From contig JBGSNU010000035.1 of NCBI GenBank assembly GCA_041739415.1, positions 27,031 through 91,030 on the forward strand: a stretch of DNA of 64,000 nt, written 5' to 3'. The notes beneath the pieces were generated by a model. That model was not told the origin of the DNA and made no database searches. It saw only the letters and a program-made list of their open reading frames with translations. Position numbers and translations under genes: made by a program. The DNA comes from Bdellovibrionales bacterium. Lineage in GTDB: Bacteria; Bdellovibrionota; Bdellovibrionia; Bdellovibrionales; UBA1609. Positions 1-64,000 of this stretch are shown here, one piece after another; position 1 is the stretch's first letter; each line of letters begins with the position of its first letter.

Positions 1-218
1 CTGTTACTGGCCTGCAGCTGGCCCTGGTGAACATAGCTCCCCATACAACTATTAATGGCTTTCAGGTAGGTGTTTACAACCGTGCGTTGGCTGTTCGGGG
101 ATTTCAGATAGGGCTGGTTAATATCACCGAGACCCTAAGCGGCGTGCAAATTGGCTTGATTAATTTTCACCGCAAGGGCGTGTTTCCAGTCTCGCCTCTA
201 TTGAACATCGGGTTCTAA
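1..218 (+). CDS. C-terminal end of a tandem-repeat protein (G-x-Q-x-G-x-x-N units), 5' truncated by the window edge
   Basis: Frame 3 is open from nt 3 to the stop at 216-218, so the 63-aa track ORF (GTG at 27) is only the tail of a longer protein. Translation VTGLQLALVN..GFQVGVYN..GFQIGLVN..GVQIGLIN shows four units of G-[LFV]-Q-[LVI]-[AG]-[LV]-x-N with a 14-16 aa period. This resembles the LA_2272-type surface repeat family as I recall it. Confidence 0.5.
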   Translation, partial: VTGLQLALVNIAPHTTINGFQVGVYNRALAVRGFQIGLVNITETLSGVQIGLINFHRKGVFPVSPLLNIGF

Positions 219-229
219 GAATTGCCGCC

Positions 230-958
230 CTAGATGGAAATGGGCGCCTGTATCATAACTTTCAATTTATTCAGATTTTTGCGTAGGGCATGGCGCTGGT
301 TTGAAGAAAGATCAATAAACTCAATACCTAAACCCGCTGGATAGTTCCCTCGAGCTTCAGTTCTGCGCACCACGCGCGCTTTTGTTCGGACCTGTGAAAC
401 GGCATCAAAGGTTATTTTTAAGTTGATCCAGTCGCCGACGCTTAGACCTGGTTGCCCGGCAATGAACAACCCAGACTCAGAGACGTCAAAGGTTTCTGAG
501 CGCAGTGTCGCAAGTCGAATCCCGTCCATAGTCAAAGGCACATGCACCCGGTGTCGTTCCGCTCGGCGCCACCAGCGTCGATCGGGATGCCGCAGAATCC
601 ATTTCACCCGTTGGTCCAATAGCGGCAGGGTCGTGGCGGCAAAAACCAGGGTTGCGCCTGTCGTTGTGAGGAGTGAAAAATCTGTGGCAAAGTGGCCGAC
701 AAAGTAGTTGTTGGCCGCAGTGAGCACAATCAATGCGGGCACGGATATACGAAGCCAGGGCGATACCTGCCATAGCAATATGGCATTGGCGATCAGGCCG
801 CCAAATACCAAAAGATTTAGCCAAGTGAGTTTGTGCAAGATCGCCATAACTTCAAGTGGACTATGCCCATAAAGGTGCATGACTTGAACAGGCATAGAGA
901 GAGCGAGTGCCCAAAACCAAATGGCCATGAAGGTGATGGATCGCAGTCGCTTTGCCAT
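230..958 (-). CDS. Polytopic membrane protein with C-terminal PilZ (c-di-GMP-binding) domain
   Basis: 242 aa. The N-terminal ~120 aa are hydrophobic helices. The C-terminal part carries both PilZ signature motifs, RRAERHR (RxxxR) and DVSESG (DxSxxG), about 20 aa apart. Its ATG directly abuts the upstream gene's stop (TAAATG on the minus strand at 956-961). Confidence 0.8.
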   Translation of the reverse strand: MAKRLRSITFMAIWFWALALSMPVQVMHLYGHSPLEVMAILHKLTWLNLLVFGGLIANAILLWQVSPWLRISVPALIVLTAANNYFVGHFATDFSLLTTTGATLVFAATTLPLLDQRVKWILRHPDRRWWRRAERHRVHVPLTMDGIRLATLRSETFDVSESGLFIAGQPGLSVGDWINLKITFDAVSQVRTKARVVRRTEARGNYPAGLGIEFIDLSSNQRHALRKNLNKLKVMIQAPISI

Positions 959-2053
959 TTATTCCGCCTCGCCTTCGAAATGATCACAGTAGCTAATCAC
1001 TTGGTGCACGTACTTAGAGGCCTGGGTGAGAACATTATCCTTTAAGTAGTCGGCTCCCCGTCGCTCCAGCGCCTCCGCCACGCGTGCCGCTCCTGAGTTG
1101 TAGCTGGCCAAGATCACCTCACTAAATGAAGCTTCGGAGGGGCCAAGTCGACTCTCAATCAAACTTTGTTTATCTGGTCGTCGCCAGTATTGATTGAGAT
1201 ATTGAATGTAGGCGACGCCACCTTGAATACTTAGAGTTGGGTCCAGCCGCCATTCGTTTCCAGAGTGAATTTGCCCACCTAGCACTGCCATTTTTAAGAT
1301 GGGGAATGGCAAAGTGCTTGCGCCAGGATACCGAGGCCAATCTGAATATTGTTTAGAGATCTCTTGGTCGCCTAACGGTGTAACCTGGGTTAGTCCAAGC
1401 GCGCGGCTTGAGCTAACGGCAAGAGAGTTAAATCCAGACTCTTGTGCCACAATCGCGGCAATAAAAAATGGGTTGAGATTTTGTTCCATTGAGCTTTGAT
1501 TGATTTGCTGAATGACTTCAAAAGCAGGTCGAAAATCCGGAACACGAGAGATTAGACCCCGAGTATAGAAGGCCGAGCAGAGTGGTGGATGGTATTGTGC
1601 GGCGACCGAGGGTGCCTCGCTGTCACGTTTGTACGAGGCTTTGATGAGGTGATCTCGACTAGCGGGCAGACGCATATCCTTGGTCGTCCATTTGACCTCG
1701 CGTCTAAACGGATCAGAAGAAATTTCATAGGCCTGACTGAGAAAGCTAGCCGTCACATCTAGGCCGTTGTAGGTCAAAACAATGTTGGCGTCGTCTGGCA
1801 CCCCCATGGGATCCTCGACAATCAGATGAAAGCGGCTTGGCTTGTGCAGCACCTGGCGGTGAGGGCTGAAGCGAACCCGAATGTGTCGGTCGCTGTAGGC
1901 CGCAACGGTTCGCTTAATGCTTTTTTGTCCATCTTTATTAGCGAAGAGAGAAATGCTTCCAAATGGCGACATGGGACCGACGCAGCCCGAAGTGGTCAGG
2001 AGTATCAAGGTGAGAAAAAGTGGTTGAATGGCCCTCGACGTTCGACTAGTCAT
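959..2053 (-). CDS. Lipoprotein with C-terminal SLT-type lytic murein transglycosylase domain
   Basis: SLT motifs are present: AQESGFN (catalytic E-S), ALGLTQV (GLMQ-like) and ASYNSGAARV (AYNxG). The start is placed at ATG 2053 because MTSRTSRAIQPLFLTLILLTTSGC is a lipoprotein signal peptide with a lipobox. The track ORF extends to a GTG at 2206 (GTGA overlap with the upstream gene), which is the alternative start. Confidence 0.8.
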   Translation of the reverse strand: MTSRTSRAIQPLFLTLILLTTSGCVGPMSPFGSISLFANKDGQKSIKRTVAAYSDRHIRVRFSPHRQVLHKPSRFHLIVEDPMGVPDDANIVLTYNGLDVTASFLSQAYEISSDPFRREVKWTTKDMRLPASRDHLIKASYKRDSEAPSVAAQYHPPLCSAFYTRGLISRVPDFRPAFEVIQQINQSSMEQNLNPFFIAAIVAQESGFNSLAVSSSRALGLTQVTPLGDQEISKQYSDWPRYPGASTLPFPILKMAVLGGQIHSGNEWRLDPTLSIQGGVAYIQYLNQYWRRPDKQSLIESRLGPSEASFSEVILASYNSGAARVAEALERRGADYLKDNVLTQASKYVHQVISYCDHFEGEAE

Positions 2054-2202
2054 GCAGGCTCTATCGGCAGAAATGTCGAACCGTTTACGAGATTCGGCAT
2101 CGATCTCACTAAACAGATTTAAATGGATTGTCTCAATTGCTGAATCGAGACTGATTTGAAACGTATCGCGATTTTCTGTTGCATGTGAGATGCAAAAATA
2201 TT

Positions 2203-2466
2203 TCACTCGGTTTCTTCAACGGGCAACACACATTTGCCGTTCATCAACCTCGCCTTTTTTGGGCATTTGATGTCTGGCTGAGCTCGGCGTGCGATGACAT
2301 CCGAGGGCGCGTTTTCGGTCGGGGGCTCAGTGGCGACAGATTCGGTTTGTTCCGAATTTTTGGGCTCAGGCACAGGTGAAAGTGAAGGTGAGGAGCAGCC
2401 GGTGATGAATGTGAAAGTTAAAATGAGCGTCAAAATAGATATTGGGTGGAGCAAGGTGGTTTTCAA
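2203..2466 (-). CDS. Small lipoprotein, function unknown
   Basis: 87 aa. Signal peptide plus lipobox MKTTLLHPISILTLILTFTFITGC. TTG start with AAGGA 8 nt upstream. Pro/Ser/Glu-rich linker followed by a short Cys-containing C-terminus. Confidence 0.5.
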   Translation of the reverse strand: MKTTLLHPISILTLILTFTFITGCSSPSLSPVPEPKNSEQTESVATEPPTENAPSDVIARRAQPDIKCPKKARLMNGKCVLPVEETE

Positions 2467-2509
2467 AATTGAGTCCTTTCTGATGCGGTGATTTTATGCG
2501 AATTTAAAT

Positions 2510-3433
2510 TTAGTCTATGTTTGATGCCGGGGAGCGCTGTGAGTTTACAGGTCGACTTGCGCGGGGAAGAGTCTGTGAAAAGCGCTCCACTTCCGAACGG
2601 CCATGCTTGGATTCCAACGCTCGCAAGCCAAAGTGATAGCGGGCGGCCTGACTAAAGTAGTTGGTGAAAGTCGCATTGATCACACCCCCTCCGATGGCGC
2701 CAAGCACGGGCACCGCCTCGACCAGCATCTTTTCACTCACAACCACATTGAAGCGGGCCGCAATACGCGACAGGAGCTTTGTGACAATGGGCGCCACATT
2801 TTTTTGCAGTTCCATCGTCAGCTGACGCTGAGTTTTTTGGGCCAGGTAAGCCGCTGCGTCTCGAGTGAGTTTTGCAAATGCAGTTCTCGATGTCCAATAG
2901 GCGGAGCCGAGAGCATCATCGCTTTTGCTCGCGGGTGAGCCTAAACTCAATATGTATAGACACTCAAGTTGAGTCTGTGGATCGTTGAGGTCCATGCCCG
3001 ACTCATGTGCAATTTGCGCAATTGATCTCAAAATAATGGCGGTGGTGATTGGCAGCTCAACCGGCAATGACAGCATACCAAAAAATCCACCAGCCGCACC
3101 CACGCCAAACGAGGCGGCTGTGTGCCATCGCCCAATGGTCTGCGACGTGTCGCCCTTGGCTCGCCTCAAAGGGATTGTTCGCGTGACCTCTTGTAGGCCT
3201 CGGCGAAGTGCCGCCTCAGTTGCCGATTGAATTTTACGTTGGTGCCGCACCGGCAGTTTGCGAACGGCGAGCTCAACTGGCCGACCGACGCTGTTGGCAA
3301 GGCGAATCAAAAGGCTGGGGTGCTCCAAAAACTGCATGGCTTGGCGAATGAACGCCTCTTCCTCTTGCTGCAACTTCATAGATGTTTTATTACCGCGAGC
3401 CGTGTCGGTCCAACAACAACTTTTATCGTTCAT
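2510..3433 (-). CDS. EcsC family protein
   Basis: 307 aa. Family-like segments: LIRLANSVGRPVE..KLP, GAAGGFFGMLSLPVELPITTAIILRSIAQIA, VPVLGAIGGGVINATFTNYF..ARYHFGLRALE. The start is uncertain (ATG 3433 or ATG 3379; neither has a clear SD). Confidence 0.6.
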   Translation of the reverse strand: MNDKSCCWTDTARGNKTSMKLQQEEEAFIRQAMQFLEHPSLLIRLANSVGRPVELAVRKLPVRHQRKIQSATEAALRRGLQEVTRTIPLRRAKGDTSQTIGRWHTAASFGVGAAGGFFGMLSLPVELPITTAIILRSIAQIAHESGMDLNDPQTQLECLYILSLGSPASKSDDALGSAYWTSRTAFAKLTRDAAAYLAQKTQRQLTMELQKNVAPIVTKLLSRIAARFNVVVSEKMLVEAVPVLGAIGGGVINATFTNYFSQAARYHFGLRALESKHGRSEVERFSQTLPRASRPVNSQRSPASNID

Positions 3434-3677
3434 ATAAATAGGGATCGGTGCCGCAACTCAAGTGCTTGAATCTTGAAATGACTCAACTCTCTGCAAGTGC
3501 ATGAAACAAATCACAATCCAAAATCGGGATGCAAAATATAAATAACTTGTATTCACCCCAAGACCATTGGCTGGTTGTGTCTCATTTTGATACATGAGCT
3601 GACTTTACCTCGACGGAGGGGCGGCTTTTTGCGAATGCCGGGCGCAATCCGCTTCACCTTCGGCTATTCTGTTACCT

Positions 3678-4712
3678 ATGACACGGGCGGTTTTCATTCG
3701 AAACGCACTCCTAGTTTTTGGAGCGCTGATATTCTCTTCAGGATTGAACGCCCGCACAGAAACCGCGTTTGGTTCAAGCAGCCCAGCTTCGCAGAGCGCC
3801 TATATGAATGCCGCGCAAGAGTGTGGTGAAACGATGCAACGTCGCACTCTCAACGAAACAACAGGAACAATGACCTACTGTGCTCGGGCTGTCAGGCGAA
3901 TGGTCGGCTGCTTCGCCTCAAGAATGGGTGTGCAGGATTGCAATGCCTATACGGCAAATTGTGGAGATGAAGGTAAGGACTACGTTGACTGTACGAATGG
4001 TGCATTGACGAAATGTGGATACAGAAAGGTGGATGGTGACTCGAATCTTTGCGCTGTGCCTGGAGCCATTCAGGCCTACCGGCAAACTTATACCAAAAAC
4101 GGAATAAAACACGGGCACGTGCAGTTTGGCTGCGGCACTCTTGCTGCGCCTCGATACTGCTCAGTCTATGACGGGCTGCTGACCACAATGTGGCCAGGGG
4201 ATCGCCTTCCCAGTTCCTGTTGGATTCCGACTTTCGCACCTGTGGACTTGGACTTTTATGCAGGAACAGCCACGCCGCGAGCGAGCGGGCGATCGCAAGT
4301 GGCATCGCCCTCTGTGCAGGAGCTTTTTCAAAGCGCAGCGGGGAGCAACCTCGATTTAGTAGGCTCGCAAAACGAAGAGCCCGATGTGAAGCAAGCGGCG
4401 ATTGAAGCAGCGATGCAAATTGCGATCGCTAAAATCGGTGCAGCGAACTCCAAACAAAGTCCCAGAGAGCGTGGGCAAGCTCGAGTTGTCGGCGTTAGGC
4501 GTCTTGGTGAGGCGAATGATGGTGCTGGCCTTTCCGCTGCGACTTTGGCTACGGGCAACCTCGGCACGGCGCCTATCGACGCACCGGCACCGGCAGTACG
4601 TAAGCCTGCGGCAAAATCTAAACGCAAGACTAAACCGAAAGCGCCACCTTCAGCGAAGCCCAGTGCAACACCTGCTGTTGCGCCGGCGGCTTTACCCAAA
4701 CCAAAGGAATGA
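3678..4712 (+). CDS. Exported Cys-rich protein with candidate Cys/His hydrolase motifs and an A/P/K-rich tail
   Basis: 344 aa. Signal peptide MTRAVFIRNALLVFGALIFSSGLNA. There are 11 Cys in the first ~180 aa. Motifs TYCARAVRRM (Cys68) and KHGHVQF (His145/147) are present. The C-terminal ~150 aa are low complexity (PAPAVRKPAAKSKRKTKPKAPPSAKP). Confidence 0.6.
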   Translation: MTRAVFIRNALLVFGALIFSSGLNARTETAFGSSSPASQSAYMNAAQECGETMQRRTLNETTGTMTYCARAVRRMVGCFASRMGVQDCNAYTANCGDEGKDYVDCTNGALTKCGYRKVDGDSNLCAVPGAIQAYRQTYTKNGIKHGHVQFGCGTLAAPRYCSVYDGLLTTMWPGDRLPSSCWIPTFAPVDLDFYAGTATPRASGRSQVASPSVQELFQSAAGSNLDLVGSQNEEPDVKQAAIEAAMQIAIAKIGAANSKQSPRERGQARVVGVRRLGEANDGAGLSAATLATGNLGTAPIDAPAPAVRKPAAKSKRKTKPKAPPSAKPSATPAVAPAALPKPKE

Positions 4713-4718
4713 TCAGGC

Positions 4719-5249
4719 ATGCGAAAATCTCATTTTAAAAAGTGTGTGTGGATTTTTTCAGCGCTCCTCATCTTTCAGGGGGCGCCAGGTTTGGCGGCAG
4801 AGACTAAGAAAAAATCAGGTGCTGAAAATCGTCTCCCGGCGGATTACAAAAAACTCAATTCAGACTGTGAGATTTGCCCGCAGTTGGATCAGCTCCGGCA
4901 GGAGTACAGCTTGGCCGAGACACCAGAAAAACGTCTCGACCGGGCCTTTGCTATTGGCAAGCATATCCGAACTTTGGCAGAGCAAAAGACGCAGCCTAAA
5001 GCCATTCACACGGCCATTCATTATTCAATCGACGCCTGCCTAGAAATTTTGCCAACTGACTTTGACCGCACGTGCATTTTCAGCTTGATCGAGGTTCGTA
5101 AAAAGTACCAATCTGCCTTTGATCCCGTGCTATGGCGATTTTCTAAAACTGCGCAAGAGCAGATCGTTGGCATCATTCGCGACATCATCAAAAACGGTCT
5201 GGCCCCCGGAGTTCAGGCGCCGGTCATTCGCGTTGTAAATGCCGACTGA
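4719..5249 (+). CDS. Exported hypothetical protein (predicted helical), tightly linked to the preceding gene
   Basis: 176 aa. Signal peptide MRKSHFKKCVWIFSALLIFQGAPGLAA. The ATG lies 7 nt after the upstream stop. No recognisable catalytic motif. Confidence 0.55.
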   Translation: MRKSHFKKCVWIFSALLIFQGAPGLAAETKKKSGAENRLPADYKKLNSDCEICPQLDQLRQEYSLAETPEKRLDRAFAIGKHIRTLAEQKTQPKAIHTAIHYSIDACLEILPTDFDRTCIFSLIEVRKKYQSAFDPVLWRFSKTAQEQIVGIIRDIIKNGLAPGVQAPVIRVVNAD

Positions 5250-5281
5250 GCCGCAGACTTCCATGGCTCTTAGCAAACATT

Positions 5282-6076
5282 CTAAAAATTCAGACCGATT
5301 CCACCTTGAATAATGGTGGTCGTGCTGGCCGCAAGCGTGAGCTCGTTGTCCGCGTCTGTGCCACCAGTGGCTTTGTCTGAGGCTTCAATGGTCCACTTGT
5401 GATAGGAAACAAAGACTGTTGTGGCCATGCCGAGCGCATTCGGCATGATGATCCCCAGTTCAACACCCAGCCCACCACCTTTGCGCTGTTTGAAGTCAAT
5501 ATCTTGACGAGCGCTGTCTAAGTCGGACAAGTGCACTTTGCTCGTGCCCCCACGCCAAATGTCGTATTCACCTTTTATATACACACTTCTTGTATGCAAG
5601 GTGACCAGCACTGGAATGTAGTTGTAAGTCGTGCGCTGGCGATAAGCTGTCTCGAGATCGTTGTACCAATAGCGTTGTCCAACTCCACCAGATACAATCA
5701 ACGGTCCGTAAAACAAATGGGCAAGACCCCTAAGGTCACTCACTTGATTGTTTGCAATGCCATACACCTCATCGCCTGTGAGGCTGGTGCCTTTGAAGTG
5801 CATCTGATCATCTTGATATTGACCGCCCGCACTGATCGCCAGATTTCCAAGTAAACCCAGTCCGAGTTCGCCTTGAACGCCCGGCAGTGTGCCCTTTTGC
5901 TCTGCCTTGACCTCTTTGTAGGTGAAGTTCGAATAGGTGTAAGCGGCCTTCAGCCACAGCCCAGGTGCCCCGCTTCGCCTTTGCGCCATTGCGACTTGGG
6001 GTAAAGCTATGACCAAAAACAGGCCGACCAAAGTGAGCACTTGAAAGTGAAAAACCGGGCGATTGTGAGACAACAT
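5282..6076 (-). CDS. Outer-membrane beta-barrel protein (porin-like), function unknown
   Basis: Alternating hydrophobic pattern, abundant G/Y/T, C-terminal GGIGLNF ending in Phe. The start is moved to ATG 6076 (GGAG 7-8 nt upstream), giving signal peptide MLSHNRPVFHFQVLTLVGLFLVIALPQVAMA. The track start is 6121. Confidence 0.6.
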   Translation of the reverse strand: MLSHNRPVFHFQVLTLVGLFLVIALPQVAMAQRRSGAPGLWLKAAYTYSNFTYKEVKAEQKGTLPGVQGELGLGLLGNLAISAGGQYQDDQMHFKGTSLTGDEVYGIANNQVSDLRGLAHLFYGPLIVSGGVGQRYWYNDLETAYRQRTTYNYIPVLVTLHTRSVYIKGEYDIWRGGTSKVHLSDLDSARQDIDFKQRKGGGLGVELGIIMPNALGMATTVFVSYHKWTIEASDKATGGTDADNELTLAASTTTIIQGGIGLNF

Positions 6077-6139
6077 TCGGGGGGCTCCTTTCATGCTATG
6101 CAGATCTATGCCAACAAACATTCCGAGATCGGAGTCCGT

Positions 6140-7951
6140 CTATTTATTTAAGATCAGATCGGTTGAAGATTCAACGTGAGATCCATGTGAGGTCGCGGCT
6201 TGATAGAGGTCATAGTAACGTCCTTTGAGCTCCAGCAGCTCGTGGTGCCGGCCTCGCTCAATGATTTCACCCTTTTCGAGCAACAAGATCAGGTCACAGT
6301 GAAGAATGGTCGAGAGGCGATGCGCGATAATCACACTGGTTCGACCCTTGGTGATAGCATCTGTAGCCAGCTGAATCTTCCGCTCACTGACCGAGTCGAT
6401 ATTGGCCGTGGCTTCGTCCAGAATCAAGATGTCTGGATCAAATGCGAGCACTCGAGCAAAGGCGAGAAGTTGGCGTTCGCCCGCACTGAGATTGGCGCCG
6501 CGTTCGAACACTCGACCATCAAGGCCGCCGTGGCGGCGAATAACGTCCTCGCATTGAGCTTGTTGGAGGGCCCAGCTCGCACGCGCACGGGTGATTTTTG
6601 GATCATTGAGAGAAATATTGGAGAAAAATGTGCCAGAGAACACAAATCCATCTTGTTGCACAACCCCGACTCGGGGGCGTAGAGCTTGTGGTGCCAGCTC
6701 TCGAATCGAGAGACCATCGATTAGAATTTCGCCTTCAAAATTTTCATAAAGTTTCTGCATCAGTGAAATGATAGATGTTTTGCCACTGCCCGTGCGACCC
6801 ACCAGAGCCACAGACATTCCGGGTTCGATTTTGACGTTGATGCCGCGCAGAGCATAGGGTGAAGTCGCGGCATAGCGAAAGTGTAAGTTGCGAATATCAA
6901 TCGCGCCAGCCAATCGAGGTGTGGTGAAGTCGCGCCCTTCACGATTCTCTTGCGGCTCCTCAAGAACTTCAAACACCCGATCGGCGCTGGCTAAACTGTT
7001 TTGCAACTGATTGTAACGCTCTAGAATGGTTTTGATGGGTTTAAAGAATCCCTGCAGCAGGAGAATATAAGCCCCAAGTTCGCCGAGCGACAGGCCATGG
7101 TTCAAATTCAAATAGGCCCCTAGCATTAGAGCGACGGCAATTGTAAAGACATTAAAGGCTTCAATCACCGGCCAGAGAGTGGCAAAGAGCTTCACCGTGG
7201 AGAGTTGTAGGTTGCGGTACTCAAGCGACGATTCATTGAAAAATTGGCGCGACTCTGCCGTTCGGTCAAACGCTTGCAGCACTTTGATGCCACCCATTGA
7301 CTCTGCCGTAAAGGCGTTGATCATAGCTAGTTTTCGTTTAGCTGCGCCGAACTGAAAACGAATTTTTTGACTCAGTCGCATACAGATCCAGGAGAGTGGC
7401 GGCAAAATTAGGAGTGTGACGCCGGTCATAAGCGGCGACAGATAAGCAAGTGATGCGAAGATCGACACCATCTCTACAACGTTGATAAAGATGGCAGAAA
7501 AACCCTGGCTAAAGAGTTCACCAAGTGCAAAGACATCGTTGGTCACCCGCGTGACGGTTCGACCGGCTGGATTTTTTTCAAAGTAGGTGACGGGTAGGCG
7601 TTGCACATGCGCCATGAGCTTCTCACGTATTTCGTAGAGCACAGTGTTGCCCAAGCGCTGAATGTGGCGATTCTGCAGAAAGGACAACAGGGCCCGTGTG
7701 GTTTCTAGAATGAGGTAGCTTGCTGCGACGAAGTAGATCACAGTTAAGTTCTGCGCTTTTAAACCGGCGTCGATGGCGTAGCCAAATAAAAACGGCAAAG
7801 TCCGACCAACGCAGACAAACACGCCGATCAGCAAGAGCGCGGTCCAAACAGCCCGTTTGTGTTGCCATATAAATGGCCAGAGTTTACGAAACAGTCGGCC
7901 AAAGGTGAGCTCTTTGGCGACGGTGTCTTCAGTAAAAAAGTGATGACTCAA
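6140..7951 (-). CDS. ABC exporter half-transporter (TMD-NBD), consensus Walker B / deviant signature partner
   Basis: 603 aa. Six-helix TMD followed by an NBD: Walker A GRTGSGKTS, signature LSAGERQ (deviant), Walker B ILILDEAT (catalytic Glu present), H-loop IIAHRLST. The TTG start overlaps the upstream stop (TTGA). Confidence 0.9.
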   Translation of the reverse strand: MSHHFFTEDTVAKELTFGRLFRKLWPFIWQHKRAVWTALLLIGVFVCVGRTLPFLFGYAIDAGLKAQNLTVIYFVAASYLILETTRALLSFLQNRHIQRLGNTVLYEIREKLMAHVQRLPVTYFEKNPAGRTVTRVTNDVFALGELFSQGFSAIFINVVEMVSIFASLAYLSPLMTGVTLLILPPLSWICMRLSQKIRFQFGAAKRKLAMINAFTAESMGGIKVLQAFDRTAESRQFFNESSLEYRNLQLSTVKLFATLWPVIEAFNVFTIAVALMLGAYLNLNHGLSLGELGAYILLLQGFFKPIKTILERYNQLQNSLASADRVFEVLEEPQENREGRDFTTPRLAGAIDIRNLHFRYAATSPYALRGINVKIEPGMSVALVGRTGSGKTSIISLMQKLYENFEGEILIDGLSIRELAPQALRPRVGVVQQDGFVFSGTFFSNISLNDPKITRARASWALQQAQCEDVIRRHGGLDGRVFERGANLSAGERQLLAFARVLAFDPDILILDEATANIDSVSERKIQLATDAITKGRTSVIIAHRLSTILHCDLILLLEKGEIIERGRHHELLELKGRYYDLYQAATSHGSHVESSTDLILNK

Positions 7952-9726
7952 GTCTCACCTGCCGTCAAATGACTGGGTTTAGACTTGGTTTGCATTTCAC
8001 TCAGAATTTGAAATGTCGGCGAGCTTTGTAGAAGCTCACTGAGTGGACCGATCGCCTCAACGCGCCCTTCTTTTAAGACCAAGCAAAAATCTGTATGTTG
8101 CACGCTAGCCAAACGGTGCGAGACGATAATGGATGTGCGCTGACCAAGCTCACCACTTAGCCCTTTGAGGATTCGTTCCTCCGTCTTGGCGTCGACGGCA
8201 CTCAGTGAATCGTCCAAAATCACGAGTTCGGAATCGCGAATCAAGGCTCGCGCCAACGTCAGTCGCTGCTTTTGCCCGCCCGACAAATTGACTCCGCGCT
8301 CGCCGATAAGAGCATCATAGCCTTCACTCCAACTCTCAATCTCCTGATCGAGTTGCACACTGGCCGCGGCTCGTTTGACATCCGCCAGTTGCCAAGTGTC
8401 TAGCCCAAGTGCGAGATTTTCCGCGACCTTTCGCGAAAACAAAAAGGCCTCTTGTGGGACAAAGGCAATGAGTTTTCTCAGTGCCGACACTCGAATGCGC
8501 TCCACCGGGACTCCATTGATAAAAATACTGCCCGGAGGTGCGGGGTATTGGCGCAAAAGCAAATCCACTAAGGTGGACTTGCCAGAGCCAGTCATTCCGA
8601 TCACCCCTAACGACTCGCCCTTCCTCAAGGTAAATGAAATTCGATCTAACGCGCGCAACTTGGCACCGGGATAGGTGAAGGACAAATCCCTAAGTTCAAT
8701 TGAATCGATAGACTTAATATCGATATCGCCTGAGTCGATCACATCTGGCTGAGTTAAAAGGACTTCGCGCAAGCGGCGAAACGAGGCGCGCGACTCTTGC
8801 ACGTGGCTCATGCCGACTCCGAGGGCATCCATGGGCCAAATCATCCGCTGAATGTATTGGTAAAAGGCAAAGAATTGACCGATCGTGATCTCACCTGAAA
8901 TCACTTCATTCGCACCCAGCAACAGGAGCAGCACACTGCCCAGTGCAACAGGCAATTCAAGTGCTGGGCCAAAAAGAGCGTCACAGCCTGCGACTCGGTT
9001 GCAAGCCTTGCGAAACCCACTGGAGTGGCGGTTGAATTCGTGAGTCTGCGCGTCCTCTTGGGCAAAGCTCTTGATTACGCGAATGCCTGAGACAATCTCC
9101 TGCGCTGAGCCCGACATGTCACCAAAGCGCTCTTGTCTCGTGTGGTACTCGCGGTGCAGTTTGCGCAAAATGGCCCTCACCACAAACGGCACGAAGGGCA
9201 TAAGTGCCAACGTCTGCCAGGTCCAAGTGGGCGATATCGACAGCATGACCGGCAGAATTAAAAAAAATATGCACGCGCCATCTAATAAAATCAGTAGCCC
9301 CGGTCCGACTCCCATTCTGAAGGAGTTGACGTCATTTGAAATCAGCGTGGTGAGCTGGCCAATTTTATGAGCTTTAAAAAAGCTCGGCCCCATTTGAGTG
9401 AGGTGCGAATACACCCGGTTGCGCAAATCTTCAGCGACGGTGTGGTGAAAGCGCGACCAGAAAATCCGCCAGAGATAACGGAACATCGATAAAAAAATAA
9501 TGATCAAAATGATCTGAGTGATGACGCCGCCCACGCGCTGGAGGTCAGATCCCTGCATGATTTTGTCTAAGGCGCGACCAACCAATAGCGGAATCATCGT
9601 CTCAAGCGCGTTAGTAATGAATAGGCAGGTCAGTCCGAGAGTGGCGACTCGCCAATGGCGCTTCAAATAAAAGCGATAGGGTTTTTCAAGTAGATCGGAT
9701 AAGCGATCGGATGGTGCATCCGGCAT
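7948..9726 (-). CDS. ABC exporter half-transporter (TMD-NBD), degenerate Walker B / consensus signature partner
   Basis: Walker A GMTGSGKST, signature LSGGQKQ (consensus), Walker B LVILDDS (Asp replaces the catalytic Glu), H-loop IIVSHRLAS. The start is ambiguous: ATG 9726 is used here; the track uses TTG 9762. Neither has a clear SD. Confidence 0.85.
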   Translation of the reverse strand: MPDAPSDRLSDLLEKPYRFYLKRHWRVATLGLTCLFITNALETMIPLLVGRALDKIMQGSDLQRVGGVITQIILIIIFLSMFRYLWRIFWSRFHHTVAEDLRNRVYSHLTQMGPSFFKAHKIGQLTTLISNDVNSFRMGVGPGLLILLDGACIFFLILPVMLSISPTWTWQTLALMPFVPFVVRAILRKLHREYHTRQERFGDMSGSAQEIVSGIRVIKSFAQEDAQTHEFNRHSSGFRKACNRVAGCDALFGPALELPVALGSVLLLLLGANEVISGEITIGQFFAFYQYIQRMIWPMDALGVGMSHVQESRASFRRLREVLLTQPDVIDSGDIDIKSIDSIELRDLSFTYPGAKLRALDRISFTLRKGESLGVIGMTGSGKSTLVDLLLRQYPAPPGSIFINGVPVERIRVSALRKLIAFVPQEAFLFSRKVAENLALGLDTWQLADVKRAAASVQLDQEIESWSEGYDALIGERGVNLSGGQKQRLTLARALIRDSELVILDDSLSAVDAKTEERILKGLSGELGQRTSIIVSHRLASVQHTDFCLVLKEGRVEAIGPLSELLQSSPTFQILSEMQTKSKPSHLTAGET

Positions 9727-9777
9727 TTGTATAAAGCTAATGGTCCCAACGGGGGAGTGCAAGTCTGGGCCATTAAA

Positions 9778-9815
9778 ATAAAAAAAGCCGACTCTGTTTA
9801 AGAGCCGGCTTTTTG
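9778..9815 (-). terminator. Rho-independent terminator after the S8 protease gene (hairpin also flanked by T-run on the plus strand)
   Basis: Minus strand reads AGCCGGCTCT-TAAAC-AGAGTCGGCT followed by TTTTTTT: a 10-bp stem with one G:U (arms at 9786-9795 and 9801-9810). Confidence 0.7.
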
Positions 9816-9836
9816 AAAATCAAAACCTATCGAATT

Positions 9837-11318
9837 CTAGAACTTGCTTAGAGCCAAGACGTCGAGCACGCCGCCCGAGACGGTCTTGCCAGCGAGAACT
9901 GAAGAGGCTTTGGCTGAACCTAAAATGGCAGCCTTAGCATCGCGCCAAGTTTTTTCTGGGTGAATGCTGAGATACAGTGCTGCAGCTCCAGCCACATGGG
10001 GGCAAGCCATCGACGTGCCATCCCAAGTCGCCTTGAGTCCGGGCATATCAATCACTGTGTCTGTGTATTTCACTTTTTGTGTCACAGTGGAGAATACTTT
10101 TACGCCAGGAGCACCGATATCCACCGTGTTGCGACCCCAGTTGGAGAAGCTACCGAGGTTTCCAGATTCGTCCATAGCGGCCACGCTGATGATGTTGTCC
10201 ATGGAGTAGCTAGCAGGAACAGCGGGTTTTGGATCACTGTCGTTGTCATAGCCCACGCCTTGGTGACCATTGCCAGCTGCTGCAACAAACAGCACGCCTT
10301 TTTCCATCGCCATGGTGATGGCATCTTTCAAGGCTTGTGCTTCAGCATCGCCACTGTCGCCTTCAGAGCCCCAAGAGTTGGAGAGAACGCGTGCTCCGTT
10401 GTCGACGGCGTACTTAATGGAGGAGATAGCGTCAGCCGTAGTGCCTTGACCTTTTTCAGTGATGAAACGTAGAGCCATGATGCGAACACCAGGGGCAACG
10501 CCCGTGATACCTTTGCCGTTGTCCGCTCGAGCCGCAACGTTTCCAGCGCAATGAGTTCCGTGACCGGGGTTTCCACCGCCAAGCAACATGTCGATCAAGC
10601 TAGCCGTGAGGTCATAGGGCTTGTTGTCTTTCGAGGCAAAGTCCCATCCTACAACGTCATCGATATAACCATTGTTGTCGTCATCCACGCCGTTGCTGAT
10701 TTTGTCGCGCCCTTGAGCGTCTGTTCCAGTTTCGCCGGGGTTTCTCCACATATTGTCGACAAGATCTTCGTGGGTGTAGTCAACGCCCGTGTCAATCACG
10801 GCTACAACCACATCACTCGTGCCTTTTGTCTTAGCCCACGCTTCTTTGACTCGATTTTGGGTCATGCCCCACTGACTTGCTGTCAGAGGATCAGCACCAG
10901 ATCCGCCGCTGCCAGTTGTGGGAATAGCTGGATTGTCGGGAGCTGGAGTTTCGCCAAAACCACCGTCTTGTTGCACGCGGTTTTTCAGCGCCTGGATTTG
11001 CTTGGGGTCAGTGAGCTTCCAAGTCGCGTTGAGTGTGATGATTTTATTGTTCTCAACGGAGACCACGCCGGGCATTCGCAAGATGGCATTGGTGCTGAAG
11101 CCGAAGTAGTTGTCTTGAGCGGGCAATTGGATTCGAACCCAGCCGGCAACGCCAAGGTCATCGGTCTTGGTGCCTTTTGGGAGTCGGGATTGCAGAGTCG
11201 CGACTGCAGTGGACTTCATCTCAGGTGAAAACTTAACTAACAGATCGCGCCCCAAGCCGCTTGCTGTTGCGCTGCCACAATATATTAGTGCAGCTGCGAT
11301 TAGACTGATTCTTTTCAT
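9837..11318 (-). CDS. Secreted subtilisin-family (S8) serine protease
   Basis: Catalytic triad motifs VAVIDTGVD (Asp), HGTHCAG (His), GTSMACPHVAG (Ser). The start is placed at ATG 11318, with AAGGAGG 7 nt upstream, giving signal peptide MKRISLIAAALIYCGSATA. The track start is 11396. Confidence 0.9.
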   Translation of the reverse strand: MKRISLIAAALIYCGSATASGLGRDLLVKFSPEMKSTAVATLQSRLPKGTKTDDLGVAGWVRIQLPAQDNYFGFSTNAILRMPGVVSVENNKIITLNATWKLTDPKQIQALKNRVQQDGGFGETPAPDNPAIPTTGSGGSGADPLTASQWGMTQNRVKEAWAKTKGTSDVVVAVIDTGVDYTHEDLVDNMWRNPGETGTDAQGRDKISNGVDDDNNGYIDDVVGWDFASKDNKPYDLTASLIDMLLGGGNPGHGTHCAGNVAARADNGKGITGVAPGVRIMALRFITEKGQGTTADAISSIKYAVDNGARVLSNSWGSEGDSGDAEAQALKDAITMAMEKGVLFVAAAGNGHQGVGYDNDSDPKPAVPASYSMDNIISVAAMDESGNLGSFSNWGRNTVDIGAPGVKVFSTVTQKVKYTDTVIDMPGLKATWDGTSMACPHVAGAAALYLSIHPEKTWRDAKAAILGSAKASSVLAGKTVSGGVLDVLALSKF

Positions 11319-11623
11319 AGAGCCCCTCCTTAGGTTAAAGCGCATGCGTTGATTCACTTCTCTGGATAGCATCTTGCGACCAGAGAACTTTTCCATCCCG
11401 AGATGTTAGGTAGGCCTTTCGACTAGTTTCAATTTGAAACCAGCCCCAGGCAAAAAAACTGGACCTTTTTGGAGCGAGGCGACATCAGATTCTCCTTCTG
11501 AAATTTCGTTGGTATGGCTCTCCTCCGATGCTAGCTTATGCAATGAAAGCGTATTGATATTGAATAGATGTTGAGCTCGACCCGGTTTGGGCAGCTCCAT
11601 AGAACTATGAGTAAGGAGTCGCC

Positions 11624-12157
11624 ATGGCGCAAACCATGCGAAGCACCGATCGTGAGCTTGTTGAGACGACTCGCTCGTTTGCATTTACCACAAAGCTAGA
11701 GGCCATCGTTGCCTGGGGACGGAAAAACTCTCTATGGCCCATGCCCTACGGGACAGCCTGTTGTGGCATCGAGATGATGTCCGTGATGGGCCCTCGCTAT
11801 GACTTGGCACGATTCGGAGCTGAGGTTGTGCGCTTCTCGCCTCGACAAGCCGATCTAATGATAGTGGCTGGAACAATCACTGAGAAGATGGCGCCCGTAA
11901 TTTTGCGCGTGTATCAGCAGATGCTCGAGCCTAAATATGTTTTGTCTATGGGAGCTTGTGCGAGCTCGGGTGGATTTTATCGCGCCTACCATGTGTTGCA
12001 AGGTGTGGACAAAGTGATTCCGGTGGACGTGTATGTGCCGGGCTGTCCACCAACACCTGAGGCTGTACTCGATGGAGTTATGGTGATTCAAAAAATGATT
12101 CAAGATCAGGCTCCACGTCCATGGAAGTCGAGCTGGCAGCCGGGGATTTGGCGATGA
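11624..12157 (+). CDS. nuoB: NADH-quinone oxidoreductase subunit B
   Basis: 177 aa. N2-cluster Cys motifs [32 protein letters not shown] lies 5 nt upstream of the ATG. Confidence 0.95.
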
Positions 12158-13857
12158 GTGCAACGAGCGGATTTTTTCCAAACTCAATCGAGAGTATTCA
12201 AAAGGATTTGGCAACAAAGTTCCCAGGCGTGAAATTCGAAGCTACCTTTGATGTTGGGGCGAATGTCGTGAATTTGCCCAAAGAGTATATTGTTCTGGTG
12301 ATGAAGCACTTTAGAGACACCCACCGCTTCGATATGCTCATTCACGTTGCTGGAGCTGATTACCCCGATCGCGCCAAACGATTTGATGTTGTCTACGAGT
12401 TGTTCTCCACTCGAACCTTTGAGCGCGTGCGGATAAAGACTCAAGTCGGTGAGTCTGAAACGATTTCGACGATCGTACACATTTGGAAAGCGGCCAATTG
12501 GTTTGAACGTGAAGTCTATGACATGTATGGCATCAAGTTTGATGGGCACCCCAATTTACGACGACTGTTGGTGCACCATCAGTTCAACGGCTGGCCACTT
12601 CGTAAGGACTATCCGGCGGATTTGCAGCAGCATTGCACTGAGGCTCTGCCCATCCATTTTGACAATGATCCCAGTTATATTGAAGATCCAGATTTAGATC
12701 TGGTGCCCCTGAACATTGGGCCTTCGCATCCGGCGACCCACGGGACTTTGCGCATAATGGTGCAGCTCAATGGTGAAAAGGTGCATCGCGCGAATGTAGA
12801 GCTCGGATTTTTGCATCGCTGCTTTGAGAAAATGGCCGAGACTCATCCTTACAACCAAGTGATCCCCTACACCGATCGCCTGAATTACTGCTCAGCTCCG
12901 ATGAACAACGTCGGCTATTGCAAAGCGGTTGAGCGCCTTTTGGGGGTGGAAATTCCCGCTAAGGCTCAGGCGCTCCGGGTGATTTTGTGTGAACTCAGTC
13001 GGATCATTGATCACATCGTTTGCATCGCTGCAAACGCCGTGGATTTGGGCGCGCTCACTGGATTCTTTCACCTGTTTGTGTATAGAGAAAAAGTTTACTC
13101 TCTTTTTGAAAAACTCTGCGGTGCTCGCTTGACCGTGAGTTTAACTCGGGTGGGCGGGATGGCCAATGACCCGCCTCCCGGTTGGTACAAAGACGTCTTG
13201 GCCTTTGTTGATGAGATGCGCGTGGGCGTCGACGAGTTGGATAAACTTTTGACGAACAATAAAATCTGGATTGAGCGCACCCGCGGAGTGGGCGAAATCT
13301 CGGCCGCTGAAGCGATTGATTGGGGCTACACGGGGCCCTGTCTGCGCGCCGCCGGTGTCGGCTTAGATTTGCGAAAAACTGCGCCTTACTATGGCTACGA
13401 CCAACTTGATTTTGATATTCCCGTTGGATCCACTGGCGACGTGTACGACCGGTATCTCGTGCGTGTGGCCGAGATGCGCGAGTCCCTCAAGATCATCACT
13501 CAAGTGGCTAAAAATATCCCCGAGGGGGATTACACCATTCGAGACAAAAATATCGTGCTGCCTGAGAAGCGTGACGTTTATGGCAACATCGAGGGATTGA
13601 TGAATCACTTTATGTTGGTGATTAAGGGCCTACGGCCTCCCGCTGGAGAAGTTTATGACTACACAGAAGCTGCCAACGGCGAGCTCGGGTTTTATTTGGT
13701 GAGTGACAACAGTGCCCGTCCGTACCGACTCAAGGTGCGTCCACCCTGTTTCGCTATTTATCAATCGTTTGCAAAGCAAGTGACTGGCGGTCAAGTGGCC
13801 GACGTGGTCGCCGTTTTGGGTAGTATGAATTTGATCGCTGGAGAGCTAGATCGCTAG
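12154..13857 (+). CDS. nuoC: NADH-quinone oxidoreductase fused subunit C/D
   Basis: An N-terminal 30-kDa (NuoC)-like part ([20 protein letters not shown]) is fused to a 49-kDa (NuoD)-like part ([14 protein letters not shown] ... ends LIAGELDR). ATG 12154 overlaps the nuoB stop (ATGA). The track start at 12121 would overlap nuoB by 37 nt. Confidence 0.92.
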
Positions 13858-13881
13858 ACTTTCGACACCAGGAGTGCCGCC

Positions 13882-14355
13882 ATGTTCAAACTTTCGCCTG
13901 AGTGCGATGCCTTTATTAAGAAAGAATCAACTCGGTATGAGACTGTTCACTCTGCTATAATCCCAGCGTTGTTTCGGGTGCAGCAGGAGCTAGGATGGGT
14001 TCCGCCCGAAGCTGTTTCTCACATCAGTGGCCTGCTGAAAGTTCCAGACTCTCATGTCAACGAGGTCCTGTACTTCTACACGATGTTCAACAAAGAGCCT
14101 GTTGGAAAGTTGCACGTTCAAGTGTGCACCAACGTCTCCTGCGCGATGAACGGAGCCCGGGAGTTGCACGAAAGTCTGTGCAAACACTTCAATGTAGAAA
14201 ATGGGCAAATCAGCAAAGACGGCAAGGTCACTGTTTCTAAAGTGGAGTGCCTGGGGTCATGTGGGACAGCGCCAATGATGCAAGTCAACGACAACTACTA
14301 TGAGAATCTCACGACTGAATCCGCAATTCGAAAACTGAAAGAGCTTGGAGCTTAA
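13882..14355 (+). CDS. nuoE: NADH-quinone oxidoreductase subunit E (2Fe-2S)
   Basis: 157 aa. Thioredoxin-like 2Fe-2S Cys pattern VCTNVSC ... ECLGSCGTAP. Positioned between nuoCD and nuoF. Confidence 0.9.
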   Translation: MFKLSPECDAFIKKESTRYETVHSAIIPALFRVQQELGWVPPEAVSHISGLLKVPDSHVNEVLYFYTMFNKEPVGKLHVQVCTNVSCAMNGARELHESLCKHFNVENGQISKDGKVTVSKVECLGSCGTAPMMQVNDNYYENLTTESAIRKLKELGA

Positions 14356-14359
14356 AACC

Positions 14360-15643
14360 ATGCAAACCAAACTTCTGTCTGAGCACTACGATAAACCGGA
14401 GTTTCAAAAAATTGACGGTTACAAAAAACATGGCGGCTATGTGGTGTTGGCTAAGGCTCTCAAGATGGATCCCAAAGCGATAATCGAAGAGGTGAAAGCT
14501 TCGGGCTTACGTGGCCGCGGTGGAGCAGGTTTCCCAACGGGAACCAAATGGAGCTTTCTCCCAGCCAACGGTGAGCCTCGGTATTTGCTCTGCAATGCCG
14601 ACGAGGGCGAGCCCGGCACGTTCAAAGATCGCTTGATGATGGAGCGGGCGCCGCATCAGTTGATCGAAGGTATGATCATCTCGGCTTTTGCGGTGGGTTC
14701 AAAAAAATCCTACATTTATTTGCGCGGTGAATACGATGAGTCGAGGCGCGTGATCGAGGGCGCACTAAAAGAAGCTTATGCCGCCGGTCTCCTCGGCAAG
14801 AACATTTTGGGCTCGGGCTTTGATCACGACATGGATTTGTACATGGGTGCTGGCGCCTACATCTGTGGCGAAGAGACGGGCATGATCTCATCTCTTGAGG
14901 GACTCAAAGGGCAGCCCAAGCTCAAGCCGCCATTCCCCGCCGTGCAAGGCTATTTGCGCAAGCCAACCATTGTAAACAATGTCGAAACACTTGCTGCGGT
15001 AAAGTACATCATTCGCGACGGCGCTGCGGCCTACCGAAAGTACGGGACAGAAAAGTCTCCAGGCACCAAGTTGTTTTCAGTGAGTGGCAATGTGATGAAG
15101 CCAGGCAACTACGAGGTTCCACTTGGCATCACCTTAAAGGATCTAATCTTCAACGTTTGTGGGGGACTTAAGCCCGGCCGAAAGTTAAAAGCCGTGATTC
15201 CTGGCGGATCAAGTGCACCCGTGCTCAATGCCGATGAATCGATGCGCGCCACTATGGATTACGAAGGACTGGCGCAACTGGGCTCGATGCTCGGCTCTGG
15301 CGCCGTCATTGTCATTGATGATTCCAACAGCATGGTGGATTTATTGGATGTGATTATGCACTTTTACCACCACGAGAGCTGTGGGCAGTGCACACCCTGT
15401 CGGGAAGGCACCGGCTGGCTCAGCAAGATCGTGCACGATATTCGTCATGGCAAAGCGGATGTCCGCGACATCGATTTGGTGAAGAAAGTTTCTGAGCAAA
15501 TGATGGGTAAAACCATCTGTGCACTTTCGGATGCCGCCGCTATGCCGGCAATTTCATTTGTTACAAAATTTAGAGACGAGTTTGAGCAGCACCTGAAAAA
15601 CCATGCTGGCTCACGTGAATCGGGGGAGACTCTGCATGCCTAA
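14360..15643 (+). CDS. nuoF: NADH-quinone oxidoreductase subunit F (FMN/NADH binding)
   Basis: GLRGRGGAGFPTG nucleotide/FMN motif and ESCGQCTPCREG 4Fe-4S motif. ATG 14360 is preceded by GGAG. The track TTG at 14345 would overlap nuoE. Confidence 0.93.
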   Translation: MQTKLLSEHYDKPEFQKIDGYKKHGGYVVLAKALKMDPKAIIEEVKASGLRGRGGAGFPTGTKWSFLPANGEPRYLLCNADEGEPGTFKDRLMMERAPHQLIEGMIISAFAVGSKKSYIYLRGEYDESRRVIEGALKEAYAAGLLGKNILGSGFDHDMDLYMGAGAYICGEETGMISSLEGLKGQPKLKPPFPAVQGYLRKPTIVNNVETLAAVKYIIRDGAAAYRKYGTEKSPGTKLFSVSGNVMKPGNYEVPLGITLKDLIFNVCGGLKPGRKLKAVIPGGSSAPVLNADESMRATMDYEGLAQLGSMLGSGAVIVIDDSNSMVDLLDVIMHFYHHESCGQCTPCREGTGWLSKIVHDIRHGKADVRDIDLVKKVSEQMMGKTICALSDAAAMPAISFVTKFRDEFEQHLKNHAGSRESGETLHA

Positions 15644-17192
15644 GGTTAAAATCAACGGTCGTGAAGTTGAAGTGCCACAGGGTTCAACTGTGATTCAGGC
15701 CTTTAAGGCTGCGGGAATCGACATTTGTCACTACTGCTGGCATCCAGGCCTGAGTGTCGCCGGAGTTTGTCGGTTGTGTATGGTGCAAATCGACGGTGTG
15801 CCAAAGCTGCAAATTGCCTGCAACACAGAAGTCAAAGAGGGAATGGTCATCAACAATACCTCGGATGTCGTCAAAGACACGGTCAAATGGGGATTGGACT
15901 TTCATTTGATCAATCACCCCTTGGATTGCCCCATCTGCGATCAAGCCGGTGAATGTGGTTTGCAAGATCAATACATGCAGTTCGGTAAATACGATCCTGA
16001 GATGGCAGAACCCAAGGTTAAAAAGCACAAAGTGGTAGATCTTGGTCCAACCATTGTGCTGGACAGTGAACGTTGCATTCTTTGCTCGCGTTGTGTGCGC
16101 TTCACTGACGAAGTTTCAAAAACCAAAGAACTCGGAATTTTCAATCGGGGCGATCGCAGTGAAATTGGCACAGTTCAAGGTAAGCCCCTCGACAATAACT
16201 ACTCGCTAAACACAGTGGATATTTGTCCCGTGGGAGCGTTGACGTCTAAAGATTTCCGCTTTCGCCAGCGCGTGTGGTATCTCAAAGAGGCGCAAAGCGT
16301 ATGCCCCGGCTGCTCCACCGGTTGCAACACCAAAGTCAGCTACAATGAAGAGGGCGTTTGGCGCGTTCGCCCCCGTGAAAACCATGACGTCAACGGCTAC
16401 TGGATGTGCGACAAGGGTAGAGATACCTACAAAGTGGTCAACACTCGTGTTCGCCTCCTCACGGCTCGGGTCGGGCGAAGAGACGCTTGGAACGACGTCG
16501 TACCGGCAGACGCCGCTCGCTCAGCGGGACTTCGCTTGCGTGAGACCGTTGAAAAGTATGGTCCAGACTCTGTCGCATTAGTTGTGACGGGACAATACAC
16601 CAATGAAGAGAACGCCGATCTTCTCAAATACTTTACGACCACTCTTAAGAGCAAAAACGTCTTTCATTGGATCAACAACCCTGAGCAACTCGAGGCATTC
16701 GATGGACTGTTGCTGCGCGGAGATCGCAATCCCAACACGCAAGGCCTAAAGGCGGCATTGACGGCGGTTGGAGTTAAGGGTCGTTGGGAGGATTTGCAGG
16801 CTGGACTAAACAGTCGCAAAATCAAGGCCGTCTTGGTGGCTGGTCCCGAAAACCTTGCGGTCTACCCTGACCTCGATGAAAAAATTAAACTGTTGTCTCA
16901 GACGGAAAATTTAGTTTGGTTAACAGCCGGTCGAGTTGAGGCGTTGGATCAATTGGGTGGGGAGACGTGGCAGATTCCACTCAAGACCTACATTGAAAAG
17001 GCGGGTAGCTTCACCAATTTTGCAGGCAAAGTGCAAAATTTTAAATTGGGCACCACGATCGTCGCGGAAGCCCTGACGCTGTCGGAGGCTTCAGATTTAT
17101 TCAATGGCCAGGATCTCGATTGGAATTTGCGACCAAAACCCATAATGTCTGCCAAGAGCAATTATTCGACACTGCAAAGAGGTGAATTGTGA
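15636..17192 (+). CDS. nuoG: NADH-quinone oxidoreductase subunit G (short form)
   Basis: N-terminal 2Fe-2S region (CHYCWHPGLSVAGVCRLC), then HPLDCPICDQAGEC and CILCSRCVRF cluster motifs. ATG 15636 (GGGGGAG upstream) overlaps the nuoF stop by 8 nt. 518 aa. Confidence 0.9.
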   Translation: MPKVKINGREVEVPQGSTVIQAFKAAGIDICHYCWHPGLSVAGVCRLCMVQIDGVPKLQIACNTEVKEGMVINNTSDVVKDTVKWGLDFHLINHPLDCPICDQAGECGLQDQYMQFGKYDPEMAEPKVKKHKVVDLGPTIVLDSERCILCSRCVRFTDEVSKTKELGIFNRGDRSEIGTVQGKPLDNNYSLNTVDICPVGALTSKDFRFRQRVWYLKEAQSVCPGCSTGCNTKVSYNEEGVWRVRPRENHDVNGYWMCDKGRDTYKVVNTRVRLLTARVGRRDAWNDVVPADAARSAGLRLRETVEKYGPDSVALVVTGQYTNEENADLLKYFTTTLKSKNVFHWINNPEQLEAFDGLLLRGDRNPNTQGLKAALTAVGVKGRWEDLQAGLNSRKIKAVLVAGPENLAVYPDLDEKIKLLSQTENLVWLTAGRVEALDQLGGETWQIPLKTYIEKAGSFTNFAGKVQNFKLGTTIVAEALTLSEASDLFNGQDLDWNLRPKPIMSAKSNYSTLQRGEL

Positions 17193-17713
17193 GTCTGGTC
17201 AAGCGTCCACCAGCAATCGCCAACTGGTTCTTGCCTGGTATCATTCTCGGTATGCTCTTCACGTTTAAGAAGATGTTGGTGAATCTCTTCAATCCGAGCA
17301 AAATGGAGACCTTGAACTACCCAGAGGAAAAGTACGAATACGGGCCTCGATTCAAAGGCAACCACGTGCTCACGGTAAAAAAAGATGGTAGCCTCCGCTG
17401 CACGGCCTGCATGCTGTGCGCCACCAACTGCCCCGCTCAGTGCATTAAGATCACGGCGGCCGAACACAATGATCCGACCGTAGAGAAGTATCCCATCGCC
17501 TATGAAATCGACATTCTCCGTTGTGTATTTTGTGGCTTTTGTGAAGAGGCTTGCCCCGTTGACGCTATTCGCATGGGACCCGAGTGGCAAACGGCAGCAC
17601 TGAATGGCGGCAAGTTCACTTACGACATTCAACACCTTGCCTATCGGTCGCAGCTGAAGGGCGGAGTCGTCACTGTCCTTGATGATCACGAGCGATCAAC
17701 CGCAGGTATTTAG
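17189..17713 (+). CDS. nuoI: NADH-quinone oxidoreductase subunit I (2x 4Fe-4S ferredoxin)
   Basis: Two CxxCxxCxxxCP motifs: CTACMLCATNCP and CVFCGFCEEACP. The GTG start overlaps the nuoG stop (GTGA), leaving no room for nuoH. Confidence 0.9.
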   Translation: MSLVKRPPAIANWFLPGIILGMLFTFKKMLVNLFNPSKMETLNYPEEKYEYGPRFKGNHVLTVKKDGSLRCTACMLCATNCPAQCIKITAAEHNDPTVEKYPIAYEIDILRCVFCGFCEEACPVDAIRMGPEWQTAALNGGKFTYDIQHLAYRSQLKGGVVTVLDDHERSTAGI

Positions 17714-17717
17714 TCGT

Positions 17718-18176
17718 TTATTTGATACCACGGTGACCGTTGAGCAGCACATGTTCAACGGCCCACCTTTGAAACTCTTGGCTGAGTCGCACGTGCGCTT
17801 GATCAAAGGTCCACCAGACCAACGAATGCTCCAGCTGATATCCAGGGTGTGGATCAAGTGGCTCTGCTTCAACCAAATAAAATGTGCCGATCTTTTTGAA
17901 GTGCTGTTTGTAAAATCCAGACCAATGATACTGCACGGCTTTCGCAACAGCTCGCTCGCTCACCACTTGGTAGCCCAACTCCTCTAGGATCTCTCGTCGC
18001 AAGGTTGTCTCAAGTGACTCGCCCGGATCTTGTCCACCTCCAGGCAGAAAGTATCCAAGAGTGGTTTGAACGATGGCCACTCGCCTTTGGCCATCGAGTA
18101 AGAAGCCATAGGCGCCTGGTCGATCAACGTACTGGGTATTGGCGTCGATGCGACCAAAAATTGGGACTGACGACAT
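17718..18176 (-). CDS. NUDIX hydrolase
   Basis: 152 aa. NUDIX box GGGQDPGESLETTLRREILEELG (Gx5Ex7REUxEExGU). The ATG overlaps the ugd stop by 1 nt (TAATG). Confidence 0.85.
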   Translation of the reverse strand: MSSVPIFGRIDANTQYVDRPGAYGFLLDGQRRVAIVQTTLGYFLPGGGQDPGESLETTLRREILEELGYQVVSERAVAKAVQYHWSGFYKQHFKKIGTFYLVEAEPLDPHPGYQLEHSLVWWTFDQAHVRLSQEFQRWAVEHVLLNGHRGIK

Positions 18177-19492
18177 TAAGTTTCTGCGTGGGTGCGAATC
18201 TGCCGGCCGATGCCGTAGTATTCAATTCCAGCTTGGCGCATTTTAGCCGGATCAAAGAGATTTCTCCCGTCAAACACGAGTGCCGTTCGCATCGAGTCCT
18301 TTATTTTGCTTAAGCTTATCGAGCGAAATTCCTGCCATTCCGTCACGATGAGGAGCGCATCGGCCCCATCAATGGCCTCTTCTGCCGACTCACAGGCTTG
18401 GAATGGAACATGGGTAGCCGCAAGAGTGTTCTTCGTCGCAATTGGATCGTAGGCACGCACTTTGGCTCCATTCAAAAATAGATCTTCCATAATTTTCAAA
18501 GCGGGCGCACGTCGAACATCATCTGTCTTGGGTTTAAACGCCAGGCCCCAGACGGCGATTGTCTTGCCTTTGATTGACTCCAGTCTGTCCATTAAACGAG
18601 AAGTTAAGATCGTCTTTTGCCGTTCATTGACTTCATCCGTGGCGCGCAACAGTTTTAGCTCAAGATCATTTTGTTTGCCCATATGGATCAGCGCTCGCAC
18701 GTCCTTAGGAAAGCACGATCCTCCGTAGCCGATACCGGGATTAAAAAATGCCGGATTGATCCTGGAGTCAGAGGTGAATCCAGCCCGCACGGCCTCAATG
18801 TCTGCCCCGAGCTTGTCTGCCAACAGCGCCAGCTCGTTGATGTAAGAAATCTTAATGGCCAAGAATGAGTTCGCGGCGTACTTGGTCATTTCTGCCGAGG
18901 TGTTGTCCATAAACAAAATTTCTTTTTCCGACTTGTTGACGAAGGGCTCATACAGTTCGGTCATTACTTTTTTAGCATGGTCGTTGTCGCAACCGATGAC
19001 GATGCGGTCAGGCTTTAGAAAATCCTCAATGGCGGCGCCTTGCCGGAGAAATTCTGGGTTGTTCACAATCGCGATCGGAAACTTTGAGTGCTCTTTACAG
19101 AAAGCCACGGCTTGCCGATACGTCCCAATCGGAACCGTGCTTTTGAGCACCACAATTTTGCTCGACGTGGCAGCCAGGCAAATTTCTTTAAGGGCCGCGA
19201 AGGTGGGGCGCATGTCGGCGGACCCATCGCTTTGCTCTGGCGTACCCACAGCTATGAAAACCACCTCTGCGGATTCTACGGCTTCCTCAATCGAGGCCGT
19301 GAAGGTGAGGCGTTTTTTGTTGAGCTGAAACAGCTCCTCGAGTCCAGGCTCATAAAACGGCACTTTGCCTTCACGCAGGAGATCGAGTTTGGTGGGGTTT
19401 GAGTCGACGCCGATCACCTCGTGGCCAGCATCGGCAAAACAAACTCCAGCCACAAGGCCGACGTACCCGGTACCCAGTATTGCAATCGTCAT
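18176..19492 (-). CDS. ugd: UDP-glucose 6-dehydrogenase
   Basis: 438 aa. N-terminal Rossmann motif ILGTGYVGLV and the catalytic-Cys motif GYGGSCFPKD typical of the UDP-glucose/GDP-mannose dehydrogenase family. Confidence 0.88.
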   Translation of the reverse strand: MTIAILGTGYVGLVAGVCFADAGHEVIGVDSNPTKLDLLREGKVPFYEPGLEELFQLNKKRLTFTASIEEAVESAEVVFIAVGTPEQSDGSADMRPTFAALKEICLAATSSKIVVLKSTVPIGTYRQAVAFCKEHSKFPIAIVNNPEFLRQGAAIEDFLKPDRIVIGCDNDHAKKVMTELYEPFVNKSEKEILFMDNTSAEMTKYAANSFLAIKISYINELALLADKLGADIEAVRAGFTSDSRINPAFFNPGIGYGGSCFPKDVRALIHMGKQNDLELKLLRATDEVNERQKTILTSRLMDRLESIKGKTIAVWGLAFKPKTDDVRRAPALKIMEDLFLNGAKVRAYDPIATKNTLAATHVPFQACESAEEAIDGADALLIVTEWQEFRSISLSKIKDSMRTALVFDGRNLFDPAKMRQAGIEYYGIGRQIRTHAET

Positions 19493-19554
19493 CGCGAATC
19501 TCCTTTGGACAGGCGGGTAAATTAACGGTAATTTTGGCCCAAGTTAAGTGAAAT

Positions 19555-20556
19555 ATGGCGTCAAAAATCAACTCTCGCGTTTCCCTCATTCTCAAGGTTC
19601 TTATTGCGGTTGCCATAATTGTGGTGATGGTTCGCAGCGGTCACCTGAATCTGAGTCGCCTTTGGGACCTCATGACGCTGCAGAATGTCGCTGTGACTCT
19701 CCTGTTAATTGGTTTATGCACGTTAGGGGCGGCTTGGCGCTGGATTGTCTTGATTCGCGCTCGGGGCTTTAAGGTCAGTTTTACCTATGGATTTTCGCTG
19801 TATCTGATTGGAATGTTTTTCAATTACGCTCTGCCGGGAGCCGTGAGTGGCGATCTGGTGCGCGGTTACTACCTAGTCCACGATCATCCAGGGCGAAAAG
19901 TCGACGGCATTTTGTCCATCTTGATTGACCGGATTTTAGGGGTGTATTCCTTTTTCATTTTCACCCTCATCGCCACCCTCAGTGATTTTGCCTTTGTGAG
20001 TGGACACGAGCAAATCCGCTGGATCGCTTCCATTTGCGCGTTGATTTTTCTGGGGATGACTCTTTTCTTCCTGATCAGTTTCTCTGAGCGTTTGTATGCT
20101 CGCACGGGCCTCAGATGGCTGGCCTCTAAGGTGGGCTTGATAAAAAAAGTGATGGAGGGTTTTCAGCGCTTCGGTCGTGACCGTCGCACAATCGGCCTTT
20201 CGGTATTTGTGAGTTTGATCTCGCAGCTGCTGAGTCTGACTTTTTTCTACTACTTGGCTTATGTCATGGGTGAGACCGACATCACTTGGAAGGTGATCTT
20301 GTTTGTAGTCCCCATGGGTTTTTTAATCACAGCTCTCCCCATCGCACCCGCGGGAGTGGGTGTAGGGCAGGTCGCGTTTGTGTACCTGTTTTCGGCTTAT
20401 CTAGGGCGCACCAGTGAATTTGCAGCACTGTCGATCACGGCGTTTCAAATGGCCATGGCCATCTGGGCACTCGTTGGTGCAGTTGTTTACATCCGACGCC
20501 GCAAACCCCATGAATTCGAAAAAATTCAGAGCGATCTAGAAGTGAATTCGGTATGA
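19555..20556 (+). CDS. Integral membrane protein, lysylphosphatidylglycerol-synthase-TM / flippase-like (UPF0104) family
   Basis: 333 aa with about 8 TM helices. Family-like segment WRWIVLIRARG...FFNYALPGAVSGDLVRGYYL. The stop overlaps the recO start (ATGA). Confidence 0.6.
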   Translation: MASKINSRVSLILKVLIAVAIIVVMVRSGHLNLSRLWDLMTLQNVAVTLLLIGLCTLGAAWRWIVLIRARGFKVSFTYGFSLYLIGMFFNYALPGAVSGDLVRGYYLVHDHPGRKVDGILSILIDRILGVYSFFIFTLIATLSDFAFVSGHEQIRWIASICALIFLGMTLFFLISFSERLYARTGLRWLASKVGLIKKVMEGFQRFGRDRRTIGLSVFVSLISQLLSLTFFYYLAYVMGETDITWKVILFVVPMGFLITALPIAPAGVGVGQVAFVYLFSAYLGRTSEFAALSITAFQMAMAIWALVGAVVYIRRRKPHEFEKIQSDLEVNSV

Positions 20557-21176
20557 ACCGAAAAGAGAAAATTTTGGTTCTGAAGACTTTCAAGTTTGGC
20601 GAGTCTGACTTAGTGGTACATGGGCTAACCGCGTATGGCGCCCGGATTGGCTTTTTGGCAAAAGGAGCTATGCGAAGTCGCAAGCGTTTTGCAGGTGGAG
20701 TGCTTGAACCCACACACTACATTGAGGTCGCATACAAAGAGCGGTTTTCTAGCGACTCAGACCCTTTGCACCTTTTGCTTGAAGCTCAGTTGATTCGAGA
20801 GTTCCCGGGGCTACGCACAGACTATGATCGCTTGGCCCTAGCTCTACACATGGTGCAGTTGGTTTATCGTCTTGGGCAGCAAGGTGTCGTCGACTCACAA
20901 GATCTTTTTAATCTTCTGGGGAATGCGTTGCAAGCTACTGAAACGAGCCCGCGTCTAGACAGCCTTCGCCTACAGTTTGATTTGAAAGTTTTGGCTACTC
21001 AAGGAGTTTTGCCAGTGGAGCCGGCATTTGTACCCTGGTTACAGGCGGGGTTGGCAGAGCATGCGACTATCCCGTGCGAAGTGAATGCTCGGCATTGGAT
21101 TCTATCGCAAATTCACTCGCATCTTGAGCACTACCTAGGCAGCTACCGTGAGCATTCCGAATCTAAAAATTTGTGA
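20553..21176 (+). CDS. recO: DNA repair protein RecO
   Basis: 207 aa. The N-terminal OB-fold region ILVLKTFKFGESDLVVHGLTAYGARIGFLAKGAMRSRKRF matches the RecO pattern. The 3' end overlaps the convergent gene by 14 nt. Confidence 0.75.
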   Translation: MNRKEKILVLKTFKFGESDLVVHGLTAYGARIGFLAKGAMRSRKRFAGGVLEPTHYIEVAYKERFSSDSDPLHLLLEAQLIREFPGLRTDYDRLALALHMVQLVYRLGQQGVVDSQDLFNLLGNALQATETSPRLDSLRLQFDLKVLATQGVLPVEPAFVPWLQAGLAEHATIPCEVNARHWILSQIHSHLEHYLGSYREHSESKNL

Positions 21177-23256
21177 TAAAGGTCGCGGTCGTCATAACCA
21201 TATATTTGGTGTATTCATTGGCGGAGATATTCGAGCCGTTCTTTGTGTAGGTTCCATTCATCCCCCACGTCATCCAGCTGTAAATAGGTTTTGTAAGTCC
21301 GAGGGTCAGAGTGTAGTTGGTGTCTGTACGCGGTGTTTCCGCCGAGCCATATTTCATTTGATAGGCCGATAGTCCGACACTCCCGTTGGTTTCCCACGGG
21401 AGCGGCGAGACATAGGTCACCCCAAGATCGATGCGATTGTAAATTTTGTTTTTCCCTGAGGCTGAGTTCTGAGCATAGCCAACACTCGGAAGCAGCGAGC
21501 GCTTTTTCTCCAATAAAAACATTTGCGTGCTCCGGAGGGTGTACCTCTCTGCATCCAGATTTTCGGGGCCTGTAGAGCTCGCATCATAGGAGTTGTCGTC
21601 TCTGTACTCCAAAGTCAAAATCGAGATCCAATCCTTGCTCATCACAAAGTTGGCATCGGTGCTGAGGTAGTACGAAGCTTGAGACCGCTGTTTCGTTCCC
21701 GTGCTGCTTGGATCGAGATAAAGCAGTTCATAGCCTGGAGTAAAAGTCAGCTTTAGCCCCTTGTCCCCCAGCTTTGTCGAGCGACTATAAGGCGCTTGAA
21801 GCGTATAGATAAACGGATCCGCCGCCGCCGATTCATCTTTAATTGAATTCGTCAGATTGGCCATCGCACTGGTCGAAAACTCATTTCTCTCATTGTAGAT
21901 GGGGCGGTATTGAAGGTTTAAAATAGTGAGCAAGCGAAAGTCGGCCGTATCTGTCGCCGTACCTGTCGCATTGTCGGGTGAGAGAAGCACGTTCGAGTCG
22001 TACATGGCGCCGACGACTCCCATAACCGTGAATTTGTTCTCCTGCATTTTTTTAAATGCCTCGGCAGCCGCGATCCGATCAATATAATCCTCAGCCTGTT
22101 TGTCCATATTGGCGTCGGTCGAGGTGTCAATTACGGTTTCAAAGCTCGTTTTTGCTTCAAGATATTTTTCTTGTGAGAAGTAAACAACGCCAGCATAAAA
22201 CTCAGCTGAAGGTGCAAGATTGGGTTGGCTCGATTTAGCGACTGTCTTAAATTTTTCAAGGGCGTTGTCGAGTTCGCTTAAGCGAAAATGCACCAGACCC
22301 ATAAAGTAATCGCGCTCCATCTCGACGGCGGGTGCGACTTTCGCAACCTTTAAGGCGACGAGCGCTTCGTTGAATTTTTCATTGCGATACAAGGTGACGC
22401 CATATTTGTAATGGTAGTCGCGATTTTCCGGATCTAACTCAATCGCTTGGCGAAAATTCTCTTCGGCCGGCTTGAACTGTCCCAAGTCATACTGGCGACT
22501 GGCCTCAGCCGCAAACTTTGCGGCCTTTGCGCGCTGCTTTTTGCGCTCAGACTCTGACATGAGCTTTTGTTCCTGCTGCCTTTGTAGCACCTTCTGTCGC
22601 TCGATTTGCTCAAGGCGAACACGCTCCGCCATTCTTTGAGCGGCCTGTAGTGCAAGGCTATCCAATTGCGCCTTCCGTGATTCCTCCTGCGAGGTTGCAA
22701 GAGACTGACCTTTTGCGGCGCCGCTTGGTTTTTTGAGTCGCCGAAGGGCTCGTGCCGCGGCTTGTTCATTTTCGAAGGCTTTTAGAGCCGACTGCGCTTG
22801 CTCTCGGGTGTCATACACATCCATCAGCGCCTGACCCTTGGCGTTTCGCTTCCAAATCATAGGCTTTCGCTGCAGCTTTCCACTTTGGATCAGGGTGTAC
22901 ATTTGTTTGGTGGCGTTGAGATCTTTGCGTAGGTTTTCGGGCGGCACATAGATATCTGGAACGATTTGCTCGCCGATATTGACCTTGAAGGATCCCACAA
23001 ATTGGGCGGAGTCGGGTGCGGTTTCTTCAAGTTGGATCTGTACAAACTTCCCAGTTTGTTTGTCGCGGATCATTAAAAACGCATCGTCAATTTTGCGGCT
23101 GTCGACGTTCCAAGATGGTGAACCGTAGTTTACAAAAATCGCTCGGGTGGTGCTCAAGCTTTTGCGCCCTTTTTCATTGGCATTTGCCAAAGCTGGGGCA
23201 CTCAACGGTAAGACTAAAGCGATCGATAGTATTTGGCGTTTACAAATATTAAACAA
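21163..23256 (-). CDS. Outer-membrane protein: signal peptide, coiled-coil, TPR repeats and C-terminal beta-barrel
   Basis: 697 aa. TTG start with GAGGAG 6 nt upstream. Signal peptide MFNICKRQILSIALVLPLSAPALANA. Charged coiled-coil (QEESRKAQLD...ERKKQRAKAAK). TPR units (AEENFRQAIELDPENRDYHYKYGVTLY...). The C-terminal ~300 aa are alternating barrel-like sequence ending ATFITNF. Confidence 0.65.
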   Translation of the reverse strand: MFNICKRQILSIALVLPLSAPALANANEKGRKSLSTTRAIFVNYGSPSWNVDSRKIDDAFLMIRDKQTGKFVQIQLEETAPDSAQFVGSFKVNIGEQIVPDIYVPPENLRKDLNATKQMYTLIQSGKLQRKPMIWKRNAKGQALMDVYDTREQAQSALKAFENEQAAARALRRLKKPSGAAKGQSLATSQEESRKAQLDSLALQAAQRMAERVRLEQIERQKVLQRQQEQKLMSESERKKQRAKAAKFAAEASRQYDLGQFKPAEENFRQAIELDPENRDYHYKYGVTLYRNEKFNEALVALKVAKVAPAVEMERDYFMGLVHFRLSELDNALEKFKTVAKSSQPNLAPSAEFYAGVVYFSQEKYLEAKTSFETVIDTSTDANMDKQAEDYIDRIAAAEAFKKMQENKFTVMGVVGAMYDSNVLLSPDNATGTATDTADFRLLTILNLQYRPIYNERNEFSTSAMANLTNSIKDESAAADPFIYTLQAPYSRSTKLGDKGLKLTFTPGYELLYLDPSSTGTKQRSQASYYLSTDANFVMSKDWISILTLEYRDDNSYDASSTGPENLDAERYTLRSTQMFLLEKKRSLLPSVGYAQNSASGKNKIYNRIDLGVTYVSPLPWETNGSVGLSAYQMKYGSAETPRTDTNYTLTLGLTKPIYSWMTWGMNGTYTKNGSNISANEYTKYMVMTTATFITNF

Positions 23257-23323
23257 GTCGGACTCCTCAAGGATGCAGCTCTTGAGTTATACAATAGCCA
23301 GACTTGATCCATGAGAGAACCAA

Positions 23324-24472
23324 TTATTGCTTTTTAATAGTTATGTTTACTTTGGTGTTGCCCTGTTGAATGAGCTCATTGCAAGTCAGACAGGACTGAA
23401 CGGGAGTCGTGGTGATCGGGGGCGGTAGAGCCACCAAGGGCATTGGTGGAGCGAGAGTCGGTATCATCACGGGCGCGGAATTGCCGCCCACGATATCTCC
23501 ACTTCCAATCATAGACGCTCCGCCTGGGGGTGGAGGTGCAGCTCCGGTGACTGGGCCTGATCCTGGTCCAGTCGAGCTGGTGGAATCAGCGCCACCCACT
23601 GGTGCGGCACTTGCGGGCTCGCGCGCATCTGTGCCTGTGGATCCCCCATCGGCACCACTGACATTTGTATCAGTAGAGGGCGCGGCCTTGCCACCACCAG
23701 CACTTTCGCCTTCAGGACCTGAGCCTTCTGATGCATTGCCCTCCGACTTTGCTGAGTCTTCGCCAGATTTAGCACCATCTGATTTGCCGGCCGAGTCGCT
23801 TGGGCCTGCGGTGGGACTATCCGCTTTGGAATCGTTGTCTAAAGAGTTCAGCTCGTTCTTTGGCACAGCTTGCGGCGCGGAGGGAGCTTGGCCATTTGCG
23901 CTGGCTGCCATTTTGCCAGGAGTAACTGAAACAGGGTTACGAATTGTGCCTCCTGGACCAGGCAAACCGAAGTCGACCTTTCCATGAAAGGTAATGACCT
24001 GAGAGCTCTTGGTCTGGCGATCAAAGCTTGTGATAAAATCAGTGCCTCGCACTCCGGCGACAGCGGCGGGTGTTTTAACTTGGAATTTTGAAGTCTTGCC
24101 ATCGTATTTTTGTTCAACTTTAGCGCGCACTTTTCCATAAATTACGTTTAGCAGAACGTCCTTCTTACCCTTTTTGGGATCGTAGTCGTATTGCTGAATT
24201 TCAACATGTGAATCCGGCGAGAGGTTGAGCTCGTTGTTGTCCACCATGACCACTTTGGCGCGCGAATCTTTGCCTGTGATAATCACATCTTTGGGGAACA
24301 CCTGCGCACCCAAACGGGCCCGAGTGGTTTGACCGGTTCGCGCGGATTTGATTTGCACTTCACCTTTTACAACGCGCAAGACGCCGTGCACGCTTTGGCC
24401 CATGGCAGGGCTCGCTAGAGTCAGAGTCACTAGCGACAAGATAGAGGCTAAACTCAGTGAAAATACGTGCAT
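23324..24472 (-). CDS. Exported FecR-domain protein with long G/S/A/P-rich disordered region
   Basis: FecR-like segment GVLRVVKGEVQIKSARTG...GAQVFPKDVIITGKDSRAKVVMVDNNELNLSPDSHVEI, followed by ~170 aa of low complexity and a C-terminal CLTC motif. ATG 24472 (GGAG 6 nt upstream) gives signal peptide MHVFSLSLASILSLVTLTLASPAMG. The track start is 24493. Confidence 0.7.
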   Translation of the reverse strand: MHVFSLSLASILSLVTLTLASPAMGQSVHGVLRVVKGEVQIKSARTGQTTRARLGAQVFPKDVIITGKDSRAKVVMVDNNELNLSPDSHVEIQQYDYDPKKGKKDVLLNVIYGKVRAKVEQKYDGKTSKFQVKTPAAVAGVRGTDFITSFDRQTKSSQVITFHGKVDFGLPGPGGTIRNPVSVTPGKMAASANGQAPSAPQAVPKNELNSLDNDSKADSPTAGPSDSAGKSDGAKSGEDSAKSEGNASEGSGPEGESAGGGKAAPSTDTNVSGADGGSTGTDAREPASAAPVGGADSTSSTGPGSGPVTGAAPPPPGGASMIGSGDIVGGNSAPVMIPTLAPPMPLVALPPPITTTPVQSCLTCNELIQQGNTKVNITIKKQ

Positions 24473-24680
24473 ATGATCTCCCTGAACCGGCATCCCAGCT
24501 CATTCTCTTTTTCGGCTGAATGTAGACAAAGGTGAAGGCTCGTCTCAATTCAGTCGTTCTCGTTTTGAGATGGAAGGGCTCAGCCCAGATCCAGACATTC
24601 GCCTTGATTATTTAAGGAGAGTTTCCGATGAGTGAATTCAGACCTAGGATAGACTAATGGCTCACACACCGGAGGTACGT

Positions 24681-24971
24681 ATGGCGAAGCGACAGGCCAA
24701 GACGAAAGCCAGCAAACTCAATGTTGGAAAGAAAACTGCGCCGCGAAAATCGGGCACAAAAATGGCCAAGACGATTTCCAAAAAGGCCAAGAGTTTGGCT
24801 CCAGCTCCACGATCTGGATTTCTTTGGAAGGTTCTAGAGGAGAAGCAGAAAGCTTTAGAGATGACTCAGGGTCAAGGCAAGCATCCCTTTGCTCACCTTG
24901 AATCTGAGCGCAGTCAGCAGATGCAAAAAGGTCATGGTCGGTTTGCCGGACCACGACGACGAGCGGCTTAA
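24681..24971 (+). CDS. Small highly basic hypothetical protein
   Basis: 96 aa from ATG 24681, which has GGAGG 5 nt upstream (the track start at 24657 has no SD). Lys/Arg-rich N-terminus MAKRQAKTKASKLNVGKKTAPRK. A terminator hairpin follows directly. Confidence 0.45.
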   Translation: MAKRQAKTKASKLNVGKKTAPRKSGTKMAKTISKKAKSLAPAPRSGFLWKVLEEKQKALEMTQGQGKHPFAHLESERSQQMQKGHGRFAGPRRRAA

Positions 24972-24987
24972 GTCGTGTCTATAAAGT

Positions 24988-25034
24988 CTGTCGGAGTTCG
25001 AGGAATCTTTGGCTCCGACAGGCCTCTTCTTTTC
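24988..25034 (+). terminator. Rho-independent terminator after the small basic ORF
   Basis: Perfect 9-bp stem CTGTCGGAG (24988-24996) / CTCCGACAG (25013-25021) with a 16-nt loop, followed by a T-rich stretch GCCTCTTCTTTTC. Confidence 0.5.
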
Positions 25035-25046
25035 AAAGTTGCAAAC

Positions 25047-25580
25047 CTAGCGCAACACAATGTCCTGAGCCGCCAAAAGCAAATTGAGTCGATGCACCTC
25101 TGGCGGAGCATAGGGGAAGTCTTCAGGCTTTTCACTTGTCCCGATCAACGCCGACCGCATACCTGCACGATGTCCCGCCTCCACATCAGTCATTCGGTCA
25201 CCGACCATCCAACTCCCTCGAATATCTAAATCATAGCGCTTGGCAATTTCTAGCATCATGCCCGGATTGGGTTTACGCATAGGGTGGTCATAGGTCGTCA
25301 TGTAAGGTGCGCTGTGAAACGATAAAATATCTACGCCTTCGCTGGTAAACTGCGCGGCGATCCGCCGGTGAATTTCATCTAGGTTGCGCACATCCACTAA
25401 CCCTCGCGGCACACCCGATTGATTGGTCGCCACGAACAGCTTCATCCCGTGATCGCGCAGCAAGCGCATCGCTTCAAAAACTCCCGGGAGGTAAACAATT
25501 TTATTAGGGTCATTGAGATAAATCATATCGACAATGAGGGTGCCATCTCGGTCTAGGATAACTGCGCGTGATTTTGCCAT
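25047..25580 (-). CDS. gmhB: D,D-heptose 1,7-bisphosphate phosphatase-like HAD-IIIA phosphatase
   Basis: 177 aa. HAD motif I VILDRDGTL, motif II FVATNQSG, motif III/IV region MVGDRMTDVEAG. Confidence 0.7.
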   Translation of the reverse strand: MAKSRAVILDRDGTLIVDMIYLNDPNKIVYLPGVFEAMRLLRDHGMKLFVATNQSGVPRGLVDVRNLDEIHRRIAAQFTSEGVDILSFHSAPYMTTYDHPMRKPNPGMMLEIAKRYDLDIRGSWMVGDRMTDVEAGHRAGMRSALIGTSEKPEDFPYAPPEVHRLNLLLAAQDIVLR

Positions 25581-25590
25581 GTGTGACAGC

Positions 25591-26541
25591 TTACTCGATT
25601 TGCTCGTCAGTTTTCACCTTTGACGCCGAGAGAGGATGATGCTTTTCCATCGATCGGGCCAAATGGTCTAGGGACAGGTGCGTGTACTTTTGCGTCGCTG
25701 CCAACGACTTGTGTCCCAGCAGCTCTTGTAAGATCCTTAAATCTGCGCCTGACGTCAGCAGGTGAGTGGCGTAACTGTGGCGCAAAGCATGCGGATGCAA
25801 CGGTTTAAGAAGACCCGCCCGGCGTCCCACGTGGCGAACAAGATCGTAGGCTTGACGAGTGGAGAGTGGAGAGTCGCCCCCCAAAATAAAATCTCCCACG
25901 CGCTCGAGCTGTGCCAGGTGCTGCGCCAGGCCTAGAGGCACTGCCACTAGCCGAGTCCTCCCGCCTTTGCCCTCAATTCGCAACGCCTGCGTTTCTATTC
26001 GCCAGTCCCGCCAGCGCACCGACGTCGCTTCACCAACTCGTAGTCCTGCCCCATACAACAACAGCACTAATGTTTGCTCAGTGCTCATGGGCTTGAGCTC
26101 CCGCAACAGACTCAAAACCTCATCAACCGAAATAAAATGAGGAATGCGCTGTGGGACTTTGGGGCCTCGAAGATGGACTGAGTGATCCTCAGCGATGCAG
26201 TTGGTTTGGTGCATCCACTTCAAAAAGCTTCGAACGGCGGCAAATTTACGATTCCGAGAGGCGGGCTTTAAGTCAGCCCAGACCGTTTGTACGGCTCGAA
26301 TCAGCGTTTTGAGGTCACCTGTGGCGGCGAGGTCAGGTGTGTAAGAATTACCAAATTTCACCTCGAAGTCCGCCGTTCTCTCGGTGCAGGTGATTCTTTC
26401 AATTCCTAATGGAGCCAGGAACTGCGCCAGGTCAGTGGCATAAGACTTGGATGTATGCTCACTGCAGGTCCGTTGCAGCGTAAGGTATTTCAAGTACTTA
26501 CACGCCAAATCGGCCAAATTTGGTCGCTTTGTTACAGACAA
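25591..26541 (-). CDS. Tyrosine recombinase, XerC/XerD family
   Basis: 316 aa. C-terminal catalytic region HALRHSYATHLLTSGADLRILQELLGHKSLAATQKYTH (R-H-R-Y box). The N-terminal SAM-like core-binding domain pattern is present. Confidence 0.85.
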   Translation of the reverse strand: MSVTKRPNLADLACKYLKYLTLQRTCSEHTSKSYATDLAQFLAPLGIERITCTERTADFEVKFGNSYTPDLAATGDLKTLIRAVQTVWADLKPASRNRKFAAVRSFLKWMHQTNCIAEDHSVHLRGPKVPQRIPHFISVDEVLSLLRELKPMSTEQTLVLLLYGAGLRVGEATSVRWRDWRIETQALRIEGKGGRTRLVAVPLGLAQHLAQLERVGDFILGGDSPLSTRQAYDLVRHVGRRAGLLKPLHPHALRHSYATHLLTSGADLRILQELLGHKSLAATQKYTHLSLDHLARSMEKHHPLSASKVKTDEQIE

Positions 26542-26754
26542 TTGTGAGCTCCTCTAGTTCGGATAGCGGCAACCAAAGGCGGCTTTCCACGATAGAAAAG
26601 CTACAGTGTGTATTGCAAAAAAGACTTGCTTAAAAAAACAGCACCTGTTAGACACACTGTGTCGAAGCATGTGATGCATTGCGGTGTAAAACTTGAGCTG
26701 GTGGGGAAACAACAGTTCGGGAGATGCACGAAAAACTAAGAAGGGGTTGTACGT

Positions 26755-27846
26755 ATGTCGGGTATGGATAAATCGTTGCATTTGCCTCCAGGTGAGGAAC
26801 AAACAAGTCTACCAACTTCAGCGACTCAGGCCACATTGATGGGCCCAGCGACTGGAACCATGGTCTCAGAGAACAAACGAATCGTCTACAAGTCGGAGGT
26901 CATGCGTCAGCTGATGCGAATGATCGAGCGAGTAGCGCCAAGTCAAGCCACAGTGCTTGTGCTCGGTGAGAGTGGAACAGGCAAGGAGCTTGTGGCTAAC
27001 GCCATTCACGAGCGTTCAAACCGTCGCAGCAAGCCGTTTATCGCCATCAACTGTGGCGCCCTTCGTGAGACTCTCCTAGAGAGCGAGTTGTTCGGGCACG
27101 AGAAAGGTGCGTTCACTGGCGCCTACACACGAAAAATCGGTCTCGCCGAAGTGGCTAACGGTGGAACTCTCTTTCTCGACGAGATTGGCGAGTTGACTCC
27201 AGGTATTCAAGCTAAACTTTTGCGATTTTTGCAAGAGGGTGAAATCTATCGTGTGGGTGGTAAAGATCCCATTCGCGTCGACATTCGGTTGATCAGCGCG
27301 ACCAACAAAGAGTTGGACAAAGAGGTTTTGCGCGGCACTTTTCGCGAAGACCTATTTTATCGCATCAACACCATTATGGTTCAATCGCCGCCGCTCCGTC
27401 GTCGCAAAGAGGACATTCCGGCATTGATCGAACACTTTCTGAGCACCAACTTAAACGGTTACCTCAACCGAGGGCGCCAGATGAGTGAGGACGCAGCCAA
27501 GATCATGATGAAATATGACTGGCCAGGCAATATTCGTGAATTGCAAAACGTTTGCGAGCGCTTGCAGATCTTGTCTGAAGGACATGTGATCATGCCGACA
27601 GATTTGCCAGATCAAATCCGCAGCCCCGACCAAAAAATCGTGGTGGATGATTATGATCCTACGCTCACCATTCACGAGCTCGAGAAGCGCTACATCTTGA
27701 AGGCCTTAAACTATTTCGATGGCAACAAGACTCAGGCCGCCAACGCTCTCGGTATCACGATCAAGACTCTTTACAACAAGCTGCACGAGTATGGAGAGTT
27801 CGAGCGCTACGCTGTGCACTCCAAGCCCGTCGCCACTGGCAAATAA
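26755..27846 (+). CDS. Sigma-54-dependent transcriptional activator lacking an N-terminal sensory/receiver domain
   Basis: 363 aa. The AAA+ core starts near aa 45 (Walker A GESGTGKE, GAFTGA loop EKGAFTGA, Walker B LFLDEIGE). C-terminal Fis-type HTH KTQAANALGITIKTLYNKL. Only ~40 non-conserved residues precede the AAA+ domain. Confidence 0.88.
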   Translation: MSGMDKSLHLPPGEEQTSLPTSATQATLMGPATGTMVSENKRIVYKSEVMRQLMRMIERVAPSQATVLVLGESGTGKELVANAIHERSNRRSKPFIAINCGALRETLLESELFGHEKGAFTGAYTRKIGLAEVANGGTLFLDEIGELTPGIQAKLLRFLQEGEIYRVGGKDPIRVDIRLISATNKELDKEVLRGTFREDLFYRINTIMVQSPPLRRRKEDIPALIEHFLSTNLNGYLNRGRQMSEDAAKIMMKYDWPGNIRELQNVCERLQILSEGHVIMPTDLPDQIRSPDQKIVVDDYDPTLTIHELEKRYILKALNYFDGNKTQAANALGITIKTLYNKLHEYGEFERYAVHSKPVATGK

Positions 27847-27864
27847 TTCAAGTGCCTTCGGATT

Positions 27865-27890
27865 CGCAACTCTGTTTTGGCAGAGTTGCG
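27865..27890 (+). terminator. Perfect 10-bp hairpin downstream of the sigma-54 activator gene (no U-tract)
   Basis: CGCAACTCTG (27865-27874) / CAGAGTTGCG (27881-27890) with a 6-nt loop. There is no T-run on either side, so terminator function is uncertain. Confidence 0.3.
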
Positions 27891-27979
27891 AGAGTCTCCG
27901 CCGCAAATGTTTGGCTTGACGCGCACCGGTTGTGATAGACCTTCAGTCGACGGTAAATCGAACTTGAAGGAGCTATGCA

Positions 27980-28447
27980 ATGAACATTGGTCAAAAATTC
28001 TGTGAATTTTCTCTGCAAAACCAAGATGGCAAAACCAAAACGCTACAAGACTACGCCGGCAAATGGTTAGTTCTTTATGTCTATCCCAAAGATGACACTC
28101 CCGGATGCACAATTCAGGGTAAGTCCTTCACCGCAACCAAGGCTGAATTTGAACGCCTCGGTGTGACTGTTGTGGGAGTCAGCCAAGATGACGTGAAGTC
28201 ACACAAAGATTTTTGCACGAAGTATTCGTTCACGGTTGAGCTGTTAGCAGATCCCCAAGCGACGTTGTTAAAAAGTGCGGGTGTCGGTCAAAGCGAATAC
28301 AAAGGCACGATGTATTGGAATCGCACGACGTTCCTGATCGATCCAAAAGGCAACCTGAAAAAGCAGTACGACAACGTTAAGCCCGATGGGCACGAGCAAG
28401 TTCTGCTAAACGATATTCAGGAGATGAAGAAGACAGACTCCAACTAG
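27980..28447 (+). CDS. bcp: Thiol peroxidase / peroxiredoxin Bcp
   Basis: 155 aa. AhpC/TSA motif YVYPKDDTPGCTIQ with the peroxidatic Cys. GGAG lies upstream of the ATG. Confidence 0.88.
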   Translation: MNIGQKFCEFSLQNQDGKTKTLQDYAGKWLVLYVYPKDDTPGCTIQGKSFTATKAEFERLGVTVVGVSQDDVKSHKDFCTKYSFTVELLADPQATLLKSAGVGQSEYKGTMYWNRTTFLIDPKGNLKKQYDNVKPDGHEQVLLNDIQEMKKTDSN

Positions 28448-28476
28448 ACAACAACCGATGGCGAAAAGATAGGAAT

Positions 28477-29091
28477 TCAAAGCTCAAAGAGCATAACGAA
28501 TTTCATCATGGCGCCAATATCAGTAAAGCCGAATCCCATGAGATCCCCAGACTGATGTAGTCCTTCGAAAGTCAGGCGAAACTGGGGGTCGATTTCAAAA
28601 TTGTAGTTGATAAACATTAGCGTTGTGGTCCCCTCTATATTCTTGCTTGATTCACCAGAAATTGCGGAGACCTGTCTTATTTCAAAAGTGTCTTCACTGA
28701 TTCCTCCGCCAAAGCCTAGCTGACCCACGAATAACCCAAGCTTGGCAAATTTAGAAGAACCTTCCATCCTCTCGACGAAATTGGATTTTGTGCTGGTATT
28801 GGTAAGGTCAACTTGTCGGATTCCACCACTGATGAATAAGCCCGATTTCCTGCTCCAGGGTAAGTCTAGGCCGGCCTCTATACCTGGACTCCATCCTCTA
28901 AAACTGGAGCTGTCTGTTGAGCCCTTAAGAACGGAGTAAGAGCCGCCCAGACCAAAGCCAAAGTTCACTCCAAATTCACGACCTTGTCGTTGAGCATGTA
29001 AGGGTGAATGTGAAAATAAACTCAAAGCCACGACAAATAATGCGAGCCGATTCCAAAGCAACTTCGGCAATACGATAGTTTTCCTTCTCAT
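28477..29091 (-). CDS. Small outer-membrane beta-barrel-like protein, function unknown
   Basis: ATG 29091 overlaps the upstream gene's stop (ATGA). Signal peptide MRRKTIVLPKLLWNRLALFVVALSLFSHSPLHA. Gly/Ser-rich alternating strands (FGVNFGFGLGGSYSV, LGLFVGQLGFGGGIS). The track start is 29121. Confidence 0.5.
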   Translation of the reverse strand: MRRKTIVLPKLLWNRLALFVVALSLFSHSPLHAQRQGREFGVNFGFGLGGSYSVLKGSTDSSSFRGWSPGIEAGLDLPWSRKSGLFISGGIRQVDLTNTSTKSNFVERMEGSSKFAKLGLFVGQLGFGGGISEDTFEIRQVSAISGESSKNIEGTTTLMFINYNFEIDPQFRLTFEGLHQSGDLMGFGFTDIGAMMKFVMLFEL

Positions 29092-30164
29092 TCGGAGATA
29101 ACCTTGATGTCCGAAATGCATCTGGAGTACAGCTGGGCTGAGACAAAGGGTTGCGTTCCAATACGAGTCAGAAGGCGAGTATTTGGATTAAAAGAAAATC
29201 GTTCGATATTGTTAAAAGCGGCGTTGCCATTCGCAACAAAGATGTCACCTGTTAGCGGGTCCTCGGTCATGGCTGATGGTCCGTTGACTATGGAGTTATC
29301 ATTGAATGCTGCACTAGCATTGTTAATGATGTTTGTTGTGGCGTTGGCGTCGAAGGCGTAGAGAAAATTGCTAGTGGCTGTGGTGCTGCCATAACTCACA
29401 AGCAGTTGGCCTGAACTGTGTCGAATGAGGTCCGTTGGCAATGCGGTTGTGACTGGAGCGGCCACAGCCGTGAGACAGTCAGGTGCTGCCGCATACCCTG
29501 TGGCAGAAACCATTACGATTTTGTTGTTCGGACTTGCCGCCGCATGGGTGTAAACAATTTTGCCATTGCTTAGGGTTGTAACGCCTGAAATGAGTGTAGC
29601 CGTTGTCGCACATGCGCCGGCAGGCGCGTTGACATAAGGATTGGCTCCTTGAGTTACGCGCGACCTTGCGGAGGAGATCTTTTCGATCGCAGTGGACTTG
29701 CTTATGAGCAGGCTGCTATCCGGCAATCGGACCATTCTTCGCATAGCTGCGCTTAAGGCCGTGGCATTTACCAAATAGGTAGATATGGATTGGCCGTCTT
29801 TCCTGACCAAATCGATTCGTCTGCCGGCTGCATTTTCTACAAGAACCAAAAGATTCTGGGCATCGAACTCTTGAATTGCGATCGGAGCGTCGCCGGGGGC
29901 TATACGGTTATAGTCTATGACCAGACGATCTAAATTTCCAGTTTCTAAGTCGTAGGCCGCTACGGTAAATGCGCCGGTCGATGTTGCGACTCCCCCGGCG
30001 TAACAGCTGCCACTCGCAACATACAAGAACTGTTTAGGATTGGCTTCGGCAAGCTCACGGTCCAATTGATCATTGAAAGACTCTGATTGATCTGAGCAGC
30101 CCGCTAGAAGGCCAAGTAGCAAGTAGGCACTCAAAGTTAAAGGTCTTAAGATTCTCGTTAACAT
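29088..30164 (-). CDS. Lipoprotein, probable beta-propeller fold, function unknown
   Basis: 358 aa. Lipobox LLGLLAGC. Repeated strand-like segments (FLYVASGS, LLVLVENAAG, IVYTHAAAS, LLVSYGSTT, IFVANGNAA) are reminiscent of YncE/lactonase-type propellers. Confidence 0.5.
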   Translation of the reverse strand: MLTRILRPLTLSAYLLLGLLAGCSDQSESFNDQLDRELAEANPKQFLYVASGSCYAGGVATSTGAFTVAAYDLETGNLDRLVIDYNRIAPGDAPIAIQEFDAQNLLVLVENAAGRRIDLVRKDGQSISTYLVNATALSAAMRRMVRLPDSSLLISKSTAIEKISSARSRVTQGANPYVNAPAGACATTATLISGVTTLSNGKIVYTHAAASPNNKIVMVSATGYAAAPDCLTAVAAPVTTALPTDLIRHSSGQLLVSYGSTTATSNFLYAFDANATTNIINNASAAFNDNSIVNGPSAMTEDPLTGDIFVANGNAAFNNIERFSFNPNTRLLTRIGTQPFVSAQLYSRCISDIKVISE

Positions 30165-30216
30165 ACATTTGTATCGGAGCTAAAATTAAGATTCTTAAGA
30201 GTAATGAGGCTAGAAA

Positions 30217-30498
30217 ATGTCGCGCCTAGGCAAGGTGACTCTCCCGCTAGACTCAAGAAATTTTGAATCTTTACCTTAGCCCTGAAGCTGGCCCGTCCTG
30301 CTGTTGATCGCCCATCCCCAGTCCGGGTGGACTGAGCCCAACCCAGGTTGGAGCCGCATAGGTCACACCATGGTGGTGAACTCTAAGGCGAACCAGCTAA
30401 TCTTCACCGACTGGACGTCAAATCTCGCTCGGATATCTGAAATCCTCAAACGCATCGATATTAAGCCCAAGCCATTGGCAAAGGGCCGCGATAAGTAA
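30217..30498 (+). pseudogene. Relic of a secretin N-domain-like gene (single frame interrupted by two stops)
   Basis: One frame reads MSRLGKVTLPLDSRNFESLP-TAG-P-TGA-SWPVLLL...RIGHTMVVNSKANQLIFTDWTSNLARISEILKRIDIKP. The distal part resembles the secretin N-domain pattern (v.D.rtNsLiv......l..i..li..lD). It sits alone on the plus strand between minus-strand genes. Confidence 0.3.
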
Positions 30499-30512
30499 AG
30501 TCGCAAGAGACC

Positions 30513-30881
30513 CTACCAAACGTCCTGAGCTGCGGTTTCATTGGCGTCTTGTTCTCCCACTCTTTCTATTGCTGTGGAGGACTTTGGCAATTTATTTAGC
30601 AGAATGTGTGCATACGCTTTTTGCGCTGTGGTCGAACTCTTGGTTTGTTGAATGCCTTCGAGTTGTTGTCGAAGCTCAGCAAGTTGCTCTGGCGTCACGT
30701 CAGTGACTTCCCCTTCGATTGGTCCCGACTTTTCATGAATAGTCTCGGCAATCTGCTCGAGTTTTTGTCTCACGCTCAGCGTCTCATTTTGAGACCCAAT
30801 CGAAGGGGCTACAACGGCTGCGGATGCTGTGAATGATAAGAACAGAGCTCCAAGTGCAAAAATTTTGAATTGAGCCTTCAT
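30513..30881 (-). CDS. Small exported hypothetical protein (helical)
   Basis: 122 aa. Signal peptide MKAQFKIFALGALFLSFTASAA. Gln/Glu-rich helical remainder with no recognisable motif. Confidence 0.45.
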   Translation of the reverse strand: MKAQFKIFALGALFLSFTASAAVVAPSIGSQNETLSVRQKLEQIAETIHEKSGPIEGEVTDVTPEQLAELRQQLEGIQQTKSSTTAQKAYAHILLNKLPKSSTAIERVGEQDANETAAQDVW

Positions 30882-31090
30882 TTTAGATCCCCTTTGGTTT
30901 TGAATTCGAGTCTTAGTGAATTTAATCTACAAAATGGGTACCAGCTGAAATGCACGCAGACAGGCTCTTGCTGTCGCACCAACGTCATGTATTGGCCTCC
31001 TGCTCACACATCTGGCGACTGTCTATTGTTTGATACACTGTCAATTTGCGGTTCCAATCTTTAGGTCCCTGGCGCTCCCATCGACCAGAT

Positions 31091-31121
31091 GCCACGTGGC
31101 GATATGATTGCAATTGCAATC
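31091..31121. promoter_or_regulatory. Candidate operator: perfect 16-bp palindrome GATTGCAATTGCAATC preceded by 10-bp palindrome GCCACGTGGC
   Basis: GCCACGTGGC lies at 31091-31100 and GATTGCAATTGCAATC at 31106-31121, both perfectly self-complementary. They sit 95 nt upstream of the ATG of the 31217 operon, in the 335-bp divergent intergenic region. Confidence 0.4.
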
Positions 31122-31216
31122 GCAAAATAGACTGTCCCTCTTGTTTGTATGAACACCATTTGAAATATTGGGTGAGCGATTGATTCAATTTCGAATCACG
31201 CAGAAGGAGTTGCAGA

Positions 31217-31816
31217 ATGTACCGAATCATTTTGTCTGGGCTAATAGGAGCTATGCCGTTTGTCAGTCACGCCTTGGTCGTGGATAAGCTGGAGTGTAAT
31301 CTCAGAATCCAAGAGGTGAATTCAGACAAGTTTGCGGAGACTCGTCAAGAAGTGGCCCTAGCGCGCCTGCCGGCGCGGTCAACTAGAAAAGGGGTGAAGC
31401 TGACCACAGCGAGTTCAACAGGTCATCTGGAGCTGAGCGGCCCCGGGGGCCATTATTTTGCTGATTTGAATATCGAATCGAGACACGCCACTTTATCTGA
31501 TACTGCCGGTCGCCCAGTTGAGGCTCGGCAGTACATCTGCCTTTCAACTCCCGCTGGATTTTGTGAAGACAGAGTTTCTGAAAATGGAGGGAAAGGTAAG
31601 TGTTTAGCGATCTCAAAGCATTGTCATGTTGCGAATGACCCATTTGACCCGAGCAGACCCCCCCAGCTGGATTGGACACCCGTTCCGTTAGTTGGTGGAA
31701 TCCCTGGGTTTGCCCGTGAACTCATTCCTTCGACGGTGGGTCGAATTTTCAATGAAAGACGCGAGGAAGTTGCAACTTTTTCTGCGAGCTGCCAGTTCGA
31801 GGGGACCTACAGGTAA
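31217..31816 (+). CDS. Exported Cys-containing hypothetical protein
   Basis: 199 aa. GAAGGAG lies 8 nt upstream. Signal peptide MYRIILSGLIGAMPFVSHA. 6 Cys. The stop overlaps the next gene's ATG by 1 nt (TAATG). Confidence 0.55.
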   Translation: MYRIILSGLIGAMPFVSHALVVDKLECNLRIQEVNSDKFAETRQEVALARLPARSTRKGVKLTTASSTGHLELSGPGGHYFADLNIESRHATLSDTAGRPVEARQYICLSTPAGFCEDRVSENGGKGKCLAISKHCHVANDPFDPSRPPQLDWTPVPLVGGIPGFARELIPSTVGRIFNERREEVATFSASCQFEGTYR

Positions 31817-32646
31817 TGGAACTCAGCTCGACCGTTGTCCCCCCTGTGGCTCGGCCGGTGGTGTATGATTACACGTCACCGGCCGCTTTTTTGCGCGACA
31901 TGCTCAGATTCTACAAGGCGCGTGGATCGTTTAGCTTACGCCAGCGAGCTCGAATGCCCGGGGCATGCTCGCAAACTTTAGTTTCTCAAATTTTGAAGGG
32001 GACTCGGCAGCTCAATCGAGAGAACCTGGTTGCGATCGCGCAGATGTTTCGGTTGCATGAGCTTGAAGTGAAGCACATCGATCAACAACTGCGGTTGCAA
32101 CTCCAGCCGGTCGATGTTCCCAATTCTAAAACTGAGATTCAGCGCCGCCGGTCTCCGCAAAATCATCTTCTGGCCGATTGGTTGCATCCATACGTGAAGG
32201 ATTTAATTCACCTGGGTGGCTTTTCAAAAGAACCGCAGCGACTCTTCGCCATGCTGAAAGGTGTGGCGTCACCCCTCCGTATTCAGCGATCGGTAGAGTT
32301 TCTATTGCGTGAGGGATTTTGGCGTTTCGATCAGAAGGGTCGGGTGGTGATCAATGATGATCTGGTCATCACGTCAAGCGGCATACCCAATGATAAAATT
32401 CGGGCCTTTCACAAGCGGGCACTAGCTATAGCAATGCGAGGTGTAGATCTCTACTCCGTCGATCGGCGAAAAGCTTCGACGGTGCTCGTGTCTGTAGATT
32501 CTGAAAATTTAACGGAACTCAAAGATCTTATCGATTCCTTTCAGCACCAGTTACTGGATTTCATTCAGCGGAATCCTCAAGGCAAAGACGCCTTGATGCA
32601 AGTGGCAATTCATCTCACTCCCATAGGAGAATCTTGTGAAAAATAG
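31816..32646 (+). CDS. TIGR02147 family protein (N-terminal HTH, DUF4423-type C-terminus), putative transcriptional regulator
   Basis: 276 aa. The N-terminus YDYTSPAAFLRDMLRFYKARGSFSLRQRARMPGACSQTLVSQILKGTRQLNRENLVAIAQMFRLHELE fits my recollection of the family pattern (Y.dy..fL.d.y......fS.r.fa...g..s...l..il.G.r.L). Confidence 0.65.
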   Translation: MELSSTVVPPVARPVVYDYTSPAAFLRDMLRFYKARGSFSLRQRARMPGACSQTLVSQILKGTRQLNRENLVAIAQMFRLHELEVKHIDQQLRLQLQPVDVPNSKTEIQRRRSPQNHLLADWLHPYVKDLIHLGGFSKEPQRLFAMLKGVASPLRIQRSVEFLLREGFWRFDQKGRVVINDDLVITSSGIPNDKIRAFHKRALAIAMRGVDLYSVDRRKASTVLVSVDSENLTELKDLIDSFQHQLLDFIQRNPQGKDALMQVAIHLTPIGESCEK

Positions 32647-33664
32647 TCTTGTTTTTTTGATAGAAATTCTAGTTGCAGTTTGGGGGAGCTTTGCTCTCGC
32701 TTCCGGCACCGTTATTGGCAATGGCGGCGACCCGGTCTTGCAGTTTTTAGAAGCTGCGAGATATTCGATGTTAGAGACCACAAAAGTTTTTTTGAATGAC
32801 GCCGATGCAAGTCAGAACTTTTGTCAGACCCAGCAGATCGATGACTCACAAAAGGACTTTTGCCAAGAGTTTTTGCGCGCCACTGCCCAGTCGATTTTGC
32901 GGAAGGGTTACAACGAAAAAAAGTTTAAGTTTGTCCTCAGGTCTCAGCCCCTGCACGTCGTGGGCCCCGACGGAGCTCCGATGGTCGTGGCGGCGAGAAC
33001 GACACTGGGGCCGGAGGGGCCGATCGAGTTCCATAGAGACTCCGTCAAGTCGATGCTACCCACCCAACTTTTGTTCTTGATCGTGCATGAGTACCTACAC
33101 AAAGTTGAGTTTCAAAATTCCTACGTCGATGACAACACGCCGATTGGCCCCTTTTCTTCGGGTCGCGACCTATTAGATGCTGTAGCACTTGCGTTGGTGA
33201 AGCTGGCTAGTGACACGGGCCGGGTTGGTAACCGCTTTGGTATTCAAGATAGTTTCAACTGCAAGGTGAATGTCGGTGGTGCGGGCCTAAATGTCACCCT
33301 CCTGACCAATCGCCTTTTTTTGAGCGCGGACCTGATGCAATATGAAACCAACATAGGGCAAAGTCCGAACGACGCCCAACTTTCTGTAGACGAAGACTCT
33401 GCCAATCAGCTGCATTTTCGCATGCGTATTTTTGAGCCGGGTAACTGTGGTGATCCGGACTCTCAGCGTAAAACGGACTTATCTATTGTGCGGGTGACGA
33501 GTCTTGAAAACGGAGAGTTGCAAGAGGAGCTGCTATCCAGTCAATCGACGTTTACCAATCCTATATGTGCAGGCAATAGCAAATCGGTGGAGTTAGCCTA
33601 CGATCAGGTGAAATTTAAATGCTCGTATTTTGGATCCTCTGGAACAACATCCTTTGAAGATTAG
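32636..33664 (+). CDS. Exported hypothetical protein with a single HExxH motif
   Basis: 342 aa. The GTG start overlaps the upstream gene by 11 nt. Signal peptide, then GTVIGNGGDP. LLFLIVHEYLHKVEF contains HEYLH (HExxH) in a hydrophobic context. No clear third zinc ligand was identified. Confidence 0.5.
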   Translation: MKNSLVFLIEILVAVWGSFALASGTVIGNGGDPVLQFLEAARYSMLETTKVFLNDADASQNFCQTQQIDDSQKDFCQEFLRATAQSILRKGYNEKKFKFVLRSQPLHVVGPDGAPMVVAARTTLGPEGPIEFHRDSVKSMLPTQLLFLIVHEYLHKVEFQNSYVDDNTPIGPFSSGRDLLDAVALALVKLASDTGRVGNRFGIQDSFNCKVNVGGAGLNVTLLTNRLFLSADLMQYETNIGQSPNDAQLSVDEDSANQLHFRMRIFEPGNCGDPDSQRKTDLSIVRVTSLENGELQEELLSSQSTFTNPICAGNSKSVELAYDQVKFKCSYFGSSGTTSFED

Positions 33665-33706
33665 TCTCAATGTGGCAAGTTCTCGCCCGTCGTACTTGCT
33701 CACCAA

Positions 33707-33748
33707 ATAAAAAAACCCATATCTATAAAAATAGATATGGGTTTTATT
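33707..33748. terminator. Bidirectional rho-independent terminator between convergent genes
   Basis: AAAAAAA-AACCCATATCTAT-AAAA-ATAGATATGGGTT-TTATT: a 13-bp perfect stem (33714-33726 / 33731-33743) with an A-run on one side and a T-run on the other. Confidence 0.8.
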
Positions 33749-33794
33749 CTAAATCACAAAATGCAGTCACGACCAGCGGACGGGTAGGGCTAAC

Positions 33795-34277
33795 TTAGAA
33801 GTAACCTTCGTCATCATCGCTGTCGTCGTCGTCGACTAGCTCTTCGTCGTCGTCAAATGATTCGACTTCAGCTTCGGCTAGGACATCATCTTCTGCGATA
33901 TCAGCGTCGCCTTCCATAGTTTCGCTCATGGATTCGAAGTCTACAGTCTCATCGTCCTCTATCACGTTCGTCGCGTAGGGGTTCGTAGCGGCCAGACCAG
34001 TCGCAGCGGCTCCAACGGCACCAAATTTTTTGGCTTTAGAAGCACTTGATTTTTTCGGAGAAGACTTCTTTTTCGTTGCGGCTTTCGCTGTGGCTTTTTT
34101 CGTAGCCGTTTTCTTCGTCGCCTTTACAGCCTTTTTAGCTGTAGCTTTTTTTGTCGTGCCCTTAGAGGCTTTTTTCGTGGCTTTCTTCGCCGTTGTCTTG
34201 ACCGCTTTTTTAGCTGTAGCTTTTTTTGTCGTCGCTTTTTTAGCGGCTTTCTTAGTCGCTTTTTTCTTCTTAGCCAT
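33795..34277 (-). CDS. Histone-H1-like Lys/Ala-rich protein with strongly acidic C-terminal tail
   Basis: 160 aa from ATG 34277 (GGGAG 8 nt upstream; the track start is 34292). The N-terminal ~85 aa are AKKA/TKKA repeats. The C-terminal ~60 aa are Asp/Glu-rich (EVESFDDDEELVDDDDSDDDEGYF). Confidence 0.75.
   Translation of the reverse strand: MAKKKKATKKAAKKATTKKATAKKAVKTTAKKATKKASKGTTKKATAKKAVKATKKTATKKATAKAATKKKSSPKKSSASKAKKFGAVGAAATGLAATNPYATNVIEDDETVDFESMSETMEGDADIAEDDVLAEAEVESFDDDEELVDDDDSDDDEGYF
34083..34232 (-). repeat. Two tandem 75-nt (25-aa) repeat units inside the Lys/Ala-rich gene
   Basis: Units TTKKATAKKAVKTTAKKATKKASKG and TTKKATAKKAVKATKKTATKKATAK. At the DNA level the 25-nt string TTTTAGCTGTAGCTTTTTTTGTCGT occurs at 34133-34157 and again exactly 75 nt later. 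Confidence 0.85.
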
Positions 34278-34423
34278 TGAAAAACTCCCCATTGAATATC
34301 CGGTTGATCGGTAACCTTGGATGTAGTGTCAAATCCTAACTACAATTCGATTTTCTGCCTAGGGATTTATGTCAGCGAATGCTTGATAGTCGAGGGGGTA
34401 TGGCTATGATGAAGCGAAGCATC

Positions 34424-34457
34424 AAAAAAGGAAACCCGGCTGAGAGGAGCCGGGTTT
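34424..34457 (-). terminator. Rho-independent terminator of the flagellin gene
   Basis: Minus strand reads AAACCCGGCT-CCTCTC-AGCCGGGTTT followed by CCTTTTTT, about 45 nt after the flagellin stop. A second small hairpin (GAGGC/GCCTC) precedes it. Confidence 0.8.
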
Positions 34458-34501
34458 CATGGAATCGAGGCCAAGAGAGCCTCTGACCTCAAATTCCTAA
34501 A

Positions 34502-35338
34502 CTAACCACGAATAAGGTTCAAAGCGACCTGATTGGACGAGTTCGCCTGAGCTAAGGATGACACTGAAGCCTGCAACAAGATGTTGTTGCGAGTCAGTTC
34601 GGCCGAGGCAGCGGCAACGTCTGTGTCGCGAATACGGCTGTTTGCAGCGGACATGTTCTCTTCAGTCACACCGAGGTTGTTGACAGTCGAGAGCAAGCGG
34701 TTTTGCAAGGCACCGAGATTAGAGCGCATCCCGTTCACATTCTCTTGAGCGGCATCGAGCGACTCAAGTGCGGACTGTGCACCCTCTTTGCTATTGTAGT
34801 CGAGGCCGGAAAGTCCCAAAGCATCCAGCGTCGCCACGTTCTGGCTGGCGTCAAAGCTGATGCGATCTTCTGTCTCGCTATTGTAAACGCCAACTTGAAA
34901 GTCAAATACTGGTGTCGTGCCGTCGAGGAGTTTAGTTTTTCCCCAAGTTGTGACAGAGGCAATACGCTGCATTTCAGACTTGAGCTGCTGGATCTCTTTA
35001 TCGATAAACCCGCGTTCAACAGTGCTCACGGTGTCAGATGCGGCTTGGATTCCCAATTCACGCATACGAACAACGATGTTGCCGATTTCGTTCAAACCAC
35101 CCTCTGCGGTTTGTACCATCGAGATACCATCGTTGGCGTTACGATTCGCCTGACGAGTCGAGCGGATTTGAGCTTTTAAGTTTTCACTGATCGCCAGACC
35201 TGCGGCGTCATCAGCGGCTTTGTTGATTCTTGATCCTGAGGACAGCTTTGCCATACTGTCTTGGATGTTCGTTTGACTTGTGCCGAGATTTCTCTGAGCA
35301 TTTATCGCTGCCATATTAGTACTTACACGCAATCCCAT
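34502..35338 (-). CDS. fliC: Flagellin
   Basis: 278 aa. Conserved N-terminus MGLRVSTNMAAINAQRNLG..SSGSRINKAADDAAGLAISE and C-terminus ELTRNNILLQASVSSLAQANSSNQVALNLIRG. GGAGGA SD 8 nt upstream. Confidence 0.95.
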   Translation of the reverse strand: MGLRVSTNMAAINAQRNLGTSQTNIQDSMAKLSSGSRINKAADDAAGLAISENLKAQIRSTRQANRNANDGISMVQTAEGGLNEIGNIVVRMRELGIQAASDTVSTVERGFIDKEIQQLKSEMQRIASVTTWGKTKLLDGTTPVFDFQVGVYNSETEDRISFDASQNVATLDALGLSGLDYNSKEGAQSALESLDAAQENVNGMRSNLGALQNRLLSTVNNLGVTEENMSAANSRIRDTDVAAASAELTRNNILLQASVSSLAQANSSNQVALNLIRG

Positions 35339-35718
35339 TATAAAATTCCTCCAGTTATATTTCAGTCATCGATTTCACCTCCGTGTTTTTTAATCCCTCA
35401 TTCTGAGGGTGGCGTCATTGCCGATAAAAAAGTGGTACTTCCTAAACTTTACCTCTCATTCAGTTTTCCTTGTACAGACGTCGTCGTCCTTGATTGCCTC
35501 CTTCTTTCTCGATCGACCGAAGAGTTGCGAGTGTGCGCGCTCAGTCAGTCGGGCTTGTATTCACAGTTTCTAGTTACTTTGGAGAACCCACCCAGTGAAC
35601 GTCTGCGAGTGGATCTCACCTACGCCATACGATTCGGGATCGGGCACGGATTCTTGACAGGACTTGAGGCCAATTCGAGTGAATATGGCTTATTCTTAGA
35701 GGAAGGTCTGATCGAGTC

Positions 35719-36669
35719 CTAAGCCTTCAATCCAGCGACATTCGTCGGGAGTGCGGCAAAGAAGGTCGTAATTTTCTCTGCCACCCACTCAGGTTCATCT
35801 TCTTGGAGATGATGTCCTCCACCTAAATGCACATGGCTTTCCGATTCAGGTAGCAGAGACTCGAGCTGATCAATGACCTTGCGAGATACCAACTTATCCC
35901 TTGAACCCCAGAGGATCTGCACAGGCCGCTGCAGCTGTGCCAGCTGTTGACTCAGCCGAACGTCCCGAATGGCGGCTGTTGCAGCAAGAAAAGCCTGTAT
36001 CGCCAAAGGATTTCGACCATATGTCAGGGTGGTCTCGGTGATTCTAAGCTTATCGACCAAATGCCGTTTGCTCACTGTGCGTTGGTGCGCCCAGGCCATG
36101 GTCAGCCGATTGGTAAAGGGGACAGCCAGATACGAGAGCCAGACCCAGTCGTTCAATGGAAGTGGGATCAACGTCCGGCTTGTCGCAGGGGCAATCACCG
36201 ACAGTCCTAAGACCTGCTTTGGTCGCATCAATGCAAACCACAGAGCAATATTGCCACCCATGGAGTTGCCGACTAAATAACAAAAGTCTATGGAAAGTGA
36301 TTTAAATAACTGATCCAGTCGCTCCACTTGCTCGTCTAGACCATACTTCGCACTCCGCAGTTTTGAACTCTGACCAAAGCCCGGTAGGTCCAAAGCCACA
36401 ACCGTGTACCTGGAGTTCAACAAGGGCACCAGGTCTCGCCAGCAGAAAAGGTTGGCGCCGATTCCATGCAACAGCACAAGGTAGGGGCCAGTGCCGGAGC
36501 GGTGGTATCGAATCTTCCAACCTTCAATATCTATGGTATCAACAGTTAAATCGAATCGACTGGCCGCGGGCTCATGGCCGCTCAATCGCCACCGATAAAG
36601 CCCGAAGGCCAACAGCGTCAATGCGATGACTAAAAAAGCTGTGAGAATTTCATACACCGTACTATCCAT
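35719..36669 (-). CDS. Alpha/beta-fold hydrolase
   Basis: N-terminal TM/signal-like helix, HG oxyanion motif LLHGIGAN, nucleophile elbow GNSMGG, C-terminal His (GGGHHLQED). ATG 36669 overlaps the upstream small ORF's stop (TGATG). The track TTG start is at 36672. Confidence 0.85.
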   Translation of the reverse strand: MDSTVYEILTAFLVIALTLLAFGLYRWRLSGHEPAASRFDLTVDTIDIEGWKIRYHRSGTGPYLVLLHGIGANLFCWRDLVPLLNSRYTVVALDLPGFGQSSKLRSAKYGLDEQVERLDQLFKSLSIDFCYLVGNSMGGNIALWFALMRPKQVLGLSVIAPATSRTLIPLPLNDWVWLSYLAVPFTNRLTMAWAHQRTVSKRHLVDKLRITETTLTYGRNPLAIQAFLAATAAIRDVRLSQQLAQLQRPVQILWGSRDKLVSRKVIDQLESLLPESESHVHLGGGHHLQEDEPEWVAEKITTFFAALPTNVAGLKA

Positions 36670-36902
36670 CAATCAATTTCACAAAAGCGGCAAAAGGCCA
36701 CGCGCCCCAGTCCCTCATAGGTTTCTTTTTGCCTTGCAGCCAAGTGATTGTGGGTGTCGTAGCCAATGGTACAGGACTTACTTTCTGGCGCAAAATGCGA
36801 GCATTGCTCACAGCAATGGATGATGGTCAGTGTCCGATAATCCTTAGGATGAATGGGGTCAAGAATCAACGTGCGACGAATTGATTGAGTTTTTACGGGC
36901 AT
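36669..36902 (-). CDS. Small Cys/His-rich hypothetical protein (possible metal-binding)
   Basis: 77 aa from ATG 36902 (GAGGA 6 nt upstream). Pattern HCCEQCSHF..SKSC..THNH...FCRFCE. The track ORF extends to 37016, which would overlap the clpB start divergently by 44 nt. The shorter form is preferred. Confidence 0.4.
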   Translation of the reverse strand: MPVKTQSIRRTLILDPIHPKDYRTLTIIHCCEQCSHFAPESKSCTIGYDTHNHLAARQKETYEGLGRVAFCRFCEID

Positions 36903-36972
36903 TGACAATCCTCGAATCCACATCAGATTTAGATAAGGTAGAGTTAACATCAAGAAATAAAAGAGTAAACTT

Positions 36973-39555
36973 ATGAATGATATTGAAAAGATGACCCAGA
37001 AGAGCCAAGAGGCCATGCAGACTGCGGCTCAGCTCGCTGAGTCTCAACACAATCCAGCGGTTGAGCCAGAGCACTTGCTAGCGGCGGTGTTGGCACAAAC
37101 GGATGGTATCGTGCCTCGAGTATTTTCTAAAATGGGCGTGGCGCTCCCGGCCCTGAGCGCGGATCTGCAAACGCGCGTAAAGGCCCTCCCCACGGTCACT
37201 GGGGGTGGCGTTCGAGTTGTGGCCAGTCACAACTTGCAACGACTTTTTCAAGAGGCCGAAAAATCGGCGAGGTCGCTCAACGACAGTTACATTTCAACTG
37301 AACATTTTGTATTGGCAGCACTACAGACAGCGCCTGAGGTGGCAAAAATTCTAGAGCGCCATCGAGTGACAGCTGCTGCCCTACAAGCGGCGTTGAAAGA
37401 TCTTCGTGGGGGCAAATCCGTTACCGACGACAGCCCCGAAACTAAGTTCGACGTTTTAAATAAATATGCACGAGATCTAACTGCGCTGGCGGAGCTGGGC
37501 AAATTGGATCCCGTAGTGGGTCGCGAAGAAGAGATTCGCCGAGTGATTCAGGTGCTGTCTCGTCGCACAAAAAATAATCCGGTTCTGATCGGTGAACCAG
37601 GCGTGGGAAAAACCGCAATTGCCGAAGGGTTGGCTTTACGGATCACCAATCGCGATGTTCCTGAAGTTCTTCTTGGCAAAAAGTTGATGGCGCTAGATAT
37701 GGGATCTCTAATCGCGGGTGCCAAGTATCGAGGCGAATTTGAGGACCGACTCAAAGCTGTGATTCAAGAGGTGACGGGAGCTGAAGGGCGAATCATTTTG
37801 TTTATTGATGAAATTCACACCTTGGTCGGCGCTGGTAAAGGTGAGGGCGCGATGGATGCCGGACAAATTCTCAAGCCCGCTTTAGCGCGAGGCGAGCTAC
37901 GCTGTATCGGAGCCACCACTTTAGACGAGTATCGCGAGTACATTGAAAAAGACAAAGCGCTCGAGCGGCGCTTTCAAACAGTGGTGGTGGGCGAGCCCAC
38001 AGTGCCAGACGCTATCACGATTCTTCGAGGCTTGAAGGAGAAATACGAGGTTCATCACGGGGTGCGAATAACCGATGCAGCAATTGTCTCAGCGGTAAAG
38101 TTATCCTATCGCTATATCACCAACCGCTTTCTTCCAGACAAGGCCATCGATCTTATGGATGAGGCGGCCTCGCGTTTAAGTATTGAGGCAAACAGTGTTC
38201 CGACAAGCATCGATGAAATTCAGCGCAAGGTGATGCAGCTGCAGATCGAGCGCGAGGCGCTCCTCAAAGAGAAAGAAGCCGGTGCGCGCGAGCGGCTCAC
38301 GAACGTCGAACGTGAAGTGGAAGAACTCACCAAAAAGAACAGTCTGCTCCGCTCTCAGTGGGAAGATGAGAAGCGTGAGATTCAAGGCCTTAAACAAACC
38401 AAGTTGGACATTGAGTCGGCGCGCAATGAAATTGAGCGAGCCGAACGCGAGGGAAATCTGGGTAAGGCGGCCGAACTCAAGTACGGCAAATTGCCAGAGC
38501 TCGAACGCCGGCTTTCGGAAATGAATCAACGAGCAGAGAAGACCTCCGGGCCGCGAATGCTCAAAGAGGAAGTTGGGCCAGATGAGATTGCCGAGGTCGT
38601 TGCCAAGTGGACGGGCATTCCCGTGAGTAAAATGCTAGAGTCCGAAACGCAAAAGCTCCTGCGACTCGAGCAACACCTGCAGCAGCGAGTAAAGGGTCAA
38701 GATCACGCTTTAGCGGCCACCGCAAATGCGATTCGCCGGGCGCGCGCTGAAATCTCTGACCCCAATCGTCCGATTGGCAGTTTTATATTTCTTGGGCCGA
38801 CCGGTGTCGGTAAAACTGAAACGGCAAAGGCGCTGGCTGAATTTTTGTTCGATACCGAAGACGCCGTCGTTCGCATAGACATGAGCGAATATATGGAAAA
38901 ACACAGCGTCTCACGACTCATAGGCGCACCTCCCGGATATGTCGGCTACGATGAAGGTGGGCAGCTCACAGAGCGTGTTCGCCGCCGCCCTTACAGCGTG
39001 GTGCTCTTTGATGAAATTGAAAAGGCCCATCCAGAAGTCTTCAACGTGCTCTTGCAGGTTTTAGATGATGGACGTTTGACGGATGGACAGGGCCGCACGG
39101 TGGATTTTAAAAATGCGGTGCTGATCATGACCTCAAATGTTGGATCGCAGGCGCTGATAGACGAGAGTCTCACCAAAACCCAGCGCGAGCAGGCTGTCAT
39201 GGACGCCCTCAGGGCCCAGTTTCGCCCGGAGTTTCTCAATCGAATCGACGACACAGTGATTTTTAATCCTCTGGGCGCAGAACAACTCAGTGCCATTGTG
39301 CGGGTGCAACTTGAGATCGTCTCTAAGCGGCTAAATGAAAAACGCATTGAGCTAAAATTCCACGAGCCCGCCATCAAATGGTTGGGAGAGCGAGGGTTTG
39401 ATCCCATTTATGGAGCTCGGCCATTGAAGCGAGTTATCCAAAACGAGGTGCTCAATCCCTTGGCCAAGTTGATTCTCGAGCGTCAAGTGAACCCGATGGA
39501 CACCGTTGAGGTCACACTGAAGGAGGAGCGCCTTGAGTTCGCAGTTAAAAAATGA
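36973..39555 (+). CDS. clpB: ATP-dependent chaperone/disaggregase ClpB
   Basis: 860 aa. Clp N-domain, two AAA+ modules (Walker [10 protein letters not shown] and GPTGVGKTE) and a long coiled-coil middle domain between them. The start may be ATG 36973 or ATG 36991. Confidence 0.96.
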
Positions 39556-39584
39556 GGGCACAGACCAACGCCTTTAAGTCCTAC

Positions 39585-39621
39585 CTCATTCTGGTGGAAG
39601 AATTACATCCGCCAGAATGAG
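39585..39621 (+). terminator. Hairpin after clpB (weak U-tract)
   Basis: CTCATTCTGG (39585-39594) / CCAGAATGAG (39612-39621): a perfect 10-bp stem followed by TTAAACTCTATT. Confidence 0.35.
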
Positions 39622-39655
39622 TTAAACTCTATTAAAAACAAATACTTGACGCACA

Positions 39656-39684
39656 ACAAATAGATCGTTAGATTGGCTCAAATT
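39656..39684 (+). promoter_or_regulatory. Candidate sigma-70-type promoter of the rib operon
   Basis: TTGACG (39656-39661), a 17-nt spacer, then TAGATT (39679-39684), 15 nt upstream of the ribE GTG. Confidence 0.3.
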
Positions 39685-39698
39685 CGAGGTCAATTTAG

Positions 39699-40295
39699 GT
39701 GTTTTCCGGAATTATTGAGGCCACCAGTCGTGCGCAGTCCGTTGAGGCAGGCCCTCAAATCCTTCGCCTATTCCTCCAAGCCCCTAGTTTTTTTGATGAT
39801 TTGAAGTTCGGTGACAGTATCGCCGTCAATGGCGTTTGCCTCACACTCGAGGCCCTCCCCCAGGGGTTGATGCAGTTTGCGCTCGGTCCAGAGACTCTGG
39901 CGGTAACCGGATGGACTTCGGAGAGTGTCATGCAGAGGGCGTTTAATTTAGAACGGTCCCTCCGCCTCAACGATCGTATTCATGGGCACCTGGTGACTGG
40001 CCATGTCGACGGCATGGGCAAAATTGTCGAGCGGCAAGGTATGGACGACGATTGGCTGACTCTGACAGTTGAGTTTTCACATTCACTGGCTCCCTACATT
40101 TGGAAGAAGGGAAGCGTGGCGATAAACGGAGTGAGCCTTACCGTGAACTCTGTCAGCGCAACCTCGCTGAGTGTTGGTTTGATTCCTGAAACCTTAAAGC
40201 GTACGAACCTAGCGGAACTGAAAGTCTGCGATACTGTGACGATTGAAGTGGACAATATGGCGCGCGGCCTTCTGCGCAACTTGGAGACTCGATGA
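39699..40295 (+). CDS. ribE: Riboflavin synthase
   Basis: 198 aa. GTG start. N-terminus MFSGIIEATS and an internal duplicated-barrel pattern (GDSIAVNGVCLT ... GSVAINGVSLT). Confidence 0.92.
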   Translation: MFSGIIEATSRAQSVEAGPQILRLFLQAPSFFDDLKFGDSIAVNGVCLTLEALPQGLMQFALGPETLAVTGWTSESVMQRAFNLERSLRLNDRIHGHLVTGHVDGMGKIVERQGMDDDWLTLTVEFSHSLAPYIWKKGSVAINGVSLTVNSVSATSLSVGLIPETLKRTNLAELKVCDTVTIEVDNMARGLLRNLETR

Positions 40296-41464
40296 ACACT
40301 CTCAACACAATTCCTGAACTCCTCGAGGACATCAAGGCCGGCCGGCCGGTGATACTTGTGGATGATGAGGACCGAGAAAACGAAGGTGATCTGATAGTTG
40401 CGGCGGATTATATCACGCCTCAGCTCATTAATTTTATGGCGACCGAAGCTCGCGGCTTGATCTGCTTGTCGCTCACGTCCGAGCAAATCGATCGCCTACA
40501 GCTACCGTTAATGACTAAGGAAGACACCAATCGGTCGCCCAATCGCACGGCCTTCACCGTCAGCATTGAGGCCGCAAAAGGCGTATCCACCGGCATTTCT
40601 GCAGCCGATCGCGCCCTCACAATTAAGGTGGCTTCAAATCCAAGCTCTGTCCCACAAGATGTCATTGTCCCGGGCCACATCTTTCCGATTCGCGCGCAAG
40701 ATGGTGGAGTTCTGAAGCGTGCCGGACACACTGAGGCCAGTATGGATTTGGCCCGAATGGCGGGGCTAAATCCGGCGGGAGTGATCTGCGAAATCATGAA
40801 TGTCGATGGGACAATGGCGAGAATGGATTCGCTCATGGCCTTCTCGCAAAAGCACGGCATCAAAATTGGCACGATCGAATCCCTAATCAAATTTCGCATT
40901 CAGACAGAATCGTTTTTGGTTGAAAGAGCTCAAGCGGCTCTGCCCAGTAGCAAATACGGCCGCGACTTTCGCATTCACATCTTTGAAAATCTTTTGGATG
41001 GCCGCGAGCACGTCGCACTCGTCAAGGGTCGAATCGATCCAGAGCAACCCACGTTGGTTCGCGTCCATTCTGAGTGTTTGATGGGCGATGTCTTTGGTTC
41101 CATGCGCACACGGAGCGGCGAGTTTTTGGATCTTTCGCTGAAGCGAATCAATGAGGAAGGGTCTGGAGTTCTTGTTTACCTCCGACTAGAAGATATGGGG
41201 CATCGATTGCGCCAACGGGTTCAGACATACGCCAATTTAGATCAAGGCGAGGCTCCAACCGATGAGTCGCGCAAGATCTTCCGCTCAGACGATCGGGACT
41301 ACGGCATTGGGGCACAAATTCTGCGCAGCCTTGGCGTTAGTAAATTACGCTTGATCACCAACAGTCATGCTAAGCGCGTCGGTCTCAAAGGTTACGGCCT
41401 CGAGATCATTGACGAAGTGACGCTGCCCATCGACTCTGAACCCTTACTTCCATTGGAGGACTAG
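40292..41464 (+). CDS. ribBA: Bifunctional 3,4-dihydroxy-2-butanone-4-phosphate synthase / GTP cyclohydrolase II
   Basis: 390 aa. DHBP synthase part (DDEDRENEGDLI, GHTEAS) followed by a GCH-II-like part (VRVHSECLMGDVFGS). The ATG overlaps the ribE stop (ATGA). Confidence 0.9.
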   Translation: MNTLNTIPELLEDIKAGRPVILVDDEDRENEGDLIVAADYITPQLINFMATEARGLICLSLTSEQIDRLQLPLMTKEDTNRSPNRTAFTVSIEAAKGVSTGISAADRALTIKVASNPSSVPQDVIVPGHIFPIRAQDGGVLKRAGHTEASMDLARMAGLNPAGVICEIMNVDGTMARMDSLMAFSQKHGIKIGTIESLIKFRIQTESFLVERAQAALPSSKYGRDFRIHIFENLLDGREHVALVKGRIDPEQPTLVRVHSECLMGDVFGSMRTRSGEFLDLSLKRINEEGSGVLVYLRLEDMGHRLRQRVQTYANLDQGEAPTDESRKIFRSDDRDYGIGAQILRSLGVSKLRLITNSHAKRVGLKGYGLEIIDEVTLPIDSEPLLPLED

Positions 41465-41923
41465 ATGTTGCTACAAGGTTCACTCAAACCCAAAGCTTCA
41501 TGGAAAATTGGGCTGGTCACATCGCGTTTCAATACCGAAATAACGGAAAAGCTTGAGACCGGCGCCTATGAGCGAATGCTTGAACTGGGCTTTAAACCGG
41601 AGCAATTGCGCCGTGCCCGAGTCCCCGGAGCGGTTGAAATTCCACTAACGGCACAAGCACTCATCGATCATGGTTGTGATGCGGTGATTGCGCTGGGGGC
41701 GGTGATTCGCGGTGAGACAACCCACTATGAATCTGTTTGCCAGGCGGTTGAGCGGGGTTGCATGCAGGTGATGTTGCACGCCAAAAAGCCAGTGATCTTT
41801 GGCGTCCTGACCACCGAGAATGAAGATCAGGCTCTCGCTCGTTTAGGGGGCGCGCACGGCCATAAGGGGCGGGACGCCGCTGATACGGTTGTGGAAATGC
41901 TCAATTTGCTAGAGAGCATTTGA
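41465..41923 (+). CDS. ribH: 6,7-dimethyl-8-ribityllumazine synthase
   Basis: 152 aa. VPGAVEIP, ALGAVIRGETTHYE and GVLT motifs. It starts immediately after the ribBA stop. Confidence 0.92.
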   Translation: MLLQGSLKPKASWKIGLVTSRFNTEITEKLETGAYERMLELGFKPEQLRRARVPGAVEIPLTAQALIDHGCDAVIALGAVIRGETTHYESVCQAVERGCMQVMLHAKKPVIFGVLTTENEDQALARLGGAHGHKGRDAADTVVEMLNLLESI

Positions 41924-44196
41924 TGCGCCTCACGGAGCTGCAAGTTGAAGCTAAAAAACGCAGCAAGGAGCTGGGCTTCGGCGTGCTGTTGGCGGTGCTA
42001 TTTTTAGTGCTGACTGCAATCGAGTTCAAACTCTTTGGAATGAGCCAAAGTCTGCCTTTCGCACACTCGGTGTTTTTCCTCGGCCTAGTGAACTTCAACA
42101 TCATTCTCTTTCTACTGCTCTTCTTTTTGATTTTCCGAAACGTCGTTAAGGTTTTTTCAGAGAGACAAAGCGGTCTGGCCGGAGGAACTCTCAAGACCAA
42201 GTTGATCGCAGCGTTTGTGGCCTTTAGCTTTATCCCTACCGGCCTGATGTTTTTGGTCTCTGTATTTTACATCAACAATAGCTTCGACAAATGGTTTTCT
42301 GAAAAAATGTCCGGAGTACTCAAAAGCTCTCTCGAAGTTACCAATGCCTATTATCTCTCGGCCAAAAAGAAAAATTACCACTTCGCTGAACGAGTTGCGG
42401 ACGAGCTGCGGCAGACGCCTCGGCCCCGCTGGACGAGTAAGTTGGTGCAGCTTCGGCAGCAGTACAGCATCGATGCCGTCGAGTACTATCCTTCACTTTT
42501 CGGGCAGCGTGTAGTGATCGTGAGTGGAAGTGAGGGGCTGAATGATGTGCCGCCTCTTTCGATGGAGATGCTCGAGCGCGGAATCAAAGACCGCAACGAG
42601 GCCTCGACAATCCACCAGTTTGACAACGGCAACTTGATACGAGTCATATTTCCTATGGGGGCCGACCGGCGAGCCGGGGCGGTGGTGGTCTCCACCTTCG
42701 TGCCGCTCTCGTTGATTAGTAAAATGGATGACATTGCCTCGGCCTTTGAGGACTTTCGCGACGTCAATCCCTTAGAGGCACCTATAAAATCTATTTACCT
42801 TATCATCTTGGTGTTGATGACACTCACCATTTTGCTTGGCGCCACCTGGTTTGGTTTTTACCTCGCCCGGCAGCTGTCAGTCCCCTTGGTTGAGTTGGGT
42901 GATGCGGCCCAACGCGTGGCCAATCACGACTACCGGCCGCTGACTCTCACCTCTGGGTCACGAGAGATCAACGAGCTCGTGCTTCATTTCAATCAGATGA
43001 CGCAGAATTTAGAAAAATCTGAGCGCGAAGTGAGCGAAGCCAATCACACCTTACGGCAGACGCTGTCTCGCCTTGACGATCATTCCCGCTACATTGAAGT
43101 CGTGCTGTCGACGGTCAGCACAGGAGTGGTCTCGCTTGATCCTGAAGGTCACATCACCATGGTCAACCGCCATGCGGCTAAATTGCTAGAGACAGCACCG
43201 GGACGCTTGATTGGTCAGCCAATCTCTAAGGTCCTACAAAAAGAGCATGGTGAAATTTTAGAGACGATGATTCAGCAAATGCGCACCCATCGCGCCGAAA
43301 GCATCCAGCGTGAAGTGCGAATTCAGGTGCGCGGTCGATCTATTCCTCTACAGGTGACTTTGTCCTTTCTGACGGACGAAAATCAGACTGAAATTGGTAA
43401 AGTTCTGGTGTTTGACGATCTCACCTCTGTGCTTGGGGCGCAGCGAGCCGCCGCTTGGACCGAAGTGGCGAGACGAATCGCCCACGAAATCAAGAACCCA
43501 TTGACTCCCATCAAACTCTCCGCCGAGCGGCTCGAAAAAAAGTTTGGGCATCAGATTCAGGATGAGGCCTTTCACGAGTGTGTGCGACGAATTGTTGACC
43601 AAGTCGATAGTCTTAAAAATTTAGTAAACGAATTCAATCAATTCGCTCGCCTTCCCACCTCAAACCCGCAAGTTGTGCCGTTAAATAAGACGATTGCGGA
43701 TTCTCTGGTGTTGTATCAAGACGTGCAGCAGAATGCCAAAATAGAATTCTTTCCCGATCCGGCAATGCCGGCCTTCGCATTCGATCCCGATCAAATTCAG
43801 CGCGCAATTAACAACCTGACAGACAATGCCTTGTCAGCGATTGCGGAGCGTCCCCCCGGTGGAGAAGGGGGGCGGGTGGTGATCCGGACCCACTATGACA
43901 GCGTGCTTAAAATTGCGCGGATCGAAGTTGAGGACAATGGTCCTGGCATTCCCAGCGCTCTGCGCGAGCGGGTTTTTGAACCCTATGTGACCACAAAAAC
44001 TCATGGCACCGGCCTTGGCCTTGCGATTGTCAAACGAATGGTTGAAGATCACCAAGGCTTTATTCGGGCGATTTCAGATGGTGCGACGCAAACAAAGTTT
44101 GTGATTGAACTCCCGGTGCGCGAAGCTACAGAAGATCGGTCAAAGATTGTGCGAGTCAAAGACTCCAGAGGTGGAAAATATGATCAGCTCAGTTAA
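41923..44196 (+). CDS. ntrY: NtrY-like sensor histidine kinase (TM-HAMP-PAS-HisKA-HATPase)
   Basis: About 757 aa. N-terminal TM helices, then HAMP and PAS regions. H-box AHEIKNPLTPI, N box NLTDNALSA, G boxes DNGPGIP and GTGLGLAIV. ATG 41923 overlaps the ribH stop by 1 nt (TGATG). The track TTG is at 41920. Confidence 0.85.
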   Translation: MRLTELQVEAKKRSKELGFGVLLAVLFLVLTAIEFKLFGMSQSLPFAHSVFFLGLVNFNIILFLLLFFLIFRNVVKVFSERQSGLAGGTLKTKLIAAFVAFSFIPTGLMFLVSVFYINNSFDKWFSEKMSGVLKSSLEVTNAYYLSAKKKNYHFAERVADELRQTPRPRWTSKLVQLRQQYSIDAVEYYPSLFGQRVVIVSGSEGLNDVPPLSMEMLERGIKDRNEASTIHQFDNGNLIRVIFPMGADRRAGAVVVSTFVPLSLISKMDDIASAFEDFRDVNPLEAPIKSIYLIILVLMTLTILLGATWFGFYLARQLSVPLVELGDAAQRVANHDYRPLTLTSGSREINELVLHFNQMTQNLEKSEREVSEANHTLRQTLSRLDDHSRYIEVVLSTVSTGVVSLDPEGHITMVNRHAAKLLETAPGRLIGQPISKVLQKEHGEILETMIQQMRTHRAESIQREVRIQVRGRSIPLQVTLSFLTDENQTEIGKVLVFDDLTSVLGAQRAAAWTEVARRIAHEIKNPLTPIKLSAERLEKKFGHQIQDEAFHECVRRIVDQVDSLKNLVNEFNQFARLPTSNPQVVPLNKTIADSLVLYQDVQQNAKIEFFPDPAMPAFAFDPDQIQRAINNLTDNALSAIAERPPGGEGGRVVIRTHYDSVLKIARIEVEDNGPGIPSALRERVFEPYVTTKTHGTGLGLAIVKRMVEDHQGFIRAISDGATQTKFVIELPVREATEDRSKIVRVKDSRGGKYDQLS

Positions 44197-45544
44197 AGTC
44201 TTGATCATCGATGATGAGAAAGCCATCGGCGAAGTGTTAGCGGCCTCACTCCGCGATGACAACTTTGTCGTCGATGTCGCGTATAGCGGACGCCAAGGTC
44301 TCGAAAAGATCCGCGAATTCTCCCCGGACATTGTCCTACAAGACATCTGGATGCCAGGTGAGATGGACGGCCTGCAGGTCCTTGAGGAAGTCAAAAAGGG
44401 TGGTTATCCTGACTGCCAGTTTATTATCATGTCTGGCCATGGAACGATCGAGACGGCCGTGCGAGCCGTTAAAAATGGCGCCTGGGACTTTGTGGAAAAG
44501 CCCTTGTCGATGGATAAAATCTCGATTTTGATCGCCAACATTCTCAGCTTCAAGCGCGAGCAAAGTGAGAAAAACGCCTTGCTCAGTCGACTGAGAAAAA
44601 ATATCGCGCTCATCGGTGAAAGCTCCGTCATGGTGAGTCTCAAACAAATGATCGCGCGGGTAGCGTCGACTCCAGCTTGGGTTTTGATCACTGGCGAAAA
44701 TGGCACCGGCAAAGAGCTGGTGGCGCAGAACATTCATTACTTGAGTCACCGAGCCGGCGGCCCCCTTATTGAAGTCAATTGTGCAGCGATCCCAAAAGAT
44801 TTAATCGAAAGTGAACTCTTCGGTTACGAAAAAGGTGCCTTTACCGGCGCTGACCGAGGCAAAAAAGGTAAGTTTGACCACGCCAATGGCGGAACTTTGT
44901 TTTTGGATGAGATCGGGGACATGAGCCTCGAGGCGCAGGCCAAAGTGCTGCGCATATTGCAAGAGCGCAAGTTCTACCGAGTCGGCGGCGATTCACCTAT
45001 CGAAGTTGACGTGCGAGTTGTAGCTGCAACCAACAAAAATCTAGACGAAGAAATCAAAGCCGGCCGATTTCGTGAGGACCTTTACTACCGGCTCAATGTT
45101 GTGCCGTTAAAGGTGGCGCCACTGCGCCAGCGGCGAGAGGATATTGCGTTGCTCGTGGAGTACTTCGGCGATCAGTTTTTGCGCAACAATGGGTACCGGC
45201 AAAAAACCTTTTCACCCGAAGCTATGGTCAGCATGCAAGCGCATCTCTGGCCGGGCAATGTGCGAGAACTCAGAAACTTTGTGGAGCGGGTGTACATTCT
45301 CACTCCGGGTGACTACGTCGATGTGCATGATCTACGATTTGCGGGTTTAAACGATGTCTCCGAGCAGGTTGAAAACTTAGACGGAGCCATCAATTTTCGT
45401 GCGGCGCGGGCCCGATTTGAGAAGGAATTTATTGAACAAAAGATCTCTGAAAATAACGGCAATATCTCTAAAACTGCAGAGCTCATAGGCCTTGAACGCA
45501 GTTATCTCCATCGCAAAATCAAAACTTACGGCATCGAGGTTTAA
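44180..45544 (+). CDS. Sigma-54-dependent response regulator (NtrX/NtrC family)
   Basis: ATG 44180 (GAGGTGGA upstream) gives the receiver-domain start MISSVKVLIIDDEKAIGE. AAA+ core with GENGTGKE, GAFTGA and LFLDEIGD. C-terminal HTH ISKTAELIGLERSYLHRKIK. The track start at 44105 lies inside ntrY. Confidence 0.9.
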   Translation: MISSVKVLIIDDEKAIGEVLAASLRDDNFVVDVAYSGRQGLEKIREFSPDIVLQDIWMPGEMDGLQVLEEVKKGGYPDCQFIIMSGHGTIETAVRAVKNGAWDFVEKPLSMDKISILIANILSFKREQSEKNALLSRLRKNIALIGESSVMVSLKQMIARVASTPAWVLITGENGTGKELVAQNIHYLSHRAGGPLIEVNCAAIPKDLIESELFGYEKGAFTGADRGKKGKFDHANGGTLFLDEIGDMSLEAQAKVLRILQERKFYRVGGDSPIEVDVRVVAATNKNLDEEIKAGRFREDLYYRLNVVPLKVAPLRQRREDIALLVEYFGDQFLRNNGYRQKTFSPEAMVSMQAHLWPGNVRELRNFVERVYILTPGDYVDVHDLRFAGLNDVSEQVENLDGAINFRAARARFEKEFIEQKISENNGNISKTAELIGLERSYLHRKIKTYGIEV

Positions 45545-45549
45545 CTCAA

Positions 45550-47283
45550 ATGATCTGGTCATCTGGCTATTTGTTCACGCTTAAAGAGGCTCCGACTGAC
45601 GCTGAAATTCCAAGCCATATCTTGATGGTTCGTGGCGGCTACATTCGAAAGCTTGCCCCGGGGATTTTTACCTATGGTCCGCTTTTGCTTCGAGCGATTC
45701 GAAAGTTTGAGGCGATCGTCCGTGACGAGTTGATGGCTCGTGGCGGGCATGAACTGTTGATGCCGATGGTGCAGCCGCGTGAACTGTGGGAAGAAACCGG
45801 TCGTTGGAAAGAAATGGGACAAGGCCTGCAAAAGCTCAAAAATCGCAACGGCCACGATTTTTGCCTAGGTGCCACCCACGAAGAAGTCATCACCGATTTC
45901 GTCCGTAAGGACATCAAGAGTTACCGCGACTTGCCCGTGTCTCTATTCCAAATTCAAACGAAATTTCGGGATGAAATTCGACCCCGCTTCGGACTAATGC
46001 GCGGCCGTGAATTCATTATGAAAGACGCCTACAGTTTCGACGTGGACAAAGCCAGCGCCCAAAAAGCCTACGATGTGATGTTTGAGGCTTATAACGCGAT
46101 CTTCAAGCGTCTGGGCGCGAACTTTAGAGTCGTGCATGCCGACAGCGGCAATATTGGTGGCAACCAGTCCCAAGAGTTTCACCTATTGGCCGACAGTGGT
46201 GAAGACCAACTCCTCGTCAGTGAAGCCAGTGATTTTGCGGCGAACGCTGAGGTCTGCCCGGCTATCGATGCAAATCCAGTCAAAATGCAAGATGAGCTCC
46301 TGCCGCGTGAAGAGTTTGCGACTCCAGGTTTAAAGACCATCGAGGCCCTTTCGCAAGCGCTAAAAATTCCGTCTGAACGTTTAGTGAAAACTATGTTTTT
46401 CTCGGCTAGCGACGAGCCTTCTGGCAAAGCCAATCCCGTGGCGGTTTTGTTAAGGGGATCTGATGAAGTGAACCCAGTGAAACTCAAAAATCATTTCGGT
46501 TTGAGCAATCCACCAGTGCTACTAGCCGACGACGAGGTTCGACGCTTAACTCAAGCGAGCCCCGGAAGCTGTGGTCCCGTCGGCCTCGATATCCCCATAT
46601 TGGTAGACCAAGGAGTGGAAGGCCTGCGCAATTTTATTGTGGGCGCCAACAAAGATGGCTTTCACTTAAAGAACGTCAACATCGGTCGAGACTTCTCAGC
46701 CCAAGCCGTCGTCGATCTTCGCGTGGCTAAAACTGGAGATCTAAGTCCCGATGGCAAAGGTGTTCTCAAAACCGTTCGTGGGATCGAAGTCGGACATATT
46801 TTCTATCTCGGCACCAAGTACTCCACGACCATGCAGGCCAATTTTCTATCTTCCGAAGGCGTTCTTAAGCCCATGGAGATGGGTTGTTATGGCATAGGCA
46901 TATCTCGCACCGTACAAGCCGTGATCGAGCAAAGTCATGACAAAGACGGCATCATTTGGCCGGTCAGCATTGCTCCCTTTCACGTGCATATTTGTTTGCT
47001 CGATCCCGATCAGCCTGAAGCACGCCAACTGGCCCTTGACCTATACGCTAACCTTCGTGGTGTGGGGATTGACGTCCTCGTGGATGATCGGGCAGAGCGT
47101 CCCGGCGTCAAATTCAAAGATGCGGATCTGCTCGGAATGCCTTTGCGCGTGAACATCGGTGCGCGTGGTTTAGCAAATGGCGAAGTCGAACTCATTGAGC
47201 GCCGCAGCCGCAACATTGAAAAGCTACAACCAGGAGCCCTCTTTGCCCGCATTCAATCTTGGTTTAAGGAGCAGTCCACTTGA
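45550..47283 (+). CDS. proS: Proline--tRNA ligase (bacterial type with editing insertion)
   Basis: 577 aa. Class II motifs (FRDEIRPRFGLMRGREFIMKDAYSF; GCYGIGISR). A central insertion domain and a C-terminal anticodon-binding domain are present. Confidence 0.95.
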   Translation: MIWSSGYLFTLKEAPTDAEIPSHILMVRGGYIRKLAPGIFTYGPLLLRAIRKFEAIVRDELMARGGHELLMPMVQPRELWEETGRWKEMGQGLQKLKNRNGHDFCLGATHEEVITDFVRKDIKSYRDLPVSLFQIQTKFRDEIRPRFGLMRGREFIMKDAYSFDVDKASAQKAYDVMFEAYNAIFKRLGANFRVVHADSGNIGGNQSQEFHLLADSGEDQLLVSEASDFAANAEVCPAIDANPVKMQDELLPREEFATPGLKTIEALSQALKIPSERLVKTMFFSASDEPSGKANPVAVLLRGSDEVNPVKLKNHFGLSNPPVLLADDEVRRLTQASPGSCGPVGLDIPILVDQGVEGLRNFIVGANKDGFHLKNVNIGRDFSAQAVVDLRVAKTGDLSPDGKGVLKTVRGIEVGHIFYLGTKYSTTMQANFLSSEGVLKPMEMGCYGIGISRTVQAVIEQSHDKDGIIWPVSIAPFHVHICLLDPDQPEARQLALDLYANLRGVGIDVLVDDRAERPGVKFKDADLLGMPLRVNIGARGLANGEVELIERRSRNIEKLQPGALFARIQSWFKEQST

Positions 47284-47297
47284 GTTCACGCACACAC

Positions 47298-47999
47298 ATG
47301 AACAACCCTTTGTTCGTGGCCCTAGATGTGGACACCGCTGAAGGCGCACTAGAGCTCGCCCGGCAAACTCGCGCCTTCGTCGGTGGCTTTAAAGTGGGGC
47401 CCCGCTTGAGTCTTCGATACGGCGAACCCTTGTTGAAAGAGCTAGCCCGTCACGGCAATTTGTTTGTCGACAATAAGTATTTTGATATTCCAAGCACCAT
47501 GGCAGCCTCTGTGCGCGCCTCCTTTGACGTCGGTGCAACCTACTGCACTGTGCACGCTCAAGCGGGATTAGATGCCCTCAAGCAGATGGCGGAGCTTGAG
47601 TCTGAGCTTAATCAAGTTCGTGCCTTTCGCGTTCTTGCTGTTACGGTTCTCACAAGTTTTCGGCAAGAGCTACTCCCGCCTAATTCACAGTCCATGCCCC
47701 TTGCGGCACAAGTGGTTGCGCTGGCGGAGTTAGCGGTTGAGGCAGGACTCTCCGGGCTCGTTTGCTCTCCAGCTGAAGTCGAAGCCCTTCGACAAAAGTT
47801 TCCCGAGGCTTTTTTGGTCACTCCAGGCGTGCGTTTACCAAATGAAAACAAGGGCGATCAAAGCCGCGTGGATGACCCATGCGCGACCTTAAGGCGTGGA
47901 GCCTCGGCGCTCGTTGTGGGTCGGCCGATCTGCCAGTCACTCGAACCTGCCCATGCGGCGATGTTGTATTATGAAGAAATTCAAAAAGTTAGAATCTAG
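47298..47999 (+). CDS. pyrF: Orotidine 5'-phosphate decarboxylase
   Basis: LFVALDVD and FVDNKYFDIPSTM (catalytic Lys) motifs. The start is either ATG 47298 or TTG 47280 (TTGA overlap with the proS stop). Confidence 0.88.
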   Translation: MNNPLFVALDVDTAEGALELARQTRAFVGGFKVGPRLSLRYGEPLLKELARHGNLFVDNKYFDIPSTMAASVRASFDVGATYCTVHAQAGLDALKQMAELESELNQVRAFRVLAVTVLTSFRQELLPPNSQSMPLAAQVVALAELAVEAGLSGLVCSPAEVEALRQKFPEAFLVTPGVRLPNENKGDQSRVDDPCATLRRGASALVVGRPICQSLEPAHAAMLYYEEIQKVRI

Positions 48000-48837
48000 A
48001 GCTCACAATAAGAATCAAAGTAAAGCTCACCCACGAGTTCCGCGCGGTTCCGCTCCAGTTGGGCTGTCCCGGCGATCTTCGCCTCCTGCATCGGCAGGTC
48101 CCAAAGGGCGCTGTGTGGTTGGCATTCATGCGGTCAACGAGTTGTTGCGAGTTCGACCCCATGCAATCACTCAGCTGTGGTTGCGTGAGGGCTATCAAGA
48201 TCGAGCCGATTTAAAAGAAATCTTCGAATCCGCTCAACGACAAAAGGTTCGCCCTTCGACGCATGCGGTCGGAGCTTTGGATAAAATTACCTCTCATCAT
48301 CAGGGAGTTCTCGCCTTTTCCAGTGAAGAGCCCGAGCTCGATTGGGCAAGCCTAGCTAAGTTAGAAACCTCAACCCTCGTGGCCTTGGATGAAGTCGAGG
48401 ATCCCCACAATCTGGGAGCCGTTTTACGAACGGCCTGGCTCATGGGAGCTCAAGCCGTTTTTACACCGGAGCATCGAGCCGCCGCACTTTCCCCCGCTGT
48501 TTCCAAAGTGGCACAGGGCGCTGTTGAGCATGTGCCTGTGCTGCGCGACTCAGCTCTACCGCAGCAACTAGAAGAGTTAAAGCGGCAAGGGTATTGGATC
48601 TTAGGGTTGGCTCATACCGCCAAACAGCAGATTTATTCCTTTGAAATCCCGCAAAAGGTTGTCTGGGTTTTCGGATCTGAGGCCTCTGGTCTGCGCAAGT
48701 CTGTCTTGGGAGTTTGCGACGATTTGATTGGCATCCCGCAGCTCGTACCTGCGGCGAGCTATAACGTGTCAGTGGCTGCGGCCATAGTTCTAGGCGAGAC
48801 ATTTCGACAACGCACTCAAGCTGTTTCGCGGTCCTGA
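47971..48837 (+). CDS. rlmB: 23S rRNA 2'-O-ribose methyltransferase, SpoU/TrmH family (RlmB-like)
   Basis: SpoU motifs LDEVEDPHNLGAVLRTA, WVFGSEASGL and IPQLVPAASYNVSVAAAIVL. ATG 47971 overlaps the pyrF end by 29 nt and gives a basic ~45-aa N-terminal extension. The track start at 47896 lies deeper inside pyrF. Confidence 0.8.
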   Translation: MKKFKKLESRAHNKNQSKAHPRVPRGSAPVGLSRRSSPPASAGPKGRCVVGIHAVNELLRVRPHAITQLWLREGYQDRADLKEIFESAQRQKVRPSTHAVGALDKITSHHQGVLAFSSEEPELDWASLAKLETSTLVALDEVEDPHNLGAVLRTAWLMGAQAVFTPEHRAAALSPAVSKVAQGAVEHVPVLRDSALPQQLEELKRQGYWILGLAHTAKQQIYSFEIPQKVVWVFGSEASGLRKSVLGVCDDLIGIPQLVPAASYNVSVAAAIVLGETFRQRTQAVSRS

Positions 48838-49045
48838 CCTTTAGATTTGGCAGTCTCAAATCTTTGACGCGATGTCATTTTAGGCCGAATTTGCCGCCGG
48901 TTCTGGCAAGTCCCTGCAAATGCTGAATTTCCCAGGAAATACATTTTGACTGCAAAGATAGTGCTCAAGTAGAAACATGGTTTGCATGTCACCCAAAGCT
49001 TCCGTTTTGCAGCAGTAAGGCAGAATGTGTTTGTGTGAGAGAGAC

Positions 49046-49121
49046 GCTGGTTTAGCTCAATTGGTAGAGCAGCTGATTTGTAATCAGCAGGTTGCGGGTT
49101 CGAGTCCCATAACCAGCTCCA
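49046..49121 (+). tRNA. tRNA-Thr (anticodon UGU)
   Basis: 76 nt. Acceptor GCTGGTT/AACCAGC, anticodon arm GCTGA-TTTGTAA-TCAGC, T-loop TTCGAGT, encoded CCA. One C-A mismatch at T-stem pair 50-64. Confidence 0.9.
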
Positions 49122-49130
49122 GTTTGATTC

Positions 49131-49216
49131 GGACAGGTGCCCGAGTGGCTAAAGGGGACGGACTGTAAATCCGTTGGCTTACGTCTACGTAGGTTCGAAT
49201 CCTACCCTGTCCACCA
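49131..49216 (+). tRNA. tRNA-Tyr (anticodon GUA), long variable arm
   Basis: 86 nt. Acceptor GGACAGG/CCTGTCC, anticodon loop CTGTAAA, long variable arm, T-arm GTAGG-TTCGAAT-CCTAC, encoded CCA. Confidence 0.92.
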
Positions 49217-49248
49217 CTTCAAGCCTGCAATGGTTCGGTAGTGCGCGA

Positions 49249-49325
49249 GCGGGAGTAGCTCAATTGGCTAGAGTATCAGCCTTCCAAGCTGAGGGTTGCG
49301 GGTTCGAGACCCGTCTCCCGCTCCA
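49249..49325 (+). tRNA. tRNA-Gly (anticodon UCC)
   Basis: 77 nt. Acceptor GCGGGAG/CTCCCGC, anticodon arm TCAGC-CTTCCAA-GCTGA, T-arm GCGGG-TTCGAGA-CCCGT, encoded CCA. Confidence 0.92.
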
Positions 49326-49371
49326 ATGTTTGTGTGGGTGTTGTTTTTGAATAATGCTTTGGGCAAATGAG

Positions 49372-49446
49372 GCCCATGTGGCTCAGGGGTAGAGCACACC
49401 CTTGGTAAGGGTGAGGTCGTGAGTTCGAGTCTCACCATGGGCTCCA
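49372..49446 (+). tRNA. tRNA-Thr (anticodon GGU)
   Basis: 75 nt. Acceptor GCCCATG/CATGGGC, anticodon arm CACCC-TTGGTAA-GGGTG, T-arm GTGAG-TTCGAGT-CTCAC, encoded CCA. Same Thr-Tyr-Gly-Thr-tuf order as the classical tufB cluster. Confidence 0.92.
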
Positions 49447-49615
49447 AGTTGGTTCTCGGAAGTTTGAGCAGATGGTGAGTGAAGGCTTCGAAATGGGAGT
49501 TGCGAGCTATGCGAAGCAAAGCCAGCCATGCAGATATAGCAGTTTTAGTTTGTAAACGTTTTTAATAGATACGCTTTTGACTTTAAAATGATATTAAATA
49601 GGAGGACTTCACAAC

Positions 49616-50806
49616 ATGGCTAAGGAAACATTTAAACGGGATAAGCCCCACGTCAACATCGGCACTATCGGTCACGTCGATCACGGTAAAACTACATTGA
49701 CCGCGGCAATCACCAGCGTGTTAGCCAAAAAAGGTGGAGCTAAAGCTTTAGCGTACGATATGATCGATAAAGCTCCTGAAGAAAAAGAGCGTGGAATCAC
49801 GATCTCCACTTCACATGTAGAATACGAGACGGCTAATCGCCACTACGCGCACGTGGATTGTCCTGGTCACGCCGATTACGTCAAGAACATGATCACCGGT
49901 GCAGCTCAGATGGATGGCGCGATTCTTGTTGTATCTGCCGCCGACGGACCCATGCCACAAACTCGCGAGCACATTCTGTTGGCTCGTCAGGTGGGTGTTC
50001 CCGCAGTTGTCGTTTTCATGAACAAAGTGGACATGGTTGACGATAAAGAATTGCTTGAGCTTGTTGAGTTAGAAGTTAGAGAGCTCTTGTCCAAGTATGA
50101 ATTCCCCGGCGACACAATCCCCATAGTTCAAGGTTCCGCTTTGAAGGCGCTTGAGGGCGACACAAGTGAAATCGGCGAAGGCGCTATCATGAAGTTGATG
50201 GATGCTTGTGACAATTACATTCCAGAGCCTCAGCGTGCGACTGACAAACCCTTCTTGATGCCCATCGAAGACGTGTTCTCGATCTCTGGTCGTGGAACAG
50301 TTGTGACTGGTCGTATTGAGCGCGGAATTGTCAAAGTTGGCCAGGAGATCGAAATCGTTGGAATCCGTCCCACTCAAAAGACTACGATCACGGGCATTGA
50401 AATGTTCCGTAAGCTTTTGGATGAAGGTCGCGCCGGTGACAACGCTGGATGTTTGCTCCGTGGAACGAAGAAAGAAGATGTTGAGCGTGGTCAAGTTATC
50501 GCGGCGACAGGCTCTATCAAGCCACACAAAAAGTTCAAATGTGAAGCCTACATCCTGACTAAGGAAGAAGGCGGACGACACACTCCCTTTTTCAACGGCT
50601 ATCGCCCACAGTTTTACTTCCGCACAACGGATGTAACTGGTGTGACAACCCTTAAGGCTGGAACTGAAATGGTTATGCCTGGTGATCGCGTTGAAATGGA
50701 AGTTGAGTTGATTGCTCCCATCGCTATGGAAAAAGAGCTTCGCTTCGCTATTCGCGAAGGTGGCCGTACTGTTGGCGCGGGAGTCGTAACAGCGATTGTT
50801 GAATAG
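49616..50806 (+). CDS. tuf: Elongation factor Tu
   Basis: 396 aa. G motifs [30 protein letters not shown] upstream. Confidence 0.99.
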
Positions 50807-50835
50807 TTGGTTCCCACTAGCGGGATCATGGTGCA

Positions 50836-50866
50836 GAGGGACTCTAAATTTAAGAGTCCCTTTCTC
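50836..50866 (+). terminator. Hairpin/terminator after tuf
   Basis: AGGGACTCT (50837-50845) / AGAGTCCCT (50853-50861): a 9-bp stem followed by TTCTCCGTTTG. Confidence 0.5.
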
Positions 50867-50900
50867 CGTTTGTAAGGGTCGGTTGTTTTGGTTTTTAAGG

Positions 50901-50976
50901 AGGGCAGTAGCTCTAACGGTAGAGCGAACGACTCCAAATCGTTAGGTTGTGGGTTCGAATCCCTCCTGCCCTGCCA
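50901..50976 (+). tRNA. tRNA-Trp (anticodon CCA)
   Basis: 76 nt. Acceptor AGGGCAG/CTGCCCT, anticodon arm AACGA-CTCCAAA-TCGTT, T-loop TTCGAAT, encoded CCA. One U-U mismatch at T-stem pair 50-64. Canonical position between tuf and secE. Confidence 0.9.
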
Positions 50977-51038
50977 GTTTTAGCTGATTCATTTGCGGGT
51001 TAAATCTTAAGTTAGGCCCGAGAGAGTAGATTGAAAGT

Positions 51039-51422
51039 ATGGACGCCGATAAAAATAACGAAAGTATAGTCAGTTTTTCCTTCGTCGTTGCTGGGTTCCT
51101 GGCGTATCTCGTGGCGGGGACAATTTTGGGGCTCTTGGCGCAGACCTTTGGTGCGTTTGCGGCGTTTAGAGGTAGCCCCGGGTTCCAGCATGGAATTCCT
51201 GTGGCGATCGGCTTAATTGCCTTTTTAGCGCTTTTCCTGCGCAAAAAAAGTCGAGATTGGGCTGACGAAGTTGTGACTGAAGTTCGCAAGGTGGTTTGGC
51301 CATCTCGCAAGGACACCACGGCTATGACTACGGTCGTTTGTATTATGGTGATTGTAGCAGGTATCGGTTTTGGAGCATTTGATTTGCTCGCAAATCAGTT
51401 GATTAAACTTATCGTCAATTGA
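51039..51422 (+). CDS. secE: Preprotein translocase subunit SecE (three-TM form)
   Basis: 127 aa. The conserved C-terminal part is VVTEVRKVVWPSRKDTTAMTTVVCIMVIVAGIGFGAFDLL. Two extra N-terminal TM helices. Located upstream of nusG. Confidence 0.88.
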   Translation: MDADKNNESIVSFSFVVAGFLAYLVAGTILGLLAQTFGAFAAFRGSPGFQHGIPVAIGLIAFLALFLRKKSRDWADEVVTEVRKVVWPSRKDTTAMTTVVCIMVIVAGIGFGAFDLLANQLIKLIVN

Positions 51423-51439
51423 GCGAAAGGTAGTGTGTT

Positions 51440-52015
51440 GTGGAAAGTAATCAGACTAGCAAGGACACGGCTGCTAAAGAGGCTGTGCGACTCAAGTGGT
51501 ACATTGTCAACACCCAGACAAGTTGCGAAGCCATTGCCAAGAACTCGATCGTCGAACGCATTCGGTCTCTTCATCTCGAAGATAAATTTGGCGAAATACT
51601 GATTCCCTCTGAGAATGTGGTTGAGTTGGTTAAGGGCAAAAAGGCGACGCGGTCTCGCAAGTTTTTCCCCGGTTACATTTTTGTGCAGATGCTAATGACC
51701 GACGAAACTTGGCATGTGGTGAAGAACGCCTCCAAGGTCACCGGCTTTGTCGGCGGCAAAGTTAAGCCCCCCGAAGTTTCTGAAGAAGAAGTCATGCGCG
51801 TCACCAAACAGATGGCGATTGGAGCTGAAAAGATTCAGCCCAAGGTTAAGTTCGTGGTGGGCGAGAGTGTTACGGTTATCGATGGGCCATTCAGTGGCTT
51901 CAATGGGGCTGTAGAAGAGTTAAATCAGGACAAAGGAAAGGTGAAGGTGCTCGTGAGTATTTTCGGCCGTCCAACACCTGTTGAATTGGATTTTGTTCAA
52001 GTTGAAAAGACTTGA
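51440..52015 (+). CDS. nusG: Transcription termination/antitermination factor NusG
   Basis: 191 aa. GTG start. NGN domain ([12 protein letters not shown]...FPGYIFVQM) and KOW domain ([21 protein letters not shown]). Confidence 0.95.
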
Positions 52016-52088
52016 TTGCAAGTCGTTGAAAAGTCCGACATGGTGTCAGACTTTTCCAAGAAACCCAAAACTGTAAGGAGTGGGGATT

Positions 52089-52511
52089 ATGGCTAGAAAA
52101 ATTTCAGGCATGATCAAGCTACAGATTCCGGCAGGGAAGGCCAATCCAGCGCCTCCCGTGGGACCGGCGCTCGGACAGCATGGGGTAAACATCATGGAGT
52201 TCTGTAAGCAGTTTAATGCTCGCACTCAAAAAGAGGGCGACATGATCATTCCGGTGATCATTACTGTTTTTTCGGATCGCTCGTTTACCTTCATCACCAA
52301 GACGCCTCCCGTTTCAATTCTTTTGAAGAAGGCTGCAAAGCTTGAGAGCGGTTCAAAAATGCCGCAAAAGGACAAGGTGGGTAAGGTCACCATGGCCCAG
52401 GTTCAAGAGATTGCTAAACTTAAAATGCCCGATTTGAACTGTACGGAGCTTGAGAGCGCAGTCTCTCAGGTCATCGGCACTTCAAAGAGTATGGGCCTAG
52501 AGCTAAAGTAG
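52089..52511 (+). CDS. rplK: 50S ribosomal protein L11
   Basis: ATG 52089 with AAGGAG 9 nt upstream. [44 protein letters not shown]. The track start at 52080 adds 3 aa. Confidence 0.97.
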
Positions 52512-52521
52512 GGAGCTGACG

Positions 52522-53226
52522 ATGAAAGCAGGCAAGCGTTTTTCCGCAGCTATCAAGAAAGTTGACCGTAACAGTCGATACAAAGTTCAAGACGGTATGA
52601 AGCTCGTCGTTGAGACTGCAACAGCCAAGTTCGACGAGGCCATTGATGTGGCTGTGATCTTGGGTGTTGATCCCAAGCAGTCCGATCAACAGGTGCGTGG
52701 TGCAGTTGATTTACCCCACGGCGCCGGCAAAACGGTTCGAGTGATAGTGTTTGCAAAGGGTCCAAAAGAAGAAGAAGCCAAAGCCGCCGGCGCGGACTTT
52801 GTTGGCGCAGACGACCTTGTGACGAAAATCAACGGTGGTTGGTTAGATTTCGACAAGGCGATTGCGACGCCCGACATGATGGCCACAGTGGCGAAAGTTG
52901 CAAAAGTGCTCGGTCCAAGAGGTCTCATGCCCAACCCTAAAGTTGGAACAGTGACTATGAATGTGGGCGCTGCAGTTGCCGCTGAGAAAAAGGGTAAGTT
53001 GGATTTTCGAGTGGACAAGTCTGCCATTGTTCACGCGGTGATCGGTCGAAAGAGCATGGGCGCCGACAAACTGAAGGACAACTTCAGTGCCTTCATGGCG
53101 GCTTTGCTCAAGGCGAAACCATCCACTAGCAAAGGCAATTACCTTCGCGGTGTGACGATTTCGTCGACGATGGGTCCTGGAATTCGAATGGATTTGTCTG
53201 ACCTCACCGAAGGTCAGGGCGCTTAA
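52522..53226 (+). CDS. rplA: 50S ribosomal protein L1
   Basis: 234 aa. Typical L1 segments [25 protein letters not shown] and [16 protein letters not shown]. Confidence 0.97.
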
Positions 53227-53457
53227 GTTTTAATTTTTGTATCGCGCGGTCATAGACAGTAGGGGCTCTTAAGTTAAATTTAAGAGCTTAATTGAGGGAT
53301 CTTCTCTCACCCTGCCGAGACAACGAAAAGGTTGATAAGGACTTTGCCTTCTTAGTTTCTCGACTCGCGGTCATCTAACCCGAGATGTTCAATTTCTGAA
53401 CATTTCCACTACAGGCTCCCTCAAAGAGAGCCTAAGAGAAACGAGAAGGAGGTAATC
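53227..53457 (+). promoter_or_regulatory. Structured rplJ leader (candidate L10/L12 autoregulatory leader)
   Basis: 231-nt untranslated gap upstream of rplJ with several perfect hairpins (GCTCTTAA/TTAAGAGC, ATGTTCA/TGAACAT, GGCTC/GAGCC). This position corresponds to the known L10 leader. No covariance model was run. Confidence 0.45.
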
Positions 53458-53994
53458 TTGCCGTTAATAACTAGAGAGGATAAGCAGCGAGAAATCACCG
53501 CTCTTTCCGAACGCTTTGGAAGATCCAAGGCGGCTTTCCTCGTCGATTACAAAGGTATGGACGTGGAAAGTATGGTTAAGTTGCGTAAGCAGCTTAAGCC
53601 CATAAATTCGGAAATGAAGGTGGTTCGTAACACGCTGGCCATCCGGGCTCTATCAGATCATCCTACGCTTAAGCCAATCCTAGAGGCCAACTTGGTGGGC
53701 ACAAATGCCATCGTCTTTGCCTTTGAGGACCCAAGCGCAGCGGCCAAAGCTCTCTCCAAGTTTGGAGCAGATGTTGAGGCTTTTGAACTGAAGTCTGGCG
53801 TAATGGATGGGGCCGGCTTGGATAAAGCTGGAATCAAGTATTTGGCAACTCTGCCGGGCAAAAATGAGCTCCGCGGTCAGTTGTTGGGTGTCTTGGCAGC
53901 TCCGATGACAAAACTTCTTGGAACTATGCAAGCGGTTCCCGGTGGCTTTGTTCGTGTGTTGAACGCCTACAGTGAAACAAAAAAAGAAGCTTAA
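53458..53994 (+). CDS. rplJ: 50S ribosomal protein L10
   Basis: 178 aa. TTG start with GGAGG 6 nt upstream. Typical L10 pattern (FLVDYKGMDVESMVKLRKQLK...MKVVRNTL). Confidence 0.95.
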   Translation: MPLITREDKQREITALSERFGRSKAAFLVDYKGMDVESMVKLRKQLKPINSEMKVVRNTLAIRALSDHPTLKPILEANLVGTNAIVFAFEDPSAAAKALSKFGADVEAFELKSGVMDGAGLDKAGIKYLATLPGKNELRGQLLGVLAAPMTKLLGTMQAVPGGFVRVLNAYSETKKEA

Positions 53995-54034
53995 ATTTTA
54001 ACCCATTTTTAAATGAATTATTTTAGGAGAAAAC

Positions 54035-54409
54035 ATGTCTTTAGATAAAAACCAAGTGATTGATTTCTTGTCCAATATGCCCGTAATCGAGCTCGCCAAC
54101 ATGATCAAAGATCTCGAAGAGAAGTGGGGCGTTAGCGCTGCTGCTCCTGTTGCAATGGCTGCCGGTCCCGGCGCAGCTGCTGCTCCTGTTGAAGAAAAAA
54201 CAGCCTTTGACGTTATTTTGACTGATGGCGGAGCGAACAAAATCAACGTGATCAAAGAAGTTCGAGCTTTGACTGGCTTAGGCTTGAAAGAAGCTAAAGA
54301 TCTCGTTGAAGGTGCTCCAAAAGCTGTAAAAGAGGGCGTTTCAAAAGATGAAGCTGCCAAAATGAAAGATGTTTTGACTAAAGCTGGTGCAAAGGTCGAC
54401 GTTAAGTAG
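54035..54409 (+). CDS. rplL: 50S ribosomal protein L7/L12
   Basis: 124 aa. Ala-rich hinge [21 protein letters not shown]-terminal domain [28 protein letters not shown]. Confidence 0.98.
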
Positions 54410-54440
54410 TTCGGCGAGCGGATAAGAATCTTGAATATAG

Positions 54441-54472
54441 AGAGGCCTTCCATCGAGTCGGCCTCTTGTTTA
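54441..54472 (+). terminator. Hairpin attenuator/partial terminator between rplL and rpoB
   Basis: AGAGGCC (54441-54447) / GGCCTCT (54460-54466) followed by TGTTTA. The position matches the well-known rplL-rpoB attenuator. Confidence 0.55.
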
Positions 54473-54620
54473 GGGTAGAGCTCTTTTAACCTCTGCCAAA
54501 AATTTTCCGAGGGGTAACTCTCGTAATCAGAGATGGGAAGTTATTTTCCCAATTAAAATAAAAATATCTCGCCAAGCACCAGTTTTTTGGTCGCTTGAGG
54601 TGATACTTTAAGGAGCTGTA

Positions 54621-57600
54621 ATGAATTTGATTCCAGTGACTGCATCCAATCTGCGGATGCGTAGAAGTTTTGCCAAAACCCGCCATCTCATCGACATCCC
54701 CAACTTAATTGAACTGCAAAAGAAATCTTATGAGGCCTTTTTGCAGAGAGACGTAGATCCCGACCGTCGTGGTGATCTGGGATTGCAGGGTGTATTTAAG
54801 TCCGTGTTTCCAATTTCTGACTTTAACAACACGGCAAGCCTAGAGTTTGTGAGTTTCACGTTAGAGCCAGCCAAGTACGACGTAGACGAGTGTCGTCAGC
54901 GAGGCATGACTTTCGCGGCACCTATCAAGGTCACACTTCGATTGATAGTTTTTGATGTCGATGAAGAAACGGAAGCTCGGTCCATTCGCGACGTAAAAGA
55001 GCAAGAAGTGTATCTCGGTGAAATTCCGCTCATGACGTACAATGGGTCGTTTATCATCAACGGCACTGAACGAGTTGTCGTCAGTCAGTTGCACCGGTCT
55101 CCCGGTGTGTTCTTCGACCATGACAGTGGCAAGAACAACGCCAGCGGCAAATTGATCTACTCAGCTCGAGTGATTCCTTACCGCGGCTCCTGGTTAGACT
55201 TTGAATTCGACCAAAAAGATTTGATTTATGTGCGCATCGATCGTCGACGTAAGTTTCCAGTTACAATTTTGCTTAAGGCTCTTGGCTACACCACTGAGCA
55301 GCTACTTGAGCAGTTCTACCACCTCGATTTTGTAAGCATCAAAAAGGATGGCAAAATCTTCCGCTCGATTGATATCGAGCGGATGGCAGGACAACGAGCG
55401 CTCTCTGACATCGTCGATCCAAAATCGGGTGAAGCGATCGTCAAGGCCGGCCGTCGTATCACTCGCGCGGCTGTGAAGCGTGTTAAGGCACTCAATCTGA
55501 CCGAAATTGAAATTTCTCGAGATGACCTCGATGGTAAAGTGATTGCCAAGCCAGTGATTGACGAAGCCACTGGTGAGATCATTGCCGACGTGAACAGTGA
55601 GCTCAGCGCGGCTATCTTGGACAAAGCTCGTGAGGCTGGTATCCAAGAGGTCACGGTTATCTTTTTTGATGGTTTGGCGATAGGTCCTTATCTCAGAAAC
55701 ACGCTGCTCGTAGATAAAGTGAACACCAAAGAAGAATCCTTAGTAGAGATCTACAAGCGACTTCGCCCAGGTGAGCCGCCCACAGTAGAGGCTGCTACCG
55801 GATTCTTCAAACGACTCTTTTTTGATCCCGAAACCTATGACCTTTCCGAAGTTGGACGATTGAAAATCAATCATCGCTTCAGCATCCCCTTTGAAGAGAC
55901 ACCCGTTGAGCACCGCACATTGACTGAGAAAGACATTCTTTCCGTCGTAAAAACGCTGATTGACCTCAAGAATGGCCAAGGGCAGATCGATGATATCGAT
56001 CACTTGGGCAACCGACGAGTTCGTTCGGTTGGTGAATTGCTGGAGAATCAATATCGAATTGGTTTGGTGCGGATGGAGCGGGCGATTCGTGAGCGTATGA
56101 GCTTGCAAGACGTCGAAACCATGATGCCGCACGATCTGGTGAACGCTAAGCCGGTCAATGCAGTTGTAAAAGAGTTTTTTGGCTCGAGCCAGTTGTCACA
56201 ATTTATGGATCAAACCAACCCCCTTTCTGAAATTACGCATAAGCGACGTCTTTCAGCGCTGGGTCCTGGTGGTTTGACTCGTGACCGCGCGGGTTTTGAG
56301 GTGCGCGACGTGCATCCAACCCACTACGGTCGTATTTGCCCGATCGAAACTCCAGAAGGTCCAAACATCGGTTTGATTGCCTCTCTCGCGACTTTTGCTC
56401 GAATCAATCAATATGGGTTCATCGAGACGCCTTACCGTAAAGTTGAAGAAGGTGCGGTTCGAGACGACATTCTTTACTTATCGGCGCTCGAAGAAAGTGG
56501 TCATCACATCGCTCAAGCCGGCAAAGATGTTGAAGCCAACAAAATTATTCAAGACAGCATCACAGTGCGCGTGAATGGTGAATACGAGTCGATCGAGAAA
56601 GACAAAGTCTCTCTAATGGACGTGTCGCCGTCGCAGCTTGTGTCGATTGCCGCGAGTCTTATTCCGTTTCTAGAGCATGATGATGCCAACCGCGCTCTCA
56701 TGGGTTCAAACATGCAACGGCAGGCTGTGCCTCTACTCAAGTCTCGCGCTCCACTCGTTGGGACGGGTGTCGAGCGTTTGGTGGCTCGAGATTCCGGAAC
56801 TTCAGTCGTTTGCACAAATGACGGTGTCGTTGAGGAAGTAGACGCCGCTCGAGTCGTTGTTCGCCGCTTCGCAAAGGGTGGAGAGCTCGGCGCAAACGTC
56901 GATATATACAACCTGATTAAATATCAGCGCACGAATCAAAATACGTGTTTCAACCAAAAGCCGATCGTCAATGTGGGCGACCGAGTGAAGCGCGGTGATG
57001 TGATCGCAGATGGTCCATCCACTGAACTGGGTGAGCTGGCACTTGGGCAGAACATCTTGGTCGCGTTCACTCCCTGGATGGGCTACAACTTTGAGGATTC
57101 CATCTTGATCTCTGAGCGCTTACTGCGTGAGGACGTTTACACGTCTGTTCACATCGAAGAGTTTGAGTGCGTCGCCCGAGACACGAAGCTCGGCAAAGAA
57201 GAGATCAGCCGTGACATTGCAAACGTAGGTGAAGAGGCCCTCAAGGACCTCGACAATTCAGGTATTATCCGCATCGGCGCTGAAGTAAAGCCTGGCGACA
57301 TCTTGGTCGGTAAAGTCACACCAAAAGGTGAGACTCAGCTTTCACCCGAAGAAAAGCTCTTGCGGGCCATCTTCGGTGAAAAAGCCGGCGATGTTCGAGA
57401 CACTTCGCTTCGAGTGCCATCCGGCGTTTACGGAACTGTAATTGATGCGCAAGTTTACTCACGTGAGGCGTCTGACAGAGACGAGCGTTTGCAAACAATT
57501 ATCGATGCGAAACGCAAGAAGTTAGAAAAGGACTTCGGCGTTGAACAAAACGTCATCAAGAACAATGCGCTCGACAAACTCAAAGAACTACTTGTTGGCA

Positions 57601-58784
57601 AAGTGACCAATGGAGTTCTTTTGAGCGAAGACGGCTCCGATAAACTCTTGTCTAAAGGTCAAACGATCAAAGGCGAAGATCTCGAGACGATTCCTTTCGA
57701 GCTGTTGTCTTACGTTCCACTTGAGGCCGAGCTGGAGTTCCAGGTTCAGCGGCTTGTCGATGGCGCGCGCAATCAGTTGGATGCTGTGAAAATGGTATTC
57801 AACGAAAAGATCGATCGACTCACCAAAGGTGACGAGTTGCCTCCCGGCGTTATTAAAATGGTAAAGGTTTACATTGCCATCAAGCGTAAGCTTCAGGTCG
57901 GAGACAAGTTTGCCGGTCGACATGGTAACAAGGGTGTGATTTCAAAGGTATTGCCTGTCGAAGATATGCCCTATCTCGCCGATGGATCCCCAGTTGACAT
58001 GGTCCTCAATCCACTCGGCGTTCCTTCTCGAATGAACATTGGACAGATCTTAGAGGTCCATTTGGGATGGGCCGCTCGCAGTCTCGGCCAGCAACTTGAG
58101 AAGTACATCGAAGATTTTAAAGCGGATGCAGCTCGTAAGCAGATCGCCGAGATCTTCCAAGAAGACAAAGACATAGTGAAGGCCATTGAAACAGCCGACG
58201 AAGAGTCGCTTCTACGAGTGATCCGCCGAATGAAGGACGGAGTTCACGTCGCGACACCTGTCTTTGACGGTGCGAAAGAAAAAGACGTGAAGGAACTTCT
58301 CAAACGGGCAGGTTTGCCACTTTCAGGTCAAACCGTGCTGTTTGACGGCCGCAGTGGTGAGCCCTTCCAAACGCCAGTGACCGTGGGCATAATGTACATG
58401 CTCAAACTGCATCACTTGGTGGAAGAGAAGATTCACGCTCGTTCGATCGGTCCTTACTCACTTGTGTCGCAGCAGCCTCTGGGTGGTAAAGCTCAATTTG
58501 GTGGCCAGCGATTGGGAGAGATGGAAGTTTGGGCGATCGAGGCTTACGGCGCTGCTTACTCCTTGCAGGAATTCCTCACGGTGAAGTCGGATGACGTCGC
58601 TGGTCGAACTCGCATGTATGAGAGCATCGTGAAAGGCGAGAACGTCCTCGAGCCCGGATTGCCCGAATCATTCAATGTTTTGGTCAAAGAGCTGCAAAGC
58701 TTGGCGATGAACGTTCAATTGATGGAATCCGATATTTTAACTGAGCCCGCCCACAACCACGTGGACGAGCAACAGCCTTCGTAA
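54621..58784 (+). CDS. rpoB: DNA-directed RNA polymerase subunit beta
   Basis: 1387 aa. AAGGAG SD. Conserved blocks include [75 protein letters not shown] and [12 protein letters not shown]. Confidence 0.99.
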
Positions 58785-58799
58785 AGTGAGAGGTGACAT

Positions 58800-61700
58800 T
58801 TGAAAGATTTATTGAACTTTTTTGACAAGCCCAAAGATCCGCTTTCTTTTGATGCAGTCCGGATTTCTCTAGCCTCGCCCGAAATGATCCGCGATTGGTC
58901 ATTCGGTGAAGTGAAGAAGCCAGAAACTATCAACTACCGCACGTTCAAGCCCGAGCGAGATGGCTTGTTTTGTGCCAAGATTTTCGGTCCGATCAAGGAC
59001 TACGAATGTCTTTGCGGCAAATACAAGCGCATGAAGTATCGTGGAGTGATTTGCGAAAAGTGTGGAGTCGAAGTTACGCAGACGAAAGTGCGTCGTGAGC
59101 GGTTAGGTCATATCGAATTGGCCACGCCCGTAGCCCACATTTGGTTTTTGCGCTCGCTCCCGAGCCGCATTGGAAACCTGCTAGACATGTCCCTTAAGGA
59201 CGTCGAGCGAGTTCTCTATTGTGAAGCATACATCGTGACTGATCCCATGGACACAACTCTAACTGAAGGACAAATTCTGCCCGAAGAAGCATTTCAAAAT
59301 GCCTTGGCGGAGTTCGGTCCCAACTTCAAAGCGGCAATGGGTGGCGATGCCGTCCGCGATATCCTCCGCAAAGTTGACCCTGAATTTTTGTCGAGAAAAC
59401 TCCGACTCGATCTCAAAGAGACCAAGTCAGAGGCTCAGATCAAGAAGCTCACTAAGCGCTTGAAAGTGGTTGAGGCATTTAAGAACTCAATCAACAAACC
59501 TGAGTGGATGATGCTCGAAGTTGTTCCTGTGATTCCGCCAGATCTACGACCTTTAGTGCCCTTGGATGGTGGTCGATTCGCGACTTCAGACTTGAACGAT
59601 CTGTATCGCCGAGTCATCAACCGAAACAACCGATTGAAACGTCTGCAAGAGCTCAATGCGCCGGACATTATCATCCGCAACGAAAAGCGTATGTTGCAAG
59701 AAGCGGTCGATGCTCTGTTAGACAACGGTCGTCGCGGCAAGACCTTCACAGGACCCAACAAGCGCCCACTTCGATCACTGCGCGATATGCTCAAAGGTAA
59801 GCAGGGTCGATTCAGACAAAATTTGCTCGGTAAACGAGTCGACTACTCTGGCCGTTCCGTAATCGTGGTTGGTCCAAACCTAAAGCTACACCAGTGTGGT
59901 TTGCCGAAGAAGATGGCACTCGAGCTTTTCAAGCCATTCGTCTACAACAAGCTCGAAGAAAAAGGCTTTGCCACCACAATCAAGCAAGCCAAAAAGTTGG
60001 TGGAAACAGAGAGCGTCGAAGTTTGGGATATCCTTTCTGACGTTGTGAAAGAGCATCCCGTCCTGTTGAACCGTGCACCGACTCTGCATCGCCTCGGAAT
60101 TCAAGCATTTGAACCGTTACTGCACGAGGGAAAGGCGATTCAGCTTCACCCCCTCGTTTGTACGGCTTTCAACGCCGATTTTGACGGAGATCAGATGGCC
60201 GTTCACGTGCCGCTATCCATCGAGGCCCAGGTCGAAGCTCGCGTTCTCATGATGTCTACAAACAATATTCTCAGCCCAGCGAACGGCAAGCCTGTCATCA
60301 ATCCCACTCAGGATATCGTTCTCGGGATTTATTGGATGACTCGTGTGCGTCCAGGTGCGAAAGGAACGGGCCGTGTTTTTGGCTCCGTCCTTGAGGTCCT
60401 TTATGCATATGAAAACGGCAATGTCGATCTGCAGGCTACGATCAGATGCCGTATCAACGGAAAGTTAGAGTCCACCAGCGTTGGGCGCGCGATTCTGAGC
60501 GATATCGTCCCGAGCGAGGTGCCATTCGAGTCTGTGAACCGAGTGATGAACAAGAAAACTCTGGCTGAACTGATCGACAAAACCTTCCGTTTAGCTGGAG
60601 CGAAAGCCACAGTCATTTTAGCAGATAAGTTGATGGAGCTCGGATTTAAATACTCCACCCAGGGCGGTATTTCGATCTGCGTGGATGACTTAGTTATTCC
60701 CCAACAAAAAGTTCCGTTGCTTCAAGCCGCCAACAGTCAGATCAAAGAGATCCGCAATCAGTACGACGAAGGTTTGATCACAGACGGTGAGCGCTACAAC
60801 AAGGTCGTGGATATCTGGGCTCAATGCGCCGACAAAGTCGCAAAAGAGATGATGAGTCAGCTCGAGAAGCAGACCTTCACAGTGAACGGTGAGCGTGTTG
60901 AGAGCGCTAGCTTCAACCCCATATTCATCATGGCAGATTCTGGAGCCCGAGGTTCTGCGGCTCAGATTCGTCAGCTGGCTGGAATGCGAGGATTGATGGC
61001 CAAGCCTTCAGGTGAGATCATCGAGACACCGATCACGGCGAACTTCCGCGAAGGTCTTTCAGTTTTGGAATACTTTATTTCCACTCACGGAGCTCGAAAG
61101 GGATTGGCCGACACCGCACTAAAAACGGCTAACTCTGGATACTTAACTCGCCGATTGGTAGACGTGGCTCAGGATATTGTCATCACTGAGATGGACTGTG
61201 GCACGAGCGTCGGCATGGAAATCCGGCCCCTTCTCGAAGGTGGCGAGATTATTCAACCCCTGGGCGATCGAATCTTGGGCCGTACGGCTCTTGAGGACGT
61301 GATTGACCCCGTTTCCAACGAAGTGGTTTGTCGAAGCAATGAGGAGATCACCGAGCGCATAGTTCGTCGAGTTGAAGAGGGCGGCGTCGATATGGTTAAA
61401 ATCCGTTCGACTCTGACTTGCAAAACTCGCCGAGGCGTCTGCGTCAAGTGTTACGGCCGTGATCTCGCCCGCGGTAACACGGTCAATATGGGTGAAGCTG
61501 TTGGTATTATTGCGGCTCAGTCCATCGGTGAGCCCGGCACCCAGCTGACCATGCGAACGTTCCACTTAGGTGGAGCCGCGTCTCGTGCAGTTGAACAGTC
61601 TGTTCACACCGCTCGTTATGATGGTCATATCAAATTTGCTGGCGTTCAGCTGGTCGCCAATCGTAGCGGCAAACTCACTGTTATGAACCGAAACGGCGAT

Positions 61701-62930
61701 ATGATGATCATCGATGCTTCAGGGCGCGAGCGCGATCGTATGAAGGTCGTTTATGGGTCTATCCTAAAATACAAAGAAGGTGATGAAGTCAAAAAAGGCG
61801 ATGTATTGGCCGAGTGGGATCCCTACTCCAATCCAATCGTGGCCGACCTCACGGGTGTGATTCAGTTCCAAGACATCGAAGAAGGTGTGACTATGACCGA
61901 ACAGGTCGATTCCGTAACTGGTTTCGCCACGAAGGTCATCACCGAGAGCAAAGGTGCGGACAATAAGCCCACGGTGTTGATCACTGATGGCAATGGCAAG
62001 GTCTTAGACCTGCCTAACCGCTCTGTTCCTTGTCGATATGTCATCCCAGTTGGTGCGCAGCTCTTGATCAGTGACGGTCAAGAGGTCCATGCGGGGGACG
62101 TGGTAGCGAAGATTCACCGAGAAACTTCAAAGACTCGCGATATCACTGGTGGTTTGCCTCGCGTAGCCGAGCTTTTTGAAGCTCGGAAGCCAAAAGAGGC
62201 CGCCATTATTTCCGAGATCGATGGCTATGTGACGTTTGGTAAAGACGTTAAAGGTAAGCAGCGTGTGATTGTAACCCCAGAAGTGGGTGAACAGCGCGAA
62301 TACCTGATTCCAAAAGGGAAGCATGTGGCGGTTCGAGAGGGCGAATTCGTTCGCGCTGGTGAAGCTCTTATGGATGGTCCAAGCAATCCCCATGATATCC
62401 TTCGCGTTCTTGGCGATCGGGCGCTTTCTTCGTACCTGGTCAACGAGATTCAAGAAGTTTACCGACTTCAGGGTGTGGGAATTAACGATAAGCACATCGA
62501 AGTTATCGTTCGCAATATGCTCCGTAAGGTCGAGATCGAAGACCCAGGTGACACTCGGTTTTTGGCAGGTGAGCAAACTGAGAAGTTTGATCTTATTGAC
62601 GAAAATGACCGCGTGGTCAAAGAGGGCGGCCGTCCGGCGACGTTCGAGCCTCTCCTCCTTGGTATCACTAAGGTTTCGCTTAGTACCGACAGCTGGATTT
62701 CAGCGGCCTCCTTCCAAGAGACCACAAAGGTTCTTACGGAAGCTGCTGTTAACTCCAAAACCGACGGACTTCGCGGCCTGAAGGAGAATATTATCATGGG
62801 ACGTCTGGTGCCTGCCGGTACCGGTCTCGGTGCATACAAGCGTTGGAAGGTCATTGTTGAGGATGAAGTTGTACCAGCTTCGTCCTTCCTCCCAGGTCCA
62901 ACTAGCGCTTCAGGATATCCGCTCAACTAA
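58800..62930 (+). CDS. rpoC: DNA-directed RNA polymerase subunit beta'
   Basis: 1376 aa. TTG start with GAGGTG upstream. Zinc-binding [23 protein letters not shown], catalytic [12 protein letters not shown], trigger-loop/bridge-helix regions. Confidence 0.99.
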
Positions 62931-62937
62931 GGTAGCT

Positions 62938-62978
62938 CAGTCGGCCCCTAGTGGGTCGGCTGTTTGTAAAGTTTTTTA
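62938..62978 (+). terminator. Rho-independent terminator after rpoC
   Basis: CAGTCGGCC (62938-62946) / GGTCGGCTG (62954-62962): a 9-bp stem including two G:U pairs, followed by TTTGTAAAGTTTTTT. Confidence 0.5.
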
Positions 62979-63145
62979 GAAGTGTATTACACGCCAGAAA
63001 AGGAGACCTCCAGTTCCCGGATCGAACAATACGAGAGATGTGAAATCCTAAGACAAGCGATTTTACTGAACTTTAAGTTGACGAAGACGGGCAGTGGTCG
63101 GTAATTTCTGGCGTTCAATTTCGAATGGAAGAGTGAAAGGGTGCT

Positions 63146-63520
63146 ATGCCAACAATTAACCAGTTGATCCGCAGACAGCGTCAGGCGTCGAAAGACAAGA
63201 CAAAATCGCCGGCGTTGACGTCCTGCCCGCAGCGTCGCGGTGTTTGCACTCGCGTTTACACCACAACGCCAAAGAAGCCTAACTCTGCGCTACGTAAGGT
63301 GGCCAAGGTTCGGTTGTCTAACGGGTTTGAAGTGATTTCCTATATCCCCGGTATCGGCCACAACTTACAAGAGCACAGTGTTGTTTTGATTCGTGGGGGT
63401 CGAGTAAAAGATCTTCCCGGTGTTCGATACCACATTGTACGTGGTGTTTTGGATACTCAAGGTGTTGCCAATCGATTCAGCAGCCGTTCTAAGTACGGTG
63501 CAAAACGTCCGAAGAAATAA
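63146..63520 (+). CDS. rpsL: 30S ribosomal protein S12
   Basis: 124 aa. MPTINQLIR...[53 protein letters not shown]. Confidence 0.99.
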
Positions 63521-63534
63521 AGGAATAAAGATCT

Positions 63535-64000
63535 ATGTCTCGTCGTAAATCGATTCAAAAGCGCGAAATCTTACCCGACCCCATCTACAACGATGTGGTT
63601 GTCGCTAAATTCGTTAATAAAATGATGTGGCAAGGTAAAAAGTCACTCTCACAAAAGGCTCTTTACTCAGCGCTAGATGAGCTTCGTGCAAAAGTTTCTG
63701 GTGAGGAGCCCTTGACCGTATTCAAAAAGGCTCTTGAAAATTGCAAACCCAATTTGGAAGTCCGCTCACGCCGAGTGGGTGGTGCGACTTATCAAGTTCC
63801 CGTTGATGTGCGTCCAACTCGTCGTTTAGCTTTGGCGATGACTTGGCTTATTGACTACTCCCGCGAGCGCGGAGAAAAGTCGATGGCTAGCCGATTGGCC
63901 GGCGAACTCGCCGATGCCTACAACAACCGTGGCAATGCGATTAAAAAGAAAGAAGATGTTCACCGTATGGCTGAGGCGAATCGCGCTTTCTCTCAGTACA
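63535..64000 (+). CDS. rpsG: 30S ribosomal protein S7 (3' end cut by the window edge, nearly complete)
   Basis: ATG 63535. [37 protein letters not shown]...[16 protein letters not shown]. The frame is still open at nt 64000. Confidence 0.97.

Follow-up and report, generated by a model that had tools for sequence, protein, structure and literature searches.

Enzymes lethal to Gram-negative cells are sought in predatory and Bdellovibrio-like bacteria, as are the self-protection proteins that allow a producer to make such enzymes safely. One such arrangement in Bdellovibrio is the DD-endopeptidase Bd3459, whose gene adjoins that of its ankyrin-repeat inhibitor Bd3460, the two forming a self-protection pair (PMC4686830). 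A CHAP protein, Bd2744, has also been noted in a study of the Bdellovibrio proteome (PMC12546842). The two genes described here, which we call A and B, lie within a 64,000-nucleotide stretch of Bdellovibrionales DNA (the window). They resemble Bd3459/Bd3460 in that, in a Bdellovibrio-like host, a predicted exported enzyme is found beside an exported helical protein that possibly shields the producer. However, Bd3459 is a serine endopeptidase of the PBP4 type whereas A is predicted to be a CHAP-like thiol enzyme, and B, which has no Pfam match, is not an ankyrin protein.

Inhibitors of papain-fold enzymes that are encoded by adjacent and co-transcribed genes are known from the staphostatin/staphopain, Spi/SpeB and Bacteroides Bfp/Bfi systems (PMC3462683). 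As proposed here for A and B, the gene for a papain-fold cysteine enzyme is transcriptionally coupled in these systems to that of a small dedicated partner. The same job can be done by a prodomain in cis and an inhibitor in trans, mirroring the fused and split forms of A and B. Nevertheless, staphostatins are cytoplasmic β-barrels and Spi is cytoplasmic, whereas B is predicted to be exported and all-helical and has no sequence or fold relation to these inhibitors. The papain-like protease toxin Cpe1 and its immunity protein Cpi1 (PDB 9l5u; PMC12136450) are likewise encoded as a Cys-His(-Asp) toxin gene followed by an immunity gene, and Cpe1 is a weak structural neighbor of A. Cpe1 differs in its C39-like fold, its action on GyrB/ParE in the cytoplasm and its delivery by a type VI secretion system (T6SS) or CDI, whereas A carries a Sec signal and is rich in predicted disulfides.

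In the Tae4-Tai4 system and its relatives, too, the gene for a small Cys-His enzyme of papain fold precedes that for a small partner directed to the periplasm, and the pair evolves fast. Here the differences are that A, unlike T6SS effectors with their delivery from the cytoplasm, has its own Sec signal and many predicted disulfides. In addition, no member of the 29-member A family has a Tae4 Pfam match, no T6SS genes flank A/B in the window or in the related loci examined, B is unlike the Tai structures, and A-B fusions exist. The identification of A as a Tae-type effector was rejected on the basis of the Sec signal peptide and the lack of type VI secretion genes nearby.

Reading frame and family of A

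ORF A occupies positions 3678-4712 of the window (+ strand; 344 aa) and ORF B positions 4719-5249 (+ strand; 176 aa). Features of the locus are collected in Table 1. A sequence-only reading of this DNA had described two co-directional ORFs for exported proteins, the first with 11 Cys residues, a Cys68-His147 spacing of 79 residues and a tail of ~150 residues. The two ORFs are borne out as real by their conserved homologues, and all of these features of A are present as described. Specifically, the 11 Cys residues of A are found at positions 49, 68, 78, 88, 95, 105, 113, 125, 152, 161, and 181, and the only His residues are at positions 145 and 147. Residue 64 is the start of TMTYCARAVRRM and residue 141 the start of NGIKHGHVQF. 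The final 155 residues are dominated by a few amino acids (A 33, P 16, S 13, G 12, K 12), and similar tails, with a weakly helix-like patch and a basic end, are found in only one subfamily of homologues (P0008, P0009, P0018, P0030, P0013, and P0023).

Table 1. Features of the A/B locus (positions in the window)
Feature	Position	Strand	Basis
A signal peptide, residues 1-26 (MTRAVFIRNALLVFGALIFSSGLNA, then R)	3678..3755	+	Inspection, hydropathy, N termini of homologues
Variable short linker, A residues 27-43	3756..3806	+	Length and sequence vary across family; pLDDT 58-81
Cys-rich CHAP-like conserved domain of A, residues ~44-190	3807..4247	+	Homologues, CHAP matches, AlphaFold
Cys68 codon, favored putative nucleophile	3879..3881	+	≥90% conserved; first residue of model helix 68-82
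Cys78 codon, alternative nucleophile	3909-3911	+	Non-significant hhalign pairing with LysK Cys54
His147 codon, putative catalytic base	4116..4118	+	Invariant; aligns with LysK His117
A tail, low-complexity, A/P/S/G/K-rich, residues 191-344, with basic K-rich RKPAA...K end	4248..4709	+	Composition
A stop, 6-nt spacer, and B ribosome-binding site AAGGA inside A 3′ end	4700..4718	+	Sequence
B signal peptide, residues 1-27 (...LLIFQGAPGLA, then AE)	4719..4799	+	Inspection, hydropathy
Mature B, predicted six-helix bundle	4800..5249	+	AlphaFold, conservation

The N terminus of A is Sec-like by inspection, with a positive n-region (Arg3 and Arg8), a hydrophobic core (peak 12-residue hydropathy of 2.27) and a cleavage-like site between LNA and R. 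Signal-peptide-like N termini are found in at least 22 of the 29 members of the A family. As judged from signal-peptide features, both A and B are predicted to be exported. The public annotation of A (P0001, 302 aa) begins at Met43 and so has no signal peptide; comparison with homologues led us to prefer the start at 3678. There is no canonical Shine-Dalgarno sequence upstream of this start.

Residues ~44-190 of A define an unnamed family. An exhaustive HMMER search recovered 28 homologous cluster representatives (identity 35-45%, E 1e-26 to 6e-5), every one of them from metagenomes or metagenome-assembled genomes (MAGs), and the matches span the complete domain. Word-indexed searches with A, B or the family alignment had returned only the query itself and P0028, a natural A-B fusion. 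No Pfam or NCBIfam match was found for window protein A or B, and NCBIfam and PHROGs gave nothing coherent across all members. The supposition that this would be an uncharacterized enzyme/partner family looks to be correct, with neither protein being represented in Pfam, NCBIfam, or PHROGs.

The A family is real and has conserved Cys and His residues. Across the 29 members Gly-129, Gly-142, Gly-146, His-147, and Cys-181 are invariant, and Cys-68, Cys-78, Cys-88, Cys-95, Cys-113, Cys-125, Thr-139, Ser-162, Tyr-164, and Pro-173 are at least 90% conserved. Cys68 lies in the motif T-M-C-G/A-x-A-V (≥90% conserved). His147 (29/29) lies in a G-H-V-E/Q-F block, in which Glu-149 is common in the family and is replaced by Gln in the window protein. 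The catalytic motif first put forward comprised Cys68, His145, and His147; the outer two residues hold across the family but His145 is not conserved. All 11 Cys residues are found family-wide, although some members lack both Cys-152 and Cys-161. The joint loss of these two residues argues that they form a disulfide, and we infer four or five disulfides in the core of A. The conserved disulfide pattern in turn points to an oxidizing location. The odd number of Cys residues had been taken as compatible with five disulfides and one free thiol. The core count stays odd where Cys-152 and Cys-161 vanish together. However, the argument is weaker than originally stated, given that a 12th Cys is present in 11 of 26 members; it lies opposite Cys68 across the helix hairpin and could form a disulfide with the supposedly free Cys.

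CHAP-like features of the A domain

The Pfam CHAP profile (PF05257) matches 14 of the 29 A family members at 14-25 bits. The gathering threshold is 26 bits, so that the best match (24.7 bits, E 3.3e-5) is below the cutoff and 0 of 29 members pass it, and window protein A has no CHAP match even at E up to 10. The matches cover the PGAV.AY...GHVEFV hairpin, corresponding to a strand, a turn, and the GHV strand containing His147. The NlpC/P60 profile (PF00877) matches none of the 29 members at E up to 10. Of the papain-fold amidase families originally suggested for A, CHAP alone is thus retained, at sub-threshold level, and NlpC/P60 and Tae4 are without a Pfam match. Sequence searches of the PDB with the family profile, a tighter profile and P0007 gave no match other than a chance-level one to a coat protein (E 0.31). 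An hhalign comparison of the A family with three phage-type CHAP domains (E 0.063, probability below 1%), used for residue correspondence alone and not as evidence of homology, aligned His147 with the catalytic His117 of the LysK CHAP domain and paired Cys78 with LysK Cys54 (non-significant).

The AlphaFold model of A has a pLDDT of 86.4 and a pTM of 0.78. It contains helices at residues 36-57 (with Cys-49) and 68-82 (with Cys-68 and Cys-78), a disulfide-rich loop with Cys-88, Cys-95, Cys-105, and Cys-113 following the second helix, and strands at residues 115-119, 131-134 (PGAIQAY), 147-151 (His-147), ~160-164 (Cys-161, Ser-162, and Tyr-164), and 180-184 (Cys-181). Cys68 opens helix 68-82 and His147 opens strand 147-151. 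The CHAP arrangement of a conserved Cys at the N terminus of a helix and a conserved His on a later β-strand is thus found in the A family and its model. A Foldseek search with the model returned weak matches that are consistently of papain/CHAP type, comprising papain-fold toxins, Tae4, CHAP domains, and phage virion-associated proteins. The best match was in BFVD (E 3.9e-3, probability 1.00). No solved structure matched the model significantly: the second-best structural neighbor was Cpe1 (9l5u; TM 0.49 on target, E 0.48, not significant), and weak matches were also seen to the Tae4 structure 6ijf_C (E 0.91), CdiA-CT (8ssm), a papain-fold glutamine deamidase toxin, and a Josephin domain. The modeled placement of Cys68 and His147 is compatible with the papain-like fold anticipated for A.

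A and the CHAP domains (PF05257; LysK, PDB 4csh) share a hydrophobic strand, a turn, and a G-H-V/I strand, preceded by a conserved Cys that starts a helix. Both are also found in exported or extracellular proteins, those containing CHAP domains being wall-active. By contrast, A has 11 conserved Cys residues, including those of a Cys-rich insertion of ~25 residues that separates the Cys helix from the sheet, and the Cys-His spacing is 79 residues (69 from Cys78) rather than the 63 of LysK. A also has an obligate partner gene and shows no conserved Glu/Asn third residue. Specifically, no conserved Asp, Asn, or Glu is found in the A family at His+11 to His+17, where the third catalytic residue of CHAP falls. 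Taken with the profile matches, these likenesses make A look like a distant relative of the CHAP cell-wall hydrolases. The nucleophile is ambiguous between Cys68 and Cys78, with Cys68 being the most likely.

Gene B and its linkage to A

B is a new six-helix family. Signal peptides are present in all of the unfused B homologues (8/8), with cleavage of window B predicted between GLA and AE. The AlphaFold model of B has a pLDDT of 81.5 overall, at least 90 in the helical bundle and below 50 for residues 1-35, and a pTM of 0.74. Its helices span residues 53-65, 69-88, 96-110, 117-129, 131-139, and 143-158. The small, exported, helical protein of the sequence-only reading is thereby upheld, but the statement that B has no motif was wrong. 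The B family has a CxxC motif (Cys-50/Cys-53), at least 90% conserved, which caps the N terminus of helix 1, together with an FD(Y/N)VFWRFP block, given for mature B as DFD...FDxVxWRF. The conserved residues are Cys-50, Cys-53, Ile-83, Asp-114, Asp-116, Leu-123, Arg-127, Phe-134, Asp-135, Val-137, Gln-146, and Pro-168. A fold search with B gave generic helical-repeat matches alone (E ≥0.28), with no known immunity, inhibitor, or Tai fold among them.

The ATG of B starts 6 nt past the stop codon of A. The short spacer, together with the location of AAGGA inside the 3′ end of A, implies co-transcription or translational coupling. Elsewhere, the homologues of A and B overlap by 1-4 nt or are separated by 2-58 nt. 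Linkage of the two genes, which had been offered as a test of the pairing, held in every testable locus. A B homologue is located directly downstream of A on the same strand in 9 of 9 unfused loci (profile E 1e-35 to 1e-68) and is fused C-terminally to A in two further lineages, one of which is present in independent assemblies; one more locus is cut by a contig end. The P0028 fusion has lost the CxxC motif and kept the remainder of B. Among 1,566 ORFs the B profile had no other match except one fragment.

A Mantel test shows co-variation of A and B (r 0.49, p 0.005), the divergence of B being the faster (mean identity 30% versus 38%). At a syntenic orthologous position identity is 35-36% for A and 38-39% for B, compared with 60-85% for the neighboring genes. 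Such fast divergence relative to neighbors is typical of antagonism or interaction modules. The A-B linkage is strict, fusions included, and the pair co-varies and evolves fast. These properties, and the predicted export of B, are consistent with an immunity role for B. The fusions argue for physical association of the two proteins without indicating the direction of the effect. Fusion in cis is unusual in true immunity proteins. It is more in keeping with a subunit, a chaperone, or an inhibitor resembling a prodomain than with an immunity protein of the classical, separable kind.

Candidate roles of the pair

The genes around A and B encode PilZ, SLT, EcsC, ABC transporter, and S8 protease proteins, and SLT, MltA, and M15 genes are nearby in only some A/B loci. 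The link of A to peptidoglycan is consequently one of analogy plus loose gene context.

Our tentative first choice, to which we assign somewhat less than an even chance, is that A is a secreted CHAP-like thiol hydrolase and B its cognate partner, encoded as a two-gene operon and acting jointly outside the cytoplasm. A would be Sec-exported, with a core of ~150 residues representing a very divergent, disulfide-stapled member of the CHAP/papain superfamily. We infer catalysis by A, with Cys68 and His147 as the most likely catalytic pair, so that A would probably be an amide-bond hydrolase working in an oxidizing compartment. By analogy with CHAP enzymes its likeliest substrate would be a peptidoglycan stem peptide or amide. 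B would be co-expressed with A, exported by Sec as a six-helix protein, and bind A 1:1, most likely keeping it inactive or correctly folded in the periplasm of the producer. The probable function of B is inhibition or self-protection, or one akin to that of a prodomain, with B supplied in trans at this locus and in cis by relatives that have the fusion.

A less probable but still serious possibility is that B helps A, either as a private folding or redox chaperone or as an activating or targeting subunit, with the A-B complex or fusion being the active enzyme. A appears to require about five disulfides and one reduced Cys, and the CxxC of B (≥90% conserved, at a helix N-cap) might aid formation of the former or maintain or restore the single catalytic thiol in the oxidizing periplasm. 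The extra Cys opposite Cys68 in half of the A family suggests redox chemistry at this position, and natural fusion is what usually befalls subunits and chaperone-like domains rather than immunity proteins. However, the fold of B is not that of thioredoxin, and its fold matches include no known redox protein; the CxxC is dispensable in the P0028 fusion, which retains the rest of B; and the fast divergence of A and B suits antagonism better than housekeeping folding. We regard as improbable the related idea of a redox-latched lytic weapon of Bdellovibrio-like predators, in which Cys68 would be capped by the 12th Cys or, where this is missing, guarded by the CxxC of B. A would then be inert in the producer periplasm and activated only after release or in prey. 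If true, the pair would represent a new family of enzyme and guardian, controlled in a manner that has not been described for wall hydrolases.

Because Cys-His geometry does not specify a substrate, A could also be a papain-fold protease, a deamidase, or a transglutaminase-type toxin or processing enzyme that acts on envelope proteins of prey or competitors and is neutralized by B. Its weak structural neighbors Cpe1 (9l5u), CdiA-CT (8ssm), the glutamine deamidase toxin, and the Josephin domain (PMC12136450) point in this direction. We nevertheless consider such a role unlikely: the sole sequence-level signal is to CHAP, with none to the C39, C58, or deamidase families, and those toxins act in the cytoplasm and have neither disulfides nor Sec signals; the design of A, by contrast, suits an oxidizing compartment. 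There is, we judge, a slim chance that A is instead a non-catalytic, Cys-rich secreted scaffold (a pseudoenzyme, an adhesin, or a binding module) forming a structural heterodimer with B. Every conserved Cys would then be structural, and His147 structural or metal-binding. All Cys residues could indeed be disulfide-bonded in the 12-Cys members, no acidic or amide third residue is conserved, and every CHAP match is sub-threshold. Catalysis, however, would better account for an invariant His147 in the CHAP-matching GHV strand combined with a conserved Cys at a helix start, and for an odd core Cys count that is retained when Cys-152 and Cys-161 are both lost. That the ORFs or their pairing arise by chance or misannotation has a negligible probability. 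The missing Shine-Dalgarno sequence, the differing public gene call, and uninformative promoter and terminator scans would allow it, but both proteins have numerous conserved homologues and confidently predicted folds, and synteny is conserved, which refutes this reading.

A and B constitute two protein families that have neither database annotation nor a solved structure. The favored account, a CHAP-like hydrolase with a dedicated partner, would extend the CHAP/papain superfamily to a compact five-disulfide scaffold suited to oxidizing compartments. The strict linkage, fusion, and co-variation of B, itself a new helical family, open a specific A-B interaction to direct testing. Should B prove to be an inhibitor, predator self-protection would gain a second example unrelated to the first; should it prove to assist redox chemistry or folding, it would represent a new kind of private periplasmic chaperone. 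Immediate impact is moderate, as the family is rare, has come only from uncultured sources so far, and has a predicted function.

A genome-collection scan identified one relative, which is without A and B. Scans with a tighter alignment gave no viral locus, leaving a phage origin of A/B unsupported, and one additional locus from metagenomes. The related genome is a Pseudobdellovibrionaceae MAG, consistent with a Bdellovibrio-like context for the pair.

Genes A and B in the window

Both ORFs described in the sequence-only reading, the exported Cys-rich protein A and its helical partner B, were found (see table). Protein A has 11 Cys residues, spanning residues 49-181, and only two His residues, 145 and 147. 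The Cys68-His147 spacing is 79, in agreement with that reading, and the two segments it quoted begin at residues 64 and 141. Ala, Ser, Gly, Pro and Lys are abundant in the C-terminal 155 residues. The A/P/K-rich tail (window 4248-4709) closes with a basic RKPAA...Lys-rich patch common to P0008 and P0018, A-family members from syntenic loci, and missing in most other members. The intergenic gap is 6 nt, and the ribosome-binding site of B (AAGGA) lies within the 3' end of A.

By inspection, the N-termini of A and B look like Sec signal peptides. The public call of A (P0001, 302 aa) begins at Met43, so that the signal peptide is missing. A hydrophobic signal-like segment occupies the equivalent position in at least 22 of 29 A homologues, making 3678 the better start. 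The public calls P0001, P0027 and P0008 all probably start too far downstream, which removes the signal peptide (window 3678-3806, L003:5779-6000 and L005:617-745); P0041 (345 aa) is P0027 with the correct start.

Features of the window around the A-B pair
Feature	Position	Strand	Length	Basis or remark
PilZ	230-958	-		conserved block
SLT lytic transglycosylase	959-2206	-		conserved block
Lipoprotein	2203-2466	-	87 aa	conserved block
EcsC	2510-3433	-		conserved block
A	3678-4712	+	344 aa	
B	4719-5249	+	176 aa	
Outer-membrane-protein-like ORF, signal-like N-terminus, beta-rich	5282-6121	-	279 aa	sequence
Five tRNA genes	49046-49443, 50901-50973			
EF-Tu-sized ORF	49616-50806		396 aa	size
Two rpoB/rpoC-sized ORFs	54621-62930		~1,380 aa	size

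The A family and its predicted fold

Searches of Pfam and NCBIfam gave no match for window A or B, with no family assignment found there for B, and word-indexed searches with A and B returned self matches only. An exhaustive HMMER scan using A residues 27-200 as query matched 28 cluster representatives, 34-49% identical across the whole domain (E 1e-26 to 6e-5). Metagenomes or MAGs were the source of all of them; each cluster contained 1-2 sequences, either without a name or labelled 'hypothetical'. Judged from these sequences, A is a member of a real, unnamed family.

In the family alignment G129, G142, G146, H147 and C181 are invariant, and conservation reaches at least 90% for C68, C78, C88, C95, C113, C125, T139, S162, Y164 and P173. 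Cys68 and His147, which the sequence-only reading had likened to the motifs of papain-fold amidases, are thus both kept; His145, flagged there alongside His147, is not conserved. All 11 Cys residues are family-wide features. Three members have lost both C152 and C161, a co-loss that points to a disulfide between them; the Cys count is odd there too. In 11/26 members a 12th Cys sits where the first helix ends (residues 53-57 of the family alignment reference), and the earlier argument from an odd Cys count to one free thiol therefore fails for the family as a whole. This Cys would lie opposite Cys68 in the predicted helix hairpin and could form a disulfide with that otherwise unpaired residue.

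When every member was compared with Pfam, 14/29 matched CHAP (PF05257) at profile positions ~20-70, corresponding to the PGAV.AY...GHVEFV hairpin, and none matched NlpC/P60 or Tae4. NCBIfam, PHROGs and PDB sequence searches added nothing. The best CHAP match (E 3.3e-5, 24.7 bits) falls below the cutoff of 26 bits, and A was accordingly rejected as a curated CHAP member; membership of NlpC/P60 or Tae4 was rejected for want of any match. The AlphaFold2 model on the family alignment was confident (pLDDT 86.4, pTM 0.78). Helix 68-82 opens exactly at Cys68 and strand 147-151 opens at His147, a predicted layout that agrees with the papain-fold arrangement. Overall fold-search matches were weak yet consistent. 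No solved structure matched significantly (best E 0.28), the top non-significant matches being a CdiA-CT toxin, the papain-like protease toxin Cpe1 (PMC12136450) and Tae4. Among predicted viral structures a phage baseplate-hub protein ranked first (E 3.9e-3, probability 1.00), with a tail protein next; further down came CHAP-domain proteins, a papain-fold deamidase toxin, a Josephin domain and the peptidase domain of a Lysin A. We conclude that the A domain is probably CHAP-like with a papain fold, highly divergent and rich in disulfides. The fold class proposed from sequence was largely right; the Tae-type membership was wrong.

On structural grounds the model favors Cys68 as the putative nucleophile. 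The alternative, Cys78, comes from a profile-profile comparison of the A family with authentic, sequence-verified phage CHAP domains; this alignment, which is not significant, pairs LysK His117 with His147 and sets the CHAP nucleophile at Cys78, not Cys68. No conserved Asp, Asn or Glu occupies the usual third-residue position in the A family.

Linkage, divergence and proposed role of the pair

Directly 3' of A in every diverse A-family locus examined is a 158-169-aa gene, overlapping A by 1-4 nt or separated from it by 2-58 nt. Each of them is homologous to B, with BLASTP E 1e-11 to 6e-38 and profile E 1e-35 to 1e-68. The two-gene linkage is thus upheld in 9/9 unfused loci, window included (one further locus, ending at a contig edge, is not counted), and two lineages carry A with B fused at its C-terminal end. 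One of these, P0027/P0041, found in independent assemblies, is a full exported fusion. The other, P0028, retains a relic of the B signal peptide, which suggests from sequence a recent gene fusion: its internal hydrophobic stretch ISLSLIENLFALAFASVD (L002:667-760, residues ~223-250) aligns with free-B signal peptides. P0028 lacks the CxxC of B and C152/C161 of A. Run over the 1,566 ORFs of all loci, the B profile recovered these B positions, one fragment and nothing else. In L012 a second B-like ORF, fragmentary (90 aa, L012:2116-2385, minus strand, profile E 1e-12), lies ~3 kb upstream of the A-B pair of that contig and covers the FDYVFWRF region only.

B was predicted with confidence to form a bundle of six helices (pLDDT at least 90 within the bundle, pTM 0.74). 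Fold matches were generic helical-repeat proteins only (E at least 0.28), with no known immunity protein among them. Conserved features of the B family are a CxxC that N-caps helix 1 and a DFD...FD(Y/N)VFWRFP block.

Pairwise identities of the A domain and B correlate (Mantel r 0.49, p 0.005), with B the faster-diverging of the two. Loci L005 (EcsC-A-B-(PIN)-OMP-ABC-ABC-S8) and L009 (PilZ-SLT-lipoprotein-EcsC-x-A-B) are syntenic with the window; their flanking proteins are 60-85% identical to those of the window, against 35-36% for A and 38-39% for B. The pair therefore either evolves much faster than its neighbors or is exchanged as a cassette. In a Pseudobdellovibrionaceae MAG the PilZ-SLT-EcsC block is present without A and B, and no relative was found in the viral contigs searched.

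We propose that A is an exported protein whose fold contains four or five disulfides, and that its Cys-His pair would hydrolyze an amide bond in an oxidizing compartment, most plausibly in peptidoglycan by analogy with CHAP and from the loose cell-wall context. B would be co-exported and bind A, a partnership strongly implied by the fusions, strict adjacency and co-variation. An inhibitor, self-protection or prodomain-like role for B would fit the fast evolution of the pair and known precedents, namely the Bd3459/Bd3460 self-protection pair of Bdellovibrio (PMC4686830) and the inhibitors that are co-transcribed with papain-fold proteases (PMC3462683). On that view the fused forms would represent such an arrangement in cis. 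The main rival casts B as a helper, either a folding or redox guardian acting via its CxxC or a targeting subunit. Less likely, A may be a toxin directed at proteins, or a scaffold without catalytic activity. The pair shares the enzyme-plus-partner logic of effector/immunity and protease/inhibitor pairs but differs from them in its disulfide-rich CHAP-like scaffold and helical partner, both new, and in Sec-based export. The two-gene family was previously without annotation or structural characterization.

Genomic neighborhood

The window is chromosomal, as indicated by a tRNA cluster and ORFs that match EF-Tu, rpoB and rpoC in size and order, which together mark a core chromosomal region. No secretion-system genes flank the A-B pair. 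The minus-strand block 230-3433 is syntenic in L001 and L009 (46-63% identity), and in L001 synteny stops exactly at the EcsC/A boundary. L001, from a related MAG, also has a ~3.4 kb insert (11146-14308) between the lipoprotein/EcsC genes and SLT, absent from the window, that contains a 390-aa ORF and HTH-type ORFs. The 279-aa ORF had no Pfam match; at the same position L005 carries an orthologue that is 47% identical.
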